A stretch of DNA of 64,000 nucleotides from Candidatus Marinacidobacterium sp. (lineage in GTDB: Bacteria > Acidobacteriota > Vicinamibacteria > Marinacidobacterales > Marinacidobacteraceae): contig OZ251549.1 in the NCBI GenBank assembly GCA_965243415.1, positions 2,290,239 through 2,354,238 on the forward strand, written 5' to 3'. The notes under the pieces are model-generated. The model ran no database searches and was not told the DNA's origin. It saw only the letters and a program-made list of their open reading frames with translations. Each line of letters starts with the position of its first letter. The stretch's first letter is position 1. This document shows, piece by piece, positions 1 through 64,000 of the stretch. A program made the position numbers and the translations under genes.

Positions 1-1627
1 ACGATTGAGAGTGCCCGAGGTTGTTGGCGTAATCGCCCCGATAACAATCGTTGGGGCCGTTCCGGATCGGGCCCGGGGCGCTCCGGGTGTCCCGGTTGCC
101 GTCCCGATTCGCGGCGCCGCCGAACTTGTTGATGAGGCTGTCGGGATCGGAATCCGGCGCCATGTCGAGAACGCGCCAGACGGAAGTCACCTCGAGGTCG
201 GCGCCCGGCACCGTCAGCCACCCGCTCGGGGTCGCCGCCGGAATCGTGGCGAACTCGTGGGTCACCGTCGCCGGGTGGCTCAGCGTGTACTCCCAACCGA
301 ACTCCAATCCGGCACTGTGGTTGGGCCAGCGGAGTTCCAGGGGGTTGCCGGGCCGGCCGTCATTGATGAAGACCTGTTGGTAATTGTGGAAGACGCCCTC
401 GATCAACCGGAAATCCACCTGGAAGTCCCGGCAGACCGCCGCCGCCGCCGCGTCCATCGCCGGCGCCGCCGGCGCCTCCGCGGCGGGCTCGGAACAGCGG
501 AACGGCCCGCAGGTGACATGCATCGCGGCGCCCGTCGGCGTCGCCTCCTGCCCGGCCCCGCCGGTGATCCTGCGGAACTCGAAAACGGCGCCCTCGTCCA
601 CCGCCGTCCGCTGCAGCAGGCTCCAGTCCGCATAGGCGAACGGCGTCAGGGACTCCCCGGCCTCCACCGTCACCCCGGCCGCGCCCTCGACGAACAGCGG
701 CCGGATCCGCGCCCGGTGCGACGAGGAGACCAGCAGCATCGGGTTCACGCTCGCCCTCGCCTTCGCCGGGTCGGTCCCGTCGTCCGGACAAAGAGCCTGC
801 CCCGAACAGTCCCGGTCGGCCCCCGCTTCCGGCGGCGTCATCCCCACCACGAACGGCCGCGGCGCCGCGTCGCTCATCCCGGACACGGCCTCGCTCCAGT
901 CGCTCACGATCGGCGACTCCGCGGTCCCGGCCACCGCGCGCACCCGGATCAGCATCTCCGTCTCCGGTTCCGCCAGGACCCGGTGCGTCGTCCCTTCGAC
1001 GGTCTCCGGCGAGGCCCCGTCGAGCCCGTCCTCGGTCGCCGCCACCCGCACCTCGTAGCGCAGCGCGTCCGCCACCGGTTCCCAACTCCACTCGATGAAG
1101 TCCGCCCCGCTCCCCGAAACCTCGGGAACCGGCGCCGCCAGGGTCACCGGCGGGATCGGCGCCGCCGCGCTCGTTCCCATGGCGGTTTCGCTCCACTCGC
1201 TCTGCCGCTCGCCCTCGCGCGCCCGGACGCGCGCGTAGCCGTTGGTCTCCGGCTTCACCGTGAACCGGTGCATGGTCGTCGTGACCGTCGCCGTGGAGAC
1301 CGAGGAGAAGTCCCCCTCTTTCAGGCTCAACTGGATCTCGTAGCCGGTGACGCCTTCCACCGCTTCCCAGCCGAACTCCAGGAAGTCGGGCCCGCTGGCG
1401 GTCACCTTCAGTCCGCCCGGAACCTCCACCGGGTCCGGAGCCGCCGGGGCGGATGGCGGCGCGGGGGCCGGCGCCGGAGTCGCGGTGGACGAGTCGTCGC
1501 CGCAGCCCGCGAGCGCCAGACCCGCGAGGAGGATCAGGCCCGGGAGCCACCCCGGCCCTCGGCCCGCGCTACGCTCGAGTCGATTCCGGGGAGACCTGCC
1601 CCCCCCCCCCCCCCCCCCCCCCCCCAT
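1..1627 (-). CDS. Fn3-repeat surface lipoprotein, tandem paralog of 2350..5061 (C-terminal part lies beyond window start)
   Basis: nt 1-1550 align colinearly with 3490-5040. The minus frame yields lipobox LLAGLALAGC (Cys codon 1502-1504). The only canonical in-frame start is ATG 1625-1627, fused to the G27 run. Absent from the ORF track because no stop lies inside the window. Confidence 0.7.
   Translation of the reverse strand, partial: MGGGGGGGGGRSPRNRLERSAGRGPGWLPGLILLAGLALAGCGDDSSTATPAPAPAPPSAPAAPDPVEVPGGLKVTASGPDFLEFGWEAVEGVTGYEIQLSLKEGDFSSVSTATVTTTMHRFTVKPETNGYARVRAREGERQSEWSETAMGTSAAAPIPPVTLAAPVPEVSGSGADFIEWSWEPVADALRYEVRVAATEDGLDGASPETVEGTTHRVLAEPETEMLIRVRAVAGTAESPIVSDWSEAVSGMSDAAPRPFVVGMTPPEAGADRDCSGQALCPDDGTDPAKARASVNPMLLVSSSHRARIRPLFVEGAAGVTVEAGESLTPFAYADWSLLQRTAVDEGAVFEFRRITGGAGQEATPTGAAMHVTCGPFRCSEPAAEAPAAPAMDAAAAAVCRDFQVDFRLIEGVFHNYQQVFINDGRPGNPLELRWPNHSAGLEFGWEYTLSHPATVTHEFATIPAATPSGWLTVPGADLEVTSVWRVLDMAPDSDPDSLINKFGGAANRDGNRDTRSAPGPIRNGPNDCYRGDYANNLGHSQS
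1599..1625 (-). repeat. homopolymer: 27 C on + strand (G27 on coding strand)
   Basis: Direct count. The first G completes the ATG of the lipoprotein paralog; the remaining 26 G plus C encode Gly9. Confidence 0.95.
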
Positions 1628-2349
1628 CGAGGTGGCGGGCGCGAGGCGGCATCCCGCCGCGGCGCGGGGCCGGCGCTTCGAGGGTCTGGATCATGGAGCG
1701 TGTCTCCCGGAAAAGGGCAGGGAAAGAGGCCCGCGACCCCTTCCGGGGCACGGGCAGCGCCCGGAATTCTACTTCCGTTTTCCCCGAGGTCCCGCCCGTG
1801 GGCCCGGGCGAGGTGGCGGTGTCCCCGCGCTCGCCGGGCGGGCGCGGCGGGCCGTTCGGCCCCCACCCGGCCGGCGCCCGGTGCGGTCCTGGGCCCGACC
1901 CCGACCGTTGTCGGATCGCCCGCCGGCCGAGCCGGGCCCGGCTCCGTTCCGGCGACTTCGAGGGTACGTCCGCCCCGCTCGATCGGGCGTTCGCCCTCCG
2001 CCCCCGGGACGCTTACCGCCGGCGCCGGCGGAACCTCCCTCGACTGCGCCCACGCCCTCCACCCGGAGAAAATGGCTTTCCCCGACCCGTCGAACCTCCG
2101 AATCAGCGACGGGACGAGCCGCAGGGCGTTCGCTCCGGCGCCGGCCGCCGGGCGCGTTCCCGATCCCCTCGGGAACGCGCCGAAACGGAGGAACGCCGCC
2201 TCCTCGACGCCGACACCTCCGGCGCAGTCTCGATGCCGGTATCGGCGGTCCGGTCGCCGCCGGCGCCTTCCTCCCCCGAAGCGCCGGGGGGCCGCCGGCC
2301 GGGAGCGGCGCTGTCGCGCTCCCGGCCGGAGGGTGGAGGCCCTACGCCC

Positions 2350-5061
2350 TCAGTGGGCCTCGCACCGGATGAAGAAGTTGCCGTCGTTGCGCCCGGTGTT
2401 CGGGCCCGCCGGGAACCGGGTGTTGCCGGCGCGGCGGTTGTCGCCGTCCGCATCCCAGGTGCAGGTCACCGACAGGTCCATCTCCGTTTCGCAGGTCTTC
2501 GTATCCCGGATCAGCACGAAGGTGGCGGTGAGCGGGATCTCCACCACCGCGTCGCACAACTCCTCCCCGCCGTCGTCAGCGGAGCAGGAATCCGCGTCCT
2601 CGTTGCCGTCGAAGTTGTCCGGGTTCCCGTCGCTCCCGGGATCCCCGTCGGCTCCAAGCAGGTCGATCTTCCCCAGGTCGCCGTAGATCGGGTCGCCGTC
2701 GCTGTCCAGCAGTTCGTGCCGGACGATCGGCTGCCAGGCGCCCAGGCCGAGCCGCGCGTCACGCCCCCCCGTGAGGTAATCGGCGGGTCCGTCACCTTGG
2801 AAGAATCTGCGCTGGAACAGTTCGTAGAGGTCGTAGTCCCTCAGGGTGCCGTCGATCCCGAAATTCGGGCGGCCCCGGAAGATGTCACTGTCCCTTGTCC
2901 CCAACTGGGTCGTGCCCGGCTCGGGGCGCTGGAGCCACATCGAGGCGTACCGGCTGCCTCGCGGTCTCCATTCCTGTCCGGGCCTCCCCCCGGCCAGGAC
3001 GACATCGCTGCTGGGAGCCGGCGCGGTGTTCCGGACGACGATCCGGTCGAACCGGGCCCAGCGGTTGTGATTGTTGTTGGTTCCCGAGAACTCGAACTCC
3101 AGTCGGTACTGCCTGCCGATCCCCCCGGCCACGAACGCCTCCACTTCCTCCCGGAACCGCTCGCACTTGTCGTACTGGTCCGCCAACGGGAAAGTGACGC
3201 GCCCGCACTTCAGGTCGGCGAACGGGTCGTCCTTCCCCCAGGCGACCTCGCTGCCGGCCCAGGACACCCCCACCTGCGGGTCCACCTGCAGCCGGTAACC
3301 GGGCGAGTAGTCGTAGTGTTTGAAGTACGCCTGCTCCAATCCCGAATGGTCGGTGTAGTAGCCGTCCGTGACGAGCACGGCGCAGCGGCCCGGGGGTTTC
3401 TCGACCCGTTCTACGGGCGGCATCACGACGCCCAGGCTCCTCTGGAACTTGCCGTAACTGGGATCGGAGGTGGCCCCGACTTGGTTGAAATTGATGCGCC
3501 GATCGTAGTAATCGCCCCGATAACAATCGTTGGCGCCATTCCGGATCGGGCCCGGGGCGGCGCGGGTGTCCCGGTTGCCGTCCCAATTCGCCACGCCCCC
3601 GAACTTGTTGACGAGGCTGTCGGGATCGGGCGGATCCGGCGGCGCCAGGTCGAGGGTGCGGTAAACGGAAGTCACTTCCAGATCGGCGCCCGGCACCGTC
3701 AGCCACCCGCTCGGGGTCGCCGCCGGAATCGTCGTGAACTCGTGGGTCACCGTCGCCGGATGGCTCAGCGTGTATTCCCAACCGAACTCCAATCCGGCAC
3801 TGTGGTTGGGCCACCAGAGTTCCATGGGGTCGCCGAATGCGTCGTCATTGATCCAGACCACTTGGTAATTGTGGAAGACGCCCTCGATCAGCCGGAAGTC
3901 CACTTCGAAGTCTTCGCAGACCGCCGCCTGGTCCGCGTCCATCGCCGGCGCCGGCGGCGGGTCCGCGGCGGGCTCGGAGCAGCGGAACGGTCCGCAGGTG
4001 ACATGCATCGCGGCGCCCGTCGGGGTCGCCTCCTGCCCGGCCCCGCCGGTGATCCTGCGGAACTCGAAAACGGCGCCCTCGTCCACCGCCGTTCGCTGCA
4101 ACAGGTTCCAGTCCGCATAGACGAACGGCGTCAGGGACTCCCCGGCCTCCACCGTCACGCCCGGCGCGCCCTCGACGAACAGCGGCCGGATCCGCGCCCG
4201 GTGCGACGACGACACCAGCAGCATCGGGTTCACGCTCGCCCTCGCCTTCTTCGGATCCGTCCCGTCGTCCGGACACAGCGCCTGCCCCGAGCAGTCCCGG
4301 TCGGCCCCCGCTTCCGGCGGCCGCATGCTCACCACGAACGGCCGCGGCGCCGCGTCGCTCATCCCGGACACGGCCTCGCTCCAGTCGCTCACGATCGGCG
4401 ACTCCGCGGTCCCGGCCACCGCCCGCACCCGGATCAGCATCTCCGTCTCCGGTTCCGCCAGGACCCGGTGCGTCGTCCCTTCGACGGTCTCCGGCGAGGC
4501 CGCGTCGAGCCCCTCCTCGGTCGCCGCCACCCGCACTTCGTACGACGATGCCTCCGCCACCGGTTCCCAACTCCACTCGATGAAGTCCGCCCCGCTCCCG
4601 GAAACCTCGGGAACCGGCGCCGACAGGGTGACCGGCGGAATCGGCGCCGCCGCGCTCGTCCCCATGGCCGTTTCGCTCCACTCGCCCTGCCGCTCGCCCT
4701 CGTGGGCCCGGACCCGCGCGTACCCGCTGGTCTCCGGCTTCACCGAAAAACGATGCATGGTCGTCGTGACCGTGGCTGTCGAAACCGAGGAGAAGTCGCC
4801 CTCCTTCAGGCTCAACTGGATCTCGTAGCCGGTGGCGCCTTCCACCGCTTCCCAGCCGAACTCGAGGAAGTCGTGGCCGCTGGCGGTGACCTTCAGCCCG
4901 CCGGGAACCCCCACCGGATCCGGGGCCGCCGGAGCGGGCGGGGGCGCGGGAGCCGGCGCCGGGGCGGTGGTGGACGAGTCGTCCCCGCAGCCCGCGAACG
5001 CCAGACCCGCCAGGAGGATCAGGCCCGGCAGGCCCCCCCGGGAGCGGCCCGCGTTACGCAC
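2350..5061 (-). CDS. Fn3-repeat surface lipoprotein with Asp-rich Ca-binding-like C-terminal region
   Basis: 903-aa ORF with GTG start. Signal peptide plus lipobox LLAGLAFAGC. Repeated ~90-aa modules (GYEIQL.., SYEVRV..) are typical of fibronectin type III. DSDGDP/DGDPGSDGNPD thrombospondin-type-3-like motifs near the C-terminus. Confidence 0.85.
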   Translation of the reverse strand: MRNAGRSRGGLPGLILLAGLAFAGCGDDSSTTAPAPAPAPPPAPAAPDPVGVPGGLKVTASGHDFLEFGWEAVEGATGYEIQLSLKEGDFSSVSTATVTTTMHRFSVKPETSGYARVRAHEGERQGEWSETAMGTSAAAPIPPVTLSAPVPEVSGSGADFIEWSWEPVAEASSYEVRVAATEEGLDAASPETVEGTTHRVLAEPETEMLIRVRAVAGTAESPIVSDWSEAVSGMSDAAPRPFVVSMRPPEAGADRDCSGQALCPDDGTDPKKARASVNPMLLVSSSHRARIRPLFVEGAPGVTVEAGESLTPFVYADWNLLQRTAVDEGAVFEFRRITGGAGQEATPTGAAMHVTCGPFRCSEPAADPPPAPAMDADQAAVCEDFEVDFRLIEGVFHNYQVVWINDDAFGDPMELWWPNHSAGLEFGWEYTLSHPATVTHEFTTIPAATPSGWLTVPGADLEVTSVYRTLDLAPPDPPDPDSLVNKFGGVANWDGNRDTRAAPGPIRNGANDCYRGDYYDRRINFNQVGATSDPSYGKFQRSLGVVMPPVERVEKPPGRCAVLVTDGYYTDHSGLEQAYFKHYDYSPGYRLQVDPQVGVSWAGSEVAWGKDDPFADLKCGRVTFPLADQYDKCERFREEVEAFVAGGIGRQYRLEFEFSGTNNNHNRWARFDRIVVRNTAPAPSSDVVLAGGRPGQEWRPRGSRYASMWLQRPEPGTTQLGTRDSDIFRGRPNFGIDGTLRDYDLYELFQRRFFQGDGPADYLTGGRDARLGLGAWQPIVRHELLDSDGDPIYGDLGKIDLLGADGDPGSDGNPDNFDGNEDADSCSADDGGEELCDAVVEIPLTATFVLIRDTKTCETEMDLSVTCTWDADGDNRRAGNTRFPAGPNTGRNDGNFFIRCEAH

Positions 5062-5084
5062 GGGTCGAGCCCCCGGCGGACCTG

Positions 5085-5103
5085 CCCCCCCCCCCCCCCC
5101 CCC
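5085..5103 (-). repeat. homopolymer: 19 C on + strand (G19 on coding strand)
   Basis: Direct count. Lies 23 nt upstream of the GTG start at 5059-5061. ATA (5104-5106) occupies the position of the ATG seen in the paralog. Confidence 0.95.
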
Positions 5104-6112
5104 TATTGTCGTGGGGCGCGAGAGGCCGCGTCCGGCCGCAGCGCGGGGCCGGCTCTTCGATGGTCTGCATCATGAGGCGTGTCTCCGGGAAAGGGAACAG
5201 GGAGGGCGCCCGCGACCCCTTCCGGACCGCGGCGTCGCCCGGAATCGTACCGGATTCGGAGGCGCCGGTCTTCCCCGCACCCGGCGAGCGAGCGGGCGGC
5301 GAGGTCCGGACCCGTTTTCCGGGCGCCCTTCGGGGACGCCGAGGCCGACTGCCGTCGGGCCGCGCCCGTTCGTCCTCCGCGGGCAGGGCATTCCCGTCGC
5401 AGATCGTTCCGGCGCCGGAACGACCCGGTCCCGCATCCCGCAGGGAGACGAAACCCCGGCGCCGCCCCCGGGATTGGAGGCGTGGTCCGGCGGGCGGGAC
5501 GCGATCCGGTCCACGCCGAGGGTTCGTTCGCGGCGGGCCCTCCGCCCGTCGGGCGCCCGTCGCCCCCGACTCCCCGTCCGGAACCTCCGTCGTCGCGGCT
5601 GCCGGCGCGGCGAGCCGGGCGCGCCGCGTCCTCGGGGGCGCGTTCTTCGGGACGGCTTCCTCGGGTGCGCATTCGTCGGGGCGCGCCCGCCGGCGGGGTG
5701 ACGCTCGGGAACGCCATCGTGCCGCGAACCCGAGGGAACCGCCGCCCGACCTCCGGCCGCGACGGGTCGGAACGCGGTGTCCCGCCAACGGATCCCGTCC
5801 TCACGGCCGGCGTCCGGGTTCGGCAGGGGCGGTTCGCATCGGTCGGCCGCATACCGTGGGGACCGCCGCCGGCGGCCATGGAGGCGGGGCCGAATCTGCC
5901 CCGTCCTTCTCGCGTTCGGAAGAACCGGTCCCTACGGGTTCGGGAAGTTCCCTCGGAACGGGAACCCCCGCCGGCGATCCCTTCCACCATTCATCGCGAC
6001 CGGTCGCCGACCCGGTCCCGCCCATTCCCGGCGAAGGTCGCCGTTCCCCGGGGCCGGCCCGTCCCGAGGACTGCCCGCCGGAGTTCGCCCCCCCGGCGGG
6101 CGGGCGCCGGCG

Positions 6113-7747
6113 TCAGCGGCCTTCCGGCGCGGCCCCGGAAGGAATCGGCTCCAGGGTCAGCGGGTCGCGCGCGGGCAGGTGTTCGACGGTTCCGCCGAGG
6201 ATCTCCGCCATGCTCGCCCGGCCCTCCGGGTCGCCGCCTTCGATGTCCTCCCAGACGCCGACCACCAGCATCACCATCCGCTCCGGTTCCAGGTACTTCC
6301 GCGCCGCCGCCAGCACCGCCTCCGGGGTCACCGCCTCCACCTGCTCCCGCCAACGCACCCAGTAGTCGTGGCTCCGGCCGAGGAACACATCGTTCGCGAA
6401 CAGCGAAGCGCGCGCCCGGGCGGTCTCGAACCGCCGCGGGAAACTCTCGGTGAGCGAGGTCTTCGCCAGCGCCAGTTCCTCTTCGCTCACCGGTTCTTCC
6501 CGGATCCGGCGCACTTCCTCGAGCGCGATGGCGGCGGCGAGCGCCACCGTTTCGCTCTTGGATTGGTAGCCCAGGGTATAGCCGCTCGGCCCGAGGGGAT
6601 TGAAGCCGAAACGCCCGCCGGCGCCGTAGGCCAGCCCTTCGTCGGAACGGATGCGCTGCATGAGCCGCGAAGTGAAACCGCTCGCCCCCAGGATGTGGTC
6701 CATCACCTGGATGGCGGCGCGCTCCGGGTTCTCCCAGTCGTCCCAGCGCGGCGAGAGGTGGCCGATGCGCACCTTGCCCTGGGGGATGTCCTTCTCCAGG
6801 TGGTAGATGCCGGGCGCCGGCTGCGCGGTCTCCCCGGTCGGCGGCCACTCGAAATCGGCGGCGGTCTCGTCCGCTTCGGGCCAGTCGGCCAGCCGCTCTT
6901 CGATCAGCGCCGCCAGGGCGTCGGCGTCCACATCGCCGGAGGCGGCGAACACCATGTGCTCCGGCCGCCAGTAGCGGCGATGGAAGGCCCGCAGGTCGTC
7001 CGGGGTGAGGGCTTCGAGAGGCGCGGTGGTCAACTGCCGGCCGAGGTGGTGGTCTGCGCCGTAGAGGAGCAGCGCCCATTCCCGGCTCAGCAGGTCCTCG
7101 GCGTCGTCGTTCCGCTGCTTCAGGTCTTCGAGGACATTCCGCTTCCGGATCTCGAAACGCTCCGCGTCGAAACGGGGATTCCGGAGGACCTCGAAGAACA
7201 GGTCCAGGCTCTCCTCGAACACCGGGGTGATGGTGCTCAGCGCCGCCCGCGCCTCGGTGTTCCCGGAGGAGGTGGAGATGGTGGCGGCGAGGAACTCGAT
7301 CCGTTCGTCGAATTCTTCCGGGGTCCGGTCCCCGGCGCCGCCGTCGCGCATCATCGCCGCGGTCAGCGACGCCAGCCCGATCCGGTCCGCCGGGTCGAGG
7401 AAGTCGCCGATCCGGAGCGTCACCGAGAGGCGGATGAGCGGCAGCGTCCGGTCTTCCACGATGATCATCGGGATCCCGCCGGCGAGGTCCCGCCGGTACT
7501 GCGCGCCGTCGGGGGTCTCGAAGACGAAGTCGGGATACACCAACTCTTCGGGACGATCGGGAATCGGCGCCGACGAACTTCCCGCCGTCTGGGCCGCAGC
7601 GGCGAGCGGCGTGAGCGCCAGCGCGAGGGCCAGCGTCAGGCCTGTCGGCAGCGCCGTCGGCAGGGCGGGCCCGCCGGGGAACGACCGCGCCGGGCGGGGG
7701 CGGGAATCGGCCGGCGGGAAGTCCGGCGAGAGGGAAGGGGAAGTCAT
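6113..7747 (-). CDS. M16 (pitrilysin/insulinase) family peptidase, no HxxEH motif (likely non-catalytic partner)
   Basis: C-terminal 544 aa of the 6113..9589 ORF starting at ATG 7745-7747 (MTSPSLSP..). Signal-like segment, M16 domain pattern. 4-nt ATGA overlap with the upstream M16 gene. Confidence 0.88.
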   Translation of the reverse strand: MTSPSLSPDFPPADSRPRPARSFPGGPALPTALPTGLTLALALALTPLAAAAQTAGSSSAPIPDRPEELVYPDFVFETPDGAQYRRDLAGGIPMIIVEDRTLPLIRLSVTLRIGDFLDPADRIGLASLTAAMMRDGGAGDRTPEEFDERIEFLAATISTSSGNTEARAALSTITPVFEESLDLFFEVLRNPRFDAERFEIRKRNVLEDLKQRNDDAEDLLSREWALLLYGADHHLGRQLTTAPLEALTPDDLRAFHRRYWRPEHMVFAASGDVDADALAALIEERLADWPEADETAADFEWPPTGETAQPAPGIYHLEKDIPQGKVRIGHLSPRWDDWENPERAAIQVMDHILGASGFTSRLMQRIRSDEGLAYGAGGRFGFNPLGPSGYTLGYQSKSETVALAAAIALEEVRRIREEPVSEEELALAKTSLTESFPRRFETARARASLFANDVFLGRSHDYWVRWREQVEAVTPEAVLAAARKYLEPERMVMLVVGVWEDIEGGDPEGRASMAEILGGTVEHLPARDPLTLEPIPSGAAPEGR

Positions 7748-9573
7748 CGCGCTCCTCCGTTCGGTTCGAGTTCGGCGAGCCGCGCCCGAATCTGCTCCTC
7801 CACATAGTCCAGGGCCCCGGCCATCTCCGGCGGCGCCTGCCCCTTCATCGCGGCGAACTGCTCGAGCATCCCCCGGAGCGCCGCGGCGTCGTCCGAAGCG
7901 CGGATCTGCCGCAACTGGGCCATGATCTGGCTTCGCACGGGCGCCGGCACCGACTCCAGTTCCGGCGGGATCTCTTCTTCGACCGACCCGGCGGCGCGGG
8001 TGTAGTACGCGGTGGAACGGTTCGTCGGGGTCAGGTACTGCGCCGCCACCCGTTTCAGGTCTTCCTCGGTGACCGCGAGCGTCCGCTCCGCCCAGGTATC
8101 GAGGTACCGCCAGTCGCCGAGCGAGTCGTACACCAGCAGTTGCAGGAGGAGGAAAAAACTGCTCTCGAGGCGCTCCCAGGCGCTCGCCGAGACCTGGTTC
8201 TTCACCTTCTGGATCTCCTCGGCGGGGATCGGCTCCTCGACCAGCCGGGTGAGTTCCCGCTCGATGGCCGCCGCCAGGTCTTCCGGCGTCGCCTCCCCCT
8301 TCGCCTCCGCGGAGATCTCCAGGAGTCCGGCCCACTTGCGGCTGTCCTGGAACGCTCCCGCCGAAGTGGCGATCTCGTCGCCGAGGACCATCGTCCGGTA
8401 GAGCCGTCCGGTGCGCCCGTTCAGCAGCCCGGCGATCACCTCGAGCGCGTACTGGTCCCGATGCCGGAAGGGGACGGTGTGGTAGCGGAGTGTCACCTGC
8501 GGCTGGCAGTCGCAGGAGGCGTCGAGCCGCTTCTCGGCGTTCTGCTCCATCTCCAGGGTCACCACATCGGGCGCCGTTTCCCCGGCTTCGAGCCGCCCGA
8601 AATACCGCTCGGCGAGGACCTTCGCTTCCTCGAGATCGAAGTTGCCCACCAGCGCCCCGGTCAGGTTCCCCGGCGCGTAGTAGGTGTCGTAGAACTCCTC
8701 CGCCTGTTCCAGGGTGAAGACGCGCAGGTCGGAAGGCCAGCCGATGACCGGCCAGGAATAGGGATGCGACTGCCAGAACAGCGCGTCGAAGGCCTCGTCG
8801 AACTCCCCGGTGGGCGTGGACTCGGTGCGCAGCCGGCGTTCTTCGTGCACCACCTCGCGCTCGGTGTAGAACTCGCGGAACACCGGCCGCAGCAGCCGCT
8901 CCGACTCCATCCAGAACCACAACTCGAGCCGGTTCTGCGGCACGGTGATGAAGTACACCGTCTGGTCGTTCGAGGTGAAGGCGTTCATGCCGGAGGCGCC
9001 GGCCTCGGTATAGATGCGGTCGAACTCGTCCTTCACGGTGAGCGACCGCTGCTCTTCTTCCAGGGCGGCGAACTCTTCCCGGAGCGCCGTCAATTCCTCC
9101 GGCAGGTCTTCGTTCCCGAAGGGGTCGCCGATGAGTCCCAGGCGGCTCTCCTCCCGGCGTTTCCGGTAGATGGCGCGGATCCGTTCCTGGACCTCTTCCT
9201 GTTCCCGGATGATCGCCTGGTCGCGCTCCGGGTCGGTGGTCCCGATGCGGGGCGTCCCCTTGAACATCATATGTTCGAAGAAGTGGCTCATGCCGGTGAT
9301 GCCGGGCCGTTCGTTCGCCGATCCCACCCGCGCCGCCCAGCCGGCGGAAACGGTGGTCATCTCCGGCCGCACCACGGCGAGGAACCGCATCCCGTTGTCG
9401 AGGGTGAACTCTTCGACGGGAACGCTGGCCTGCGCCCGGACTTCCGCCGGCAGCGCGAACAGCGGGAACAGGGAGAACAGGGACCACAGGGACAACGGGG
9501 CGAGCCGGGAGGGAAGACCCGGCGCGGGAAGGGCCGACCCGAATGCGGCCCTTCCGGGAGTGCGACAAATCAT
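7744..9573 (-). CDS. M16 family zinc peptidase (catalytic subunit type)
   Basis: 609 aa. N-terminal signal peptide. Inverted zinc motif HFFEH in GITGMSHFFEHMMFKGT. Confidence 0.9.
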   Translation of the reverse strand: MICRTPGRAAFGSALPAPGLPSRLAPLSLWSLFSLFPLFALPAEVRAQASVPVEEFTLDNGMRFLAVVRPEMTTVSAGWAARVGSANERPGITGMSHFFEHMMFKGTPRIGTTDPERDQAIIREQEEVQERIRAIYRKRREESRLGLIGDPFGNEDLPEELTALREEFAALEEEQRSLTVKDEFDRIYTEAGASGMNAFTSNDQTVYFITVPQNRLELWFWMESERLLRPVFREFYTEREVVHEERRLRTESTPTGEFDEAFDALFWQSHPYSWPVIGWPSDLRVFTLEQAEEFYDTYYAPGNLTGALVGNFDLEEAKVLAERYFGRLEAGETAPDVVTLEMEQNAEKRLDASCDCQPQVTLRYHTVPFRHRDQYALEVIAGLLNGRTGRLYRTMVLGDEIATSAGAFQDSRKWAGLLEISAEAKGEATPEDLAAAIERELTRLVEEPIPAEEIQKVKNQVSASAWERLESSFFLLLQLLVYDSLGDWRYLDTWAERTLAVTEEDLKRVAAQYLTPTNRSTAYYTRAAGSVEEEIPPELESVPAPVRSQIMAQLRQIRASDDAAALRGMLEQFAAMKGQAPPEMAGALDYVEEQIRARLAELEPNGGAR

Positions 9574-9787
9574 GCGGGGATGCTACCAATCGCGCCCCCC
9601 CGGTCCGGCGCCCCGCCCGGCGTTCGGGGCCCCCGGAGAAGGCCGGCCCGGCGCCGGGAAACCTGCGGGGAACCCGTCGGGACCCCGGCGGAGAGGGTCG
9701 CCCCGCTGCTACGATTCACGGTTTCCTGCGGTCGTCCCCCGGGGTTCCTCCCCGTTCCCCGAACCGCAGCCCCGGAGGTAGCGGCTC

Positions 9788-12202
9788 ATGAGTTTCCCCG
9801 TTTCGGCCCTTTCTTTCCTGATCTCCCGGCGAAGGCCGCCCGTCGCCGGCGACCCCTCTCCCCCGGTTCGCTCCCGCGTTCGGAACCCGCTCGCCGGGGC
9901 GTTCCCCCGGGCTGGGGGGATCGTCTTCGGGATCGTCTTCGGGCTCGCGGCCGGCCTCGGGGCGCCGCTCCTCGCCCCTCCCGCCGCCGAAGCCCGGAGC
10001 GTCACCGTCCGCGCCCGCCAGGGGATGGTGGTCTCGCAGAACCATCTCGCTTCCGAGATCGGCGCCGCCGTCCTCCGGGAAGGCGGGAACGCCATGGACG
10101 CCGCGGTGGCCACCGCCTTCGCCCTGGCGGTGACCCATCCCACCGCCGGGAACATCGGCGGCGGCGGCTTCCTGGTGTTCCGGCCGGCCGCCGGGGACCC
10201 GGTCGCCTACGACTTCCGGGAGATGGCGCCGGCGGCGGCGACCCCGGAGATGTGGCTGGAGGACGGCGAGTACTCCTTCGAACGCCACCACCTGAGCCAC
10301 CGCGCCGTGGGAGTGCCGGGAACGGTCGCCGGCCTGCGCCTCGCCTGGGAGCAGCGCGGCTCGCTCCCCTGGGAACGGCTGGTCCGTCCGGCGGTGGAAC
10401 TGGCCCGGGACGGTTTCCCGGTGTCGCACGGCCTCGCCGCCTCCCTCGCCCGGGTGCTCGACCGGATGCAGAAGTACCCGGCCTCGGTGGCGCAGTTTTC
10501 GAAGGACGGCGTTCCCTACGAGCCCGGCGAGATCCTGCGCCAGACCGACCTCGCCGACTCCCTCGAGCGGATCCTGGAGAACGGCGCCGCCGGCTTCTAC
10601 GCCGGCCGGACCGCCGACCTGCTGGTCGCGGAGATGGAAGCCGGCGACGGCCTCATCACCCATGAAGACCTCGCCGCGTACGAAGCGAAGGTGCGGGAGC
10701 CGATCCGCGGCGAGTACCGCGGCTACGAGATCATCTCGATGCCGCCTCCCAGTTCCGGCGGCGTCGCCCTGGTGGAGATGCTGAACATCCTGGAGGGGTA
10801 CGAACTCGGCGACGCCGGTTTCGGTTCCGCGAAGAACCTGCATGTCATGGCCGAGGCGATGCGCCGCGCCTTCGCCGACCGCGCGCTCCATCTCGGCGAT
10901 CCGGACTTCAACCCGGGGATTCCCATCGAACGGCTCACCTCCAAGCGGTACGCCACCGAGTTGCGCGCCACGATCACCGAGAAGGAAGCCTCCGTCTCTT
11001 CGCCGGCCAGTTTCGAGTGGCCCACCGAAGGCGAGCAGACCACCCACTTCTCGGTGGTGGACCGGGAACGGAACGCGGTCTCACTCACCTACACCCTCGA
11101 ATTCGGCTACGGCTCCGGCATCGTGGTGCCCGGCGGCGGGTTCCTGCTGAACAACGAGATGGGCGACTTCAACGCCGCCCCCGGGCTGACCGACGAGCGC
11201 GGCCTCATCGGCACCGACCCGAACCTCGCCGAAGGGCACAAGCGGATGCTGTCCAGCATGACGCCCACCATCGTCGCCAGGGACGGCGAACTCTTCATGG
11301 TGACCGGCACTCCCGGCGGCCGGACGATCATCAACACCGTGCTGCAGACCATCCTGAATGTGGTGGATCACGGCATGAACGCGCAGGAAGCGGTGGACGC
11401 CGGACGCATCCACCACCAGTGGTTGCCGGACCGCATCAACTTCGAGCGGCAGCAGTTCTCCCCGGACACCATCTCGCTGCTCGAGAGTTACGGGCATTCG
11501 GTGAACGAGATCGCCGGGCAGGGCGCCGCCGAGGTCATCGTCCACCTCGTGGACGAGGGAGTCCTCGAAGGCGGCGTGGACCAGCGCGCCCCGGACGGCG
11601 GCGCGGGGGTCCACGACGAAGGGCCGCCGCCGGCGGAAGGCTCGCCGGCGGAGGGCCCGGAGGCCGACGAAGAAGCCTGCGCCGGCGGAGGCGGCGGGGA
11701 GCAGGACGCGGAAGGGGAGGCGGGCGCGGCGCGGACGCTCGCCGCCGCCCACAACTTCGTCCGCATCTCCGACCGGCTCGCCACTTCCGGACAGATCACG
11801 AACGAGGAGATCACCGCCGCGAAGGAGTCCGGTTTCGAAGTGGTCGTGAATCTGGCCCCGGCGCGCCGGGAGCGCAACCTCGAGGAGGGGTTCCGGGTCA
11901 CCGAAACCGGGATGACCTATGTCCAGATCCCGGTGGACTGGCGGGATCCGGCGCTCCGCGATCTCGAACTCTTCTTCGAGGTGATGGACGCGAACCGCGA
12001 CCGGAGCGTGTATGTCCACTGCTTCGCCAACATGCGCGTCTCGGTGTTCGTCTATCTCTACCGCACGCTCCGGGAAGGGGTGCCGGAAGCGGAAGCCTGG
12101 GAGGAGGTGCTCAAGGTGTGGGATCCGGGCGCCGACCCCGAGACCGCCCAGTGGCCCCGTTTCATCGAGCGGGCGAAACGGGAGTACTCCGCCGCCGGCT
12201 GA
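9788..12202 (+). CDS. ggt: gamma-glutamyltranspeptidase fused to a C-terminal Cys-phosphatase-like (DUF442/DSP-like) domain
   Basis: About 600 aa of GGT (autoprocessing Thr in EQTTHFSVVD; GGGFLLNNEMGDF). The ORF continues without a stop through an acidic linker into about 150 aa containing VHCFANMR. Confidence 0.85.
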   Translation: MSFPVSALSFLISRRRPPVAGDPSPPVRSRVRNPLAGAFPRAGGIVFGIVFGLAAGLGAPLLAPPAAEARSVTVRARQGMVVSQNHLASEIGAAVLREGGNAMDAAVATAFALAVTHPTAGNIGGGGFLVFRPAAGDPVAYDFREMAPAAATPEMWLEDGEYSFERHHLSHRAVGVPGTVAGLRLAWEQRGSLPWERLVRPAVELARDGFPVSHGLAASLARVLDRMQKYPASVAQFSKDGVPYEPGEILRQTDLADSLERILENGAAGFYAGRTADLLVAEMEAGDGLITHEDLAAYEAKVREPIRGEYRGYEIISMPPPSSGGVALVEMLNILEGYELGDAGFGSAKNLHVMAEAMRRAFADRALHLGDPDFNPGIPIERLTSKRYATELRATITEKEASVSSPASFEWPTEGEQTTHFSVVDRERNAVSLTYTLEFGYGSGIVVPGGGFLLNNEMGDFNAAPGLTDERGLIGTDPNLAEGHKRMLSSMTPTIVARDGELFMVTGTPGGRTIINTVLQTILNVVDHGMNAQEAVDAGRIHHQWLPDRINFERQQFSPDTISLLESYGHSVNEIAGQGAAEVIVHLVDEGVLEGGVDQRAPDGGAGVHDEGPPPAEGSPAEGPEADEEACAGGGGGEQDAEGEAGAARTLAAAHNFVRISDRLATSGQITNEEITAAKESGFEVVVNLAPARRERNLEEGFRVTETGMTYVQIPVDWRDPALRDLELFFEVMDANRDRSVYVHCFANMRVSVFVYLYRTLREGVPEAEAWEEVLKVWDPGADPETAQWPRFIERAKREYSAAG

Positions 12203-12277
12203 TCCCGCCGGGACGAAACCACGGGGACGCGGATCCGCGCGGACGACGAGACCCTTGGCTGTGGTCGGCGCGGGGCG

Positions 12278-13609
12278 ATGACCGGCGAACCCCGCGCCCC
12301 GAACGGCCCCGGCCCGGCGCCGGCGAATGCCCGGACCGTGGGCAACGCCGGCGCGGGGAACCCCGGGGCCGACGCGCAGACCCCGGCTGCGGCGCCGCTT
12401 CGACTCGCGGCGTCGACCCGGCCCGAAGCGGCATCCCCGGACGCCGGGAATGGGACCCTGCCCGACGGGATTTCGTCGGACGGGAACGGGACATCGCCCG
12501 ACGGGAATACGCCGGACGGGGATTCGCCGGACGGGGATTCGCCTAGCGCGAATACGCCTGACGGGAATGCGCCCGACGGGAGTTCGTTTGGCGGGAATGC
12601 GTCTGGCGGGAGTTCGTCTGACGGGAATGCTCCTGACGGGGATTCGCCTGGCGGGAGCCCGCCTGACGGGAATTCGCCGGAGGGGGCCGGTCCCTCCGGG
12701 AGGAGAGCCCGCCGATTGGCCGGCCTCGCCTCCGGCGGCGCGCTGACCGGGTCGGGGGGGCCGCTCTGGAAGGAGCGGTCGGCCCTCGCCTCGGCGGCGT
12801 TCCACCTGGCCCTCGTCGGCCTCCTCTTCGTCCCCGGCCTGCTCGACGGGTTCGGCCGCGACGACGGCGCCCTCGAAGGCCGCCCCCGATTCGATTTCCG
12901 CATCGCCGGCGGCAGCGGCCCCGGCGGCGGCGGCGGTGGCGGCGGCAGCCGCGGCGACCGCATCAGCGCCTTCATCCGTCCCCGCGCCGCCGAGCCCCCC
13001 CCGCCGGAGCCGGAGACCCCGCGCCAGGCGCCCATCGCCCCCCGCAAACCGCGCCCGCTCCGTTTCGAGGACCTGGAGAACCTCGCCGACGCCTCGTCCC
13101 CGGTGGAACTGGCGCTGGGCACCGTGTTCTCGCCCCAGGCGGTGGAAGCGCCGGGCCTCTCCCTCTCCGACTTCGAGGACCGGGGCGGACGGGACCTCGC
13201 GCCGAGCGCCGGGACCGGCGGCGGCATCGGCGGCGGTGAGGGCGTCGGCACCGGCGAAGGGCAGGGCTGGGGCGTCGGCCCCGGCTACGGCGGCGGTTCC
13301 GGCGGCGGCGCCTACGCCCCCGGCGGATACGATGTGGAGCCGCGCCTGGTCTATGAGCCTCCCGAACCGCCCTACCCGGACGGCGCCCGCCGCCGCCGCG
13401 TCAGCGGCGAAGTGATGCTCCAGGTGCTGGTGAAACTCGACGGCTCCACCGAGGTGCTGGGGGTCATCAAGTCCGGCTGCCGCGCCTGCGTCGAGACCGC
13501 CCGCCGCCACGCCCGCAAGTACCGCTGGGAACCGGCGCTCAAGGACGGCAAACCGGTCGAAGCGGTCGGGGTCATCACCGTCACCTTCGGCCTCTTCTCC
13601 GGGCGATGA
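12278..13609 (+). CDS. TonB family protein with N-terminal (DGNxP)n repeats
   Basis: 443 aa. Central TM helix (AAFHLALVGLLFVPGLL), Pro-rich spacer. C-terminal TonB-type domain (RRVSGEVMLQVLV..KDGKPVEAVGVITVTF). Confidence 0.78.
   Translation: MTGEPRAPNGPGPAPANARTVGNAGAGNPGADAQTPAAAPLRLAASTRPEAASPDAGNGTLPDGISSDGNGTSPDGNTPDGDSPDGDSPSANTPDGNAPDGSSFGGNASGGSSSDGNAPDGDSPGGSPPDGNSPEGAGPSGRRARRLAGLASGGALTGSGGPLWKERSALASAAFHLALVGLLFVPGLLDGFGRDDGALEGRPRFDFRIAGGSGPGGGGGGGGSRGDRISAFIRPRAAEPPPPEPETPRQAPIAPRKPRPLRFEDLENLADASSPVELALGTVFSPQAVEAPGLSLSDFEDRGGRDLAPSAGTGGGIGGGEGVGTGEGQGWGVGPGYGGGSGGGAYAPGGYDVEPRLVYEPPEPPYPDGARRRRVSGEVMLQVLVKLDGSTEVLGVIKSGCRACVETARRHARKYRWEPALKDGKPVEAVGVITVTFGLFSGR
12464..12680 (+). 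repeat. about 14 tandem 15-nt units (GACGGGAATNCGCCN) encoding pentapeptide repeats
   Basis: Read directly. In frame inside the TonB-like CDS. Uses AAT/GAT/TCT/CCT codons that are atypical of this genome. Confidence 0.85.
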
Positions 13610-14175
13610 CCGGCCCCGCCGCCGCCCCGCCGGGCCCCGCCGCTCGCGAAAACCGCCCGGTCGCGCTGCTCTCGGAGGACGCCATCGCCGCGCGCGTCCA
13701 AACATTGGCGGAAGAGATCGCCGCCGCCCGCGCCGGCCAGCGCCTCCACCTGCTGGTCGTCCTCCGGGGCGCCTTCGTCTTCGCCGCCGACCTGGCGCGC
13801 CGCCTCGACGAACAGGGCGTCGAGTTGACCGTGGACTTCTGCCGCGTCGCCACCTACGGCGACGGCACCGAGCCCGGCGTCCCGGCGGTCGAGTTGTACC
13901 ACCCGGAGACCCTGACCGACCGCGATGTGTTCATCGTGGAGGACATCGTGGACACCGGCCTGGCCCTCGACGCCCTGGTGCGCGCCGTCCGCCGCGCCGC
14001 TCCCCGCTCCATGGGTTCGGTGGCCTTCCTCTCGAAACCCGAACGCCGCCGCGTCCCGATCGAGCCCGACTACACCGGTTTCATCATCCCCGACCACTTC
14101 GCCGTCGGCTACGGCCTCGACTACGCCGGCCGCCACCGCCACCTCCCCTTCGTAGGAATCCTCCAACCGGACTGA
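13606..14175 (+). CDS. hpt: hypoxanthine-guanine phosphoribosyltransferase
   Basis: 189 aa. PRPP-binding motif VFIVEDIVDTGLAL. C-terminal FAVGYGLDYAG. ATGA overlap with the upstream gene. Confidence 0.9.
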   Translation: MTGPAAAPPGPAARENRPVALLSEDAIAARVQTLAEEIAAARAGQRLHLLVVLRGAFVFAADLARRLDEQGVELTVDFCRVATYGDGTEPGVPAVELYHPETLTDRDVFIVEDIVDTGLALDALVRAVRRAAPRSMGSVAFLSKPERRRVPIEPDYTGFIIPDHFAVGYGLDYAGRHRHLPFVGILQPD

Positions 14176-14205
14176 TTCCTCGGCGCCGCGAGGGAGCGGG
14201 GGGAG

Positions 14206-15069
14206 TTATTCGCGGAATTCCGGTTCCGTTCCCGCCGCCGACAGCAGGCGCGCCAGCGTCGGGGCGGCGGCGTCGGCCACCTTCTCGACTTCGTCGGAGT
14301 CGATATGCCCGTCCCCCATACCGGCGGCCGGGTTCGAAGCGAACGCCAGACCGGCGACGCTGAGTCCCAGATGCCGGGCGGCGATCGCCTCCAGCGTCAC
14401 GGACATCCCCACTACATCGGCGCCGATGGCGGCGAGCATCCGCACCTCCGCCGGCGTCTCGAACTGGGGGCCGCGGACTCCGGCGTACACCCCCTTCGGC
14501 AGCGGCAGCCCCAACCGCTCCGCCGCCCGGTCGAGTGCGGCTCCCAGGACCGGGTCCCAGGCATCCGTCATCGCCGGGAATCTCGGCTCCGGTCCCGGTT
14601 CCGGCCCTTCGAGCGGGCTGGCCCAGGTCAGGTTCAGGTGGTCGGTGATGCGGACGAACTGCCCCATCTCGATGTCCGGGCGGATCGCGCCCACGGCGGC
14701 GGTGAGGACCAGTCGCTTCACCCCCAGGGCGGCCAGCATTCGGACGCCGAAGACCGCCTCGTCCGGCGTGTTGCCCTCGTAGAGGTGCTGGCGTCCGGAG
14801 AGCAGCGCCACCGGCAACTGGGGCAGGAAGGAGGGCGAGTCCGGGTCGGGCCGCAACACGCCGACGATGAGCCGGCTGCGGTGGCCCGGGGCGGTGCACT
14901 CGGCCAGGCCGGGGATGGCGGAGTAGGGGAGTTGCCAGTGCCGCTCGACGCCCCGCGCGGCGCGGGCGAGCCCCGAACCGAGCACCACCGCGGTCTGCGG
15001 GAAGGTCTCGCCCCGTTTGCGCACCGTCTCCACGGCCTCGGCGATGCGGGCCGCCACTTCCGGTTTCAT
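14206..15069 (-). CDS. purine nucleoside phosphorylase (PNP/MTAP family)
   Basis: 287 aa. VVLGSGL, GHRSRL, SGRQHLYEG, GPQFETPAE, VGMSVTLEA motifs. Confidence 0.9.
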   Translation of the reverse strand: MKPEVAARIAEAVETVRKRGETFPQTAVVLGSGLARAARGVERHWQLPYSAIPGLAECTAPGHRSRLIVGVLRPDPDSPSFLPQLPVALLSGRQHLYEGNTPDEAVFGVRMLAALGVKRLVLTAAVGAIRPDIEMGQFVRITDHLNLTWASPLEGPEPGPEPRFPAMTDAWDPVLGAALDRAAERLGLPLPKGVYAGVRGPQFETPAEVRMLAAIGADVVGMSVTLEAIAARHLGLSVAGLAFASNPAAGMGDGHIDSDEVEKVADAAAPTLARLLSAAGTEPEFRE

Positions 15070-15116
15070 GTTCGGATTCCCGTTCCTTCCTGTTCGTTAT
15101 GTTCGGGCGCCCCCGG

Positions 15117-16325
15117 TCAGGGCGCGCCGGCGAGCATCCCGGCGATCGTGGCGCTCACCAGGGTGGCAAGGGTACCGCCGATGAGCGCCCGGAGCCCCAG
15201 TCGGGCCAGATCGCGCCGCCGTCCGGGGGCGATGGCGCCGATGCCGCCGATCTGGATGCCGATGGAACTCAGGTTGGCGAACCCGCAGAGCGCGAAGGTG
15301 GCGATCACCTCGCTCTTGAGCGACAGCGCGCCCTCCGCCCGGAGCGCCGCCAGGTCGAGATAGGCCACGAACTCGTTCAGGATCAGTTTCTTCCCCAGCA
15401 GCGCCCCCACCGTCGCCGCCTCCGCCGCGGGCACGCCGATCAGGAACGCCACCGGGGTGAACGCCCAGCCCAGGATCTGCGACAGGGAGAGCCCGACCGC
15501 GCCGAGGGGCAGGTCCACCAACGCCACCAGGCTGAGGAAGGCGATGAGCATCGCCACCACATTCAGCACCAGTTTCATGCCCGCCGAAGCCCCGGAGGCG
15601 GCGGCCCCGATCACATTGACCTCCCGCTCGCCGCTGACTTCGGCGGCGCGGCCGGTCGTCTCCGGGGTTCCCGTCTCCGGCACGATGATCTTCGCCAGCA
15701 TGAGCGCCGCCGGGGCGTTCACCAGGCTCGCCGCCAGCAGGAACCGGGCGTCCACGCCCAAGGCGATGAAGGCGGCGAGCATCCCCCCGGAGACGGTGGC
15801 CATCCCGGCGACCATCACCGCGTGGAGTTCCGACCGGGTCATCCGCTCGAGGTAGGGCGCGACGATCAGCGGCGCTTCGGTCTGCCCCATGAACACATTG
15901 GCGGCGGAGGCGAGGGTCTCGGCGCCGCTCGTCCCCATGGTCCGCCTCATGAGCCAGGCCATCCCGGCCACCGCCCGCTGCAGCAGGCCCAGGTGGTAGA
16001 GGACCGAGAACACCGAGGCCACATAGACGATCGTCGGCAGCGCCGAGACCGCGAGGATCACCCCGAACCGCTCCCGGTCGGCGAGCGGCCCGAACACCAG
16101 TTCGATCCCGGCGTTCGCCTGCCGGAGCGCCAGGTCCACCGCGTCGGCCACCGCGGAGAGCGCCGCCGTGCCCCACGGACTCCGGAGCACGATCAGCGCG
16201 AACACCGCCTGGAGCGCCAGTGACCAGACCACGATCCGCCAGGGGAACCGCCGCCGGTCGGTGGAGACCGCCCAGGCGATCCCCAGCAGCGCGGCGAGGC
16301 CCAGCAGCGACACCGCCCCGGTCAA
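15117..16325 (-). CDS. nupC: NupC/CNT family concentrative nucleoside transporter
   Basis: 402-aa polytopic membrane protein with the CNT family pattern. Adjacent to PNP and hpt. Confidence 0.88.
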   Translation of the reverse strand: MTGAVSLLGLAALLGIAWAVSTDRRRFPWRIVVWSLALQAVFALIVLRSPWGTAALSAVADAVDLALRQANAGIELVFGPLADRERFGVILAVSALPTIVYVASVFSVLYHLGLLQRAVAGMAWLMRRTMGTSGAETLASAANVFMGQTEAPLIVAPYLERMTRSELHAVMVAGMATVSGGMLAAFIALGVDARFLLAASLVNAPAALMLAKIIVPETGTPETTGRAAEVSGEREVNVIGAAASGASAGMKLVLNVVAMLIAFLSLVALVDLPLGAVGLSLSQILGWAFTPVAFLIGVPAAEAATVGALLGKKLILNEFVAYLDLAALRAEGALSLKSEVIATFALCGFANLSSIGIQIGGIGAIAPGRRRDLARLGLRALIGGTLATLVSATIAGMLAGAP

Positions 16326-16347
16326 GGCGCCCTCCCGCCCCCGGCGT

Positions 16348-16515
16348 TCAATCGAGGAGCGCCATGCCCCAGCCGACGACGAAGGCGAACCCGACGAAGC
16401 AGAGGAACGCCCCGACCGCGAACCGCACCCGGTCGCGCCGGCTCTCCCGCATGAGACAGGCGAACGCCGGCGAGACGAGCGCCGCGAACAGCGTCAGCGC
16501 CAGGAGGTGGCTCAC
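16348..16515 (-). CDS. small two-TM membrane protein (hypothetical)
   Basis: GTG 16513-16515 overlaps the TGA of the upstream gene (GTGA). 55 aa: VSHLLALTLFAALVSPAFACL..FLCFVGFAFVVGWGMALLD. Confidence 0.4.
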   Translation of the reverse strand: MSHLLALTLFAALVSPAFACLMRESRRDRVRFAVGAFLCFVGFAFVVGWGMALLD

Positions 16516-17156
16516 CCGGCCGGCTTCCCCTTCGCCCCGGTTTCCCCGGCCGGCCCGGCTTCCCCGTCCGGCGCGGCCTCGACGCGGCGGGCGCCGGTGG
16601 CGAGGTCCCAGGCGTCGAGCGCCACGAGCACATTCAGCAGCCCCGCGGCGATGAGGAAGGCGTAGCCGTACTCGTAGGTGGTCGCCGCCGGGTCGCCGCC
16701 GCCGTAGCCGAGCATCTTGGCGGCGACATAGAGCCCCCCGGCGCCCATCTCGGCGAGTCCGGCCAGCAGGGTCAGCGGCGCCCCGGAGTCGAGCGGGAAG
16801 AGTTCCCCCTCCATGCCGATCCCGAAGGCGAACAGCAGCCCGATGCACGCGAAGTACACCGCCCCGGTCCCCCGCCGGTCGAGCGAGAAGTGGCCCAGGC
16901 CGGGAACGAGCAGCGCCAGCGCGCAGGGGATCAGCGGCCGCGCCGCCGCCCCGATCGGCGCCCCTTCGGGCCGGGCCCTGCTCCTCCCGGCGGTCTCGGC
17001 CACGAATGAGAGTCTATCCCCGCCGCCTTCCCGCCCGAACGGGGCGCCGCGCCGGGCGCCGCTTGCCGCCGGGCGGACCGGCGTGGCCGAAGGGCGGCTC
17101 CCCGAGACCTCGCGGCCTCCGGCCCGGAGGAGGTCGACGCCTGTCGTCGGAGGCAC
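16512..17156 (-). CDS. membrane protein, unknown function (start uncertain, probably internal)
   Basis: Four hydrophobic helices (LLVPGLGHFSLDRRGTGAVYFACIGLLFAFGI..). The N-terminal ~90 aa look non-genuine. Confidence 0.55.
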   Translation of the reverse strand: MPPTTGVDLLRAGGREVSGSRPSATPVRPAASGARRGAPFGREGGGDRLSFVAETAGRSRARPEGAPIGAAARPLIPCALALLVPGLGHFSLDRRGTGAVYFACIGLLFAFGIGMEGELFPLDSGAPLTLLAGLAEMGAGGLYVAAKMLGYGGGDPAATTYEYGYAFLIAAGLLNVLVALDAWDLATGARRVEAAPDGEAGPAGETGAKGKPAG

Positions 17157-17206
17157 GCTGACGACCTGCCGCCAGGCTCCGCAAGCCTCCGATCGTCGGG
17201 TTCCGG

Positions 17207-17215
17207 TGCTATGCT
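17207..17215 (+). promoter_or_regulatory. extended -10-like box TGcTATGCT
   Basis: A rare AT-rich hexamer in a GC-rich spacer, about 118 nt upstream of the 17333 CDS. The same GCTATNNT motif precedes the six RNA-like elements and the 63646 CDS. Confidence 0.3.
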
Positions 17216-17332
17216 AACTGCGCTGGTGAGAAGTCATCCCCCGGAGGGGGGCGTCGCGCCCGTCGCCTCGGCCGCCCATCGTTCGCGCCTCTCGATCCAC
17301 CCGCGGAGCCGACGCCGCCACGCTGTTCCCGC

Positions 17333-18124
17333 ATGAAGATCGAGTTCGAGAATCCGCCGATTCACGAAGTAGCGATCAGCGCCGGCTTCAACCCGCAGAC
17401 GGTGCCGCTGCGAAGCGAACACATCGGACTGTTCTGGGCCGAAATCCGAGACAGATTCCCCGTCGGGGGGCAACGACCGCCAGTTGGTCGCTCGGAATCC
17501 ATCAGTGGCGACGCGGATTTTTTCCCGATGCCTCGCTACTGGTTCCGATCCGGGGACAAGACCGCTTTGATTCAGGTCCAGTGGAACACCTTCGTGTTCA
17601 ATTGGCGCCGAGGCGGAGGCGGCTACGCCGGGTTCGATGCTTCGCTGATGCGGCCTTTCGACCGGTACTTCGGGGTCTTCGAGGACTTTTGTCGCGACCA
17701 TCTCGATCTCGATGCCCCGACACTCAGTATTGATCACTGCCGCCTGCACTATTTCAATTTGGTCCGTCACTGCGAGTACTGGCACGGGCCGCAAGACACT
17801 GGCCGCATCCTGCCGCATGTCAGTCTTCCAGACTTGAGCACAAACCACAGTGGCGCATCGGCCCTCGATTGCCACTACACGCTTGCGACCGAAGACGACC
17901 TGATAATCCGCCTGCGAATCCGCACGGGGAAGTCACGGGATGAGCAGAAGGCGAGTGTTCTGGTCTTCGAGATCAAGGCGAATGGCCGCCTTGGTGGTGT
18001 GCCCAAATCCGTTGCGGACGGTTGGTATCGGAGAGCTCACGCGGCCATTAGGGATTGTTTTCTGAGGGTAACGGACGAGGACATCAGAAATCGCTACTGG
18101 AAACCGGTAGAGGCAGCATCATGA
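17333..18124 (+). CDS. TIGR04255-like uncharacterized protein
   Basis: 263 aa. The N-terminus FENPPIHEVAISAGF and the overall length match my recollection of the sporadically distributed TIGR04255 family. GC visibly lower than the flanks. Confidence 0.75.
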   Translation: MKIEFENPPIHEVAISAGFNPQTVPLRSEHIGLFWAEIRDRFPVGGQRPPVGRSESISGDADFFPMPRYWFRSGDKTALIQVQWNTFVFNWRRGGGGYAGFDASLMRPFDRYFGVFEDFCRDHLDLDAPTLSIDHCRLHYFNLVRHCEYWHGPQDTGRILPHVSLPDLSTNHSGASALDCHYTLATEDDLIIRLRIRTGKSRDEQKASVLVFEIKANGRLGGVPKSVADGWYRRAHAAIRDCFLRVTDEDIRNRYWKPVEAAS

Positions 18125-18750
18125 TCGGCCATCCTTGGATCTCTCCGGACGCGGACCAGTTCTCGTTCGTTGTGCCTGACCCTCTGTCCGACGCCTCGGA
18201 AGCGGCGGGAAATATGGAGATCGATCGCGACCCGATGGATTCCATCCTCTCGGGGTATCTGTCGACGTATCGGGCACAGAACAGGAACGCTGAACTCGGA
18301 GACTCCGTGCGCGTGGACTTCTTCGTCGAGTCTGTTCACGATCGCGGGTCATTCGTCGTCGACGAGAGGATACGCGCCGACCGTCCGCCGCTTCGCCATC
18401 GCACAGCGTGGGGAAAGCGGATCGAGGATCTTCGTTCGTGGGCTGAGGAAGACGGAGATCCGTTCCGTTCCGAGTCAGAACGGGACTTCTGGGCATTCGT
18501 CGAAGCGACGCCCGACGTTCGCCGGGGCGGTCTCGTACTCGTGTGTAACGGCAACCTCCGCGCCGTCTGGGATGGAGACGCCGGCGCCAGCGTGGGGTTG
18601 CAGTTCCTCGGTAACGGGGTCGTGCAGTATGTCCTCTTCAGGCGTGGGTCAGATGTCGACCAACGATGGCCCGAGGGCGGACGCGACGACTTCGACGGCT
18701 TCATGCGCCGAGTACACAGCCTCGATCTCGAGTCGGTGGTGTTGGAGTGA
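18121..18750 (+). CDS. hypothetical protein (family X)
   Basis: ATG 18121 overlaps the upstream stop (ATGA). 209 aa with ordinary composition. The C-terminal 125 aa are duplicated at 19590-19965. Confidence 0.72.
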   Translation: MIGHPWISPDADQFSFVVPDPLSDASEAAGNMEIDRDPMDSILSGYLSTYRAQNRNAELGDSVRVDFFVESVHDRGSFVVDERIRADRPPLRHRTAWGKRIEDLRSWAEEDGDPFRSESERDFWAFVEATPDVRRGGLVLVCNGNLRAVWDGDAGASVGLQFLGNGVVQYVLFRRGSDVDQRWPEGGRDDFDGFMRRVHSLDLESVVLE

Positions 18751-19202
18751 CCGAAGGCACGGTGCCGGACGCCGATCATGTGGTCCGCTATGTGAAACAG
18801 AGTTCGATCGTAGACGGAAAGGTGCGAGGGTCCGCTTTCTTGCTCCGCCATGAGGAGGACGCTCTGTCCGTGAATTGGCTGGAGGTCTTCTCTATGGAGG
18901 AGGATGACCCGATCGACGCCGTACGGCAGGTGGTCCGTTTGCGACTCTCGAGGAACGGGCGGTTCGCCGAGATCCAAGTGGGGGAGGTCCGGCGGCGTCT
19001 CGCGGGGACGATCGATATCACCGTTATCCACCGGCCGCTCGAGGCCGATGTGGGTTTCCCGGCCGATCCATCCCATGCCGAGATTGCCGGACTGCCGGCA
19101 CGTGTCTCGCAGATTGCGGAGGAGGTTGGAGACGTGATCGCGAGGTGTGTACGGCGACTCCATCCCGCTGTCACCGAGCGATGTTCGGCAACTCGTGCGT
19201 AA
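18747..19202 (+). CDS. hypothetical protein
   Basis: GTG 18747 overlaps the upstream stop (GTGA). 151 aa: PDADHVVRYVKQSSIVDGKVRGSAFLLR..SVNWLE..PSHAEIAGLP. Confidence 0.65.
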   Translation: MTEGTVPDADHVVRYVKQSSIVDGKVRGSAFLLRHEEDALSVNWLEVFSMEEDDPIDAVRQVVRLRLSRNGRFAEIQVGEVRRRLAGTIDITVIHRPLEADVGFPADPSHAEIAGLPARVSQIAEEVGDVIARCVRRLHPAVTERCSATRA

Positions 19203-19296
19203 GTGTGCGAATCGGCCTCGCAGCAGCTCTTTGATTCTTGTAGGACGCTGTCGGAACCGGTCGACCCGCGCGCTATGCTGCAAGTGTCCGTGACAG

Positions 19297-19965
19297 GTGG
19301 TCCTTACGCCGGCGGAAACGGTGCCGATGCCTGCCAGGCGACACCTCTCCGAATCGGGGGACCCGGCGGGGAGCCTCGCGCAACGCCGGTCATCGGAATG
19401 CCGCGTCCGGGAACCTGCGGGTCGCCGGGGAGGCGGAGGGCGCGTCCCTCGGCCGATCGACACCGCGCAGGGAGCGGACCGTATCCGGCGCCGGGAAGTC
19501 GAACGGGAATTTCCGGTTTCGGCGGTCGGCAGCTTTGCTTCCGTCGCGTTCGTAGTCGGCGACGGGTCTTTCTTCATGGGTGAGGACGCGCGCCCCGAGC
19601 GCCCGGCGCTTCGGCATCGCGCACAGTGGGAGAAGCGGATCGAGGATCTACGTTCGTGGGCGGCGGAAGACGGGGAGCCGTTCCGTTCCGAGTCCGAACG
19701 GGATTTCTGGGCGTTCGTCGAGGCGACTCCCGGTGTTCGCCGAGGCGGCCTGGTACTCACGCCCCGCGGAAACCTCCGTGCCGTCTGGGAGGATGGCGCC
19801 GGCCGGCGAGTCGGCATGCAGTTCCTCGGTGGCGGGATCGTGCTGTACGTCATCTGCGGGCCCCGGCCGCGCACTCGGGACTCGTACTTCGTTGGGCGTG
19901 ATGACTTCGAAGGAATCCGACGCCGGATCGATGGTCTCGATCTCCATTCCCTGGTGTACGAGTGA
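19297..19965 (+). CDS. hypothetical protein, paralog of 18121..18750 (start uncertain; ATG 19576 possible)
   Basis: About 80% identity over RP.LRHR..W.KRIEDLRSWA.EDG.PFRSESERDFWAFVEATP.VRRGGLVL. The N-terminal part is poorly supported. Confidence 0.6.
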   Translation: MVLTPAETVPMPARRHLSESGDPAGSLAQRRSSECRVREPAGRRGGGGRVPRPIDTAQGADRIRRREVEREFPVSAVGSFASVAFVVGDGSFFMGEDARPERPALRHRAQWEKRIEDLRSWAAEDGEPFRSESERDFWAFVEATPGVRRGGLVLTPRGNLRAVWEDGAGRRVGMQFLGGGIVLYVICGPRPRTRDSYFVGRDDFEGIRRRIDGLDLHSLVYE

Positions 19966-20286
19966 CGGGGTTCCGGTTCCGGGCAGCGATCTTGGGCGGC
20001 TGTGGTGGGGCGGGCCTGATGCACCGCGAAGAAAACGAGGCAGGGCGTCGTCTCGACGCCGCCCCGCGAGCCGTCCGTTCGTGAGCGGATCCGGATCCGC
20101 GGCGACGCCCGGACGGCGAGTCTTCCGCGCCGTGAGGCGGGCGGGGCGGCTTCGGGCGGGGGTCCGTTCGCCCAGGCTCCCCGGCTCTGTCGGGGCGCGG
20201 CGTCGGCCCCGGGCCCCCGGGTCGGTCGCTCCGCCGGGGCGTCCTCCTCGACCCTGCGCCCGATATACGCTTTTCGGCTGCTGCCG

Positions 20287-21501
20287 ATGACGAACCACCG
20301 AAACGCGCACGCGCCGGCCGCCGGGATCTGGATCCTGGAGGGCGCGCGCACCCCGATGACCACTTTCCTCGGGGGTCTCTCCGGGCTCACCGCGGTGGAA
20401 CTCGGCGCCGAGGCGGCCCGGGGCGCCCTCGACCGCGCCGCCGCGCCCCCGGACCGGATAGACCATGTGGTCCTCGGCAACGCCCAGCAGACGAGCGCCG
20501 ACGCGATCTACGGCGCCCGGCATGTCGGCCTCCGCGCCGGGGTCCCGGAGTCGGTTCCGGCGCTCACGGTGAACCGGCTCTGCGGCTCCGGCATCCAGGC
20601 GGCGATCTCCGGGGCGCACCTGCTGCTCGCCGGGGAGGCGCAGACGGTCCTCGCCGGCGGGATGGAGTCCATGAGCCAGGCGCCCTTCGTGGTGCGCGGC
20701 GCCCGCACCGGGCTGCGCCTCGGCCCCGGCCGGCTGGAGGACACCCTGGTGGCGGCGCTCACCGACGGGCAGTGCGGGCTCACCATGTCCGACACCGCCG
20801 AGAAGGTGGCGGCGAACGCCGGGGTGACCCGGGAGGAGTGCGACGAGTTCGCCTTCCGCAGCCAGCAGGCGGCGAAGGCGGCCGCGGCCTCCGGCGCCCT
20901 CGCCGAGGAGATCGTCCCGGTCACCGTGAAGACGCGGAAGGGCGAGCAGACCGTCACCGAGGACAGCCATCCCCGCCCGGACACCACCCGGGAGGGCCTG
21001 GCGGCGCTCCGTCCGGCGTTCACGAAGGACGGGCTGGTCACCGCCGGGAACGCCAGCGGCATCGCCGACGGGGCTGCGGCGCTGGTCCTGCGGCGGGAGA
21101 ACGGCGCCGCCCCGGAGCGCGAGCCGCTGGGCCGGATCGTCTCCTGGGCCACCGCCGGGGTGCCGCCGGAGGTCATGGGGATCGGCCCGGTCCCGGCGAG
21201 CCGCGCCGCGCTGGCCGCCGCCGGGCTGTCCCTCGACGACCTCGACCGGATCGAAGTGAACGAGGCCTTCGCCCCGCAGTACCTCGCCGTGGAGAAGGAA
21301 CTCGGCCTCGACCGCGACCGGGTGAACCGGAACGGCGGGGCCATCGCCCTCGGCCACCCCCTCGGCGCCAGCGGCGCGCGGCTGCTGCTGACGCTCCTCT
21401 ACGAACTGCGCCGCTCCGGCGGCCGATACGGGCTCGCCACCGCCTGCATCGGCGGCGGGCAGGGGATCGCGATGGTCGTCGAGTCCGGCGGGTCTTCCTG
21501 A
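20287..21501 (+). CDS. acetyl-CoA C-acetyltransferase (thiolase)
   Basis: 404 aa. Active-site NRLCGSG, NEAFA, GGAIALGHPLGASGAR, CIGGGQG. Confidence 0.92.
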   Translation: MTNHRNAHAPAAGIWILEGARTPMTTFLGGLSGLTAVELGAEAARGALDRAAAPPDRIDHVVLGNAQQTSADAIYGARHVGLRAGVPESVPALTVNRLCGSGIQAAISGAHLLLAGEAQTVLAGGMESMSQAPFVVRGARTGLRLGPGRLEDTLVAALTDGQCGLTMSDTAEKVAANAGVTREECDEFAFRSQQAAKAAAASGALAEEIVPVTVKTRKGEQTVTEDSHPRPDTTREGLAALRPAFTKDGLVTAGNASGIADGAAALVLRRENGAAPEREPLGRIVSWATAGVPPEVMGIGPVPASRAALAAAGLSLDDLDRIEVNEAFAPQYLAVEKELGLDRDRVNRNGGAIALGHPLGASGARLLLTLLYELRRSGGRYGLATACIGGGQGIAMVVESGGSS

Positions 21502-21537
21502 GCCGGGCCCGCCGATCGTCTGCCGAGGAAGAGACCG

Positions 21538-22353
21538 ATGACCACCGCCGAGACTGCGCCGGTCGGCCCGGTGCGGACCGAGCGCCGGACGACGCCCGAC
21601 GGCCATCCGGTCGCGCTGGTCACCATCGCCCGGCCGAAGGCGCTGAACGCCCTGAACCGGGAGACGATGGACGCGCTGCAGCAGACCTTCGCGGATCTCG
21701 CCGCCGACACCGAGTCGCGGGCGATCGTCCTCACCGGCGCCGGCGACCGGGCCTTCGTCGCCGGGGCCGACATCCGGGAACTCCGGGACCTCACTCCCGA
21801 ATCCGGGCTCGCGGCGATGCGGCGGGGGCAGGAGATCCTCGGCGCCGTCGAGCGCAGCGAGAAACCGGTGGTGGCGGCCGTCGGCGGGTTCGCCCTCGGC
21901 GGCGGGCTGGAACTGGCGCTGGCCTGCCACCTCCGGGTGGCCACCACGGAGTCGCGGTTCGGCCTGCCGGAGGTGCGGCTGGGGGTGATCCCGGGCTACG
22001 GCGGGACGCAGCGTCTGCCGCGCCTCATCGGTCGGGCGGTGGCTCTCCGGATGATCCTGATCGGCGAACCGATCACCGCCGCCGAGGCGCTCGCGGTCGG
22101 GCTCGTGGATGGTCTGGGTCCGGACCCGGTCGCGGCGGCGCTGGGCCTGCTCGACCAGGTGCTGCGGAACGGCCCGCTCGCGGTCCGCGCGGCGCTCGCC
22201 GCCGTGAACGCCGCCGCCCCCGGCGAGGCGGGACTCGAGACCGGACTCGCCCGCGAGCGGGAGAGTTTCGCCTCCCTCTGCGGCACCGACGACATGCGCG
22301 AAGGGATCGCGGCGTTCCTGGAGAAGCGGAGCCCGACCTTCCGTGGCCGCTGA
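21538..22353 (+). CDS. enoyl-CoA hydratase/isomerase (crotonase) family
   Basis: 271 aa. AFVAGADI, GGGLELALAC, PEVRLGVIPGYGGTQRLPR. Confidence 0.92.
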   Translation: MTTAETAPVGPVRTERRTTPDGHPVALVTIARPKALNALNRETMDALQQTFADLAADTESRAIVLTGAGDRAFVAGADIRELRDLTPESGLAAMRRGQEILGAVERSEKPVVAAVGGFALGGGLELALACHLRVATTESRFGLPEVRLGVIPGYGGTQRLPRLIGRAVALRMILIGEPITAAEALAVGLVDGLGPDPVAAALGLLDQVLRNGPLAVRAALAAVNAAAPGEAGLETGLARERESFASLCGTDDMREGIAAFLEKRSPTFRGR

Positions 22354-22978
22354 CCCCGCCGGCGACGCCGGGGAAGAGGTCGCCGGGCGCGCCCCGGCCG
22401 AAACCGCCCCCGCAGAGCACTCGCCCGCCGAGACCGCCGCGCTTCCGCCCGGTGCGCTCGCCGGTTGCCGATTCGGGATCGTCGTCTCGCTCCGCGACGA
22501 ACCTTCCGGGCGGCTCGCCGACGGGGCCGAATCGTTCCTGACCGAAGCCGGCGCCGTCGTCTCCCGCTGGCCGGCCCTCGGCGCCTTCGAGGTGGCCCAG
22601 TTCTGCGGCTGGCTGGCGGACTCCGGTTGGGTCGAAGCGATCGTCGCCTGCGCCAACATCGTCCGCGGCCAGACCGCCCACGACCGCCACCTGGGGACTG
22701 CGGTGACCGGGGCGCTCCTCGAGATCGGCGTCCGCACCGGCGTCCCGGTGGGGAACGCGGTCCTGACGGTGGAGAGCGCGGAACAGGCGGCGGCCCGCTC
22801 CGGCGGGGAGCGGGGGAACCGGGGAACCGAAGCCGCCCGCGCGGCCGCGCACCTCCTGCTCGCCAGGCGGCGGCTTCCGGCCGGTCGCGGGCGCGTCCCC
22901 CCGGGTGGGCGGTTCGGCGGCGCGGCAACGAGCCCCGGACGCGACCTCGGCCCGCCGGACTTCCCGGGGGTCTCCTGA
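22343..22978 (+). CDS. ribH: 6,7-dimethyl-8-ribityllumazine synthase (start uncertain, likely internal)
   Basis: Core RFGIVVS..GAFE..IVACANIVRGQTAHDRHLG..GVPVGNAVLTVES.EQA..R..NRGTEAA. Followed by nusB, as is usual. Confidence 0.8.
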   Translation: MAADPAGDAGEEVAGRAPAETAPAEHSPAETAALPPGALAGCRFGIVVSLRDEPSGRLADGAESFLTEAGAVVSRWPALGAFEVAQFCGWLADSGWVEAIVACANIVRGQTAHDRHLGTAVTGALLEIGVRTGVPVGNAVLTVESAEQAAARSGGERGNRGTEAARAAAHLLLARRRLPAGRGRVPPGGRFGGAATSPGRDLGPPDFPGVS

Positions 22979-22982
22979 CCCG

Positions 22983-23527
22983 ATGCACACCCTCCTCCGC
23001 ACCCGCCGCCGCGGCCGGGCGCTGGCGGTGCAGATGCTGACCTCCTGGGACGCGAACCCCACCGAGCCGGCCCTCACCATGAAGCGGGTCGCCGCCCTCA
23101 GCCGGGCCAGCGCGGCCACGGTGGGCTTCGCCGAGAAACTGGCCCGGGGCGCCTGGGACCGCCTGGAGCGGATAGACGCCTGCCTCGACGGCGCCCTGGA
23201 GCCCTACTGGAAGGCGAACCTGGGCCGGGTGGAGCGGGGCGTCCTCCGGGTGGCCGTCGGGGAACTCCTCAGCGGCGCCGCTCCCCCGGCGGTGGTCGTC
23301 TCCGAGGCCCTCGAAGTCACCCGCCTGTACGCCGGCGAGGCGGCGGTCCCCTTCGTCCACGGCGTCCTCGACACCGTGGCGCAGCGGAACCGGGCGGCGA
23401 AGAAGGACGCGGGCGCCGAGGAGACTTCCGCTTCCGAACCCGCCGGCGAACCGGCGCCGTCCCCGAAGCGGAAGCGGGCCGCGAAGACCCGCCCGAGAGC
23501 GGCCGCCGCGCCGGAGGAACCGTCCCC

Positions 23528-23531
<4 letters not shown>
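22983..23531 (+). CDS. nusB: transcription antitermination factor NusB
   Basis: ATG 22983. RRRGRALAVQML.., LRVAVGELL, EALEVTRLY, FVHGVLD. ribH-nusB synteny. Confidence 0.85.
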
Positions 23532-25261
<1,730 letters not shown>

Positions 25262-25512
25262 CGGTCTCTTCGAACGGAACGGTCTCCGAGGAACGGCCCC
25301 CGACACGACGACCCGCGGATCCGCCGACCCCGAACCGCCCGCCTCCGAACCGACCGACCCCGAGCCGACCGGCCCCGAACCGCCCGACCCCGAAGAGCCC
25401 GAAACCGAAAAGAACGACGCCGGAAGTGCCCGACCCCGAACCGACCGGCCCCCCCGGCGCGGCCCCCGAGCCCGGTCGGACCGGCCGTCCGCCGCCGCGC
25501 CGCCCCCCCGGG

Positions 25513-26760
25513 ATGGCCGCCCGCCTCGCCGGGGCGCTGCCGTTCGAACTGCAGATCGCCGCCCGCTACCTGATGCTGCACCGGCGCGGCCTGTTCATCT
25601 CGGTGATCTCCGCGGTCTCCGCGGTGGGAGTGGTGCTCGGGGTGGCGATCCTGCTGGTGGCGCTCGCCATCATGACCGGCTTCCAGGGCGAACTCCGCGC
25701 CCGCATCCTGGGGGCGCTCTCGCACCTCACCGTGTACAGCCGTTCCGCCGAGGGTTTCCACGACTACCCCGACGCGATCCGCCTCCTGGAGGAAGTCCCC
25801 GGCGTCGAAGCCGCCGCCCCGGTGATCTACGGCAAGGCGCTCGCCGTCGCCCGCCGCTCGGCGCTGGTGACCCTGAAGGGAGTGGACCCGGAGCGGGAGC
25901 CGGCGGTGAGCGAGTTCGCCGACCGCATGGTCTCCGGGCGGTTCGAAGCCCTCGCCGAACCGCCCGGGACCGAGCCGCCGCCGGTGCTCCTGGGCGAGGA
26001 ACTGGCGCTCTCCCTCGGCGTCGCCCTCGGCGACCCGGTGCGCCTCATCGTCCCCGAAGGCGACCTGACGCCGCTGGGAACCCTCCCGGCCAGCCGCCGG
26101 TTCCGCATGGCCGGCAGTTTCCGCCTGGGCCTCTTCGACTACGACAACGCCTGGGCGCTCATCCCGCTCGCCGACGCCCAGCGGCTGGTCGGCCTCCCCG
26201 GCGAAGCCGGCCGCCTGGAAGCCCGCGCCGAAGACCTCTTCGCGGTGCGCGAAGTGGAAGCCGCCGCCGGCCGGGCGCTGGGCCCCGGCTTCTCCACCCT
26301 GAACTGGATCGACCTCAACACCACCCTGTTCTCCGCCTTCTGGCTGGAGAAGTTGGCGACCGCCCTCTTCGTGAGTTTCATCGTGGGCGTGGCGGCCTTG
26401 AACATCGTCGCCGGGCAGATCGTGACCGTCATCGAGAAGACCCGCGACATCGCCATCCTCCGGGCGATGGGCGCCACCCGGCGCAGCGTGATGGCGCTCT
26501 TCATGGCCCAGGGGGCCCTCATCGGCGTCGCCGGAACCGCGCTCGGCGCGGCGCTCGGGGCCGGCGCCTGCCGCCTCCTCGACGGTCGCATCCGCATCCC
26601 CGAGGATGTCTACCAGATCACCGCGGTGCCCTTCACCCTCCTCCCCGGCGACCTGGCGCTGGTCTGCCTGTTCGCCCCGGTGGTGTGCTTCCTGGCCACC
26701 CTCTACCCGGCCCGCCGCGCGGCGGCGCTGGTCATCACCGACGCCCTCCGCTTCCAGTGA
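25513..26760 (+). CDS. LolC/LolE family lipoprotein-releasing system permease
   Basis: ATG 25513 (MAARLAGALPFELQIAARYL..). MacB/FtsX-type topology. Followed by lolD. Confidence 0.88.
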   Translation: MAARLAGALPFELQIAARYLMLHRRGLFISVISAVSAVGVVLGVAILLVALAIMTGFQGELRARILGALSHLTVYSRSAEGFHDYPDAIRLLEEVPGVEAAAPVIYGKALAVARRSALVTLKGVDPEREPAVSEFADRMVSGRFEALAEPPGTEPPPVLLGEELALSLGVALGDPVRLIVPEGDLTPLGTLPASRRFRMAGSFRLGLFDYDNAWALIPLADAQRLVGLPGEAGRLEARAEDLFAVREVEAAAGRALGPGFSTLNWIDLNTTLFSAFWLEKLATALFVSFIVGVAALNIVAGQIVTVIEKTRDIAILRAMGATRRSVMALFMAQGALIGVAGTALGAALGAGACRLLDGRIRIPEDVYQITAVPFTLLPGDLALVCLFAPVVCFLATLYPARRAAALVITDALRFQ

Positions 26761-27524
26761 CCGCTCCCGACCGAGCCGCCCCCGGCCCCCCCGGGGCGTG
26801 CTTCCTCTCGGCGCGGGGCCTGGTGCGCGGGTTCGGCAGCGGCGCGGCCCGCATCCCGGTCCTCCGCGGCCTCGACTTCGACGCCGCGGCCGGCGAGATG
26901 GTCGCCGTCGTCGGGCGCAGCGGCGTCGGCAAGACCACCCTCCTCCAGGTGCTGGGTACCCTCGACCGCCCCGAGGCCGGGGAACTCCGCTTCGCCGGCG
27001 AGGACGCCGCCTCCCTGGCGGAACGCCCGGGCGCCGCGTTCCGCAACCGCTCGGTGGGCTTCGTCTTCCAGCACCACCGCCTCCTCCCCGAACTCAGCGC
27101 CGTCGAGAACGCCTCCCTCCCGCTCCGCATCCGCCGGGTGGCCCGCTCCGCCGCCGAGGCCCGGGCGGCGGCGCTCCTCGCCGACCTGGGTCTCGAAGGC
27201 CGCCTGCACCACCGCCCCGAGGAGTTGAGCGGCGGGGAGCAGCAGCGGGTGGCGGTGGCGCGGGCGCTCGCCGGGGACCCGGGCCTGCTGCTCGCCGACG
27301 AACCCACCGGCAACCTCGACGACGAGGCCTCCGCCCTGCTCATGGACCTCCTGCTGCGCCTCCACCGGGCGCGGGGCCTGACCTCGATCATCGCCACCCA
27401 CAGCGGCGGCGTCGCCGGCCGATGCGACCGGGTCCTGCGGCTCGAAGGGGGCGTCCTGCGCCCGGCGGCGGACGGCCCCGGCCCGCTGCTGCTAAATTCC
27501 GGCCCGGCAGCAGATCGGCCGTAA
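26757..27524 (+). CDS. lolD: lipoprotein-releasing ABC transporter ATP-binding protein
   Basis: GTG 26757 overlaps the upstream stop. Walker A GRSGVGKTT, signature LSGGEQQR, Walker B LLLADEPTGNLD. Confidence 0.9.
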   Translation: MTAPDRAAPGPPGACFLSARGLVRGFGSGAARIPVLRGLDFDAAAGEMVAVVGRSGVGKTTLLQVLGTLDRPEAGELRFAGEDAASLAERPGAAFRNRSVGFVFQHHRLLPELSAVENASLPLRIRRVARSAAEARAAALLADLGLEGRLHHRPEELSGGEQQRVAVARALAGDPGLLLADEPTGNLDDEASALLMDLLLRLHRARGLTSIIATHSGGVAGRCDRVLRLEGGVLRPAADGPGPLLLNSGPAADRP

Positions 27525-27544
27525 CCGCCCGCGGGTCATTCGCA

Positions 27545-30049
27545 GTGTTCGAGCGTTACACGGAGAGCGCCAAGCGGGTCATCTTCTTCGCCCGCCACGA
27601 CGCCTCCCAACTCGGCGGGGACGCCATCGAGGCCGAACACCTGCTGCTGGGCCTCCTCCGGGAGCCGGAGGGCCTGACCGCGGCGCTCTTCAGCCGCCTC
27701 CACATCTCGCCCGACCAGATCCGGCGCGAGGTGAGAAGCCATGTCCTCCTCCGGGACTCGGTCTCGACCTCGGTGGAGATCCCGCTTTCGGCGGAGACCA
27801 AGCGGGTCCTCCAGAACGCCCGGGAAGAGGCCGACCGGATGCGCAGCGAGAGCATCGGCACCGAGCACCTGCTGCTGGGGATCGTCGGCGCCCAGGGTTC
27901 GGCGGCGGCGCAGATCCTGGCCCGCCAGGGCGTCCGCCCGGCGGTGGTGCGGGAGGCGATGGACTCCCGGGCGCTCCGCCGCGCCCCCAAGAAGAACCGG
28001 GAGACGCCGCTCCTCGCCGAGTTCTCCCAGGACCTCACCCAGGCCGCGGCGGAGGGGAAACTCGACCCGCTCATCGGCCGCGGCCCGGAGTTGGAGCGGG
28101 TGATCCAGGTCCTCTGCCGCCGCACCAAGAACAACCCGGTGCTCATCGGCGAGCCGGGCACCGGCAAGACCGCCATCGTCGAAGGACTCGCCAGCCGGAT
28201 CGTGAGCGGCGACTGCCCCATCTTCCTCTCCGACCGCCGCATCCGCGCGCTCGACATCTCGCTGGTGGTCGCCGGCACGAAGTACCGCGGCCAGTTCGAG
28301 GAGCGGCTCAAGGCGATCCTGAAGGAACTCCGCGAGGCCTCGGACTGCATCATCTTCGTGGACGAACTCCACACCCTGGTGGGCGCCGGTTCCGCCGAGG
28401 GCTCCCTCGACGCCGCGAACATCCTGAAACCGGCGCTCTCCCGCGACGGCATCCAGTGCATCGGCGCCACCACCCCGGCCGAGTACCGGATGCACATCGA
28501 ACGCGACCGCAGTCTGGCGCGCCGCTTCCAGGGCGTCCGGGTGAACGCCCCCACCGACGAGGAGACCGTGGTCATCCTCGAAGGCGTCAAGGAGCGGTAC
28601 GAACGCTTCCACCGGGTGCGCTACGCCCCCGAGGCGATCGGGGCGGCGGTGCGCCAGGCGCAGCGGTACCTCACCGACCGGTTCCTCCCGGACAAGTCGG
28701 TGGACCTCCTCGACGAAGCCGGCTCCCGGGTGAAACTGCGCGACAACCGGCTCTCCAACGAGTTCAGCGAAGTGCGCAAACGGATCCGCGACATCCGCCG
28801 GCGGAAGGACCGCGCCTTCGGCGAGAACGACCTGGAACGGGCCTCGCTGGCGCAGGACGAAGAGAACGGCGAACGGGAGACCCTGCGGGCGCTCAAGCGG
28901 GAATGGCAGGAGCGGGACGCCGAACGCCCGCTGGTCACCCGCCGGGACATAGACGAAGTGGTGGCCCACTGGACCGGCATTCCCCTCGGCTCCATCGAGG
29001 AAGAGGAAGGCCGCAAACTGCTCCGCATCGAGGAGGAACTCCACCGCCGCATCGTGGGCCAGGAGGAAGCGGTGCGGGGGGTGGCGAAGGCCATCCGCCG
29101 GTCGCGCGCCGGTCTCAAGAACCCCCAGCGTCCCGGCGGCGTCTTCCTCTTCCTCGGCCCTTCCGGGGTGGGGAAGACCGAAGTGGCCCGCTCGCTGGCG
29201 GAGTTCCTGCTGGGAACCGAACAGTCCCTGCTGCGTTTCGACATGAGCGAGTACCTGGAGCGCCACTCGGTCTCCCGGCTCATCGGCTCGCCCCCGGGCT
29301 ATGTCGGCTACGGCGAAGGCGGCCAACTCACCGAACGCGTCCGGCGGAACCCGTACTCGGTGCTGCTGCTCGACGAGATCGAAAAGGCGCACCCCGATGT
29401 CTGGAACCTGCTGCTGCAGGTCTTCGAGGACGGCCGGCTCACCGACGGCCTCGGCAACACGGTGGACTTCAAGAACGCCATCATGATCATGACGAGCAAC
29501 ATCGGCGCCCGGGGCCTGCAGAAACAGGCGGCGCCCGGTTTCGCCCCGGCGGACCCGGCGCGCCGGGCCCGGGCGATGCGGGAACTGGTCCGGGCCGAAG
29601 TGAAGCAGACCTTCAGTCCCGAATTCCTGAACCGCATCGACGCCACCATCGTGTTCGACCCGCTGACCCGGGAGGACCTGGCCGCGATCCTGCGCAGGAT
29701 GATCTCCCGGATGAACGCCGACCTCGCCGACCGCGGCCTCTCGGTGAAGTTGACCCCCGAGGCCGAGGACTTCCTCACCCGGGTGACCCTGCGCGACCCG
29801 GCCTACGGCGCCCGGCCGCTGCGCCGCGCCCTCCAGAAGTATGTGGAGGATCCGCTCTCGGAAGCGGTGCTCACCGGCGAAGTGGGCCCCGGCGGCGGCC
29901 CGGTGGAACTCGACTACCGCCCGAAACCGGCCCTGCCCGAGGGCGCCGGCGGGGGCGGGGAAGCCGGCGATCCGGAGGCCGGGGAACTCGGCGAACTGGT
30001 GGTCCGCACGCGGGAAGGAACCCGCGAACTGGAGGAGGCGCTCGTATGA
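27545..30049 (+). CDS. clpC: ATP-dependent Clp protease ATP-binding subunit (ClpC type)
   Basis: GTG 27545 (VFERYTESAKRVIFFA). Double Clp_N repeat, two AAA+ modules (GEPGTGKT; GPSGVGKT), middle UVR-like segment. Confidence 0.92.
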   Translation: MFERYTESAKRVIFFARHDASQLGGDAIEAEHLLLGLLREPEGLTAALFSRLHISPDQIRREVRSHVLLRDSVSTSVEIPLSAETKRVLQNAREEADRMRSESIGTEHLLLGIVGAQGSAAAQILARQGVRPAVVREAMDSRALRRAPKKNRETPLLAEFSQDLTQAAAEGKLDPLIGRGPELERVIQVLCRRTKNNPVLIGEPGTGKTAIVEGLASRIVSGDCPIFLSDRRIRALDISLVVAGTKYRGQFEERLKAILKELREASDCIIFVDELHTLVGAGSAEGSLDAANILKPALSRDGIQCIGATTPAEYRMHIERDRSLARRFQGVRVNAPTDEETVVILEGVKERYERFHRVRYAPEAIGAAVRQAQRYLTDRFLPDKSVDLLDEAGSRVKLRDNRLSNEFSEVRKRIRDIRRRKDRAFGENDLERASLAQDEENGERETLRALKREWQERDAERPLVTRRDIDEVVAHWTGIPLGSIEEEEGRKLLRIEEELHRRIVGQEEAVRGVAKAIRRSRAGLKNPQRPGGVFLFLGPSGVGKTEVARSLAEFLLGTEQSLLRFDMSEYLERHSVSRLIGSPPGYVGYGEGGQLTERVRRNPYSVLLLDEIEKAHPDVWNLLLQVFEDGRLTDGLGNTVDFKNAIMIMTSNIGARGLQKQAAPGFAPADPARRARAMRELVRAEVKQTFSPEFLNRIDATIVFDPLTREDLAAILRRMISRMNADLADRGLSVKLTPEAEDFLTRVTLRDPAYGARPLRRALQKYVEDPLSEAVLTGEVGPGGGPVELDYRPKPALPEGAGGGGEAGDPEAGELGELVVRTREGTRELEEALV

Positions 30050-32577
30050 AGATCCCCGCGTCCGTCCCGAAGGCGTCCGCCCCCGGCTCCCGGCGCCCCA
30101 CGGTCCTCGGCGGAGCGCTGTCGGCCGTCGTCGCCGTCGCCGTTTCCTTCGTTTCTCTCGGTCTCCCGACGCCGGTCGCGGCCCACGCCTCCGCCCCGGC
30201 GCTCCCGACAGCGGCGCTCCCGGAAGCCGCGCAGACCGCCGAGACCGTGGAAGCGGTCGTCATCGAAGGGAACGACCTCATCGCCGCGGACGCCTGGCTG
30301 GCCCACCTCAGCGTGGAACCGGGCGACCCGGTGGACCGGGAAGCGCTCCGCGGCGAATTCCGCAAACTCTGGGACACGGGTTTCGCCGACGACCTCCGCC
30401 TCGAACTCCGACCGGGGCCCGGCGGCGGGAAGATCGTGGTGTTCGTCGTCCACGAGCGCCCCCGGATCGCCGCGGTGGAATTCGTCGGTTCCGAGGAACT
30501 CGACGACGACGAGATCCGCGAGAAACTGGAAGAGGAAGACGCGTTGATGCCGCTCGACGCGCCCTACGACCCGGACCGGGTGGTGAAGGCCCGGGAGGTC
30601 ATCGCCGCCCTCCTCGTGGACAAGGGCCGCACCGAAGGCGCGGTGGAGAGCGAGATCACCCAGTCGGAGGACGGCGTGCGGATCGTCTTCCAGATCCGGG
30701 ACGAGCAGCAGGTGCGCATCCGCCGGGTGCGGTTCACCGGCGTCGAGGCGCTCGACGAATGGGTGCTGCGCTGGGCGATGAGGAAGACCCGGGAGAGCCA
30801 CGCCCTCGGCGCGCTCCTCGGCGGCTCCACCTATACCGAGGAGCAGTACGGCGAAGACATCGAGAGCGTCCGCCAGGAATACCTGAAGCGCGGGTATCTC
30901 GATGTCTCCTTCGGCCCCCCGCAGATCGAGTACGAAGACGGCCATTCCCGCACCTTCCTCTTCTGGAAGCGGCCGAAGCGGTGGATGGACATCACCATCC
31001 CGGTGGCCGAGGGCGACCAGTACCGGGTGGGCGAAGTGACCGTCGAAGGCGCCGAAGTGTTCCCGGCGGAACTGGTGCGCGGCTTCTTCCCGCTGGCCCG
31101 GGGCGAGGTGTACGACGAATCCCGGGTGAACGACGGCCTGGAGTCGCTCCGCGAGATCTACGGCGCGCGGGGCTATGTGCAGTTCACCGGTTTCCCCACC
31201 TGGCGGCGGAACGAAGCGGAGAAGATCGTGGATGTGGTCGTCAACCTGGCCGAGGAAGACCAGTTCCTGGTGAACCGCATCGAGTTCCGGGGCAACTCCA
31301 CCACGAAGGACCGGGTCATCCGCCGCGAGATGTGGCTGAACGAGCAGGACATCATGAACATGGAACTGCTCAAGGCCTCGATCCAGCGGATCAACCAACT
31401 CGGCTACTTCCGCCCCATCGAACAGCCGGATATCCAGCCGAGCCCCGATGACGAAACGAAACTGGACATCACCCTCGACCTGGTGGAGGAGAACCGGAAC
31501 CAGCTCACCTTCGGCGCCGGCGTCTCCGGCCTCGAGGGTTTCTTCGCGAACGCTTCCTTCGGCACCACGAACTTCCTGGGCCGGGGCGAGACCGCGAACT
31601 TCACCATCCAGGCCGGCAACCGCACCCAGAACTACCAGATCGCGATCACCGATCCCTACTTCATGGACAAGCCGGTGACGCTGGGTTTCGATGTCTTCCG
31701 CCGGACGCTCAAGTTGCGCGAGTTCACCCGGGACGACATCGGCGGCCGCCTGGTGTTCGGTCTGCCCATCGGCCGCTGGTCGCGCGCCTTCCTGAACTAC
31801 GGCTACTCGGTCATCACCATCCGGGAACCGGACCCGGACATCGTGCTGAACCTCTACGACCTCTACTACAACAGCACCTACCTGGATCCCCGGTTCTACG
31901 GCCTGTCGGGGAACTTCCGGGAGAGCAAACTCAGTCCTTCCTATGTCTACAACACGGTGGACCATCCGATCTTCCCCAGCAGCGGGAAGAAACTGACCGC
32001 CTCGTTCGACATCGCCGGCGGGCGCCTGGGGGGGAATGTCCACTACTACAAGCCCACCCTCGAAGGCGTCCTCCACACCCGGGTCATCGGCGGCACTTCG
32101 CTCGGCTTCCGCGTGATGGGGAGTTACCTCCACGGGTACGGCGGCGTGCCCCCGGCGGACGGGGAGCCGATCGACATCTTCGATGTGGAGCAGACCGGCG
32201 TCCCCTACTACAACCGGTTCTTCCTCGGCGGCGAGTACCAGATCCGCGGCTTCTACATCCGTTCGGTGGGGCCCCGGAACGAGAACGGGCAACTGCTCGG
32301 CGGCAACAAGATGCTGCTGTTCAACGCCGAGTACTCGATTCCGCTGGCGGGGCCGCTCCGGGCGATCCTCTTCTTCGACGCCGGCAACGCCTTCGCCGAG
32401 GAGGACGCCTGGAGTTTCTCCATGCTGCAGAACTTCCGCACCTCGACCGGCATCGAGATGCGGGTGTTCATCCCCATGCTGAATGTGCCCTTCCGGCTCA
32501 TCTTCGCGTACAATCCCCACCGGGACTATTACCACCGGCCCACGGCGTTCGTCTTCGGGATCGGAACGACCTTCTAG
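30046..32577 (+). CDS. bamA: outer membrane protein assembly factor BamA
   Basis: ATG 30046 overlaps the clpC stop. POTRA repeats, C-terminal beta-barrel ending ..FVFGIGTTF. Confidence 0.92.
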   Translation: MKIPASVPKASAPGSRRPTVLGGALSAVVAVAVSFVSLGLPTPVAAHASAPALPTAALPEAAQTAETVEAVVIEGNDLIAADAWLAHLSVEPGDPVDREALRGEFRKLWDTGFADDLRLELRPGPGGGKIVVFVVHERPRIAAVEFVGSEELDDDEIREKLEEEDALMPLDAPYDPDRVVKAREVIAALLVDKGRTEGAVESEITQSEDGVRIVFQIRDEQQVRIRRVRFTGVEALDEWVLRWAMRKTRESHALGALLGGSTYTEEQYGEDIESVRQEYLKRGYLDVSFGPPQIEYEDGHSRTFLFWKRPKRWMDITIPVAEGDQYRVGEVTVEGAEVFPAELVRGFFPLARGEVYDESRVNDGLESLREIYGARGYVQFTGFPTWRRNEAEKIVDVVVNLAEEDQFLVNRIEFRGNSTTKDRVIRREMWLNEQDIMNMELLKASIQRINQLGYFRPIEQPDIQPSPDDETKLDITLDLVEENRNQLTFGAGVSGLEGFFANASFGTTNFLGRGETANFTIQAGNRTQNYQIAITDPYFMDKPVTLGFDVFRRTLKLREFTRDDIGGRLVFGLPIGRWSRAFLNYGYSVITIREPDPDIVLNLYDLYYNSTYLDPRFYGLSGNFRESKLSPSYVYNTVDHPIFPSSGKKLTASFDIAGGRLGGNVHYYKPTLEGVLHTRVIGGTSLGFRVMGSYLHGYGGVPPADGEPIDIFDVEQTGVPYYNRFFLGGEYQIRGFYIRSVGPRNENGQLLGGNKMLLFNAEYSIPLAGPLRAILFFDAGNAFAEEDAWSFSMLQNFRTSTGIEMRVFIPMLNVPFRLIFAYNPHRDYYHRPTAFVFGIGTTF

Positions 32578-32600
32578 CCGGCCGTGCGCGCGCCCGCAGC

Positions 32601-33284
32601 GTGAGGCTGCCCTCCACGCTTCCCCGAAGTTTCCCCCGACAGTTTCAGGAGTTGACCCAGGCGATGAACCATGTTGCCCGCCGCCCCCCCGGCGGCCTTT
32701 CCCGGCCCGCCCCCGGGGCCGTTTCCCGCCGGCGCTTCGCCTCGGCCGCCGGCGCTCTCGGGGCGCTCACCGCCGCCTTCGCGCTGGCCGCCCCGGCGCC
32801 GGCCCCGGCCCAGTCGGCCACGGGGGGCGCCCGGGTTGCGGTCATCGACATCGACCGGATCGCCCAGGAATCGGAGCGGGGCCAGGCGCTGATCGCCGAG
32901 TTCCAGTCGCTCCAGGAGGAGATCCTGCGCGGGCGGGGGACCCGGGAGCAGGAGATCGCCGATCTCACGAACCGGGCGCGGTCGCAACTCCTCTCGGCGG
33001 AGGCGCGCGCCGAGATCACCCGCGACATCGAGCGCAAGCAGACCGATCTGCAGCGATGGCTGGAGGATCAGCAGCGCGAGTTCAACGACCGGCAGACGAC
33101 CGGCTTCCAGGAACTCGAGCAGCAACTCGGCCCGGTGGTCGAGGAAGTGGCCCGCGAGCGGAACCTCCAACTCATCTTCCGGGTCACCCCCGGGCTGACC
33201 TTCATCATGGACCCGGCTCTCGACATCTCCGCCGAGGTGATCGAGAGGTTCAACGCCCGGAACGCCGCCGGCGAAGGCGAGTAG
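32601..33284 (+). CDS. skp: OmpH/Skp family periplasmic chaperone (alternative ATG 32664)
   Basis: Signal peptide, then a coiled-coil Skp pattern (VAVIDIDRIAQES..). bamA-skp synteny. Confidence 0.85.
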   Translation: MRLPSTLPRSFPRQFQELTQAMNHVARRPPGGLSRPAPGAVSRRRFASAAGALGALTAAFALAAPAPAPAQSATGGARVAVIDIDRIAQESERGQALIAEFQSLQEEILRGRGTREQEIADLTNRARSQLLSAEARAEITRDIERKQTDLQRWLEDQQREFNDRQTTGFQELEQQLGPVVEEVARERNLQLIFRVTPGLTFIMDPALDISAEVIERFNARNAAGEGE

Positions 33285-33363
33285 GGCCGCCGGCCCCGGC
33301 GACGGCCTGCCCGCGCCTCGCGGAGAACCCGACGGAGAACCGGCGACCGCCGGGGCGTCCGAA

Positions 33364-33837
33364 GTGACCGGTCCCGAATCCCCCCGGCCGCTGCTCGACC
33401 GGGTGTTCCCTCCCGCCCCGGACGGAGCGGAAGCGGCGGCCGCCCCCGAGGGAATGGAGAAGGGAGCGGCGCTCGGCGGCGCGAGCGGGCCGGGGGGCGG
33501 TCCGGGGCGTGCAGCCTTCCGGGGCGAGAGATGCTTCCCCGCCGACGAGCCGTTCTTCGCCGGACACTTCCCCGGGCTCCCGGTCGTCCCGGGCGTCTTC
33601 CTGCTCGAAGCGCTGGCCGAGTGCGCCCGGCGCTCGCTGGCGGCGGAGCACCCCGACCGGCGTTTCGTCCTCGCCGGCGTCACCGGGGTGCGGTTCCGCC
33701 GGCGCGTGGAGCCCGGCGACCGCGTGCACTTCGAGGCGTGGCCCGCCGCCGATGCGGATTCCGGGTGGGGCCGGTTCCGGGCCGAGGCGTCGGTGAGCGG
33801 CCAGAGGGCAGTCGAGGCGACGCTGGAGTTCCGGTGA
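33364..33837 (+). CDS. fabZ: 3-hydroxyacyl-ACP dehydratase FabZ-like (hot-dog fold)
   Basis: FFAGHFPGLPVVPGVFLLEALAE motif. 157 aa. Confidence 0.8.
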   Translation: MTGPESPRPLLDRVFPPAPDGAEAAAAPEGMEKGAALGGASGPGGGPGRAAFRGERCFPADEPFFAGHFPGLPVVPGVFLLEALAECARRSLAAEHPDRRFVLAGVTGVRFRRRVEPGDRVHFEAWPAADADSGWGRFRAEASVSGQRAVEATLEFR

Positions 33838-33874
33838 CCCGGGTCCGCCCGGCCGTCCTCCGGCCCGGGATCCG

Positions 33875-35365
33875 GTGGCCGACTCGCCTCCGGGTCGGTT
33901 CGACCGGTCCGGCCCTCCTCCGGGTTTCCCCCGGCGAGCCGCGGCCCCGCGCGCGGTCGGCCCGGTGAGTTCCGACCTGCTCGGACTCCGGGCGCCGCCG
34001 CGCCGCGAGCCCCCGACCGGCGAGGGGGCAGGGGGAGACGCCGGGAGGACTGCCGAGGGGGCCGGAGGAAGGGCCGGCCGGAAGAGCGGCCGCGGGGCGA
34101 CGCCGCCGCCCTTCCGCCGCCGGTCCTCCGCCGGGCGAACGCCGCCCCGGGGGCCCGCTCCGGGCCGGCCGCTCCTCGTCGGCCTGAGCCGCGGCGGGGC
34201 TGCCGAGGCTTTCGCCGGGCGCAGCCGCCGCCGGGAGGCGACCGTCATCGGCGCGTCCCTCACGGCGCACCTGCTCCTGCTCCTGGCCCTGCTGGGCCGG
34301 TTGATCCCCCTGCCGGACCGACCCCCGCCGCCGCTGGCCGAAGAGGAACCGGAACCGCTCCTCTACGCCTTCGAGGCGCCGCCGGAGGTTCCGGAGGCCG
34401 CGGTCGTCCCGCTCTCCCCCCCGGAGCCGGAACTGCCAACGGAACTGCCGCCGGAACCCGAACCGGAACCGGTTCCCGCCGCCGAAGCCGCGCCGCCGCC
34501 GCCCGCCGCCGCCCTCGTGATCCCGAAGGCGCAGATCGGCGCGCCCACTACCGGTTTCCAGAACGACCTCCCCTTCTCCGAGGGCGACCTCGACGAGTTC
34601 TTCACCGACCGGGAGGCCGGCGAGGACCCCGAGGCCCCCGCCGACCGCGACGACGCCCCGGCGCTCCTCGCCTTCGAGCCGGAGCCGGCGCCGGAGGAGG
34701 AGTTCGAGATCCCCGAACCGCCGGCCGTCCCCGACGAACCTTCCCCCGCCGCCGAGCCGGCCGCCGCCGGGGACGCGCCCGACGGGGCGGAGGATCTCGC
34801 CGCCCTCCTCGCCCGGGACCGGCTGCGCTTCGACAGCGACGCCTTCCGCGAGCGGATCCGCGACCCCGCCGCCGAAGTCCGCCGCCGGGCCGCCGAGATC
34901 GCGCGGGAGAAGGCGCGGGTCATGGCCCGGGAAGAAGAACGGGAGCGGGGCGAGCCCACGGACATCTGGCGGTTCCTCGAGGGCAAGCGGTTCCGCAACC
35001 CCGAGGGCGGCCTGGTCTCGAACCGCAACAACACCCTCTACTACGACGACCGGGGCGCGAACCTGGTGCCCTGGATCACCCGGCTCATCGCCGAGGTCCG
35101 CCGCAACTGGTACATCCCCTACGCCGCCTCCTACCAGGCCGGGCATGTGGCCATCGCCATCAGCGTGCTGCGGAGCGGCGCCCTCTCCTGGCTGCAGGTG
35201 GTGATCCCCTCCGGGGTCCCCGGCTTCGACAACGCCGCCGAGGGCGCGCTCCGGGGCGCCCAACTGCTGCCGCTGCCCGACGATTACCCCGGCGAAGACT
35301 TCGAGATCATGCTGGTGTTCTGGTACAACGAACGCCCCTACGACCTCTTCGGCTCCCCCCCCTGA
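33875..35365 (+). CDS. TonB C-terminal-domain protein, Pro/Glu-rich (start uncertain)
   Basis: TM helix ATVIGASLTAHLLLLLALLG, long PE-rich spacer. C-terminus ..VAIAISVLRSGALSWLQVVIPSGVPGFDNAAEGAL... Confidence 0.65.
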   Translation: MADSPPGRFDRSGPPPGFPRRAAAPRAVGPVSSDLLGLRAPPRREPPTGEGAGGDAGRTAEGAGGRAGRKSGRGATPPPFRRRSSAGRTPPRGPAPGRPLLVGLSRGGAAEAFAGRSRRREATVIGASLTAHLLLLLALLGRLIPLPDRPPPPLAEEEPEPLLYAFEAPPEVPEAAVVPLSPPEPELPTELPPEPEPEPVPAAEAAPPPPAAALVIPKAQIGAPTTGFQNDLPFSEGDLDEFFTDREAGEDPEAPADRDDAPALLAFEPEPAPEEEFEIPEPPAVPDEPSPAAEPAAAGDAPDGAEDLAALLARDRLRFDSDAFRERIRDPAAEVRRRAAEIAREKARVMAREEERERGEPTDIWRFLEGKRFRNPEGGLVSNRNNTLYYDDRGANLVPWITRLIAEVRRNWYIPYAASYQAGHVAIAISVLRSGALSWLQVVIPSGVPGFDNAAEGALRGAQLLPLPDDYPGEDFEIMLVFWYNERPYDLFGSPP

Positions 35366-35575
35366 CCGTCTCGCCGGACCGCCCGCCCACCCGCTTCGTC
35401 GGAACCCTCGCCGGACCCCTCGTCTGACCGTTTCCCGACCCGTCCGGCCCGATCGTTCGCGGGCGACCTCCCTCCCCACCGCCGGCCCTGCCTGTCGCGG
35501 GCGCCCCCGGCTCGACCGGCGCGGCCCCCGGGCCCGGCTGACCGCCGCCGCCGCCCTCTGCGCCCTCCGGTCCTC

Positions 35576-38062
35576 ATGAACGCTCTCGCGCCGGCGGCGA
35601 ACCCGGCCCTGCCGCCGGCGGCGAATCCGACCCCGCCGCCGCCGGCGAATCCGACCCTGCCGCCGGTCGCTGCCGCCCTCCGCGGCCCCCGGGCGCAGAA
35701 CCGGCGGTTCCCGGCGGCGATCCTCCTCCCCGTCGTCTTCGCCGTCGTCTTCCCGGCCCCGGCCCCGGCGGACGCGGCGGCGCTCTTCCCGGCGGCCTCC
35801 CCGGCGGTCCCCTCCGAGTCCCCCTCGGAGCAAGGTCGCCCCGGGCAGGCTCCGGCGCCGGAAGGCCCGCCGATCCGCGTCGGACTCGCGGACGGCGTCC
35901 CCGCGGCGCTGCTCACCGCGCCCGCGCCCTTCACGCTCCGGGCCGGGGAACTGGCCATCGAAACCGCCTGGGTCCTCGTCTCCCCGGAGACCGGCCCCCC
36001 CGAACCGGTCTTCGCGCTGGGATCGTTCCCGACCGAAGACGCCGCCGACGAGACCGCCGAGGCCTTCCGCGAACGGGGCGGCGCCGGTGTCCGGGTGCGG
36101 CGGAACCCGGAGGACGGCCGCTATCTCCCGATCCCGACGGAGATCCCCCCCTCCTCCGCGGCGAACCCGGAAGCAGGCCCCGCCGACCGCCTCCGCGCCG
36201 CCGGCTTCCCCGGGGCCGGGGAGTACCCCCTCGCCGCCGCCGCCGGCGACGCCCTCGTCCTCCGTCCGGTCGGAGGCGCGCCGATCCGCATCCCCGGCGG
36301 CGTCCCGCTCGCGGTGACGCCCCCCGGCGCCGGCTTCCTCGAATGGGAGGGCCGGCCCTACCGGGGCGAGTTCACCGTCTTCCGCCGGGGCGCCGGCGTC
36401 ACCGTGGTGAACCGCCTCCCCCTGGAGGACTACCTGCTCGGCGTGGTCCCCCGGGAGTTGCCCCCCGACCTGTTCCCGGAGTTGGACGCCCTGAAGGCGC
36501 AGGCGCTGGCGGCGCGCACCTACGCGCTGCGCCCGCGCGACGCCTACCGGGAGCGCGGCTACGACCTCTGCAGCGGCCCGGCCTGCCAGGTGTACGGCGG
36601 CGCCGCCGCGGAGCGCCCGCTCTCCACCCGGGCGGTGCGCGAAACCGCCGGGGAGGCGATCTACCACGAGGGCGCGCCCATAGACGCGCTCTACACCGCG
36701 GCCTGCGGCGGCCACACCGAGAACGCCGAGAACATCTTCACGAACCCCACCCCCTACCTGGTGGGCCGCGCCGGCCTCCGGGAGTCCGGGGGCGCCCGCC
36801 TGGAGGCCGCCGGCGCGGCGCCGCTCGACGCCGCCGTCGCCCGGGCCGCCGGCGCCCTCCCGCCGGAGTGGCTCCGCTCCGGGGATTCCGACGCCGACCG
36901 CTTCGAGGTGCTGGCGGTCCCGGCGACCCCCGCCGAAGCCGGGAGTGTCCTGATGGCGACGGCGGACTTCCTGGGAATCCCGACCTGCCCGCCGACCGTC
37001 TCCGCTCCCCCGACTCCGACCCTCACGCTGGCCGCCTTCGGGGAGTTGGCGCAGGTTCTCCGCTGCCGCCCCCCGGCCCGGGCCGCCGCCCCCTCCGGCG
37101 CCTCCCCCTTCGGCCGGACCCCGGAAGAGGCGCCCGGTGAGCCGCCGGCCGGCGTCCGCGCCCTCCTCGACGAGGGCCTCCTCGACCCCGGCGACCGGGG
37201 CCTGGCGCCGAACCGCCCGGTGACCCGCCGCGAGGTCCTGGCCGCCGCTGCCGCCCTCCTCGAACGGGAGCGTCCGCTCTTCCGCCGCGGCCAGGTGCGT
37301 CGGGCGGGGAACGGCCTCCTCCTGATCGAGGAGGACTCCCCCGCCGGCACGGCGTCCGACGCCCTCCGGGGAACTCCCGCCGGGGCGAAACGCCTCTTCC
37401 GCCTGACGCCGGCGAACGACGCCCTCCTCTACCGGGAGACGCTCCCGATCCGGATCCCCGGCCGCCCCGACGCCGCCCCGCTCCTGGCGCCGGTCCCCGC
37501 CCTGACCGCCCGGCTCGGCGACTTCGTCCGCTTCCACGCCATCCCCGCCGGACCGCGACCGGAAGGCTCCGGGGGGAGCGCTTCCGACCCGGCCTCCCCC
37601 GACGCCGCTCCCGAGATCCGGTTCGGGATCCTGATCCTGGAAGACCTGGGCGAGACCTGGGACCGCTTCTCGCGGCAGCGCTCCTGGCTGGTGCCCAAGG
37701 ACGCCGGGACGCTGGCGGAGGCCGCCGCCCGGCTGAAGCCCATCGGCGACCTGCTGGCGCTGGAACCGCTCGAGTACGGCGTCTCCGGGCGCATCGTCCG
37801 GCTGCGCCTCGTCGGCAGCGACGGCAGTCTGGAAGTGCGGGGCCTCGGCGTCCGCCGCGTGCTGGGCCTCTCCGACAACCTGTTCTTCGCCGAACCGCGC
37901 TACACCCCGGACGGCCGGCTGCGCGGTTACTGGTTCACCGGCCGCGGCTGGGGCCACGGTCTCGGCCTCTGCCAGGCCGGAGCCTACGGAATGGCGGCGG
38001 CCGGCGCCGACTACCGGCAGATCCTGGCCCACTACTACCCGGGAACCGAGATCCGCCGATGA
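35576..38062 (+). CDS. SpoIID/LytB domain protein
   Basis: 828 aa. LEDYLLGVVPRE, KAQALAARTYAL, YTAACGGHTENAENIF, GRGWGHGLGLCQAGAYGMA. Confidence 0.85.
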   Translation: MNALAPAANPALPPAANPTPPPPANPTLPPVAAALRGPRAQNRRFPAAILLPVVFAVVFPAPAPADAAALFPAASPAVPSESPSEQGRPGQAPAPEGPPIRVGLADGVPAALLTAPAPFTLRAGELAIETAWVLVSPETGPPEPVFALGSFPTEDAADETAEAFRERGGAGVRVRRNPEDGRYLPIPTEIPPSSAANPEAGPADRLRAAGFPGAGEYPLAAAAGDALVLRPVGGAPIRIPGGVPLAVTPPGAGFLEWEGRPYRGEFTVFRRGAGVTVVNRLPLEDYLLGVVPRELPPDLFPELDALKAQALAARTYALRPRDAYRERGYDLCSGPACQVYGGAAAERPLSTRAVRETAGEAIYHEGAPIDALYTAACGGHTENAENIFTNPTPYLVGRAGLRESGGARLEAAGAAPLDAAVARAAGALPPEWLRSGDSDADRFEVLAVPATPAEAGSVLMATADFLGIPTCPPTVSAPPTPTLTLAAFGELAQVLRCRPPARAAAPSGASPFGRTPEEAPGEPPAGVRALLDEGLLDPGDRGLAPNRPVTRREVLAAAAALLERERPLFRRGQVRRAGNGLLLIEEDSPAGTASDALRGTPAGAKRLFRLTPANDALLYRETLPIRIPGRPDAAPLLAPVPALTARLGDFVRFHAIPAGPRPEGSGGSASDPASPDAAPEIRFGILILEDLGETWDRFSRQRSWLVPKDAGTLAEAAARLKPIGDLLALEPLEYGVSGRIVRLRLVGSDGSLEVRGLGVRRVLGLSDNLFFAEPRYTPDGRLRGYWFTGRGWGHGLGLCQAGAYGMAAAGADYRQILAHYYPGTEIRR

Positions 38063-38235
38063 CCCGGGAACGCGCCCTCGGGGAGACCCCGGCGCGTTGA
38101 ACCCCGCCTTCCTCCGCTTCAGCCCCGGCCAGTTGCGCGCCGGGGCGCTCGTGGTGCTGTTCCTGGCGCTGCTGGCCCTCCTCCGCCGCTGCTGAGGCGC
38201 GCCCCCTCGCCGCGCCACCGTGTCGCCCCGCCACC

Positions 38236-40030
38236 ATCGACCCGCCGTTGCTCCGCAGTCAACGCCCCGCCGCCACGGTCCCCGCCGGCCGTTGCGCCGT
38301 AGTCAACGCCTCCTCGGCCCTGGACTTCCGCCATCGCCCGTTGCTATCGACCGCGGCCGGCCGACCGTCCGCCATCGCCGGAGCGCCGCCCATCGCCCCG
38401 CCACCGTCGCTCCACCACCATCGCTCCACCACGGTTCCCCGGTAGCCGTCGGCCCGCCACTGCTGCCCGTTCCGCCGTTGACTCGTCGCCGTCGCTCCGC
38501 CCCCGCTGTTGCTTCCGCGTCAACGCCCCGCCTGCTGGCGCTTCGTCGGCAACGCCCGCCTCCCGTCGCTCCGCCGCCATCGCCCCCGTCGTCGCTGACC
38601 TGCCTCGGTTGCCCGTCGCCTTCGTCGTTCCGCCATCGTCCCCGTCGCTCGTGATCCGCTGCGCCGACCCGCCGTATTCGACCGGTCGCCGCCGACGCGC
38701 CGTGGCCCGGTCGCGTTCGACCCTCCGCCGTTGACCGCGGCGCTCCGTCCGTTGTTGCTTCTGCGTCAACGCCCCGCCTGCCGTTGCTTCGTCGGCAGCG
38801 CTCGCCTGCCGTCGCTCCGCCGCCGTCGCCCCCGCCATCGCTGACCTGCCTCCGTTGCCCGTCGCCTTCGTCGTTCCGCCATCGTCCCCGCCGCGCGTGA
38901 TCCGCTGCGCCGACCCGCCGTATTCGACCGGTCGCCGCCGACGCGCCGTGGCCCGGTCGCGTTCGACCCTCCGCCGTTGACCACGGCGCTCCGTCCGTTG
39001 TTGCTTCTGCGTCAACGCCCCGCCTGCTGTTGCTTCGTCGGCAACGCCCGCCTGCCGTCGCTCCGCCGCCATCGCTGACCTGCCTCGGTTGCCCGTCGCC
39101 TTCGTCGTTCCGCCATCGTCCCCGTCGCTCGTGATCCGCTGCGCCGACCTGCCGTATTCGACCGGTCGCCGCCGACGCGCCGCGGCCCGGTCGCGTTCGA
39201 CCCTCCGCCGTTGACCGCAGCGCTCCGCCCGCTGTTGCTTCTGCGTCAACGCCCCGCCTGCTGGTGCTTCGTCGGCAACGCCCGCCTGCCGTCGCTCCGC
39301 CGCCATCGCTGACCTGCCTCGGTTGCCCGTCGCCTTCGTCGTTCCGCCATCGTCCCCGTCGCTCGTGATCCGCTGCGCCGACTGCCCGTACTCGACCGGT
39401 CGCCGCCGACGCGCCGTGGCCCGGTCGCGTTCGACCTTCCGCCATACCGCAGCGCTCCGTCCGTTGTTGCTTCTGTGTCAACGCCCCGCCTGCTGTTGCT
39501 TCGTCGGCAACGCCCCGCGCCGCCATCGCCCTTCCGCCATCGTCCCCGCCGCCCGTGCTCCGCTGCACGGACCGGCCGTACTCGACCGGTCGCCGCCGAC
39601 ACGCCGTGGCCCGGTCGCGTTCGACCTCCGCCGTTGACCACAGCGCTCCGCCCGATGTTGCTTCTGTGTCAACGCCGCGCCTGCTGTTGCTTCCTCGGCA
39701 ACGCCCCGCGCCGCCATCGCCCTTCCGCCATCGTCCCCGTCGCTCGTGATCCGCTGCGCTGACTGCCCGTACTCGACCGGTCGCTGCCGACGCGCCGTGG
39801 CCCGGTCGCGTTCGACCTCCGCCGTTGACCGCAGCGCTCCGCCTGCTGTTGCTTCTGTGTCAACGCCAAGCAGGCTGTTGCTTCGTCGGCAACGCCCTGC
39901 ACCGCTGTTGCTCCGCCGCCATCGTCCTCGTCGCCCGTGATCCGCGGCGCTGACCTTTCGTACTCGACCGGTCGCCACCGACGCGCCGTGGCCCGGTCGC
40001 GTTCGACCCTCCGCCGTTGATCGCTGTCGG
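38236..40030. repeat. non-coding tandem array, about 8 units of 189-246 bp
   Basis: The anchor GTTGCTTC[CT]G[CT]GTCAACGCC recurs at 38508, 38754, 39000, 39234, 39466, 39655 and 39848. The + strand is strongly C/T-rich. Confidence 0.9.
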
Positions 40031-41198
40031 CGCCGACCCTCCGCCCCGCGGAGTGGAACCCGGGGCCGCTCCGCCCGCCGCTCTCGGGGACAGCGCCGAG
40101 GAATCCCCGGCGCCCGCCGCTCCGAAGGGCGCCGGAGACGGGGGCGACCGTCGGGTGCTGGCGCTGGTCGGTCCCACCGCTTCCGGAAAGTCGGAGGCGG
40201 CGGTGCGCCTGGCGCGGGACCTCCCGTTCCCGGTCGAGATCGTTTCCTGCGACGCCTTCCAGATCTACCGCGGCCTCGCCGTCGGCGCCGGGGTCCTCCC
40301 CGAAGAAGCGCGCCGGGGCGTCCCCCACCACCTGCTCGGCGTCCTCGCCCCCGACGACCCGGCGACCGCCGGACGGTACGCCGAACTCGCGGCCGCCGCC
40401 ATCCGGGAGATCCGGGGCCGGGGCGCCACGCCGCTCGTCGTCGGCGGCAGCGGGCTCTACTTCCGGGCCCTGCGGGACGGGCTCTTCGCCGGGCCCCGAC
40501 CCGAACCCGAACTGCGCCGCCGCCTGGCCCGGATCGCCTCCCGCCGTCGCGGCGACCACTGGCTGGCCCGGCTGCTCGCCCGGCTCGACCCGGAAGCCCA
40601 CCGGGCCATCCACCCGAGCGACCGGGTGCGCCGGGCGCGGGCGCTGGAAGTCGCGCTGCTCGCCGGCCGGCCCCTCTCCGCCCTGCGCCGGACTCGCCGC
40701 CCGCCGCTGCCGGAAGCCGGGTGGCGGATCGTCGCGCTCGATCCGCCACGCGACGCCCTCGACGCCCGCATCGTCCGGCGCGTCCGGGCCATGTTCGCCG
40801 CCGGCCTGGTCGAAGAAGCCGCAGCCCTGGAGCGGCGCTTCGGCGACCAGTGGCCGGGCCGGGGAGCGATCGGTTACCGCGAAGTCCTCGCCGCCCTGGC
40901 CGCCCGCGCCGGTTCCGAAACGCCGGGGGGCCCCACCGACTCCCCGGCGCCGGAGCCGCTCGCCGACCGTCTGCGCCGCGCCGAGTCGCAGATCGTCACC
41001 GCCACCCGCCGTTACGCGAAGCGCCAGCGCACCTGGTTCCGCGCCGAGCGGGGCCTGACCCGGTTCCGCGCCGACCCCGACTCCCCCTCCTTCCCCGCCG
41101 GCCTCCTCGCCGCCTTCACCGCGCCGGAGCCCCCGGAGGAACCGGCGGCGTCGTCAGAGGGGCCCCGGGACCTCCCGTCCCGCCGCCCCGAGTCCTAG
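40017..41198 (+). CDS. miaA: tRNA dimethylallyltransferase (start uncertain, between 40017 and GTG 40155)
   Basis: LVGPTASGKS P-loop, DAFQIYRGL, HHLLGVL. Confidence 0.88.
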   Translation: MIAVGADPPPRGVEPGAAPPAALGDSAEESPAPAAPKGAGDGGDRRVLALVGPTASGKSEAAVRLARDLPFPVEIVSCDAFQIYRGLAVGAGVLPEEARRGVPHHLLGVLAPDDPATAGRYAELAAAAIREIRGRGATPLVVGGSGLYFRALRDGLFAGPRPEPELRRRLARIASRRRGDHWLARLLARLDPEAHRAIHPSDRVRRARALEVALLAGRPLSALRRTRRPPLPEAGWRIVALDPPRDALDARIVRRVRAMFAAGLVEEAAALERRFGDQWPGRGAIGYREVLAALAARAGSETPGGPTDSPAPEPLADRLRRAESQIVTATRRYAKRQRTWFRAERGLTRFRADPDSPSFPAGLLAAFTAPEPPEEPAASSEGPRDLPSRRPES

Positions 41199-41208
41199 AA
41201 TTCCCCCG

Positions 41209-41955
41209 ATGCCGGCAAGCCCCGCGTTCGCCCCTCGCCCCCTCCGGGGCCGGACCGGGAGGTTCCCGGCGGGGCGCGGGAGGCTCCCGACGGGGCGCGG
41301 GCAGTTCCCGGCGGGGCGCGGACCGCGGCGATCGTCCGGTCCGGCGGCCCTTCTGGCGGTGGGGGCGCTCCTGTTCTTCCCGGCGTCTCCTTCCCCGGCG
41401 CAGTCGGCCGCGCCGGACCCGGTGGCCACGAACGCCTGGATGAAGATCCTCGGCCTGATGGGCGGCGGCCTCGGCGCTTCCGGCGAGCCGGTGCACCTCA
41501 GCGAGGCGGAAGTCGAAGCGATGCTCGGCGGCCAGCCGATCGCCCCGCTCCTCCGGGAACAGGGCGGCCTCTCCGAAGTCCGCGTCCGCTTCTCCCCCGG
41601 CGAAGTCCGGCTCTCCGCCTCCGCCGACCCGGCCTCGCTCGCCGAAGTCCTCCGGTTCCCGGGCCTCCCGCTCGCCGCTCCCCCGACCGCCCCCGCCGAG
41701 AGCCCGGTCCCGGTGGAGACGACCCTCCGGCTGCAGGGCGACGCCGGGTACGGAACGGCCTCCCTGGTCGGTGCCTCCGTCGGCGGTCTGGCCCTGCCGC
41801 CGGAGATGGTCGAGGACGCGGTGCTGGAGTGGCTGCTGACCTCCCTCGCGGTCGAGGGCTCCGCTTCCCGGTTCCCGCTGCCGGCGGGCGTCCGCGCCCT
41901 CGAAGTGGAGGACGGTCGGATCGGGCTGATCCCGGCTTCCCCGCCGGGGGACTGA
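41209..41955 (+). CDS. hypothetical secreted protein
   Basis: 248 aa. Signal-like AALLAVGALLFFPASPSPAQS. Ordinary composition after residue 60. Confidence 0.55.
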   Translation: MPASPAFAPRPLRGRTGRFPAGRGRLPTGRGQFPAGRGPRRSSGPAALLAVGALLFFPASPSPAQSAAPDPVATNAWMKILGLMGGGLGASGEPVHLSEAEVEAMLGGQPIAPLLREQGGLSEVRVRFSPGEVRLSASADPASLAEVLRFPGLPLAAPPTAPAESPVPVETTLRLQGDAGYGTASLVGASVGGLALPPEMVEDAVLEWLLTSLAVEGSASRFPLPAGVRALEVEDGRIGLIPASPPGD

Positions 41956-42013
41956 CCCGCGCCGACCCAGTCCGGAAGCCGAACCCGGAGCCCGGACCCG
42001 GAAGAAGCAGGCG

Positions 42014-44236
42014 GTGGCGCCGAACCTCGGCCCGGACACCGAGGTCCGCTTCGTCCGCGGCGTCGGGGAACGGCGGGCGAAGGCGCTCGGGGAAGCCGGG
42101 ATCGCCCGCGTCTCCGACCTGCTGCTGCGCCTGCCGTTCCGCTACGAGGACCGCAGCGAGGAGCGCCCGGCGCAGGCCCTCCGCGACGGCGAGTCGGCCT
42201 CGGTGGAAGTGGTCGTCGAGTCCCTGCGCGTCCGGCACACCCGCCGCCGGAACCTGAAACTGGTGGAACTGCGCGCCGCCGACCGCACCGGCCCGGTGCG
42301 GGCCACCTGGTTCAACCAGCAGCACTTGCGACACCTCCTGAAGCCGGGGAAGCGGGTGGTCCTCTTCGGCGCGGCCAAGGTGGCCTATCCGGGAGCGCCC
42401 CCGGAGTTCAGCAACCCCAAGTATGAGGTCGTCCCGGAGGACCGCCCGCCGGCGCTGGGGGAACGCGCCCCCGACCGGAAGGAGACGGGGAAGGAGATCG
42501 GGGAGGAAACGGGGGCGCCGCCGCCGGGAGCGACGGGGGCCGAACCCGGCGGGGAGGCGAGCCTCCATGTGGGCCGGATCGTGCCGATCTACGAGCGGGC
42601 GGGCGAGATCCACCCGCGCCAGTTCCGCCGCATCCTCCACGACCTCATCGAGTCCGGCGCCGGCGACGAGCCCGGCTGCCTGCCGGAGGAGATGGTCCGC
42701 CGCCGCGAGTTGCCCTCCCGCTCGGAGGCGCTCCGCGAAGTCCACTTCCCGGCGGACGGCGCTCCCCTGGACGACCTGCAGCGGCGCCGCTCCCCCGGCC
42801 ACCGCCGGCTGATCCTCGAGGAGTTCTTCTCCTTCGCCCTGGGCCTCGCCCTCCGCCGCCGCGAAGGCCGCACCGGGCGCGCCGGCGGCGGCTCGTACCC
42901 CGCGAACGACGCCATCCGGGACTTGGCGAAGGCAGTCATCCCGTTCCGGCTCACCGAGTCGCAGAAGGCCGCGCTCCGCACCATGGCCGGGGAGTTCGCC
43001 GGCCCGCAGCCGATGCGGCGGCTGCTCCAGGGCGATGTGGGTTCGGGGAAGACCATCGTGGCGGTCGTCGCCGCGCTCATCGTCATCGGGAACGGCGCCC
43101 AGGCGGCCCTCATGGCGCCCACCGAAGTGCTCGCCGAACAGCACTTCTCCACCATCCGCCGCCTGCTGGAGCCGCACCGGATCCGGGTGGCGCTGCTCAC
43201 CGCCGGCCTCTCCGCCCCCGACCGGCGCGCCACACTGGCGGCCACCCGCAGCGGCTGGGCGCAGTTCGTGGTCGGCACCCACTCGCTGATCCAGGATGGC
43301 GCCGAGTTCCACCGCCTGGGGTTCGCGATCGTGGACGAGCAGCACCGCTTCGGGGTGGAACAGCGGCAGATGCTCGTCGGGCGGGGCCGGGGCTGCGACC
43401 TGCTGGTCATGACCGCCACCCCGATCCCCCGCACCCTGACGATGGCTCTCCACGGCGACCTCGACCTCTCGGAACTCACCGAGATGCCGCCCGGCCGGCA
43501 ACCGATCCGCACCCTGGTGCGCCCGCTGGCCGGCCTCCCCGAGATCCACCGACTGGTGCGCGAGGAAGCGCGCCGGGGCCGCCAGGCGTTCTATGTCTGC
43601 CCTTTCATCGAGGACTCGGAGGCGGTGGACGGGAGCGGCGTCGAGCGCCGGTTCGGCGAACTCGCCGAGGGCCCCTTCCGGGGGTTGCGGGTGGATTTCG
43701 TCCACGGGCGGGTCCCGACCGCGCAGCGCGAGCGGGTCATGGCCGCCTTCGCCGCCGGCGATCTGGAGGTGCTGGTGGCGACGACGGTGATCGAGGTCGG
43801 CGTGGACATTCCGAACGCCACCGTCATGGTCGTGGAACACGCGGAGCGCTTCGGCCTCGCCCAACTGCACCAGTTGCGGGGCCGCGTCGGCCGGGGCGCG
43901 CATCCTTCGACCGCGGCGCTGGTCTTCGGCCCCCAGGCGACCGAAGCGGCGGCGCAGCGGCTCCGGGTGCTCGAAGCGACCACCGACGGCTTCCGCATCG
44001 CCGAAGCGGACCTGGAGCAGCGCGGCCCCGGCGACTTCTTCGGCGCCCGTCAGCACGGCCTGCCGCCCTTCCGGGTGGCCGACCTGGGGCGCGACGCGGC
44101 CTTCCTGCGCGAGGCCCGCCGGGAATCCCGCGACTTCCTCGACCGGGGCGCGGAGCACACGCCGGAAGGCCGCGAGATCCTGGCCCGCGTCCGCCGCACC
44201 TGGGGAGACCGCTTCGGCCTCACCACCGGCGGCTGA
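42014..44236 (+). CDS. recG: ATP-dependent DNA helicase RecG
   Basis: 740 aa. Wedge/OB N-terminus, GDVGSGKT, DEQHRFGV, TATPIPRT, QLHQLRGRVGRG. Confidence 0.93.
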   Translation: MAPNLGPDTEVRFVRGVGERRAKALGEAGIARVSDLLLRLPFRYEDRSEERPAQALRDGESASVEVVVESLRVRHTRRRNLKLVELRAADRTGPVRATWFNQQHLRHLLKPGKRVVLFGAAKVAYPGAPPEFSNPKYEVVPEDRPPALGERAPDRKETGKEIGEETGAPPPGATGAEPGGEASLHVGRIVPIYERAGEIHPRQFRRILHDLIESGAGDEPGCLPEEMVRRRELPSRSEALREVHFPADGAPLDDLQRRRSPGHRRLILEEFFSFALGLALRRREGRTGRAGGGSYPANDAIRDLAKAVIPFRLTESQKAALRTMAGEFAGPQPMRRLLQGDVGSGKTIVAVVAALIVIGNGAQAALMAPTEVLAEQHFSTIRRLLEPHRIRVALLTAGLSAPDRRATLAATRSGWAQFVVGTHSLIQDGAEFHRLGFAIVDEQHRFGVEQRQMLVGRGRGCDLLVMTATPIPRTLTMALHGDLDLSELTEMPPGRQPIRTLVRPLAGLPEIHRLVREEARRGRQAFYVCPFIEDSEAVDGSGVERRFGELAEGPFRGLRVDFVHGRVPTAQRERVMAAFAAGDLEVLVATTVIEVGVDIPNATVMVVEHAERFGLAQLHQLRGRVGRGAHPSTAALVFGPQATEAAAQRLRVLEATTDGFRIAEADLEQRGPGDFFGARQHGLPPFRVADLGRDAAFLREARRESRDFLDRGAEHTPEGREILARVRRTWGDRFGLTTGG

Positions 44237-44446
44237 ATCTCCGGTTCGATTCCCTCCCGGTCCCCCGGGGTGGCATTCGCCTCCGTCGTACCGGCGCGGC
44301 GCCGAGGGCTTCGGCGCTGAAGTGTCGGTCGCTCCCGCCGGAGACGCCGTTACCGCCGCGGGGATGGACCTCGGTGAGGGAACCGCCGGGAACCGGGCGC
44401 GACGGTCGATCTCGCCAGGTTCACTGCCGGCGCTATGTTCCCGGGT

Positions 44447-44558
44447 GGCGTGCGTGACACGGTGCGATTCCCCGAGCCGTAGCCCGCCCCTCCCGGGGAC
44501 GCGCGCGCTATGTGGGGTTGCCGGGCTTCGGTCCGGGGCGGGGGCCCCACCGTGCGCC
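44447..44558 (+). ncRNA. structured RNA-like element, copy 1 (subtype A)
   Basis: TATGTT box at 44434-44439. Terminal stem GGCGUGCG/CGUGCGCC (two G.U). Two internal hairpins. See finding. Confidence 0.5.
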
Positions 44559-44574
44559 ACCTCCGAAGGTTCCG

Positions 44575-44760
44575 CGCCGCCGTTCGCTCGGCGCGCGATT
44601 GCGATCACGGTGCCGGAAGGGCGCCGAATGGAACTCCATTCCTCGCGGTTCGTACGAAGACCACGCGAAGCCGGTCCCCGCCGAACCGGTAGTGGATGGC
44701 CCCTTTCGTGGCGGCGCTGTCGTGGAAATCCACCCCGGCCCCGTCGGCGATCCCACGCTC
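44575..44760 (-). pseudogene. decayed copy of the 3' third of gene 46585..47370
   Basis: Nucleotide alignment with 46598-46780. FRHRDRNRAPSERRRG vs FHRCDRNRVPSERRHG. A frameshift separates it from AIHYRFGGDRLRVVFVRTA (vs AFYHRIDSDWFRVIVKRTA). The stop is lost. Confidence 0.6.
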
Positions 44761-44804
44761 CCCCGCGCCGACGGGCGCGGGGACGACTCGCTATCCTCCC
44801 GAGC

Positions 44805-44913
44805 GGCGCACGTGACACGGTGATATTCCGTCTGCCGTAGCCCGCCCCTTCGGGGGCGCGAGTGTTATGTGGGGTTGCCGGCTTCGGCCGGGGGACGGGC
44901 CCCACCGTGCGCC
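44805..44913 (+). ncRNA. structured RNA-like element, copy 2 (subtype B)
   Basis: TATCCT at 44792-44797. 8-bp terminal stem. C(UUCG)G hairpins, hairpin 2 shortened by one bp in both arms. Confidence 0.5.
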
Positions 44914-45183
44914 ATCCGGTATCGGGTTCGAGTTGCCTGCCGGAGCGCCGCCGGTGACCCTTCCTCGTCGAACTCCTCGTTGAATCTTCGAGTTTCGAGG
45001 CGTTCGCGGTTTCCCCCGGGTTCCTTCCTCCGTTCCGGCGGTGAAGTCGAGGCTCGCCGTTTCTTCGCGGCGGCCGCTTCGAGTCTCTGTCTCGACCCCG
45101 GCCGGGGGCGACGCCGGGCCGGGGTCTTCGGTGGGTCGGCCCTCGCGCTGCGTCGCGGCTTGATTCTCGCTATATTCCCGAGC

Positions 45184-45293
45184 GGCGCACGTGACACGGT
45201 GCGATTCCCCGAGCCGTAGCCCGCCCCTTCGGGGGCGCGAGTGTTATGTGGGTTGCCGGGCTTCGGCCCGGGGCGGGGGCCCCACCGTGCGCC
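45184..45293 (+). ncRNA. structured RNA-like element, copy 3 (subtype A)
   Basis: TATATT at 45171-45176. 8-bp terminal stem GGCGCACG/CGTGCGCC. Two C(UUCG)G hairpins. Confidence 0.55.
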
Positions 45294-45339
45294 ACCCGGT
45301 TTCGAATCTGCGAAGCGCGCCGGGGCGAGGGCAGGAGGT

Positions 45340-45512
45340 TGCGTCGGTGGGATCCGGTAGAAGGTCTTGCGGTCGATCCCGTTCTCGGCGGCCTGTTCGA
45401 CGACCGCCCGGAACCGGTCCCGGCCGACTCGGTTCCCGACCGCCGTATCGGGGATGACCACCGGCGCCCCTTCGGCCAGTCGGGTGGCGTCCACCGGCGC
45501 CCCGGAACGCAT
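45340..45512 (-). pseudogene. gene remnant with HTH-like end (..PVVIPDTAVGNRVGRDRFRAVVEQAAENGIDRKTFYRIP)
   Basis: Genome-typical GC3 over about 55 codons. Shares the PVVIPD..N.(V/I)G motif with 46585..47370. No stop before it reads through RNA element 3. Confidence 0.35.
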
Positions 45513-45736
45513 CGGCGAGAGGCGCCCGCCGGTCACAGCCTTCCTCGCCGAAGGCGTTTCGGTTCGATGCTTCGGCGGTCTCTCTCGAAGGCGGCGGCGA
45601 AGTCGATGCTCCCGGCCTTCTCGCGGCAACGGCGTCGGGTCCATCTCGACCCGGCCGGGGACGCGTTGCCGAGGCGGTCTCCGGTGCGCCGGCTCTCGGG
45701 TGGCGGTGCGCCGGATTCCGCGCTATGTTCTCGGGC

Positions 45737-45845
45737 GGCGCACGTGACACGGTGCGATTCCCCGAGCCGTAGCCCGCCCCTTCCGGGGCGAGAGTGTTAT
45801 GTGGGGTTGCCGGGCTTGCCCGGGGCGGGGGCCCCACCGTGCGCC
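45737..45845 (+). ncRNA. structured RNA-like element, copy 4 (subtype A)
   Basis: TATGTT at 45724-45729. Hairpin 2 capped G(CUUG)C instead of C(UUCG)G. Confidence 0.55.
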
Positions 45846-45940
45846 ACCGCCTCGACCATTCCCCCGGCAGCGCCGCCTCCGGTCGGTGCGCTCCGGTCAA
45901 CGCCGCCCGTGTGCGCCGACGATTCGCTATCCTCCTCGGT

Positions 45941-46049
45941 GGCGCACGTGACACGGTGATATTCCGTCTGCCGTAGCCCGTTCCTTCGGGAGCGAGAGTG
46001 TTATGCGGGGTTGCCGGCTTCGGCCGGGGGACGGGCCGCACCGTGCGCT
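45941..46049 (+). ncRNA. structured RNA-like element, copy 5 (subtype B)
   Basis: TATCCT at 45928-45933. Hairpin 1 is CGUUCC/GGAGCG, compensatory relative to CGCCCC/GGGGCG. Confidence 0.5.
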
Positions 46050-46468
46050 ACCCGGTTCGGGTTCGAGAGCCGCACCGGAACGCTGCCGACGGACTCGACG
46101 GACGGACCGCGGTTCGAGGGTGGAGAGAGACCTCGCCGCTGGTGGTTCGTTCGGCGATGGCCCGAGATGGTCTTCGCCGACTCGGTTCCACACCACGGGA
46201 TCGGGGCATTTCCGTCGGCGGACCATCCGCTCGTCGGAAGATTCTCGACGGTTGGCGCCCACCGGCGCCCGGCGCTCATCGGGGATCCCGGCTGTCGAGG
46301 CCCTTCGCAGGTTCCGCCGACAGCGGGAGCGAATTCAGGGTCCCGGTCTTCTCGTGGCGGCATCGGGGAGCGCCCTCCGGTCCCGGCGGGACGCGCTGCC
46401 GGGCCGGGGTCTCCGGCACCCCCGCCTCGCGCTGCCGCACGGCCGGGTTCCGTGCTATACTCCCGATC

Positions 46469-46577
46469 GGCGCACGTGACACGGTGCGATTCCCCGAGCC
46501 GTAGCCCGCCCCTTCGGGGGCGCGAGCGCTATGTGGGGTTGCCGGGCTTGCCCGGGGCGGGGGCCCCACCGTGCGCC
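46469..46577 (+). ncRNA. structured RNA-like element, copy 6 (subtype A)
   Basis: Extended -10 TGcTATACT at 46453-46461. CUUG-capped hairpin 2. The 3' end lies 8 nt from the stop codon of the convergent gene 46585..47370. Confidence 0.55.
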
Positions 46578-46584
46578 ACCCGCC

Positions 46585-47370
46585 TCAACGGTTACCGTGT
46601 CGCCGTTCGCTCGGTACACGATTGCGATCACAGCGGTGGAAGGTCTGCAGATAGACCTCGTTGATCGCGGTTCGTTTAACGATGACCCGGAACCAGTCGC
46701 TGTCGATCCGGTGGTAGAAGGCGAGATGCCGGTCGTCTATGGCCTCCCACTCGCCGTGCGCGATGACCTCCGGCAAACGCCGGTAGTGGCGGGCTCGAAG
46801 CGGTTTGCTGTGCCGCCCGTCTTCGTGCTTCAGTTGCTTCAGGGCTGTCTCGGGTGAGAGCCACACCACCCGGCCCGTTTCCGAGTTCGAGTTGGGCGCG
46901 GGCGTCATGGCGGAGCGCGGTTCGTCCGGCAGGGTCGCCACGGGGATCTCCCCGATCTGGTTCCTGATCTCCGGGTCAGGGATCACCACCGGGTTCCGTT
47001 GCCGCCACTCCGGGTGCAACCGGCCGTAGGCCGCAACTCGCGCCCGGAACTGGTCCAGGAGCGGGTCCCGCTCGTCGAGGCATTCGCGGATCCTCTCGAG
47101 GCCGGCCCCGAACTCGAGGTCCGCGATCTCCGGTTGGTGGCGTTGCCGCGGAGCCCGGCCCCGACCCGGAGCCTGCGGGCCCCGAGCGCGGGGGCCCGGC
47201 CGGGACGCACCGGTTCCCGGGGCTGCGACAGCGTGGCGGGCCTCCCGGCGCCTCTCCGCCGCGCCCTCGGGACACGGGGCCGGGGCGGGCGGGGGCGGGG
47301 CACGTTCGGGAGGCGAGCTGCTGCCTCCCGGAGGGGAGCGGGGCGGACCGCGTCCGGCGTCGATTGCCAT
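46585..47370 (-). CDS. hypothetical protein with a small low-GC C-terminal nuclease-like domain (alternative start ATG 46906-46908)
   Basis: The C-terminal 107 aa (LSPETALKQLKHEDGRHSKPL..YRRLPEVIAHGEW..FRVIVKRTAINEVYLQTFHR) have ordinary composition and lower GC. The N-terminal 80 aa are Pro/Arg-rich and doubtful. Confidence 0.65.
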   Translation of the reverse strand: MAIDAGRGPPRSPPGGSSSPPERAPPPPAPAPCPEGAAERRREARHAVAAPGTGASRPGPRARGPQAPGRGRAPRQRHQPEIADLEFGAGLERIRECLDERDPLLDQFRARVAAYGRLHPEWRQRNPVVIPDPEIRNQIGEIPVATLPDEPRSAMTPAPNSNSETGRVVWLSPETALKQLKHEDGRHSKPLRARHYRRLPEVIAHGEWEAIDDRHLAFYHRIDSDWFRVIVKRTAINEVYLQTFHRCDRNRVPSERRHGNR

Positions 47371-47375
47371 CGGCG

Positions 47376-48644
47376 TCAACTCGCCGCGCGGGCGGCGATC
47401 TCCGGTGGTTCCGGCGCGGTCGCGCGGCCCGGGTCGGCGTCGTCCCCGCCGGCGCCGGCAGCGTCCCGTTCGTCCATGCCGGCCCCGAGCGGATGCAGGG
47501 CGTCGCCGTCCAGCGTCCGCTCCTCCAGGGCGCGGAGGTAGGCGTCGTTCTCCGGGGCGCGGCCGGTCTCTGCCGCCTCCGGTGCTTCGGGCAGGAAACC
47601 CGGACGGAGGGCGGTCGGGATCGCGCCGATCTCCGGGGTCTGGCGCGCCAAACTGGTGTGCGCCGCCTCCCGCGCCAGGAAGTTCACGAACTCCCGCGAG
47701 CCGCCCTTCCAATCCCGCACCGTGCCGGCGAGCGCCATCGGGTGTTCCGTCTCCTCCCGGTCGAGCGCGCAGCCGGGGCGGTAGGTGCGCACCGCGTTGC
47801 CGAACACGCTGAACCGGCGGCCCAGCCGTTCGCTCAGGGCGAAGGTCATCGGCCCGGTCAGGACAACCACATGGGCGAGTCCGACGGTGCGCCAGGCGAG
47901 GTCGGCGACATCGATGGCGGCGGTCTCGGCGTCGGTCTCGTGGACCTCCAGCCCGGTCACGAAGACCGGCCGGGTGCGCTCCGGATCCCCGAGCAGGAGG
48001 ATCAACTCTTCGACGCTCTCGTGGTCGCGGACGATCCAGGGCTGCGCCCGGAGCCGCCAGCCGTAGTCGGTCAGGCCGGGCGAGTCGGCGAGGTCGTGGA
48101 CCAGGTCCGGCGCTCCGGCCCGGTCCACCGAGTGGGCGCCGAGACCCCCGCGGGTGAGCAGCGTGGCGTGGAGGCGGGTGATCCCCCCGGTCTCGACCAG
48201 GAACACCTGCACCCGCCAGCCGCGCGCGCCGGGCGCGGGTCCCCGGCCGTCCAGCGCGGCGCCGAAGCAGCGTCCGTCGCCGGTGGTCCACTCCTCCGCG
48301 CAGCCGATGGAGCGGCCGCCGGGGAAGCGGCAGGGCTCGGCGGCCGCGTCCGGGTGCGCCGTCTCGGGCGGCAGACCGAACGGCGTCGGCGCCCCGGTGT
48401 GGAACTCCATCCAGCGCAGGACCCGGCCCCGGGAGACGCCGAACTCGCCGCCGTTGCCGTCGTGGGCGACCTCGGCGCAGACGGCCGTCGCCGGGCTCAG
48501 CCGCCGCGTCCGGGGCTCGGGCCGGACCGCGGTCGCGTCCGGGAGCGGCAGCGGCTCCCACATCGGCCGCCGGCGGGGCGCCGGTCGCGGCCGGCGCTCC
48601 GGGTGCGGCGCCGCGGGTTGGAGTAGGGTCGCGGGATGGGGCAT
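47376..48644 (-). CDS. hypothetical protein (422 aa), no family recognised
   Basis: ATG 48642-48644 within the ORF 47376..49541. Residues 60-360 have ordinary composition (RPVFVTGLEVHE..GLAHVVVLTGPMTFALSERLG..). The stop lies 5 nt before the next start. Confidence 0.65.
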   Translation of the reverse strand: MPHPATLLQPAAPHPERRPRPAPRRRPMWEPLPLPDATAVRPEPRTRRLSPATAVCAEVAHDGNGGEFGVSRGRVLRWMEFHTGAPTPFGLPPETAHPDAAAEPCRFPGGRSIGCAEEWTTGDGRCFGAALDGRGPAPGARGWRVQVFLVETGGITRLHATLLTRGGLGAHSVDRAGAPDLVHDLADSPGLTDYGWRLRAQPWIVRDHESVEELILLLGDPERTRPVFVTGLEVHETDAETAAIDVADLAWRTVGLAHVVVLTGPMTFALSERLGRRFSVFGNAVRTYRPGCALDREETEHPMALAGTVRDWKGGSREFVNFLAREAAHTSLARQTPEIGAIPTALRPGFLPEAPEAAETGRAPENDAYLRALEERTLDGDALHPLGAGMDERDAAGAGGDDADPGRATAPEPPEIAARAAS

Positions 48645-48753
48645 GAGGCCTCCTCGGTGGGGAGAGTTCCCTCCGGGGGGAAGGAACCGGGTTCGCCGGC
48701 GGCGCGCCGGCGGGTCGAACGCCCGGGTTGAGCGTTCGGGAGGGGCGTTCGCG

Positions 48754-49554
48754 ATGAGCGTTCGCATCGGGGGCGGGCGGCTCGCCGGCCGGGAGTTGCT
48801 CGGACCGCCTTCCCTCCGGCGGCGCCGGCCCGGAGCGGCGGCGCGGCGGTCGGGCGGCGAGACCCGACCGGCGGCGGCGCGGCTGCGGAAGAGCCTCTTC
48901 GCGGTGCTCGCCGACGAGATCCCGGGGGCCCGGGTGCTCGATGTCTGCGCCGGCGTCGGCGCCCTGGGCTTCGAGGCGCTCTCCCGGGGCGCGGCGCACT
49001 GCGTCTTCGTCGAGCGGTCGCGCGGGGTCGCCGAGCGGTTGGGTCGGAGCGCCCTCCGGCTGGGACTCGCCGGCGCGGACCTCCGGGTGGGGCCGGCGGA
49101 GCGGCTGCTGCCGGCGCTCCGGCGGCGCGGCGGGCGGTTCGACCTGGTGTTCCTCGACCCGCCCTGGAAGGACTGGGACGAAGGGCCGGCCCCGGCGCTG
49201 CGCCTGCTCGCCGGCGCCGCCGCCCTCCGCCCGGCCCTCCTGGTGGCCCTGCACCGCGCTACGCAGTCGCTCCCCGCCGAAGTCCGGGAGCGGAACGGGC
49301 CGGGAATCGGGCCGGGATTCGGGGCGGAGACCGCGGCGGGGACGGACTCGGCCCCGGGAGCGGAGGCCGCGTACCGGCGCGTCCGCACCACCGCGGCTGG
49401 GGACGGGGCGTTCAGCCTGTACCGCCCGCCCGAACCGGAAGCCGCCGCGGTCGGCCCTCCCGCCTCCGAGGCTGCCGCCCCGGGAATTCCCGAGTCCGGG
49501 GAGACCCGATCGGGAACGGACCGGGCGGAAACCAGGCTCACAACCGTTTCTTGA
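48754..49554 (+). CDS. rsmD: 16S rRNA (guanine966-N2)-methyltransferase RsmD with C-terminal extension
   Basis: ATG 48754. RPAAARLRKSLFAVL, VLDVCAGVGALGFEALSRGA, DLVFLDPPW. rsmD-coaD synteny. Confidence 0.85.
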   Translation: MSVRIGGGRLAGRELLGPPSLRRRRPGAAARRSGGETRPAAARLRKSLFAVLADEIPGARVLDVCAGVGALGFEALSRGAAHCVFVERSRGVAERLGRSALRLGLAGADLRVGPAERLLPALRRRGGRFDLVFLDPPWKDWDEGPAPALRLLAGAAALRPALLVALHRATQSLPAEVRERNGPGIGPGFGAETAAGTDSAPGAEAAYRRVRTTAAGDGAFSLYRPPEPEAAAVGPPASEAAAPGIPESGETRSGTDRAETRLTTVS

Positions 49555-49576
49555 ACGGATGTCCAAGAATATCTGC

Positions 49577-49595
49577 CCGCTGAAAGGCGGTTTTT
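49577..49595 (+). terminator. weak intrinsic terminator candidate
   Basis: CCGC-TGAAAG-GCGG followed by TTTTT just after the rsmD stop. The T5 run is unusual in this GC background, but the stem is only 4 bp. Confidence 0.3.
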
Positions 49596-49670
49596 CGGCC
49601 CGATTCGGATAAGTCGTGTTTTCGGGGCGTCGGCCGGGCTCCGAAACGCCTCTTCCGGGGGCTCTTCCCT

Positions 49671-50264
49671 GTGTTAGGTTTCGCCCGCGCCGGCGCCTGC
49701 CGCGTCGCCCGCCCTTTGAGTTCCGCTTCGCCCGCCGGCCGCGTCGCCATCTGCCCCGGGTCCTTCGACCCGCTCACCCTCGGCCATGTGGACATCATCC
49801 GCCGGGCCGCGCGCCTGTTCGACCGGGTGGTCGTCTCGGTGCTGCAGAACACCGGCAAGACCCCCCTCTTCGGCGTCGGCGAGCGGATCGACCTGATCCG
49901 CGCCACCTTCCGCGACGATCCCCGGGTCGAAGCCGCCTCGTTCTCCGGGCTCCTGGTGGACTACGCCCGGGAGTGCGGCGCCGCCGCCATCGTGCGCGGC
50001 ATCCGGGCGCTCTCGGACTTCGAGTACGAGTTCCAGATGGCCCTCATGAACCGGCGGCTCGCGCCCCAGGTGGAGACCGTGTTCCTGACGCCGGCGGAGG
50101 AGTACTTCTATGTGAGTTCCCGGCTCATCAAGGAGATCGCCGCCCTCTCCGGCGATGTCTCCGGCCTGGTCCCGGAGCCGGTGGCCGCCGGACTCCGGCG
50201 AAAATTCCCGCCCGCCGCCCCCGCCGCGCCGGCGACCGACCCCGACCCCCGCTCCGCTCCCTGA
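49671..50264 (+). CDS. coaD: phosphopantetheine adenylyltransferase (start probably internal)
   Basis: VAICPGSFDPLTLGHVDII, AIVRGIRALSDFEYE. Confidence 0.88.
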   Translation: MLGFARAGACRVARPLSSASPAGRVAICPGSFDPLTLGHVDIIRRAARLFDRVVVSVLQNTGKTPLFGVGERIDLIRATFRDDPRVEAASFSGLLVDYARECGAAAIVRGIRALSDFEYEFQMALMNRRLAPQVETVFLTPAEEYFYVSSRLIKEIAALSGDVSGLVPEPVAAGLRRKFPPAAPAAPATDPDPRSAP

Positions 50265-50287
50265 CGATCGAAGGAGACCGACCGCCC

Positions 50288-51478
50288 ATGGCCCCGACCG
50301 CCCCGCCCCTCGCCGCGCGAGTTCGCGCCATCGCCCCCTCGCCGACCATGGCGGTCATGGCCGAGGCCCTGCGCCTCAAGGCCGCCGGCGAGGATGTGGT
50401 GGATTTCTCTGCCGGCCAGCCGGACTTCGACACCCCCGAAGTGGCGCGCGCCGCCGGCAAGGACGCCATAGATACCGGCTACACGCGCTACACGCCGAAC
50501 CCGGGGGCGCCGGAACTCCGGGAAGCGGTGGCGGCGAGTTACGGCCGGGACTTCGGCCTCGACTACGGCCCCGCCCAGGTGCTCATCACCAGCGGCGGCA
50601 AGCACGCCCTCACCGGCCTGCTCCTCGCCACCTGCGAGGAAGGCGACGAGGTGCTGCTCTCGACTCCCTACTGGCCGACCTTCCCGGAGCAGGTCAAGAT
50701 CGTGGGCGCCACCCCGGTCATCGCCCCCACCGCCGCGGAGGACGGCTTCCGCCCCACTCGGAAGAGCATGGAGCCGGCGATCACCGACCGCACCCGGCTC
50801 ATCATCCTGAACATCCCCGGCAACCCCTCCGGGGTGGTGCTGCCCCCCGCCGAACTGGAAGCGGTGGCGAAACTGGCGTTCGAAGCCGACGCCTACCTGC
50901 TCTGGGACGACACCTACGCCCGACTCACCTTCGAGCCGCCCCCGGAGGGCGCCTACCGCCGGATGGCCGACCTCCTGGGCCACCGCTTCCTGATCGCCGG
51001 CGGCGCCTCGAAGTCCTACGCCATGACCGGCTGGCGCCTGGGCTGGGCGCTCGGCGACGCCGCCATCATCAAGGGCGCCGCCTCGCTCCAGAGCCAGATG
51101 ACCTCGAACGCCTGCTCCATCTCCCAGCGCGCCGCCCTCGCCGCCGTGCAGGAGGACCCGGCGGAGTTCGCCTGGATGACGCGGGAGTTCGCCCGGCGCT
51201 CGGAACGGATGCGGAACCTCCTGCTGCAGATCGAGGGCGTCCGCTGCGCCGCCCCCGACGGCGGCTTCTACCTGTTCCCGGACTTCGCCGCCCGGTTGGG
51301 GGACGGCGAGGGATCGCAGGACCTCGCGACCGCACTGCTCACCTCGGAACGGGTCGCCACCGTCCCCGGCGCCGCCTTCGGCTGCGACACCCACCTCCGG
51401 TTCAGTTACGCCACCTCCGACGAACAGATCGACAAGGGCCTGGCCCGCGTCCACTCCTTCTTCGCCCGCCGCGGCTGA
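50288..51478 (+). CDS. PLP-dependent aminotransferase class I (aspartate aminotransferase-like)
   Basis: ATG 50288. 396 aa. YTPNPG, NPSGVV, SKSYAMTGWRLGW (Lys for PLP). Confidence 0.9.
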   Translation: MAPTAPPLAARVRAIAPSPTMAVMAEALRLKAAGEDVVDFSAGQPDFDTPEVARAAGKDAIDTGYTRYTPNPGAPELREAVAASYGRDFGLDYGPAQVLITSGGKHALTGLLLATCEEGDEVLLSTPYWPTFPEQVKIVGATPVIAPTAAEDGFRPTRKSMEPAITDRTRLIILNIPGNPSGVVLPPAELEAVAKLAFEADAYLLWDDTYARLTFEPPPEGAYRRMADLLGHRFLIAGGASKSYAMTGWRLGWALGDAAIIKGAASLQSQMTSNACSISQRAALAAVQEDPAEFAWMTREFARRSERMRNLLLQIEGVRCAAPDGGFYLFPDFAARLGDGEGSQDLATALLTSERVATVPGAAFGCDTHLRFSYATSDEQIDKGLARVHSFFARRG

Positions 51479-51519
51479 TCCTCGGTCGGCCTCTACGCGC
51501 ACCTACCACACCGACACCG

Positions 51520-54150
51520 ATGACGGGCATCTACGACTGGGTCCCCTGGTTCCGGGCCTTGTCCGCGAGGATCGTGGAAGTCGGTGAGCAGGGCCTCATC
51601 GATCGGGCCCAGGAGGTGGACTGGGGGGCGAAGAAGCCGACGCTGTCGAAGTTCGGTTTTGACCAGATCGACCCACTGTCGTTGGTGTATTTCCTCTCCT
51701 CGAAGAACGGCAACTACGCCGTCTTCGAGTCAGTACATCGCACCTTTGAGATCGACACGCCTCTACCTGACCAGACGATGCCAGAGGCGTGGGTGTTTCC
51801 GGTGGCCATGCCTCTCAAGGCGAATTTCTTCGGCAAGGACGGACCACCAAAGCCGAATTTGTTCTGGCGCCTGTTTCGACAGGTGCAGCCGGATGAGCCT
51901 ACGCTCGACGACGTCACATTCCAAGGGGCTCTCCAAATCAAGGGGCTCGGCGTCGCCATGCTGACGCAGGCGATGTGCTTGGTGAATCCCTACCGCTTCC
52001 TTCCGATCGACGACTTCACGAGGCCGCTCATCGGACAGTTTCCGGCAGCGGATATCCTCAAGAAGGGCAAGGCGGCGCTGAAGGACATCATCACACTTGA
52101 CAACTACACGGCGATCATGTGTGGCGTTCGAGACGTGTTCCGGGGTTGCGAACTCTACGAAATCGGTAGATTCCTCTACGAACACGGGAAAAAGAAGAAG
52201 GGGCTCGTCACCAAGAAGTCGACCTATTTCCACATTACCACGAGACTGCACGGAGACAAAGGAGACGACGCCTGGAATGAATTCGATCAGGAGAACGCGG
52301 TCCGAACAAGCGGCCAAGCCCCCCGCGTTCCGTTCGGCAAACTGTTGCCAGACGGCACAGAACCCTATCCGTTGGAGGAGCCGAGACCGGGCGACATCAT
52401 GCTGGTCCGATGCGGCGTGCACGAGGGGCGTGGAGTCGGCGTCGTGGTTCGCAACGACTTTGCGTTGCCGGGCGACCTCAGGGCCGAGAGTCGAATCCAT
52501 GTCCTCTGGATCAACAAGGCCCGTTCCCGTCTGTCCGGTCAGACGGAGCGGTCTGCCATGGGTGAGATCAGAAAGCAGAAGAAAGCGACGTTCTGCGCCT
52601 TCTCGAACGCGAAGGCGTACGAGCCCACGTTCAAGATCCTGCGGGTGCGATTCGAAGTGCCGGACCCAGTAGAATGCAAAGGCGAGGAGCCGAACGGGCC
52701 AGTGGTGACACATTCTCGGAACCAGATCCTCTACGGGCCCCCAGGGACGGGGAAGACTTGGAACACAGTGTCACTTGCGGTGGCGATCGCCGACGGCCGG
52801 GCTGTGGTCGAGGTGGAATCGGACGGGCGGGAGTGCGTGAAGGCACGGTTCGATGAACTCCGGGGGGCGGGGCAGGTCGCCATGGCAACGTTCCACCAGA
52901 ACTACGCGTACGAGGACTTCATCGAGGGCATCCGTCCCGTCGTGGAAGACGATGCCGATGACGGCGTGGCGTTCGAATTGCGTCGCGGGGTGTTTCGGAT
53001 TCTGGCGGAGCGGGCAGCGGAGAATCTGCGGGACTCGAGGATGTCCGGCGACGACTCTTGGAAGACGGAGGACGTCCTCCGGAAGTTTCTGGAGTGGGTG
53101 GACGAGACGACGGAGGGAGAAGAGCGGATTCCGTTGTACCGGAGCGGAAAGGTCGAGCTCTTCATCTATGGGGTCTACGAAGGGAAGAGCGGGGATGTGG
53201 CCGGCGTCCGGATCGGCGGGACGACGGACCAGAAACTGTCCTGGAAGGTTCTGGCTCGTGACTATCCCCCGTTCCGGAGAGGACTGATCACTTCCTATCA
53301 GGACATCAAGCCTACGAAACCGTCGAAGAGCCCATGGTTCGGGCAGGCCATCTATGCGTACGAGGTGTTGAAGAAGATGGGAGAGTTCCACGAACAGCAC
53401 CGAGACGAATTGGAACGCGAGAGGACGGAGAGGCGCAATTTCGTTCTCATCATCGATGAGATCAATCGGGGGAACATCGCCCGGATCTTCGGGGAACTCA
53501 TCACTCTGCTGGAGGAGTCGCGGCGCATCGGATGCAGTGACGAGACAAGAGTGGTGCTGCCCTATTCCGGAGAGGAGTTCGGAGTGCCCGAGAATCTGTA
53601 CGTCATCGGGACGATGAACACGGCGGACCGGTCTATCGCGCTTCTCGACACTGCACTCCGGAGACGCTTCGAGTTCGTGGAGATGATGCCGAGGGCGGAC
53701 CACGAGGGTGTGTCGGGAAAAGTTGATGGAGTCGACTGCCAGCGGCTGTTGGAATCCATGAACCGGAGGATCCGGTTCCTTCTCGACCGGGAGCACCAGA
53801 TCGGCCACACCTATCTCTTGGGTGTGAAGAACATCGTGGATCTGAAAAAGGCCTTCCAGAAGCAGATTCTGCCACTCCTGCAGGAGTACTTCTACGACAA
53901 CTGGGCGAAGATCAAGGCGGTACTTGGTGCCAGCGGCTTCATCAAGACCGTGGACCGCCCGGGGGAATTGAGTACGGAACTGGTGGACGCCGACCAGAAA
54001 GCCTACGATGTCTTGGCGTACACGGATGAGAAGTGGGAGGAGCCGGCCTCCTACAGGAAGATCTACGACGAGAAGGCCGGTGCGGACCAGAAGGTGCCGG
54101 AGGCCGAGCCGGAGCAGGGGGCGGAGACGGGTGGCACTGCCGGCGGATGA
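51520..54150 (+). CDS. mcrB: McrB-family GTP-dependent restriction AAA+ subunit, with long unassigned N-terminal region
   Basis: ATG 51520. GPPGTGKT, FHQNYAYEDFIEG, IIDEINRGN, IGTMNTADRS, LRRRFEF. GC visibly lower than the flanks. Confidence 0.9.
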   Translation: MTGIYDWVPWFRALSARIVEVGEQGLIDRAQEVDWGAKKPTLSKFGFDQIDPLSLVYFLSSKNGNYAVFESVHRTFEIDTPLPDQTMPEAWVFPVAMPLKANFFGKDGPPKPNLFWRLFRQVQPDEPTLDDVTFQGALQIKGLGVAMLTQAMCLVNPYRFLPIDDFTRPLIGQFPAADILKKGKAALKDIITLDNYTAIMCGVRDVFRGCELYEIGRFLYEHGKKKKGLVTKKSTYFHITTRLHGDKGDDAWNEFDQENAVRTSGQAPRVPFGKLLPDGTEPYPLEEPRPGDIMLVRCGVHEGRGVGVVVRNDFALPGDLRAESRIHVLWINKARSRLSGQTERSAMGEIRKQKKATFCAFSNAKAYEPTFKILRVRFEVPDPVECKGEEPNGPVVTHSRNQILYGPPGTGKTWNTVSLAVAIADGRAVVEVESDGRECVKARFDELRGAGQVAMATFHQNYAYEDFIEGIRPVVEDDADDGVAFELRRGVFRILAERAAENLRDSRMSGDDSWKTEDVLRKFLEWVDETTEGEERIPLYRSGKVELFIYGVYEGKSGDVAGVRIGGTTDQKLSWKVLARDYPPFRRGLITSYQDIKPTKPSKSPWFGQAIYAYEVLKKMGEFHEQHRDELERERTERRNFVLIIDEINRGNIARIFGELITLLEESRRIGCSDETRVVLPYSGEEFGVPENLYVIGTMNTADRSIALLDTALRRRFEFVEMMPRADHEGVSGKVDGVDCQRLLESMNRRIRFLLDREHQIGHTYLLGVKNIVDLKKAFQKQILPLLQEYFYDNWAKIKAVLGASGFIKTVDRPGELSTELVDADQKAYDVLAYTDEKWEEPASYRKIYDEKAGADQKVPEAEPEQGAETGGTAGG

Positions 54151-55418
54151 CTGAGAAGGTAGTTCGGGAGTACGAGAAGATCACCGGACTCGACGAGGAG
54201 GAGACGAGGGCGCTGAGGGGACTGGCGCTTGAGGAGCAGAGGGAAGCGTCGGGCAACTACCGGCGAGTGCTCTCGGTTCGGAGGGACGGCATCTACGCGG
54301 CGAACTATGTGGGCATCGTCGAGGTCAGTCGGAGGACGACGCTCCTGATCCTGCCGAAGGTGGACCTCGCCGAGACGAAGGGCGAGGGGAAGGGCGACGC
54401 GACGAAGGATGCTTTTCTCGGGATGCTGCGGGACTGGCGGGGGCTTCGGGACGCTCGATTCCCGGAGGCTGCGATCAAGGATGTCAGGCGGTTCGAGATG
54501 TGGGAGGCGTTCTACTTCCTCTTCCTGCAGAGCGTCGTTCGGTTGGCGCAGCGGGGGTTGGCGCGGCGCTACCGGACGGTGGAGAACAACCTGCCGTTCC
54601 TGCGGGGGCGCATCCGGTTTCCGGAACACCTGCGTCAGAACGCGGTGAACCGGGCGCGGTTCTTCGTGGGCTACGACGAGTTCTCGGCGGACCGTCCGGC
54701 GAACCGGCTCATCCGAACGGTGCTGGACCTCTTGGCGGTGCGGGCGCGCCGGCCGAGGAACCAGCAACTGATCCACGGGCTCCGGGTGGTGTTCGCCGAC
54801 ATCCCCGCGTCTTCGCAGCCGGCGGTGGACTGGGATCGGCGCTTGGTGGATCGCTCGATGCGCCATTACCGGGAGGTGCTGCCCTGGGTCGGCCTTCTCC
54901 TGTTCCAACACGGTCTCGCCACCTTCTCCGGGGAACACCGGAATCGGGCGCTGCTCTTCCCGATGGAGGAGGTCTTCGAAGACTTCGTCACGGCCTCGGT
55001 GCGCCGGCATCAGGCGGGTTACGACATGCGCTCGCAGGGGCCGATGCGACCGCTGGCGAAGACCGGCGGCGGGAAGAATGTGTTCTACATGATGCCCGAC
55101 ATCACCCTGATGGAGGGCCGAACGCCGAAGTACATCCTCGATGCGAAGTGGAAGCGGCTCGAGGCGGCGGCCGACGATCCGAAGATGGGGATCGCCCAGT
55201 CCGATCTCTACCAGTTGTTCGCTTACGGCAAGAAGTACCGTGTGCCGAAAGTGGCGCTGGTCTATCCGCGAACCGAGAAGTTCTGCGCTCCCGTTCGGTA
55301 CACGCTCGACGACGATCTGCGCCTGGTGTGCTTCCCCTTCGATGTGACGAAGCCCAGGGAGAGCGTCGGGGAATTGCTGGGTTCCCTCCGGCAGGAGGAA
55401 TCGGCAGCGGCCGCCTGA
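54147..55418 (+). CDS. mcrC: McrC-family restriction endonuclease subunit
   Basis: ATG 54147 overlaps the mcrB stop (ATGA). PD-(D/E)xK-like MPDITL..YILDAKWK. 423 aa. Confidence 0.88.
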   Translation: MTEKVVREYEKITGLDEEETRALRGLALEEQREASGNYRRVLSVRRDGIYAANYVGIVEVSRRTTLLILPKVDLAETKGEGKGDATKDAFLGMLRDWRGLRDARFPEAAIKDVRRFEMWEAFYFLFLQSVVRLAQRGLARRYRTVENNLPFLRGRIRFPEHLRQNAVNRARFFVGYDEFSADRPANRLIRTVLDLLAVRARRPRNQQLIHGLRVVFADIPASSQPAVDWDRRLVDRSMRHYREVLPWVGLLLFQHGLATFSGEHRNRALLFPMEEVFEDFVTASVRRHQAGYDMRSQGPMRPLAKTGGGKNVFYMMPDITLMEGRTPKYILDAKWKRLEAAADDPKMGIAQSDLYQLFAYGKKYRVPKVALVYPRTEKFCAPVRYTLDDDLRLVCFPFDVTKPRESVGELLGSLRQEESAAAA

Positions 55419-55432
55419 CGGCCGGTCGTGCC

Positions 55433-56983
55433 TCAGTCCATTCCCGTGGTCGCCGGTTCCGGGAGGAAGAGGTGGCGGGGGGCGAAGAGGAAGCGGTAGG
55501 GGCGGTTGCGGGAGCGGTCGTCGGGGCGGACCGGAAGCAGCAGGGGCGAGCGGGCGATCTTCACGCGCGCGGAGTTCCGGGTGGCCCCGGCGGCGAGGAG
55601 CGCGGCCAGGATCTCGGTGCGGGGGAGCACGCGGCCGTGCGTGGCCGAGAGGCGGGCGAGCGCCAGGTCGAAGCGCGCCGGCGGGAACCAGGCGACTCCC
55701 GACGGACGCCGCAGGGCGCCGGGGGTCACCTCGAAGAGTCCCGACTGCGCCGCGATGCCGCGGAGCACCGGTTCCGGGACCGGGCGCCGCTGCAGCGCGC
55801 GGGTCCGGGCCAGCGCCGGGAGGAGCGTCTCCGGGCGCGCTTCGACGCCCACCGTGAAGATGCGGCAGAGAGCGGCGAGCACCGAGTTGCCGATGTTCTC
55901 CGGGTGCCGCGGGGGCAGGGGCGGCCGGCGCCAGAAGTACCGTCCCGACGGACCGAGGAAATCCCAGTGGACGCTCGCTTCGAGGACCCGGCGGAGCCGC
56001 GCGGTCTCCGGTCCGGTCAGACCCCGGGTGACCGCGGCCCATTCGTGCCACGGCGCCGGCGGCGTCGCGTCGAGCCAGCGGACGGTTTCGACGACGGCAT
56101 CCGCTTCTTCCGGGTCGTCCGGCGTCACCCACATCGTCCGCGCGGTGGCCCGGAACCGGAAGGGGAAGTCGAGCCCGAAGACCGCCGCCGTCCGGCGCAG
56201 CGTCTCCCCGATCTCCTCCGGTCGGCGGGAGTCCGGTTCGTAGCCGAAATGCGCCAGGAACGCCGGCAGCGGCTGGGGGGTCCGCTCCCGCGCTTCCGCC
56301 AGCGCGCCCTCCCAGTGGCGGAAGCGAACCCGCCCGGCGACCCGGGCCAGGGCTTCCCGACCCTCGGCGATCGCGAGCCGCGCCCGCTCCCGGCTGGGCG
56401 CCGTGCGGCAGCCGGGGTCCCGGGCCGCGTCGGCGATGTGCCGGAGGCTCCGCGACGGGCTCCCGTCGATCCGGCTGTACTCGACGAAGGCGTCCGCCGC
56501 CAGCGCTCCGGCGGCCTCCCGGACCACCGACTTCACGACGGCGGTGAGTTCCTCCCGGAAGTCGCGCGCCGAGGCCGGCGCCGTGATCGCCTCGCCCTCC
56601 GGAGCGCTGTCGCGTTCGGCGGAGCGATGGCGTCCGGCTTCGGTCTCCGCGGCTCCGGTCTCCGCGGTTCCGGACTCCGTGGGGAGGTTCCGGCGCCGCC
56701 GCGGGTGCAGGAGGCCTTCCGGCGCGAGGCCGCAGTCGAAGGTGTCCGGCGCGGTGGAATCCGGGCCGCCCGGGTCGAAGTTCGGCCAGGCGTAGCGGTG
56801 CGGCGGTTCTTCCCGGAGGACGAAACCCGCCGCCGGAACCCGCAGCGGCCCCGGCAGGCCCCGGAACTCCCCGTCGCCCGGCCGCTCCGGCCACCCGAAG
56901 TCCGACAGCGCGACGACCCGCGCTCCGGCGGCAGCGATTCCCCGCTCCGCGGCCGGCCGCCGGGTCAGCGGCCCAGTTGCCAC
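55433..56983 (-). CDS. hypothetical protein (516 aa)
   Basis: Long ORF with mostly ordinary composition after residue 130. Last gene of the minus-strand string 61489->55433. High GC. Confidence 0.55.
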   Translation of the reverse strand: MATGPLTRRPAAERGIAAAGARVVALSDFGWPERPGDGEFRGLPGPLRVPAAGFVLREEPPHRYAWPNFDPGGPDSTAPDTFDCGLAPEGLLHPRRRRNLPTESGTAETGAAETEAGRHRSAERDSAPEGEAITAPASARDFREELTAVVKSVVREAAGALAADAFVEYSRIDGSPSRSLRHIADAARDPGCRTAPSRERARLAIAEGREALARVAGRVRFRHWEGALAEARERTPQPLPAFLAHFGYEPDSRRPEEIGETLRRTAAVFGLDFPFRFRATARTMWVTPDDPEEADAVVETVRWLDATPPAPWHEWAAVTRGLTGPETARLRRVLEASVHWDFLGPSGRYFWRRPPLPPRHPENIGNSVLAALCRIFTVGVEARPETLLPALARTRALQRRPVPEPVLRGIAAQSGLFEVTPGALRRPSGVAWFPPARFDLALARLSATHGRVLPRTEILAALLAAGATRNSARVKIARSPLLLPVRPDDRSRNRPYRFLFAPRHLFLPEPATTGMD

Positions 56984-58095
56984 TTCCGCACCGCCCGGTT
57001 GTGTTCCCGCAGCGACCGCGAGAACTGGTGGGTCCCGTCACCCCGGGAGACGAAGTAGAGGAAGTCGCTCTCCTCCCGGGCCAGCACCGCGTCGAGCGCG
57101 GCGGTCCCGAAAGAGGCGATGGGGCCCGGCGGGATGCCGCGGACGCGGTAGGTGTTGTAGGACGAGGCGAGGTCCAGGTCGCGCTTCCGGATGTTGTTCC
57201 CGTAGTCCCCGGCGCGGCGCATGGCGAACAGGATCGTGGGGTCCGACTGCAGCGGCATCCCGATCCGCAGCCGGTTCCAGAAGACGGAGGCCACCGGGCC
57301 GCGCTCGCCGGCGCTGCCGGTCTCCTTCTCCACGATGGAGGCCAGCGTGGCCAACTCGGCCAGCGAGCGCCCGGTGGCCTCCGCCGCCGCCTGCCGCTCC
57401 TCGTTCCAGAGCGCGCGGAACTGCCCGACCAGGATCCCGGCGATCACCTGCGGACTGGCCTCCGGCGGCAGGCGGTAGGTGCTGGGGAAGAGGTATCCCT
57501 CGAGCGTCTCGGCCCCGGGGGCGAGATCGCCGATCAGCCGCTCGGCGGCCACCGGGTCGGCGAACACCGCCCGGAGCGCCGCTTCCTCACCGGCGCCCTG
57601 TTCCGCCAGACTGCGGGCAGTCTCCTCCAGGTCGAGTCCTTCGGGGATCGTGACCCGGCGCGTGGCTACCCGCCCGCTGGCGAGCGTCTCCAGCACCTCC
57701 GCCGGCGTCAGCGGGCCCTCGAAGCGGTAGAGGCCGGCCTGCAGGCGGCTGTCCAGTCCGCGTTCGCGCGCCCCGTGGAGGAAAACCCGGCGGTCGGCGA
57801 CGATGCCGGAGGCCTCCAGCCGGACCGCGACCGACTCGGCGTTGGAGCCGCGCCCCACCCGGAAGGACACCGGTCGGTCGGGGCCCGCGAACGGCTCCCC
57901 GAGGGCCCGTGCCATCCGCGCCGACCGGGCGGTGTCCGCGACCAGCGCCGCGCCGGCCGCGAGGACGAGGAGCGCTCCCGCCCCGAGAGCGAGCCGCCGC
58001 GGCGAGAGCCGCCGGGAGCGACGGGCCGGGTTCGTCCGGGGGCTGCCCGGCGGGGGGCGCGGAGCGGGCGTCCCCGGAGGGGGAACCGCTGCCAC
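56965..58095 (-). CDS. mltG: endolytic murein transglycosylase MltG (YceG family)
   Basis: 376 aa. N-terminal TM. VASVFWNRLRIGMPLQSDPT, YNTYRVRGIPPGPIASFG. Confidence 0.9.
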   Translation of the reverse strand: MAAVPPPGTPAPRPPPGSPRTNPARRSRRLSPRRLALGAGALLVLAAGAALVADTARSARMARALGEPFAGPDRPVSFRVGRGSNAESVAVRLEASGIVADRRVFLHGARERGLDSRLQAGLYRFEGPLTPAEVLETLASGRVATRRVTIPEGLDLEETARSLAEQGAGEEAALRAVFADPVAAERLIGDLAPGAETLEGYLFPSTYRLPPEASPQVIAGILVGQFRALWNEERQAAAEATGRSLAELATLASIVEKETGSAGERGPVASVFWNRLRIGMPLQSDPTILFAMRRAGDYGNNIRKRDLDLASSYNTYRVRGIPPGPIASFGTAALDAVLAREESDFLYFVSRGDGTHQFSRSLREHNRAVRKWQLGR

Positions 58096-58101
58096 GGGGC
58101 G

Positions 58102-59481
58102 TTACGGTTGAGCCGCCGCTCCGACCGCGTTCTCGCGCCGATGCCGGACGGCCCGCAGCGCGAAGTCCAGTTCCGGGTCGTCCTCGTCGAGTTCCGCGCC
58201 GCGGAGGTCGAGGTCGTCCGGTCTCAGGGTGGGAGCCACGCCGACGCCGAGCAGGTCCTCCGCGTCGGGCCCCTGGAGATGGGCGGCCGAGATCAGGGCC
58301 GCGTCTCCGTCGGGCAATTCGACCAGGCGCGCCTCCCCGGTGCGTCCGGCGGTGAAGCCCCCGACGATGTCCCCGTGCGGCAGCGAGCCGAGCGCCGCGG
58401 CGACGATCTCCCCGGGACCCACGGTGCTCCGGTTCACCAGCGCCACCACCGGGAGGTCGGCGCCGGCCGGCGGCGATTGTCCCGGTTCGGCCCGGATCGG
58501 TTCGGACACCGCCTCCCCGGCTTCGGTGCGCTCGGCCCGGTGCGCGACCAGGCCTTCCATGAACACCGCGGCGGATTCCACCCCGAGGCCGGCGCTGGCC
58601 GGGGCCGGGGTTCCCGCCGGGCGGCTGCCGCGCAGGTCGAGCACCAGCGCCTCGGCGCCGCCGGCGCGGAGCGAAGCGACCGCCGCGGCGACTTCGGCGG
58701 CGGTCCCGGCGGAGAAACGGCGCACCCTCACGAGCCCCACCCCCGGTTCCGGGACCTCCGACTCCACCGGAGGCGCGGCGATCGCCCGCCGCTCCAGGGT
58801 CACCCGGCGGGGTTCGGTGTCGGCGCTCTTCCGGAGCGCGACCTCCACCGTCGAGCCGGCCGCGCCGGCGAGGAGCAGCCGCCCGATGGGAACCCGCAGA
58901 TCCCGGGTGCCGCGCCCGCCGATGGCGGTGATGGCGTCGCCGCGTTCGATCCCGGCCTCCGCCGCCGGGGAACCGGGCAGCACATCGTCCGCGTGGAGGT
59001 AGTACCGCTTCTCCAGGCCCAGCCCGACATCGCCGTCGGCCTCCGCGAGGTTGCGGAACCGCTCGGCCTCGCTCGCGTCGAGATAGGCGCTGTCGGCGTC
59101 GAGCGCTTCGAAGATGCCCCGGACCGCGCCGTCCATGAGCACCCCCTCTTCGACGGGCTCCAGGTAGTGCTGGCGGATGAGGGCCAGCGCGTTGCTGAAG
59201 ACATCGAGCGTCTGGTAGGTGGTGTCCTGGCCGCCGGCGCCGATCCAGTTCCCGGCCCTCCGGGCGGCCGTCGCGAGCAGGTTCTCCGACCCCTCCCGGC
59301 GCCAGAAATCGTCCGAAGCGAACTCGGCGCCCCGGTCGAGGAGCACTGCAAGCCCGGCCAGCGCGCCCAGGAGCAGCAGCCCGCGCTTCAGCCGCTTCCG
59401 CCCTCCGGAGCCGCCGCTCCCCGGGGTCCCGGTCGGGACGACGCCCGGCCGCCACGGGAGAATCGTCCTCGTTTGTTTCAT
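58102..59481 (-). CDS. S41 (C-terminal processing) peptidase-like protein with PDZ domain; catalytic residues apparently substituted
   Basis: ATG 59479-59481 (MKQTRTIL..). PDZ segment GSPAAEAGIERGDAITAIGG. S41 core VALVNRSTVGPGEIVAAAL and GGFTAGRTGEA. Confidence 0.8.
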   Translation of the reverse strand: MKQTRTILPWRPGVVPTGTPGSGGSGGRKRLKRGLLLLGALAGLAVLLDRGAEFASDDFWRREGSENLLATAARRAGNWIGAGGQDTTYQTLDVFSNALALIRQHYLEPVEEGVLMDGAVRGIFEALDADSAYLDASEAERFRNLAEADGDVGLGLEKRYYLHADDVLPGSPAAEAGIERGDAITAIGGRGTRDLRVPIGRLLLAGAAGSTVEVALRKSADTEPRRVTLERRAIAAPPVESEVPEPGVGLVRVRRFSAGTAAEVAAAVASLRAGGAEALVLDLRGSRPAGTPAPASAGLGVESAAVFMEGLVAHRAERTEAGEAVSEPIRAEPGQSPPAGADLPVVALVNRSTVGPGEIVAAALGSLPHGDIVGGFTAGRTGEARLVELPDGDAALISAAHLQGPDAEDLLGVGVAPTLRPDDLDLRGAELDEDDPELDFALRAVRHRRENAVGAAAQP

Positions 59482-59665
59482 CGGGTCAGGCTCCGTTGCT
59501 CGAAGGCGGTGCGAGATCCAACGACTGTCGAGAGACACGGAGGCTCGCACGGTTGAAGACATCAATTCTTGCGTGCGACCGAGTCGAGTGCCGATGGGCC
59601 CGGCCTCTGCGCCCTGCGGAGCTCCGATCCGCTCGGGCGACGCCCCCACCGTCCTGCAACATCGC

Positions 59666-61489
59666 TCAGGAGATAGCCGCCAGTGATGCCAGCAGTGTGT
59701 CCGCGGCTCTGTCCGCGGCCGAAAGCGCTTCGCCCAGATCGATCCCATCGAGAATCAAGTCTCCGGTACTTGCGAGGCCGACAACCGATGCGGCGGCGGT
59801 CCCTCCGGCGCGAAGCGTGGCTTTGCGAAGGGCATCCGTTCGTGATTTCCACATCTCGAGAGCGGCGGCGGCCGCGCCTACGGAGCGCCCGTCCATGTGG
59901 GGTATTTTCCCGGCCGCCGCCACCATCCTCTCCCCTGCCTCTGTCAATTTGCGACTCGCGGTGCGTGCGGCAACCGCAGCGGTTCCCAAGCGCAGTGTCG
60001 CCCCGACAAGAGCCGCTCTGTTCGCGTCGGCTCTCGCGCTCTTCCACTCCTCCGCGGCGACCTGTGCCGCGGACCAAGCCGCGATGCGTGTGTCGTATGC
60101 ATTCAGCAGGGCCGCCGCTTCCTCGTAGGAAGTTTGAGCAGCTTGGGCGGCGGCGATCACAGGCGCCGCTGCTTCAGATGCCGCCTCGGCCGCAGCAGTG
60201 ACTACGAGGAGTTTTTCTTCGTGCTCAGCACGAACGAGTTCCATAGCCTCACGTGCATGCATCTCAGCCACCGCCATGTACGCTCCATGTCGCTCCTCCA
60301 GCCTTCGTTCTATTTCCCTCGCAGTGGCAACGATTTCGCCTCCCGCCCCCAACCCCTCAGTCAGGATTCGTGTCGCTGCCCTTGCCCGCTCCAGCGCCGA
60401 ACCCGCCGACTGCGCATCAACGACCTCCGCCAGCACTTCCGCGATTCCGGAGGCCGCGTCCGCTTCCGAAGCCGCCCCCACTGCACGACCCTCGGCCTCG
60501 GCGGCCTGCTGTTGTAGTGGCCTCGTGAATGCGGCCGCTGCCAGCCCAGCACTTCGCCAAACTACTGTCGCTTCATCCAATGCTTCCATCCATTGTTTCA
60601 CATTGCGTCTACAGTCTTCGCGACGCCAGCAATCTCGACGCACAATGCTCTCTTGTGCTTCTACGATCGCATCCTCCGCAGCCAACGCCTCTTCTGACTT
60701 CGACGGAGCCACGAGGTCAAGAAGACGCCGACGCGCCTCGCGCGTGTGTCCAAGCCGGCCTGGCACGAGGTCAAGAAGACGCCGACGCGCCTCGCGCGTG
60801 TGTCCAAGCCGGCCTGGCATCAGTGACTGCCGGGACGAGGAGTAGCGCGAGTAGTTGTGGAAGAAGAGAGTGTATTGGCAGTTTGACAGAGAGAGGGGCT
60901 GCCCGGTCGGCATGTGATGTTGTGCTTCATTTTTCCACCCGACCAACTCATTACTCCACTTTCGCATGAATTCACGGTCGGTCCACCATGCCCTTCTCCA
61001 GCGTCCCACCTCCTGTGTGTACCGGACAGCCACGTCTGCCGCTGACTTCGCCTCTCGGGCTTCCTGTTGCAGAGTCTGCGCTTGGCCGTGAAGTCTCTCG
61101 GCCTCGCCCTTTGAGGTCGCCGCCTTCTCTTTCCAGGAATTGATCATCTCCTCATAGTCCGTCAGCATGTCTGCCTCCGGTGTCTCCATCCAGAAGTGTC
61201 GTGCAGCATTCGCCGCATCCGCGGCTTGATCTTCCACACGGGCCTCAGCCTCCCGAAGTGCGCTCCGGGCGGCATCACGAGAGTGGCGGGCCTTCTCGGC
61301 CAGTGCTTCGGCCGCAGCGAGTGCGGCCTCGGCTCTGGTAGCACGCGATTCCACGGCCCGAAAGGTTGCCGGTGTCTGATTAGACAAGTACCACCGTGTC
61401 CGTTCACTGCTGTGTCTTGCATGAGGCGTGGCAATACTCAGGGAGGCGACTGCCAAGGCGATCGGAAGGGATCGGATAGCAATTTTCAT
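59666..61489 (-). CDS. secreted Ala-rich helical protein, unknown function
   Basis: 607 aa. Signal peptide MKIAIRSLPIALAVASLSIATPHA. Lower GC. Contains an in-frame 18-aa exact duplication. Confidence 0.72.
   Translation of the reverse strand: MKIAIRSLPIALAVASLSIATPHARHSSERTRWYLSNQTPATFRAVESRATRAEAALAAAEALAEKARHSRDAARSALREAEARVEDQAADAANAARHFWMETPEADMLTDYEEMINSWKEKAATSKGEAERLHGQAQTLQQEAREAKSAADVAVRYTQEVGRWRRAWWTDREFMRKWSNELVGWKNEAQHHMPTGQPLSLSNCQYTLFFHNYSRYSSSRQSLMPGRLGHTREARRRLLDLVPGRLGHTREARRRLLDLVAPSKSEEALAAEDAIVEAQESIVRRDCWRREDCRRNVKQWMEALDEATVVWRSAGLAAAAFTRPLQQQAAEAEGRAVGAASEADAASGIAEVLAEVVDAQSAGSALERARAATRILTEGLGAGGEIVATAREIERRLEERHGAYMAVAEMHAREAMELVRAEHEEKLLVVTAAAEAASEAAAPVIAAAQAAQTSYEEAAALLNAYDTRIAAWSAAQVAAEEWKSARADANRAALVGATLRLGTAAVAARTASRKLTEAGERMVAAAGKIPHMDGRSVGAAAAALEMWKSRTDALRKATLRAGGTAAASVVGLASTGDLILDGIDLGEALSAADRAADTLLASLAAIS
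60711..60818 (-). repeat. perfect 2 x 54-bp tandem duplication
   Basis: 60711-60764 is identical to 60765-60818. Encodes (PGRLGHTREARRRLLDLV)x2 in frame. Confidence 0.95.
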
Positions 61490-61687
61490 CGATTGTCCAC
61501 CCCAAGGACTTCATGGGCGGCGAGGCGGAGAAGGACGGAATGCTCCAACGGGAACAGCATCGTTTCCGTGACGGACTGTCCTGACGCGAAAGTGTTCACG
61601 GCGACTTCAGTGCAATGGGTGCCGTTGTTGAGGCTCCGGCTCCAAAGTTCGCAGGGGAACAGGTGGTGTTCGCAGAAGGGGAGGGGG

Positions 61688-63298
61688 TCAGGAACCGGAG
61701 ATCGAGAAAGCGAGGGCTTCAGTGACCGACTGGCCGGAAACGGCGTCGTTCACCGTGATCTCAGCGGTGTACTCGCCGGCCTCGAAGTTCTCCCGGCGGC
61801 CGTCGGCGAACAGCCGGGCGAGCGGGACATCCACGATGGCGATGGAGAGTTCGGCGGAGGCCAGGTTGAACGCGGTGGGGTTGTAGCGGAGGTACCGCTC
61901 GCCGTCCTTCGTGAAGGTGATCTGCCAATTCAGGCTCGGCTCGCCGTCGGCGCCGGTGGCGTAGCCGTAGGCGTTGAACACCACCCGGAACTCGGTGCCC
62001 GGTTCGTACACCGTCGAGACCCGGGGCACGAAGTGGAATCCGCCGACGAGGAGCGCCCGTCCGGGCACCGGCGAGAAGTCCTCGATGCGGGTGCCGTCGG
62101 AGAAACGCGCCATCGAGGAGACGGTGAGCCCTTCCCGGTTGAAGTCGGGGCTCTCGACCTCCAGGTTCACCGTCCCGACCATCTCGGTCGCCGGGTCGCG
62201 GAGTCCCAGCCGCACCGTGTAGAGGCCGGCCGGCATCTGCATCGGCATCTCCAGGATCGCCTGGCCGGCGTCGTTCCGCGCCAGTTCGACTTCTTCTTCG
62301 GCCTGGCCGACGACCGTGCCGAGCGCGTCCTCGACGCTGTAGAACGCCTGCACCCGGTCGGACCGGATCTGGCTGCCCTCCACTTCGATGATGGCGGCCA
62401 CATAGGTGTCGTTGTTGTTCGCCCGGAAGAACGACAGCGCCGGCGTGAGGCCGATGGCGGCGCTGGTCTCGCCGCCCTCGCGGAGCGCGTTCAGGATCTG
62501 CTTGGCCGGGCTGTTCGGGTCGAACAGGTCGTCGAGTTCGCGCAGCCGACCGTCCTCGTCGAGGGAGTAGTTGATGCCGGGCCAGACGATCTGCCGGCGG
62601 CGCGCCCGCTCCAGCGCCCCTTCGATGTCGTCCGTCCGGACCATCCGCATCCCCAGGTTCGTGGTGCGGAAGGTGATCTCCAGTCCGTCGGGGAGCCCGC
62701 CGTCCGGGTTGGGCGCCCAGGTCATCTTCATGCCGCCGCCGCCGGGACCGCCGAAGCCGCCGCCGCCGCGACCGCCGCCGCCCCCTCCGCCGCCGCCCGG
62801 GCCGCCGGGGCCGCCCCCGCCTTCAGCGACCGGGTTGTTCCCGGTGGCGCCGCCCGGAGGGCCGCCGCCTCCCGGCCGGCCGCCGCCGGGACCGCCGGTG
62901 CGCTCGCGGTTGTCCGGCGGGCCCAGCAGCAGCATCACCAGCGCCATGTCGGTCTGCGAACCCTTCTGGCCGCGCCGCCCGAACTGCTCGTCGGCCTGCT
63001 TCTGCCACTGCTCGAAGCCGTCCTTCGCCTCGTTGTTCCGGTTCGTCGGGGTCGGGTCGCGCCGCGCCCAGAACAACTCCTTGAACAGGCCCCGGTCGCG
63101 CCGCCCGATCTCCTGGAACTTCTGCCGCTCCTCGGCGGTCATGATCGGCTCCACTTCTTCCATCCAGCGCCGGTCGCCGCGGCTCAGGTCGTCCTGGGCG
63201 AGCGCCGGGACCGCCAGGGCGAGGAGCCCGAGCGTCGCGAGCGAGAGGAAGGCGGGACGGGCCGCGCCGCGGCGGGCGTCGGGTCGGGGGTGGCTCAT
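61688..63298 (-). CDS. GWxTD domain-containing protein with Gly-rich insert
   Basis: 536 aa. Signal peptide. FWARRDPTP and KGSQTDMALVMLLLGPPD match the GWxTD domain pattern. Confidence 0.82.
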   Translation of the reverse strand: MSHPRPDARRGAARPAFLSLATLGLLALAVPALAQDDLSRGDRRWMEEVEPIMTAEERQKFQEIGRRDRGLFKELFWARRDPTPTNRNNEAKDGFEQWQKQADEQFGRRGQKGSQTDMALVMLLLGPPDNRERTGGPGGGRPGGGGPPGGATGNNPVAEGGGGPGGPGGGGGGGGGRGGGGFGGPGGGGMKMTWAPNPDGGLPDGLEITFRTTNLGMRMVRTDDIEGALERARRRQIVWPGINYSLDEDGRLRELDDLFDPNSPAKQILNALREGGETSAAIGLTPALSFFRANNNDTYVAAIIEVEGSQIRSDRVQAFYSVEDALGTVVGQAEEEVELARNDAGQAILEMPMQMPAGLYTVRLGLRDPATEMVGTVNLEVESPDFNREGLTVSSMARFSDGTRIEDFSPVPGRALLVGGFHFVPRVSTVYEPGTEFRVVFNAYGYATGADGEPSLNWQITFTKDGERYLRYNPTAFNLASAELSIAIVDVPLARLFADGRRENFEAGEYTAEITVNDAVSGQSVTEALAFSISGS

Positions 63299-63598
63299 GG
63301 GGGATGCCTCCGGGAGAGCGGTCTCCGGGGTTCGGGTCCGTGGGGGAAGGGGGATCGGGGTCGTCGGTCGCGGCCGGCGGCTGTTCGCGTTGGCCGGATC
63401 TGCGTCGCCGGTCTGCGCGTCGCCGCGCGGTGGCCGGTCCGGCTGGCGGAACCGGCCCCCGGAACTGGCCCGCCGGCGCGGTCGGCTCGACTCTCCGGGC
63501 CGGGGGAACGCCGCCCCGGCAGGGGCCGTTCCGCCGAACGGAGACCGGGAAGGATACGCCCGCCGGGAACCCCCCGCAACTGCCGGGAAGCGCCGCGC

Positions 63599-63604
63599 TA
63601 TACT
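63599..63604 (+). promoter_or_regulatory. -10-like box TATACT (in GCGCTATACT)
   Basis: 41 nt upstream of GTG 63646. Same GCTATNNT context as the RNA-element boxes. Confidence 0.3.
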
Positions 63605-63645
63605 CGATTTCAGCCGCCTTGTCTATCCGCCCCCCGAACTCCTCC

Positions 63646-64000
63646 GTGACCTTCCCGACCCCGAACCCCGCGCGTTCCGCCGCCCTCCTGCTCGCCGCCG
63701 GCGCCCTCCTCCTCGCCGCCGCCTGCGGTTCCGCCGCCAAGCGGACCTGGACGGTCGACGAGATCCGCGCCGACCTGAACCACCGGATCACCCCGGAGAT
63801 GCTGGCGCGGGTCGAGATCCCCTTCGAGATCGACGACGAGATCCGCGAGTTGGCCCACCGGGTCACCGAGAACCTGCGCACCGACAAGGAGAAGATGCGG
63901 GCCATCGTCCGCGCCATCCGCCAGCACACCGGCGGCTCCATCTCCTACGACTGGCTCTCGAACAAGACCGCGAAGAGCGTCTTCCGGGAGGGCCGCGGCA
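63646..64000 (+). CDS. lipoprotein, possibly transglutaminase-like (partial, runs off window end)
   Basis: GTG start. MTFPTPNPARSAALLLAAGALLLAAACGS lipobox. ..MRAIVRAIRQHTGGSISYDW..AKSVFREGRG resembles the segment preceding the transglutaminase-core Cys. Confidence 0.6.
   Translation, partial: MTFPTPNPARSAALLLAAGALLLAAACGSAAKRTWTVDEIRADLNHRITPEMLARVEIPFEIDDEIRELAHRVTENLRTDKEKMRAIVRAIRQHTGGSISYDWLSNKTAKSVFREGRG

Follow-up and report, generated by a model that had tools for sequence, protein, structure and literature searches.

In bacteria, repeated non-coding units that adjoin a gene are known from tandem sRNA arrays, such as the cyanobacterial NsiR1 repeats, and from sponge RNAs of the CsrB/RsmZ type. 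Another kind of untranslated element is the rut region, where Rho loads; its hallmarks are RNA that is rich in C and in YC dimers, poor in G and little structured. The MIRU of Mycobacterium tuberculosis are described as a VNTR system (PMC3914561, citing Supply et al. 1997, 2000).

The locus of the present study is a tandem array between the genes spoIID and miaA in a 64-kb stretch of DNA (the window), which was drawn from a 4.48-Mb contig. Like MIRU, it consists of head-to-tail non-coding repeats between co-directional operon genes, in one orientation relative to transcription; its copy number varies among close strains, and small ORFs in the units overlap in their stop and start codons. However, units of 46-101 nt in MIRU stand against 190-246 nt in the array, which has a nested higher-order structure (14, 29, ~190-246 and 480 nt), and about 40 dispersed loci stand against a single one in the 64-kb window and the fetched loci that were searched. 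There is no sequence similarity between the two kinds of unit, and the host of the array is an uncultured sponge-associated Acidobacteriota bacterium. The array also departs from the MIRU definition of a 46-101 bp unit with small ORFs overlapping the flanking genes, as its units measure 191-246 nt and the chain from the small ORF upstream misses the miaA frame in the window. Short motifs within units within a 480-nt super-unit, homogenisation within an array and fast architectural turnover between lineages are features shared with eukaryote-style higher-order satellites. These are megabase-sized and heterochromatic, whereas the array, with a total of 1.8 kb, lies in the spacer of a bacterial operon and plays no centromere-type role. 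The features of the locus are as follows.

35576-38062, + strand: gene for a SpoIID-domain protein, 828 aa from ATG (Pfam PF08486 SpoIID, E 2e-22), with a coding GC-phase pattern
38097-38195, + strand: 32-codon ORF (TTG...TGA) for a hydrophobic-tailed peptide, LNPAFLRFSPGQLRAGALVVLFLALLALLRRC
38228-38488, + strand: u0, decayed leading unit with two GTTGC-N6-GTCAACGCC sub-repeats 44 nt apart
38390-38432, + strand: 14-nt microsatellite CCATCGCTCCACCA (3.1 copies) inside u0, copy number differing among strains
38489-38734, + strand: u1, long type, 246 nt
38735-38980, + strand: u2, long type, 246 nt; unit-specific unitig 38752-38883 at single-copy depth in read sets X1 and X3
38981-39214, + strand: u3, long type, 234 nt, with a 12-nt deletion relative to u1 and u2
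39215-39446, + strand: u4, long type, 232 nt, without the terminal TTGA motif
39447-39637, + strand: u5, short type, 191 nt, its variable middle module shorter by about 43 nt
39408-39506 and 39519-39631: unitigs of u5 at single-copy depth
39638-39828, + strand: u6, short type, 191 nt; unitig 39610-39724 at single-copy depth
39829-40020, + strand: u7, short type, 191 nt, ending in CCGTTGA; unitig 39801-40007 at single-copy depth
40021-40154, + strand: non-repeated leader of about 135 nt from the array to miaA
40155-41198, + strand: miaA, tRNA dimethylallyltransferase (Pfam PF01715 IPPT, E 1e-63)

The tandem array upstream of miaA that had been proposed in the original prediction is real according to Tandem Repeats Finder (TRF), exact anchors and unit alignments. 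It extends over 1.8 kb (38228-40020) with seven well-kept units and one decayed unit, u0, which agrees with the predicted number of about eight. The anchor GTTGCTTCYGYGTCAACGCC is found exactly at 38508, 38754, 39000, 39234, 39466, 39657 and 39848, seven matches where 0.02 are expected by chance. Six of these positions had been given correctly, only the sixth having been placed at 39655; likewise, the periods of 246, 246, 234 and 232 nt hold, and the last two are 191 and 191 nt instead of 189 and 193 nt. The TRF run that had been suggested as a check returned a 234-nt period (4.1 copies, 90% match), a 191-nt period (3.6 copies, 88% match) and an additional higher-order period of 480 nt, with scores of 1062-1611 for the array. 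Pairwise identity among the units is 86-96%, close to the 85-95% estimated by eye for neighbouring units. The internal elements described for each unit are present as well: a sub-repeat in two copies, the second 29 nt after the first; the palindrome CGACCGGTCG, once in each of the seven units (eight copies in the window, 0.9 expected); and the inverted pair CGTTGAC-N29/36-GTCAACG, which bridges six unit junctions (0.01 expected). With head-to-tail direct repeats of a unit of at least 10 nt, far above chance, the array conforms in this respect to the VNTRs.

The array does not fill the whole spoIID-miaA spacer, as had been assumed, nor does it run up to the start region of miaA: the 32-codon ORF precedes it and the leader follows. 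This ORF marks where the non-coding spacer really begins on the 5′ side. It is kept in the related loci L003, L004, L006 and L008 with mostly synonymous changes, and two distant relatives, L011 and L012, have it next to miaA. Its TTG shares bases with the stop of a preceding ORF of 13 codons, and this ORF in turn overlaps the spoIID stop (ATGA, TTGA). At the other end, gene callers in relatives translate the leader as an N-terminal extension of MiaA from TTG 40017. We reject this extension: variable columns of the leader are distributed over the codon positions as 13/16/20 of 45 each, without a clear coding signature, compared with 1/0/5 in the next 15 miaA codons, and in distant relatives MiaA begins at the position that corresponds to GTG 40155. 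This GTG, immediately 5′ of the P-loop sequence VLALVGPTASGKS, is the likely start of miaA. MiaA homologues in Acidobacteriota show 43-91% identity. The operon order is spoIID, 32-codon ORF, miaA, a hypothetical gene and recG, and the synteny of the upstream SpoIID-domain gene is kept in all relatives. Pfam matches among the neighbours are FabA-like, TonB, SpoIID, MiaA and RecG, with none for the gene adjacent to miaA. Downstream of recG lies a 137-nt RNA-like element that is conserved, covarying and multi-copy; it is unrelated to the array and, for finding new RNA biology in the window, perhaps the better starting point of the two.

Over 1.9 kb, the + strand of the array has median values of 7% A, 64% pyrimidines and a C/G ratio of 1.64, compared with 14%, 51% and 1.08 in the remainder of the window, where such a bias is nowhere sustained past about 300 nt. 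The reported C/T-richness and A-poverty of this strand are thereby borne out. GC content is 0.70-0.76 throughout the array region.

Several measures identify the array as non-coding, in agreement with the earlier reading. The six-frame scoring of third-position GC and codon usage proposed for this question left no gene-like frame: GC by codon phase is flat in all six (0.70-0.77; neighbouring genes about 0.9/0.75/0.5), and codon-usage log-odds, which are +0.32 to +0.57 bits per codon in real genes, lie between -0.25 and -0.48 in each of the frames. Each + frame contains 6-9 stops, and periods of 191, 232 and 89 nt disrupt any reading frame. No Pfam match was obtained for the long ORFs of the array, and a search of 5.8 billion proteins contained no genuine homologue; for the 421-aa minus-strand ORF it returned only the query and, from orthologous arrays, two ORFs that are just as spurious. 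Nevertheless, a gene caller placed a 380-aa protein (P0121) on the minus strand, and ORFs were called in the arrays of relatives too. By GC phase, codon log-odds, stops, Pfam and protein searches, the array conforms in this respect to VNTRs of the intergenic class.

The assembled copy number is supported by k-mer depth in independent read sets. Five unit-specific unitigs were recovered from X1 and X3 at 100% identity and at 0.9-1.3 times the depth of the flanks. A piece shared within the array reached 2.85 times flank depth at a predicted multiplicity of 2.4, so that shared-piece depth agrees with in-array multiplicity. Furthermore, the separate assemblies of L021 and L022 contain arrays of comparable size.

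The comparison of relatives reveals how the spacer developed. Between the 32-codon ORF and miaA, only 6 nt are found in L011 and 22 nt in L012 (MiaA identity 64-68%), as against 300-2391 nt in the clade of the window. Within this clade the spacer comprises 300 nt with a single proto-unit in L006, 832 nt with two units in L003, 1626 nt in L004, where an 89-nt unit made of the sub-repeats of the array is present in 12.4 copies, 1700 nt with one long and five short units in L022, 1959 nt in the window, and 2391 nt with one long and about nine short units in L021. In their flanking genes, L021 and L022 share about 97% identity with the window. Unit numbers are thus 7+1 in the window, about 10 in L021, 6 in L022 and 2 in L003; the relatives are short-read assemblies, and for this reason their copy numbers may be underestimates. 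The unit u7 has orthologues in L003, where it is the last unit, and in L021, where it is an internal one. In Logan contigs from other sponge metagenomes, units are missing or rejoined. A sister sub-clade (L008 and L010) carries unrelated repeats at the same spacer, which measures about 1.4 kb in L008; this could reflect selection for a long repetitive spacer or merely a local hotspot. Matches of a unit HMM, searched against the 64-kb window and all fetched loci, are restricted to the spoIID-miaA spacer. Patterns of the double sub-repeat returned unrelated short-period repeats or nothing from GTDB representative genomes and JGI metagenomes, the lineage evidently being absent there or the patterns too strict.

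Between the window and L003, orthologous units have diverged by 12-14%, and four-fold degenerate sites of spoIID, miaA and recG by 13-16%, although these sites are an imperfect neutral yardstick, being themselves constrained in a genome with a GC3 of 0.9. Because its sequence evolves at about the neutral rate, selection of the array for a sequence-specific function is improbable. Identity within one array reaches 96% and exceeds that of orthologous units between strains, a sign that units were duplicated or homogenised recently. Between close strains, the spacer outside the repeats is conserved to the same degree as the coding flanks (96-99%).

On balance, we regard the array as probably a lineage-specific, hypervariable, higher-order minisatellite, that is, a bacterial VNTR which is nearly neutral. 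It resembles a fast-evolving minisatellite since copy number and unit layout differ between near-identical strains. Among the three functions suggested originally (protein-binding iterons, a repeated sRNA or a satellite), the satellite fits best, given strain variability and roughly neutral divergence. The array grew within an ancestrally compact operon of spoIID, the 32-codon ORF, miaA, the hypothetical gene and recG. In an ancestor of the clade, the 32-codon ORF and miaA came to be separated by about 300 nt of pyrimidine-rich spacer, pieces of which were then amplified head-to-tail at nested scales of 14, 29, 89 or ~190-246, and 480 nt. The arrays still expand, contract and reshuffle between strains, and replication slippage together with unequal homologous recombination between units is the likely mechanism. 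Because the array lies between co-directional, once translationally coupled genes, its + strand is probably transcribed, giving a long stretch of untranslated RNA between the cistrons. The resulting RNA would be C-rich, G-poor and unusually unstructured, which is the composition of a Rho-loading (rut) region. A physiological effect, if there is any, would most likely be a weaker read-through from spoIID into miaA-recG, leaving miaA dependent on its own promoter. If the array is transcribed, an effect on miaA expression is therefore conceivable from its sequence.

A possible, though rather unlikely, alternative to the nearly neutral minisatellite is a selected cis-regulatory spacer, in which the C-rich unstructured RNA loads Rho or insulates and so controls the share of spoIID transcription that arrives at miaA-recG, and copy number tunes or phase-varies miaA as a contingency locus. 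The composition speaks for it (C/G 1.64, 64% pyrimidines, 406 YC dimers in 1532 nt of the + strand), and so does RNA folding: four units of the + strand gave a minimum free energy of -326 kcal/mol, worse than 20 of 20 shuffles (z +5.2), and the + RNA of the L004 array has the same unstructured tendency (z +1.8), whereas the minus strand is inconspicuous (z -0.5) and a coding control of equal length reached -522 kcal/mol (z -1.6). By composition and folding, the sense strand thus shares the C-rich, G-poor, YC-rich and poorly structured character of rut regions, over an untranslated length of at least 80 nt. In addition, the insertion splits an ancestrally coupled operon, copy number differs among strains about 97% identical in the flanks, and two sub-clades independently carry long repeats at the same place. 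However, rut sites measure about 70-100 nt and are not tandem arrays, in contrast to the 1.8 kb of the array. The rut-like composition is also not conserved across all expanded spacers, because that of L008 is neither pyrimidine-rich nor unstructured (53% pyrimidines, C/G 1.12, z +0.5). Divergence is about neutral, the amplification of a pyrimidine-rich seed accounts for the composition without selection, and no promoter consensus was found for miaA. Its strongest form, a copy-number-tunable Rho insulator in which gain and loss of units would cause heritable variation of miaA, would be a VNTR contingency switch acting through transcription polarity and not through promoter spacing or reading frame; we consider this improbable.

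Coupling by translation was considered as well. Every + strand stop inside the repeat units is of the form NTGA, and a chain of small ORFs (GTG39555, GTGA39746, GTGA39937, TTGA40017) leads into the extended miaA frame. The NTGA overlaps are real and tile part of the array, but the chain is inconsistent between strains and was rejected; the overlaps are largely forced by the A-poor sequence, and the chain from the 32-codon ORF fails to reach the miaA frame in the window.

That the units serve as iteron-like DNA sites for a sequence-specific protein, with CGACCGGTCG, GGTCG-N4-CGACC and GTTGC-N7-GCAAC as candidates, is quite improbable. CGACCGGTCG is contained in every unit of the window and in 22 of 24 units across strains, and a zero-spacer palindrome cannot form an RNA hairpin. 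The least variable part of a unit is its 3′ 45 nt (TCGACCGGTCGCCGCCGACGCGCCGTGGCCCGGTCGCGTTCGAC; P ~0.004 against the remainder), a core running from TCGACCGGTCGCC to GTTCGAC with two of the palindromes inside, and this could point to constraint, for example a protein-binding site, rather than pure neutrality. In one unit of L003 (L003a) both arms are altered, GTTGC...GCAAC having become GTCGC...GCGAC, a single compensatory change that does not extend to other units. Against such sites, the overall content of inverted repeats is not above chance, to judge from folding z-scores close to zero for either strand; each palindrome is disrupted in several units, with no compensating change. There is no DNA-binding gene specifically linked to the array, as the same neighbours are present in array-less relatives. 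An iteron array at a replication origin was rejected in view of a GC content of 72-75% without an AT-rich region, a monotonic cumulative GC skew and neighbours unrelated to replication initiation, with no rep or dnaA nearby.

Tandem small RNA genes, or a sponge RNA titrating an RNA-binding protein (for example of the CsrA type, from the purine-rich minus strand), are very improbable and the repeated sRNA of the original prediction was not upheld. The repetitive layout, the strong strand asymmetry and the small hairpins that can be drawn in the units would suit such RNAs. However, folding of single units is no better than that of shuffles (z-scores of +1.1, -0.9, +1.1 and 0.0), and RNAalifold on 9 and then 24 units gave no covariation: across 24 units from four strains, compensatory changes were seen at 0 of 33 consensus pairs, whereas the element downstream of recG covaries clearly at similar data depth. 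A conserved RNA structure was rejected on these grounds. Rfam, run on the whole window at gathering thresholds and on the array at E values up to 10, gave nothing beyond a chance match to mir-564 (E 6). No sigma-70 promoter or intrinsic terminator consensus was found at the array or for miaA; by eye, a sigma-54-like GG-N10-GC occurs in only two of seven units and TTGAC motifs lack a -10 partner. The minus strand shows no excess of GGA or of AGGA (2 occurrences of AGGA, 8.3 expected), which led us to reject the CsrA-type sponge, and the anti-SD motif CCUCC is not enriched either. In contrast to NsiR1 and CsrB/RsmZ, the array is devoid of unit-wise promoters or terminators, of structure conservation and of GGA enrichment; the comparison offers a lead only. 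When RNA runs were sought, all that came back were runs of unknown kind whose coverage was even, as in DNA, and none was confirmed as RNA.

A protein-coding repeat on either strand, or an assembly artefact inflating a shorter repeat, is hardly credible, for although long minus-strand ORFs are open and have been called as proteins, third-position GC and codon usage fail in all frames, no homologues exist beyond orthologous arrays, and unit-specific unitigs are single-copy in independent runs. Other repeat classes were rejected too: a CRISPR by contiguous units without unique spacers and by the lack of a cas match among the neighbours (RecG gave one sub-threshold Cas3-like Pfam match), and a DGR by anatomy, by the neighbours and by the inter-unit differences, which by eye are ordinary transitions and not adenine-specific.

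For annotation, the locus is a warning: spurious proteins of 230-380 aa are called in such arrays, and MiaA is probably over-extended by 46 codons. Should the array be a minisatellite only, it would serve, ready-made, to tell strains of this sponge-associated Acidobacteriota lineage apart with high resolution, and would be a clean case of a tightly coupled bacterial operon absorbing 2 kb of repetitive non-coding DNA. If the spacer affects the expression of miaA-recG, it would represent an unusual regulation through repeat length. If a tunable insulator proved true, symbiont populations would vary in a tRNA-modification enzyme that affects translation fidelity.

The roughly 2.1 kb between the SpoIID-domain gene and miaA hold no coding-like frame, in a window with a GC content of 72%, and carry a tandem array. 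The landmarks are:

35576-38062, plus strand: SpoIID-domain gene (Pfam PF08486)
38228-38488: decayed eighth unit, at the leading end of the array
GTG at 40155, plus strand: probable start of miaA (Pfam PF01715), 3' of the array

The original prediction of a tandem array was borne out by TRF, which reported a 234-nt period (4.1 copies, 90% match), a second period of 191 nt (3.6 copies, 88% match) and a super-period of 480 nt across the array. Seven exact copies of the anchor GTTGCTTCYGYGTCAACGCC were found at 38508, 38754, 39000, 39234, 39466, 39657 and 39848 (chance expectation 0.02), giving periods of 246, 246, 234, 232, 191 and 191 nt; the anchor series proposed earlier stands, with two of the earlier numbers 2 nt out. 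Alignment of the units resolves three modules in each:

5' module: two 29-nt sub-repeats, GTTGCTTCTGYGTCAACGCC and GTTGCTTCGTCGGCAAC
middle module: variable and low-complexity, with motifs resembling the 14-nt repeat of the leading unit
3' module: about 110 nt, with the terminus CCGTTGA

Indels of 12 and ~43 nt in the middle module distinguish long (232-246 nt) from short (191 nt) unit types. Each of the seven units has a single copy of the palindrome CGACCGGTCG, and the inverted pair CGTTGAC...GTCAACG lies across six unit junctions. The plus strand, already described as pyrimidine-rich and A-poor, has a median of 7% A, 64% pyrimidine and a C/G ratio of 1.64 over 1.9 kb, a sustained bias found nowhere else in the window.

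Upstream, a 32-codon ORF on the plus strand (TTG 38097 to TGA 38195) encodes the hydrophobic-tailed peptide LNPAFLRFSPGQLRAGALVVLFLALLALLRRC. It is kept in all relatives with mostly synonymous differences, and it probably does encode a genuine small peptide of the membrane. The spoIID gene is tied to this ORF by stop/start overlaps (38059-38100), from ATGA 38059 over a 13-codon ORF to TTGA 38097; in the related locus L012 the peptide's own start overlaps the spoIID stop, at a GTGA. Downstream, gene calls in relatives start MiaA at a TTG within the CCGTTGA motif of the last unit. The 46 codons from this TTG show no clear codon-position bias (variable columns 13/16/20 of 45 each), the next 15 miaA codons show 1/0/5, and distant relatives start at the equivalent of GTG 40155. 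Because of the missing bias and these distant starts, the TTG-started MiaA is probably an over-extension. Since the small ORF is conserved, the non-coding spacer begins at 38196; together with the GTG start this sets its limits at 38196-40154 (1959 nt), with the array at 38228-40020.

An assembly artefact is ruled out by read depth and by independent assemblies. Five unit-specific unitigs were recovered at 100% identity in Logan contigs from two independent runs (X1 and X3), at 0.9-1.3x the depth of the flanks, and a piece common to several units reached 2.85x, where 2.4 was the multiplicity predicted. Two other samples (L021 and L022) independently yielded assembled arrays of comparable size, and the window's own predicted protein lies on a 4,475,995-bp contig.

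All coding tests agree with the earlier view that the array is non-coding. In all six frames the three codon phases have much the same GC (0.70-0.77), compared with about 0.9/0.75/0.5 in neighbouring genes. Codon-usage log-odds fall below zero in all six (-0.25 to -0.48 bits per codon); the range for twelve real genes is +0.32 to +0.57. Each plus frame holds 6-9 stops, and frame is broken by periods of 191 and 232 nt, and of 89 nt in a relative. A Pfam scan of the long ORFs gave no matches, and the 421-aa minus-strand ORF, searched against 5.8 billion proteins, matched nothing but its own gene call and a pair of equally spurious ORFs in orthologous arrays. Because codon usage, Pfam and homolog searches were all negative, none of the six frames combines typical codon usage with protein homologs. 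Proteins of 229-380 aa are called inside arrays, none with a Pfam match:

window 38303-39568, minus strand: P0121, 380 aa, from the gene caller
L004 5608-6609
L010 309-1001
L021 4946-5635 and 6001-6936
L022 862-1599

These calls, like the TTG-started MiaA, are probably errors of annotation caused by a repeat that is high in GC and poor in stops. Every plus-strand stop between 38479 and 40020 is an NTGA (GTGA, CTGA or TTGA), the decayed unit having two TAG besides. In the 234/246-nt units each ORF from the overlapped NTG terminates at the next NTGA, and a chain of GTG39555, GTGA39746, GTGA39937 and TTGA40017 leads into the extended miaA frame. This stop/start chain, which recalls the small ORFs of MIRU elements, is probably a by-product of A-poverty.

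MiaA homologs place the organism in Acidobacteriota, and several runs that contain the sequence are labelled sponge metagenome. The gene order BamA, Skp, FabZ, TonB, SpoIID, small ORF, MiaA, hypothetical gene and RecG is common to relatives wherever their contigs extend far enough.

Spacer in the window and in related loci (gap from small ORF stop to miaA GTG; identity to the window)
L011: MiaA 68%, gap 6 nt, no units
L012: MiaA 64%, gap 22 nt, no units
L006: MiaA 84%, gap 300 nt, one proto-unit
L003: MiaA 91%, gap 832 nt, two units
L008: MiaA 80%, gap ~1377 nt, short repeats unrelated to the array
L004: MiaA 89%, gap 1626 nt, 89-nt unit x12.4, from the same sub-repeats as the array
L022: flanks ~97% nt identity, gap 1700 nt, one long and five short units
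window: gap 1959 nt, seven units and one decayed
L021: flanks ~97% nt identity, gap 2391 nt, one long and ~9 short units

Gap sizes and contents indicate that the array was inserted recently, and only in this clade, into an operon whose genes were tightly coupled in the ancestor. The last unit of L022 has four 29-nt sub-repeats, and in other sponge-metagenome contigs internal units are missing or rejoined; as judged by these comparisons, the array changes between strains of one species-level population at every level (14, 29 and ~190-246 nt). Between the window and L003, orthologous units diverge by 12-14%, in line with the 13-16% at four-fold sites in flanking genes. Units inside one array are closer to each other than orthologous units (up to 96% identical). 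Such a pattern marks recent duplication or homogenisation against a background of near-neutral change.

At the same site in a sister sub-clade (MiaA 80-82%), L008 (5787-7163, ~1.4-kb spacer) and L010 (MiaA 82%, 285-1245) have a spacer that is not pyrimidine-rich and is filled with other repeats: GCCGATGCCGAC-type motifs and a 20/40-nt CGGCTCCGCTTCCGCCCCGG array, with a 213-nt duplication added in the L008-like spacer of L010. Because these are unrelated to the array, the spoIID-miaA spacer has gained repeats more than once.

We favour, with some reservation, the reading of the array as a nearly neutral, hypervariable higher-order minisatellite, which slippage and unequal recombination in the operon spacer would have produced. 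Bacterial VNTRs of the MIRU type are its nearest known analogues; what sets the array apart is the length of its units, the nesting of its architecture and, across the 64-kb window and the related loci searched, its presence at a single locus.

A regulatory role through transcription polarity, with the array as a Rho-loading region, seems rather unlikely. Rho-loading regions are C-rich, poorly folded and untranslated, and the RNA of the array, untranslated and with its C/G ratio of 1.64, would look like one. For the plus-strand RNA of four units the predicted MFE is -326 kcal/mol (z +5.2), and each of the 20 shuffles folds better; the minus strand gives z -0.5, and a coding control of equal length -522 kcal/mol (z -1.6). 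Such loading would be compatible with the array; spacers of the L008 type are without these compositional and folding properties, and the composition may be mere inheritance from the amplified seed. Protein-binding sites are more doubtful still, even though the unit's 3' 45 nt, with CGACCGGTCG and GGTCG-N4-CGACC, are significantly less variable than the rest (P ~0.004) and a zero-spacer palindrome cannot form an RNA hairpin. A structured RNA or sRNA is unsupported: single units fold no better than dinucleotide shuffles on either strand (z +1.1, -0.9, +1.1, 0.0), an RNAalifold alignment fold of 24 units, drawn from four strains, found compensatory change in none of 33 pairs, with several palindromes broken without compensation, and the array showed no Rfam family, no sigma-70 promoter or terminator consensus and no GGA or AGGA enrichment on the purine-rich strand. 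An origin, iterons or CRISPR are unsupported, as anatomy, composition, GC skew and neighbours misfit.

A likely new multi-copy structured RNA lies 3' of recG, in a 2.3-kb non-coding stretch (44.2-46.6 kb), where six same-strand copies of a ~137-nt element were detected:

44428-44567, plus strand
44786-44922, plus strand
45165-45302, plus strand
45718-45853, plus strand
45922-46058, plus strand
46450-46586, plus strand

In the predicted structure, the helix GGCGCACG/CGUGCGCC closes the element, which also forms three hairpins, one UUCG-capped. A covariance model found 26 copies in seven related loci (L003, L004, L005, L006, L008, L010 and L011), all 3' of recG. Covariation is clear. In total, 95.9% of pair cells are paired (slid controls 33-55%), and compensatory changes occur in eight pairs, where shuffles give 3.5 ± 1.1 and none of 500 reaches eight. 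Invariant U·G pairs point to the plus strand as the RNA. No Rfam family matches the element, and it has no sequence relationship to the array. In L011, also 3' of recG, a tandem array with a 352-nt period (9607-10663, 3.0 copies, 86% match) overlaps a called 244-aa ORF.

Elsewhere in the window, lower-GC islands (0.59-0.64 versus 0.72; ~17000-19000, 31000-32000, 52000-54000 and 60000-62000), some with reversed GC skew, may have arrived by horizontal transfer or be atypical in some other way. At 60710-60819 a 54-nt sequence is perfectly duplicated in tandem (2.0 copies, 100% match). Short C-rich tandem repeats with periods in multiples of three were observed at 35589-35666 (24 nt), 23542-23692 (30/60 nt), 25324-25452 (30 nt) and 12486-12685 (30/45 nt); two of the four lie in the N-terminal parts, unusually long here, of otherwise ordinary genes (SpoIID and Asp-tRNA synthetase). 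Repeat expansion seems to be common in this genome.

Follow-up and report, generated by a model that had tools for sequence, protein, structure and literature searches.

Type III toxin–antitoxin systems (ToxIN, CptIN and TenpIN) neutralise an endoribonuclease with a pseudoknotted non-coding RNA. In temperate phages, polymorphic toxins carried by MuF proteins have the gene for an immunity protein downstream of them (Jamet et al., 2017, PMC5576092), and PBECR domains have been described in polyvalent proteins (Iyer et al., 2017, PMC5512222). According to the available part of the account of HEC-07, in which no RNA component is mentioned, that protein ends in an RNase of the BECR superfamily (RelE family; Payne et al., bioRxiv 10.1101/2024.01.29.577857). 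In our literature searches, neither PBECR nor MuF toxins had been described as having an RNA partner. The locus described here, in a 64,000-nucleotide stretch of DNA from Candidatus Marinacidobacterium sp. (the window), carries six copies of a structured RNA and, converging on the last of them, a gene (Y) for a PBECR3-like predicted RNase domain that lies directly downstream of a HEC-07-like gene (X).

Six copies of a structured RNA and their family

The initial annotation had proposed six promoter-linked + strand elements, and a sequence check of the whole window found all of them at the coordinates given below. They are 109–112 nt long, lie at a single locus in a single orientation and share 77–96% pairwise identity in their cores; a 29-nt core pattern has exactly six matches in the window (0.00 expected). 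Distances between units are 204–553 nt; every unit has a −10 box to itself, and the gap from the end of the hexamer to the terminal stem is 7 nt in each of them. The hexamers had been called rare in this background. The box in the form GCTAT[ACG][CT]TC was counted seven times over the 64 kb (expectation, 0.5), and six of the seven belong to RNA copies.

44434..44439, + strand: −10-like box of copy 1, TATGTT (sequence; position class kept in homologues)
44447..44558, + strand: RNA copy 1, type A, with U·G and G·U pairs in P1 (model, 70.3 bits)
44792..44797, + strand: −10-like box of copy 2, TATCCT (sequence, box count)
44805..44913, + strand: RNA copy 2, type B, pseudoknot CCGUC/GACGG (model, 92.8 bits)
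45171..45176, + strand: −10-like box of copy 3, TATATT (sequence, box count)
45184..45293, + strand: RNA copy 3, type A (covariance model, 73.6 bits)
45724..45729, + strand: −10-like box of copy 4, TATGTT (sequence, box count)
45737..45845, + strand: RNA copy 4, type A (covariance model, 88.8 bits)
45928..45933, + strand: −10-like box of copy 5, TATCCT (sequence, box count)
45941..46049, + strand: RNA copy 5, type B, compensatory P3 CGUUCC/GGAGCG (model, 81.5 bits)
46456..46461, + strand: −10-like box of copy 6, TATACT, with TGc just before it (sequence, box count)
46469..46577, + strand: RNA copy 6, type A; stop codon of Y 7 nt away (sequence, fold, family covariation)
46469-76/46570-77, + strand: helix P1 of copy 6
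46481-84/46499-502, + strand: helix P2 of copy 6
46507-12/46517-22, + strand: helix P3 of copy 6
46533-38/46564-69, + strand: helix P4 of copy 6
46542-46/46551-55, + strand: helix P5 of copy 6
46492..46496, + strand: 5′ strand of the copy 6 pseudoknot, CCCCG, in the P2 loop (partner CGGGG, 46558-46562)

Comparison with homologues assigns the RNA a cloverleaf-like four-way junction of helices P1–P4 with an optional hairpin, P5. P1 has 7–8 bp, P2 has 4 bp, P3, which is capped by a tetraloop, has 5–6 bp and P4 has 6 bp; the P2 loop pairs with a bulge directly 5′ of the 3′ strand of P4 to give a pseudoknot of 5–6 bp. Among 105 distinct homologues 97.6% of the cells can pair (78% when shuffled and 37–46% when slid) and double-sided changes are found at 24 of the 32 pairs. 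Covariation extends to 7/7 pairs in P1, 4/5 in P3, 4/6 in P4 and 4/5 in the core of the pseudoknot, which has no unpaired cell in 103 sequences, and a structure-blind alignment made with MAFFT only gives the same signal. Across phyla the helices covary and the long unpaired stretches GUGACACGGUGAUAUUC, GCCGUAGCAC and GGAGCGCCAUG keep their sequence; the 3′ tail varies. Folding energies of single sequences do not reach significance (z of −1.7 to +0.9 against a 72% GC background), so the case for structure rests on comparison and not on folding energy.

The homologues thus uphold the view of the element as a structured RNA rather than a DNA repeat and support the stems first drawn for it, although the 4-bp P2 and the pseudoknot had been overlooked; the loop that had been likened to a tRNA T-loop is the 5′ strand of the pseudoknot and no T-loop. 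The two subtypes, in the order A B A A B A, are real, and their nature is a compensatory switch of the pseudoknot, CCCCG/CGGGG versus CCGUC/GACGG. The listed differences between copies can all be seen in the sequence: UUCG to CUUG in copies 4 and 6, CGUUCC/GGAGCG in copy 5, matched 1-nt deletions in both arms of a hairpin in copies 2 and 5, and the G·U pairs of copy 1.

Read on the + strand, the homologue alignment holds 142 G·U or U·G cells and 21 A·C or C·A cells. Of 143 distinct homologues, 75 have a TANNNT that ends 6–11 nt before the RNA (about 1–3 at other offsets), and lower-GC relatives have clear −35 boxes; for the window copies, a simple sigma-70 and terminator scan of 44300–46700 returned no −35 box, full promoter or intrinsic terminator. 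This predominance of G·U cells and the conserved −10 box together indicate transcription from the + strand, in keeping with the strand and the promoter linkage originally proposed.

The window copies are members of a large, widely conserved RNA family for which Rfam 15 has no entry. Its homologues, over 150 of them, come from viral contigs, from metagenomes and from genomes across several phyla; Pseudomonadota, Desulfobacterota, Acidobacteriota, Nitrospirota, SAR324 and uncultivated viruses are represented. Candidate cultured hosts of a homologue are Bilophila wadsworthia ATCC 49260, Komagataeibacter xylinus, Gluconobacter japonicus and Pseudoroseomonas cervicalis ATCC 49957. Relative to Rfam this is a new, widespread class with a complex fold in bacteria and phages. 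Rfam 15 gave no match for the whole window at the gathering score and none for five viral loci at E ≤ 1, and in 44300–46700 only chance-level matches to sub-hairpins (PhotoRC-I, 18 bits where the gathering score is 45); the initial annotation had likewise been able to name no RNA family. A tRNA or tmRNA was rejected: ARAGORN finds no such gene in the window, P3 carries a tetraloop and the 3′ tail varies. A CRISPR-like reading was also rejected. Neither the RNA (blastn) nor the domain (tblastn) has a match in the 50,697 GenBank phage records of INPHARED, so no example from a cultured phage can be named. The covariance model R1, with filters off, is blind to divergent RNA classes at distant domain subfamilies (L021/L027, L030, L031, L153 and L158), which were assessed by eye only.

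Genes Y and X and the linkage of the RNA to the PBECR3-like domain

The protein-coding side of the locus consists of two genes and, in the spacers between the RNA copies, three further segments that resemble Y.

46585..47370, − strand: gene Y, protein with a PBECR3-like predicted RNase domain (GC3 frame analysis, homologues P0001-P0014)
46588-47037, − strand: domain of Y, its last ~150 codons (sub-threshold PBECR3 match, AF2 model, BFVD matches)
47376..48671, − strand: gene X, homologue of the N-terminal part of HEC-07 (PADLOC, GC3, synteny with L150)
44568..44700, − strand: remnant of the Y C-terminus (residues 215-258), decayed and frameshifted (tblastn, repeat families D9/D10)
45351..45670, − strand: remnant of Y (residues 62-97, 125-138 and 201-245), decayed, with internal deletions (tblastn)
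46120..46280, − strand: remnant of Y (residues 104-154 and 226-240), decayed (tblastn)

A single ORF at 46585..49566 (993 aa) was rejected, as the GC3 phase gives two genes, Y and X. X, on the same strand as Y, matches the PADLOC HEC-07 profile with an E of 1.5e-47 over profile positions 16–300 of 553; Y has no match in PADLOC, and such an arrangement would fit a gene that was split and had its effector swapped. The N-terminal ~85 codons of Y are of low complexity and its start codon is uncertain. PHROGs and NCBIfam gave no match for X or Y; among the partners of the RNA, NCBIfam gave a sub-threshold SPP1 gp7 match for one MuF protein and nothing else.

The domain is predicted to be similar to RNase toxins of the BECR fold. 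Y scores 18 bits against PBECR3 (PF18812; E of 0.0028), for which the Pfam cut-off is 30 bits, and sub-threshold PBECR3 matches are present in 10 of 31 domain homologues (best E of 1.4e-4); Pfam scans of Y and the 31 homologues gave no ToxN-type family. The AF2 model of the domain has a pLDDT of 88. Using Foldseek, it matches phage 'Nuclease' polyvalent and minor capsid proteins in BFVD (E of 3.5e-5 to 6e-3, TMq of ~0.5); against the PDB nothing is significant and the weak top matches are the RNase toxins CdiA-CT, BrnT and HigB2, while a profile search against PDB sequences gave no match. Residues S, T, Q, H, Y, V and T are invariant, with near-invariant K at two positions and R at one.

The RNA is convergent with the gene for this domain, its 3′ end lying 0–13 nt from the stop codon. 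When loci were found through the protein, a search unbiased for the RNA, a convergent RNA abutted the stop codon in 32 of 37 (viral, 23/26; metagenome, 9/11), loci that are not all independent because some contigs occur in more than one collection. Three of the five exceptions carry a divergent variant that keeps the logic of P1, P4 and the pseudoknot (L021/L170, L027/L028 and L173; L021 and L170 are the same sequence, as are L027 and L028); L031 has a different promoter-linked closed-stem element and L030 is the fifth. Counted from the RNA, a domain ORF ends 0–13 nt from the 3′ end in 73 of 137 testable copies. Outside the window, 59 of 132 RNA copies have no detectable adjacent domain; their contexts are heterogeneous, some following gpI or Mor-like genes and others being non-phage. 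As about half of the RNA genes are orphans, the RNA may have a function that is independent of the domain. Domains that lack the RNA are very rare and RNAs that lack the domain are common, an asymmetry like that of immunity genes.

The linkage holds whatever stands N-terminal to the domain: partners are MuF head proteins of Mu-like phages, small standalone ORFs and, beside the HEC-07 homologue of the window, Y. Two viral partners have an N-terminal Phage_Mu_F domain (PF04233; E of 7e-18 and 2e-18), which Pfam scans did not find in Y or in the standalone ORFs. The latter (135–211 aa) lie in unrelated chromosomal neighbourhoods, with four RNA copies at L161 and one at L159, and those at L153 and L158 carry a third RNA class; other subfamilies of the domain have other promoter-linked closed-stem RNAs in the same position. 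In the phage loci a slot of ~150 nt after the stop codon is taken up by the RNA gene, and a Mu G-like or I-like late gene comes next. The co-occurrence that had been suggested with homologues of 46585..48644 holds for the last ~150 codons, which belong to Y; the remainder is the separate gene X.

By tblastn, the window spacers are decayed copies of Y between RNAs that have stayed intact, a point that the initial annotation had missed. Such spacers imply tandem duplication: the array would have grown from a [Y + RNA] unit, the toxin copies decaying and the RNA genes being retained with their promoters, which may have raised the antitoxin dosage and kept two pseudoknot variants. A relative, L150, has four RNAs (types A, A, B and A) and an intact orphan domain ORF of 137 aa.

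Proposed function and rival explanations

From the near-constant tail-to-tail layout with a predicted RNA-cutting toxin domain, we infer that the RNA is most likely the antidote to the toxin. We give about an even chance to its being a type III-like antitoxin or immunity factor for the PBECR3-like RNase, multiplied here for dosage. Each copy would be an independently transcribed gene for a small RNA of ~110 nt; the domain would be an active and toxic RNase, and the RNA would bind its cognate RNase directly and neutralise it, possibly as a tRNA-shaped pseudo-substrate. In Mu-like phages the RNase would be the C-terminal cargo of the MuF head protein, and in the window Y, together with the HEC-07-like X, would be the effector of a candidate abortive-infection defence system. 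A wider version, which we hold tentatively and think somewhat doubtful, is that the RNA gives immunity to a BECR-fold RNase used both as MuF virion cargo and as a HEC-07-like effector, the orphans and arrays being an immunity repertoire; RNAs with varied pseudoknots in cells and prophages would then protect against, or exclude, phages that inject the RNase. If the RNA does neutralise the RNase, BECR-fold toxins would gain their first RNA antitoxin and MuF polymorphic toxins their first RNA immunity factor, carrying type III-like logic beyond the ToxN family; the RNA would also explain why MuF-PBECR cargo is harmless in the producing cell and supply a missing component of HEC-07-type defence candidates.

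Convergence is the layout of type I antisense pairs and is unlike that of known type III systems, and it could mean that the RNA acts in cis by pairing with the 3′ UTR or an intergenic segment of the toxin or late-operon mRNA, triggering cleavage or blocking expression without binding protein. The short distance to the stop codon suits such pairing; the phage late transcript from MuF to G must read through the RNA gene in antisense and so must hold its full complement, and the scan placed no terminator between the two genes of the window. Pure pairing, however, needs no tertiary fold, whereas the pseudoknot and the unpaired stretches are kept across phyla as the helices covary; orphan copies and arrays have no adjacent cognate mRNA, and the known type I toxins are small membrane peptides. 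We consider an antisense role unlikely. A role as cofactor, scaffold, guide or co-packaged cargo, or as the natural substrate of the domain, would give the same pattern of co-occurrence. MuF-family proteins are internal to the virion, and an RNA with a cloverleaf-like architecture, 7/4/5/6-bp helices and no P4–P1 spacer could, for example, travel with MuF into the capsid and be injected. Such a positive role is nonetheless improbable, as the promoter of the RNA looks constitutive and faces against the late operon, many RNA genes have no domain, and in the window and at L150 the RNAs are kept while domain copies decay, which is typical of immunity genes and not of cofactors.

The orphans, with their gpI, Mor-like and non-phage surroundings, would also suit an autonomous small RNA or ribozyme, a 'moron' of Mu-like prophages and other mobile elements for which the site after MuF is a favoured insertion slot; it might cleave itself or serve as a decoy against host defences, and the conserved junction nucleotides do resemble a ligand-binding or catalytic core. 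The linkage persists, however, at standalone chromosomal ORFs and at the HEC-07-like locus, sites that lack a MuF slot, and the other domain subfamilies have their own closed-stem RNAs in the same position, which leaves this explanation with a small chance. The 8-bp terminal inverted repeat and the multiple copies might suggest a repeat that acts as DNA (a MITE or IS end, a recombination site or a REP-like terminator) without any RNA function. Against this, the pseudoknot covaries, the locus shows neither a transposase nor target-site duplications, and decayed gene copies make up its spacers; the reading as a MITE or IS end was rejected on the single array, the single orientation and the predominance of G·U over A·C cells, and we regard a purely DNA-level repeat as extremely improbable.

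Comparison with known systems

The antitoxin reading sets the locus beside several described systems. The RNA resembles tRNA and tRNA-like RNAs (the tRNA-like domain of tmRNA, and YrlA) in its four-way junction, with a 7-bp closing helix followed by helices of 4, 5 and 6 bp, no P4–P1 spacer and a loop–loop contact at the position of the tRNA elbow; unlike tRNA it has a tetraloop for the anticodon loop and no CCA end, the contact is a pseudoknot of 5–6 bp, and the Rfam models for tRNA, tmRNA and Y RNA gave no match. Convergent type I pairs of Bacillus subtilis (txpA/RatA and bsrG/SR4) share the tail-to-tail order of toxin and RNA genes, but their toxins are small hydrophobic peptides and their RNAs are antisense, without a conserved tertiary fold. 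With HEC-07 the locus has in common the strong match of X and an RNase of the BECR superfamily, which in the case of Y is predicted; here, the N-terminal part (X) and the PBECR3-like predicted RNase (Y) are separate ORFs.

The viral loci are built like MuF systems, with an N-terminal Phage_Mu_F domain and a variable C-terminal predicted toxin, here PBECR3-like, in a head-morphogenesis module; a convergent structured RNA gene with no ORF stands where MuF systems have a downstream protein immunity gene, and Y, unlike their toxins, has no MuF domain. The locus does not fit a classical type III system: the Pfam scans gave no match to the ToxN/AbiQ family, and there are no tandem repeats of ~36 nt upstream in an operon. 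Type III toxins are ToxN/AbiQ proteins, whereas the fold here is PBECR3/BECR-like; their RNA is a repeat of 34–36 nt encoded upstream in the same operon, whereas here it is a four-way junction of ~90–115 nt, with its own promoter for each copy, downstream of the toxin and convergent to it. What the locus would share with type III systems is the neutralisation of an endoribonuclease by a non-coding RNA, the multiplication of the RNA gene for dosage and the tie to phage defence by abortive infection, and the pseudoknot characteristic of type III RNAs is present, with its covarying core.

The RNA element and its fold

All six + strand copies of the element described in the initial annotation were found at exactly the positions claimed. 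A 29-nt core pattern has six matches in the window and none elsewhere there (0.00 expected), and R1, the covariance model of the family, which was built later, returns the same six copies only. The promoter-like TAT hexamer noted before each core takes the form TATNNT, ending 7 nt before the terminal stem in each copy. GCTAT[ACG][CT]TC precedes every copy; this 9-mer class occurs seven times in 64 kb (0.5 expected), and six of the seven are at the copies. The only other instance in the window, GCTATACTC at 63597–63605, is the same as the box of copy 6, and R1 finds no RNA downstream of it. The copy-to-copy differences that had been listed are likewise all present in the sequence. The terminal stem and three internal arms are reproduced by minimum-free-energy folding for most copies; the folding z-scores of the copies are not significant at 72% GC, so the case for a structure needed comparative data.

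The pattern GTGACACGGTGNNATTCCNNNNGCCGTAG gave matches in six IMG/VR viral contigs, and a slightly looser one at least 117 loci in GTDB genomes; the GTDB matches listed include Alpha-, Beta- and Gammaproteobacteria, Bilophila, Desulfovibrio, SAR324, Nitrospirae, Acidobacteriota, Kiritimatiellota and a few others. All of the homologues found by pattern were confirmed by the covariance model (42–114 bits). The genome scan covered only sequences with a conserved 30-nt pattern, and the true diversity of the family is thus under-sampled. The consensus has the following parts.

Helices of the RNA element, 5' to 3'
P1: 7 bp in the family consensus, 8 bp in the window; then UGAC
P2: ACGG/CCGU with a loop of ∼15 nt, UGAUAUUCUCCCGG; then AGCA
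P3: 5–6 bp, capped by a tetraloop or an insert; then GGAGCGCCAU
P4: GUGGGG/CCCCAC around UU, an optional hairpin P5 and a purine-rich bulge
P1 3' strand: directly after P4, with no spacer

A pseudoknot of 5–6 bp, found by eye and then by counts, joins the 3' part of the P2 loop to the bulge just 5' of the P4 3' strand. The sequence GGUGCGAUUCC, which had been likened to a tRNA T-loop, is not a T-loop and forms the 5' half of this pseudoknot. The two subtypes of the initial annotation, A and B, do exist and are a compensatory switch of the pseudoknot (CCCCG/CGGGG in A and CCGUC/GACGG in B); they also differ by 1 bp in P5. In an alignment of 105 distinct sequences, fitted to the covariance model, standard pairs make up 97.6% of pair cells (78.0% when shuffled and 37–46% with partners slid) and double-sided changes occur at 24 of 32 pairs; P1 covaries at 7/7 pairs, P3 at 4/5 and P4 at 4/6. 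Four of the five pairs of the pseudoknot core covary, with no unpaired cell in 103 sequences. A structure-blind MAFFT alignment of 25 sequences agrees (93.5% paired versus 80.3%), with 20 pairs showing double changes, a count reached in none of 500 shuffles.

Over all pairs there are 142 G·U/U·G cells versus 21 A·C/C·A cells (98 versus 21 when the weakest pair is left out). This excess identifies the folded strand as the + strand of the window and upholds the earlier claim of a + strand transcript. TANNNT ends 6–11 nt before P1 in 75 of 143 distinct upstream regions, versus 1–3 at other offsets, and lower-GC relatives also carry TTGCAT or TTGCGG at 16–17 nt spacing. The window copies have a −10-like box only and no recognisable intrinsic terminator, so that the exact transcript ends are inferred.

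No Rfam 15 family matches the element at the gathering score or at E ≤ 1–5, in keeping with the initial annotation, which could name none; ARAGORN finds no tRNA or tmRNA, and we found no description of the element in the literature. A tRNA, an Rfam family and a MITE were each rejected as its identity.

Linkage to a predicted RNase domain

The search starting from the protein is unbiased for the RNA. Among viral loci with the domain of gene Y (the minus-strand neighbour of copy 6), the covariance model places a convergent RNA directly at the stop codon in 23 of 26, and it does so in nine of 11 metagenome loci; some contigs recur across collections and the 37 loci are not all independent. The co-occurrence with homologues of 46585..48644 raised in the initial annotation is therefore observed for the Y-domain part of that interval, the RNA adjoining Y-domain genes at the stop codon in 32 of 37 loci. 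Three of the other five loci (L021/L170, same sequence; L027/L028, same sequence; L173) carry a divergent element missed by the covariance model, on the minus strand ∼100 nt past the MuF stop codon. Its P1, P4 and pseudoknot follow the logic of the main family (GGCAAAnUCUCCCGGC ... GGUGG-loop GGGGAG-CCACC); the closing stem covaries, and the CUCCC/GGGAG loop–loop pairing is the same. L031, with no model match, has another promoter-linked closed-stem element; the fifth locus without a model match is L030.

The viral partner is a ∼390–440 aa MuF/gp30-type head-morphogenesis protein (PF04233), encoded between the Mu-like portal and Mu G/I genes. Standalone 135–157 aa domain genes in ordinary chromosomal neighbourhoods have a convergent RNA gene too: at L159 the main RNA family lies 6 nt after the stop codon, and at L153 and L158 the RNA is of a third sequence class, whose closing stem covaries and which has a −10 box of its own. 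This class is convergent to standalone 135–151 aa domain genes; at L155 a 97-aa FaeA-like HTH ORF lies between the RNA and the domain gene.

Third RNA-like class, core ...CUCAUGCCUUCGGGCGAGCGCGGGG.UUACG.CCCGC...
L153, 4457–4560, minus strand
L158, 3409–3500, minus strand
L155, ∼4960–5045, minus strand

Starting from the RNA, a domain ORF ends 0–13 nt away in 73 of 137 testable copies. The other copies are found at Mu-like prophage sites (after gpI, by Mor-like/GemA genes, near the Mu transposase), in mobile-element or defence-type surroundings, or in plain intergenic DNA. By these counts the domain almost always comes with an RNA, whereas many RNA genes stand by themselves; since seven sequences went into the domain HMM, some 'orphan' RNAs may adjoin unrecognised toxin variants. 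Neither domain nor RNA is present in 50,697 GenBank phage records, and no cultured phage model can therefore be named.

A true orphan, among the best-scoring copies at 114 bits, lies at 4992–5096 of L071, a Gammaproteobacteria MAG locus; its neighbours are a Uma2-type nuclease gene, a DNA methylase and two small ORFs on the same strand, and the vicinity lacks Mu-like genes.

Genes X and Y and the duplicated array

The long ORF 46585..49566 was rejected as a single gene by GC3 phase, which gives two genes, Y and X.

Features of the locus
42014–44236, recG, flanking on one side
44568–44700, minus strand, Y remnant (tblastn with Y)
45351–45670, minus strand, Y remnant (tblastn with Y)
46120–46280, minus strand, Y remnant (tblastn with Y)
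46585–47370, minus strand, gene Y, the last ∼150 codons being the conserved domain
47376–48671, minus strand, gene X, PADLOC HEC-07 (E 1.5e-47, profile positions 16–300 of 553)
Other flank, rsmD-like and coaD genes

HEC-07 is a candidate defence gene with predicted AdoMetDC-like, thioredoxin-like and C-terminal RelE-family RNase domains (10.1101/2024.01.29.577857). The 14 close homologues of gene Y all lack a Pfam match. Its domain scores 18 bits against Pfam PBECR3 in the window, below threshold, and below-threshold matches occur in ten of 31 members of the domain family (best E 1.4e-4). The AlphaFold2 model of the domain is confident (pLDDT 88.4, pTM 0.82) and has helices followed by a four-stranded antiparallel sheet; its BFVD matches are phage 'Nuclease' polyvalent proteins and minor capsid proteins (E 3.5e-5 to 6e-3, TMq ∼0.5). 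No PDB match to the model is significant, and the best weak ones are RNase toxins: CdiA-CT (7m5f, 6cp9), BrnT (3u97) and HigB2 (5jaa). Given the HEC-07 match of X and the PBECR3-like domain of Y, the two genes look like a split HEC-07-type system with a PBECR3-like module exchanged for its RNase module.

The Y remnants in the spacers, also seen as repeat families D9, D10 and D12, are frameshifted and internally deleted; their presence between the copies shows that the array is a tandem duplication of a Y-plus-RNA unit. In the spacers the coding part of the unit has decayed to 30–50% amino-acid identity and carries indels, while among window copies the RNA genes and −10 boxes are still 77–96% identical, with pairing kept. 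The syntenic L150/L151 (Y 73% identical) has four RNA copies (A, A, B and A by type); between copies 1 and 2 lies an orphan domain ORF of 137 aa that is intact. L161/L162, a chromosomal locus unrelated to these, has a standalone domain gene of 211 aa and, after it, four RNA copies among which three pseudoknot sequences occur. Two-copy arrays occur at L034, L041, L055 and L139; in the last, from a Nitrosomonas MAG, the copies at 91–196 (+) and 438–543 (−) are convergent and ∼240 nt apart, unlike the tandem arrays, where all copies have one orientation.

Near X and Y, ORF 50155–54150 has AAA_5/McrB-like ATPase matches, and the same gene in L150 was called with DUF8425, AAA_5 and McrB_lid. A low-GC patch here (52001–54000; 0.595 versus ∼0.72) points to a restriction or defence gene gained by horizontal transfer.

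Other repeats in the window include large tandem repeats at 38503–40024 (periods 234, 480 and 191 nt, 2–4 copies, ∼88–90% matches), which coincide with strongly skewed composition at 38001–40000 (AT skew −0.42, GC skew −0.24). A 15/30/45-nt tandem repeat at 12445–12685 (unit ACGGGAATNCGCCTG, ∼13 copies) could be a repetitive protein segment or a binding-site array, and an exact direct duplication of 54 nt (2.0 copies, 100% identity) lies at 60710–60819 inside another lower-GC stretch.

Proposed role and related systems

An immunity or antitoxin role of the RNA towards the predicted RNase fits best, and we give it about an even chance. This reading draws on the asymmetry of the linkage, the retention of the RNA beside decayed toxin copies, the independence of the linkage from the N-terminal context of the domain and the constitutive-type promoters of the RNA. 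Antisense (type I-like) control of a read-through mRNA seems unlikely to us, and so, to the same degree, does a role of the RNA as positive cofactor, cargo or substrate; an autonomous small RNA or ribozyme with no more than a preference for this slot is slightly less probable still. A DNA-level repeat, set against the pairing and strand counts, is very improbable.

As an antitoxin, the RNA would bind and block the predicted RNase. In phages this would keep the producing cell safe and, with X and Y, would restrain the effector until infection, in the style of ToxI–ToxN; multi-copy arrays would raise RNA dosage. The outline of the RNA is tRNA-like, with helices of 7, 4, 5 and 6 bp, no P4–P1 spacer, a loop–loop contact at the 'elbow' position and a tetraloop in place of the anticodon loop. 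Many BECR toxins are tRNases, and this resemblance suggests that the RNA may be a pseudo-substrate of the RNase.

We rate the RNA family as new and its proposed kind, the RNA antitoxin, as already known. Type III toxin–antitoxin systems are closest in the proposed working of the RNA–domain pair, although the toxin here is not ToxN/AbiQ-like and the RNA does not consist of 36-nt tandem repeats upstream in the operon of the toxin. MuF polymorphic toxin loci are also alike, but here an RNA gene stands in place of the immunity protein.
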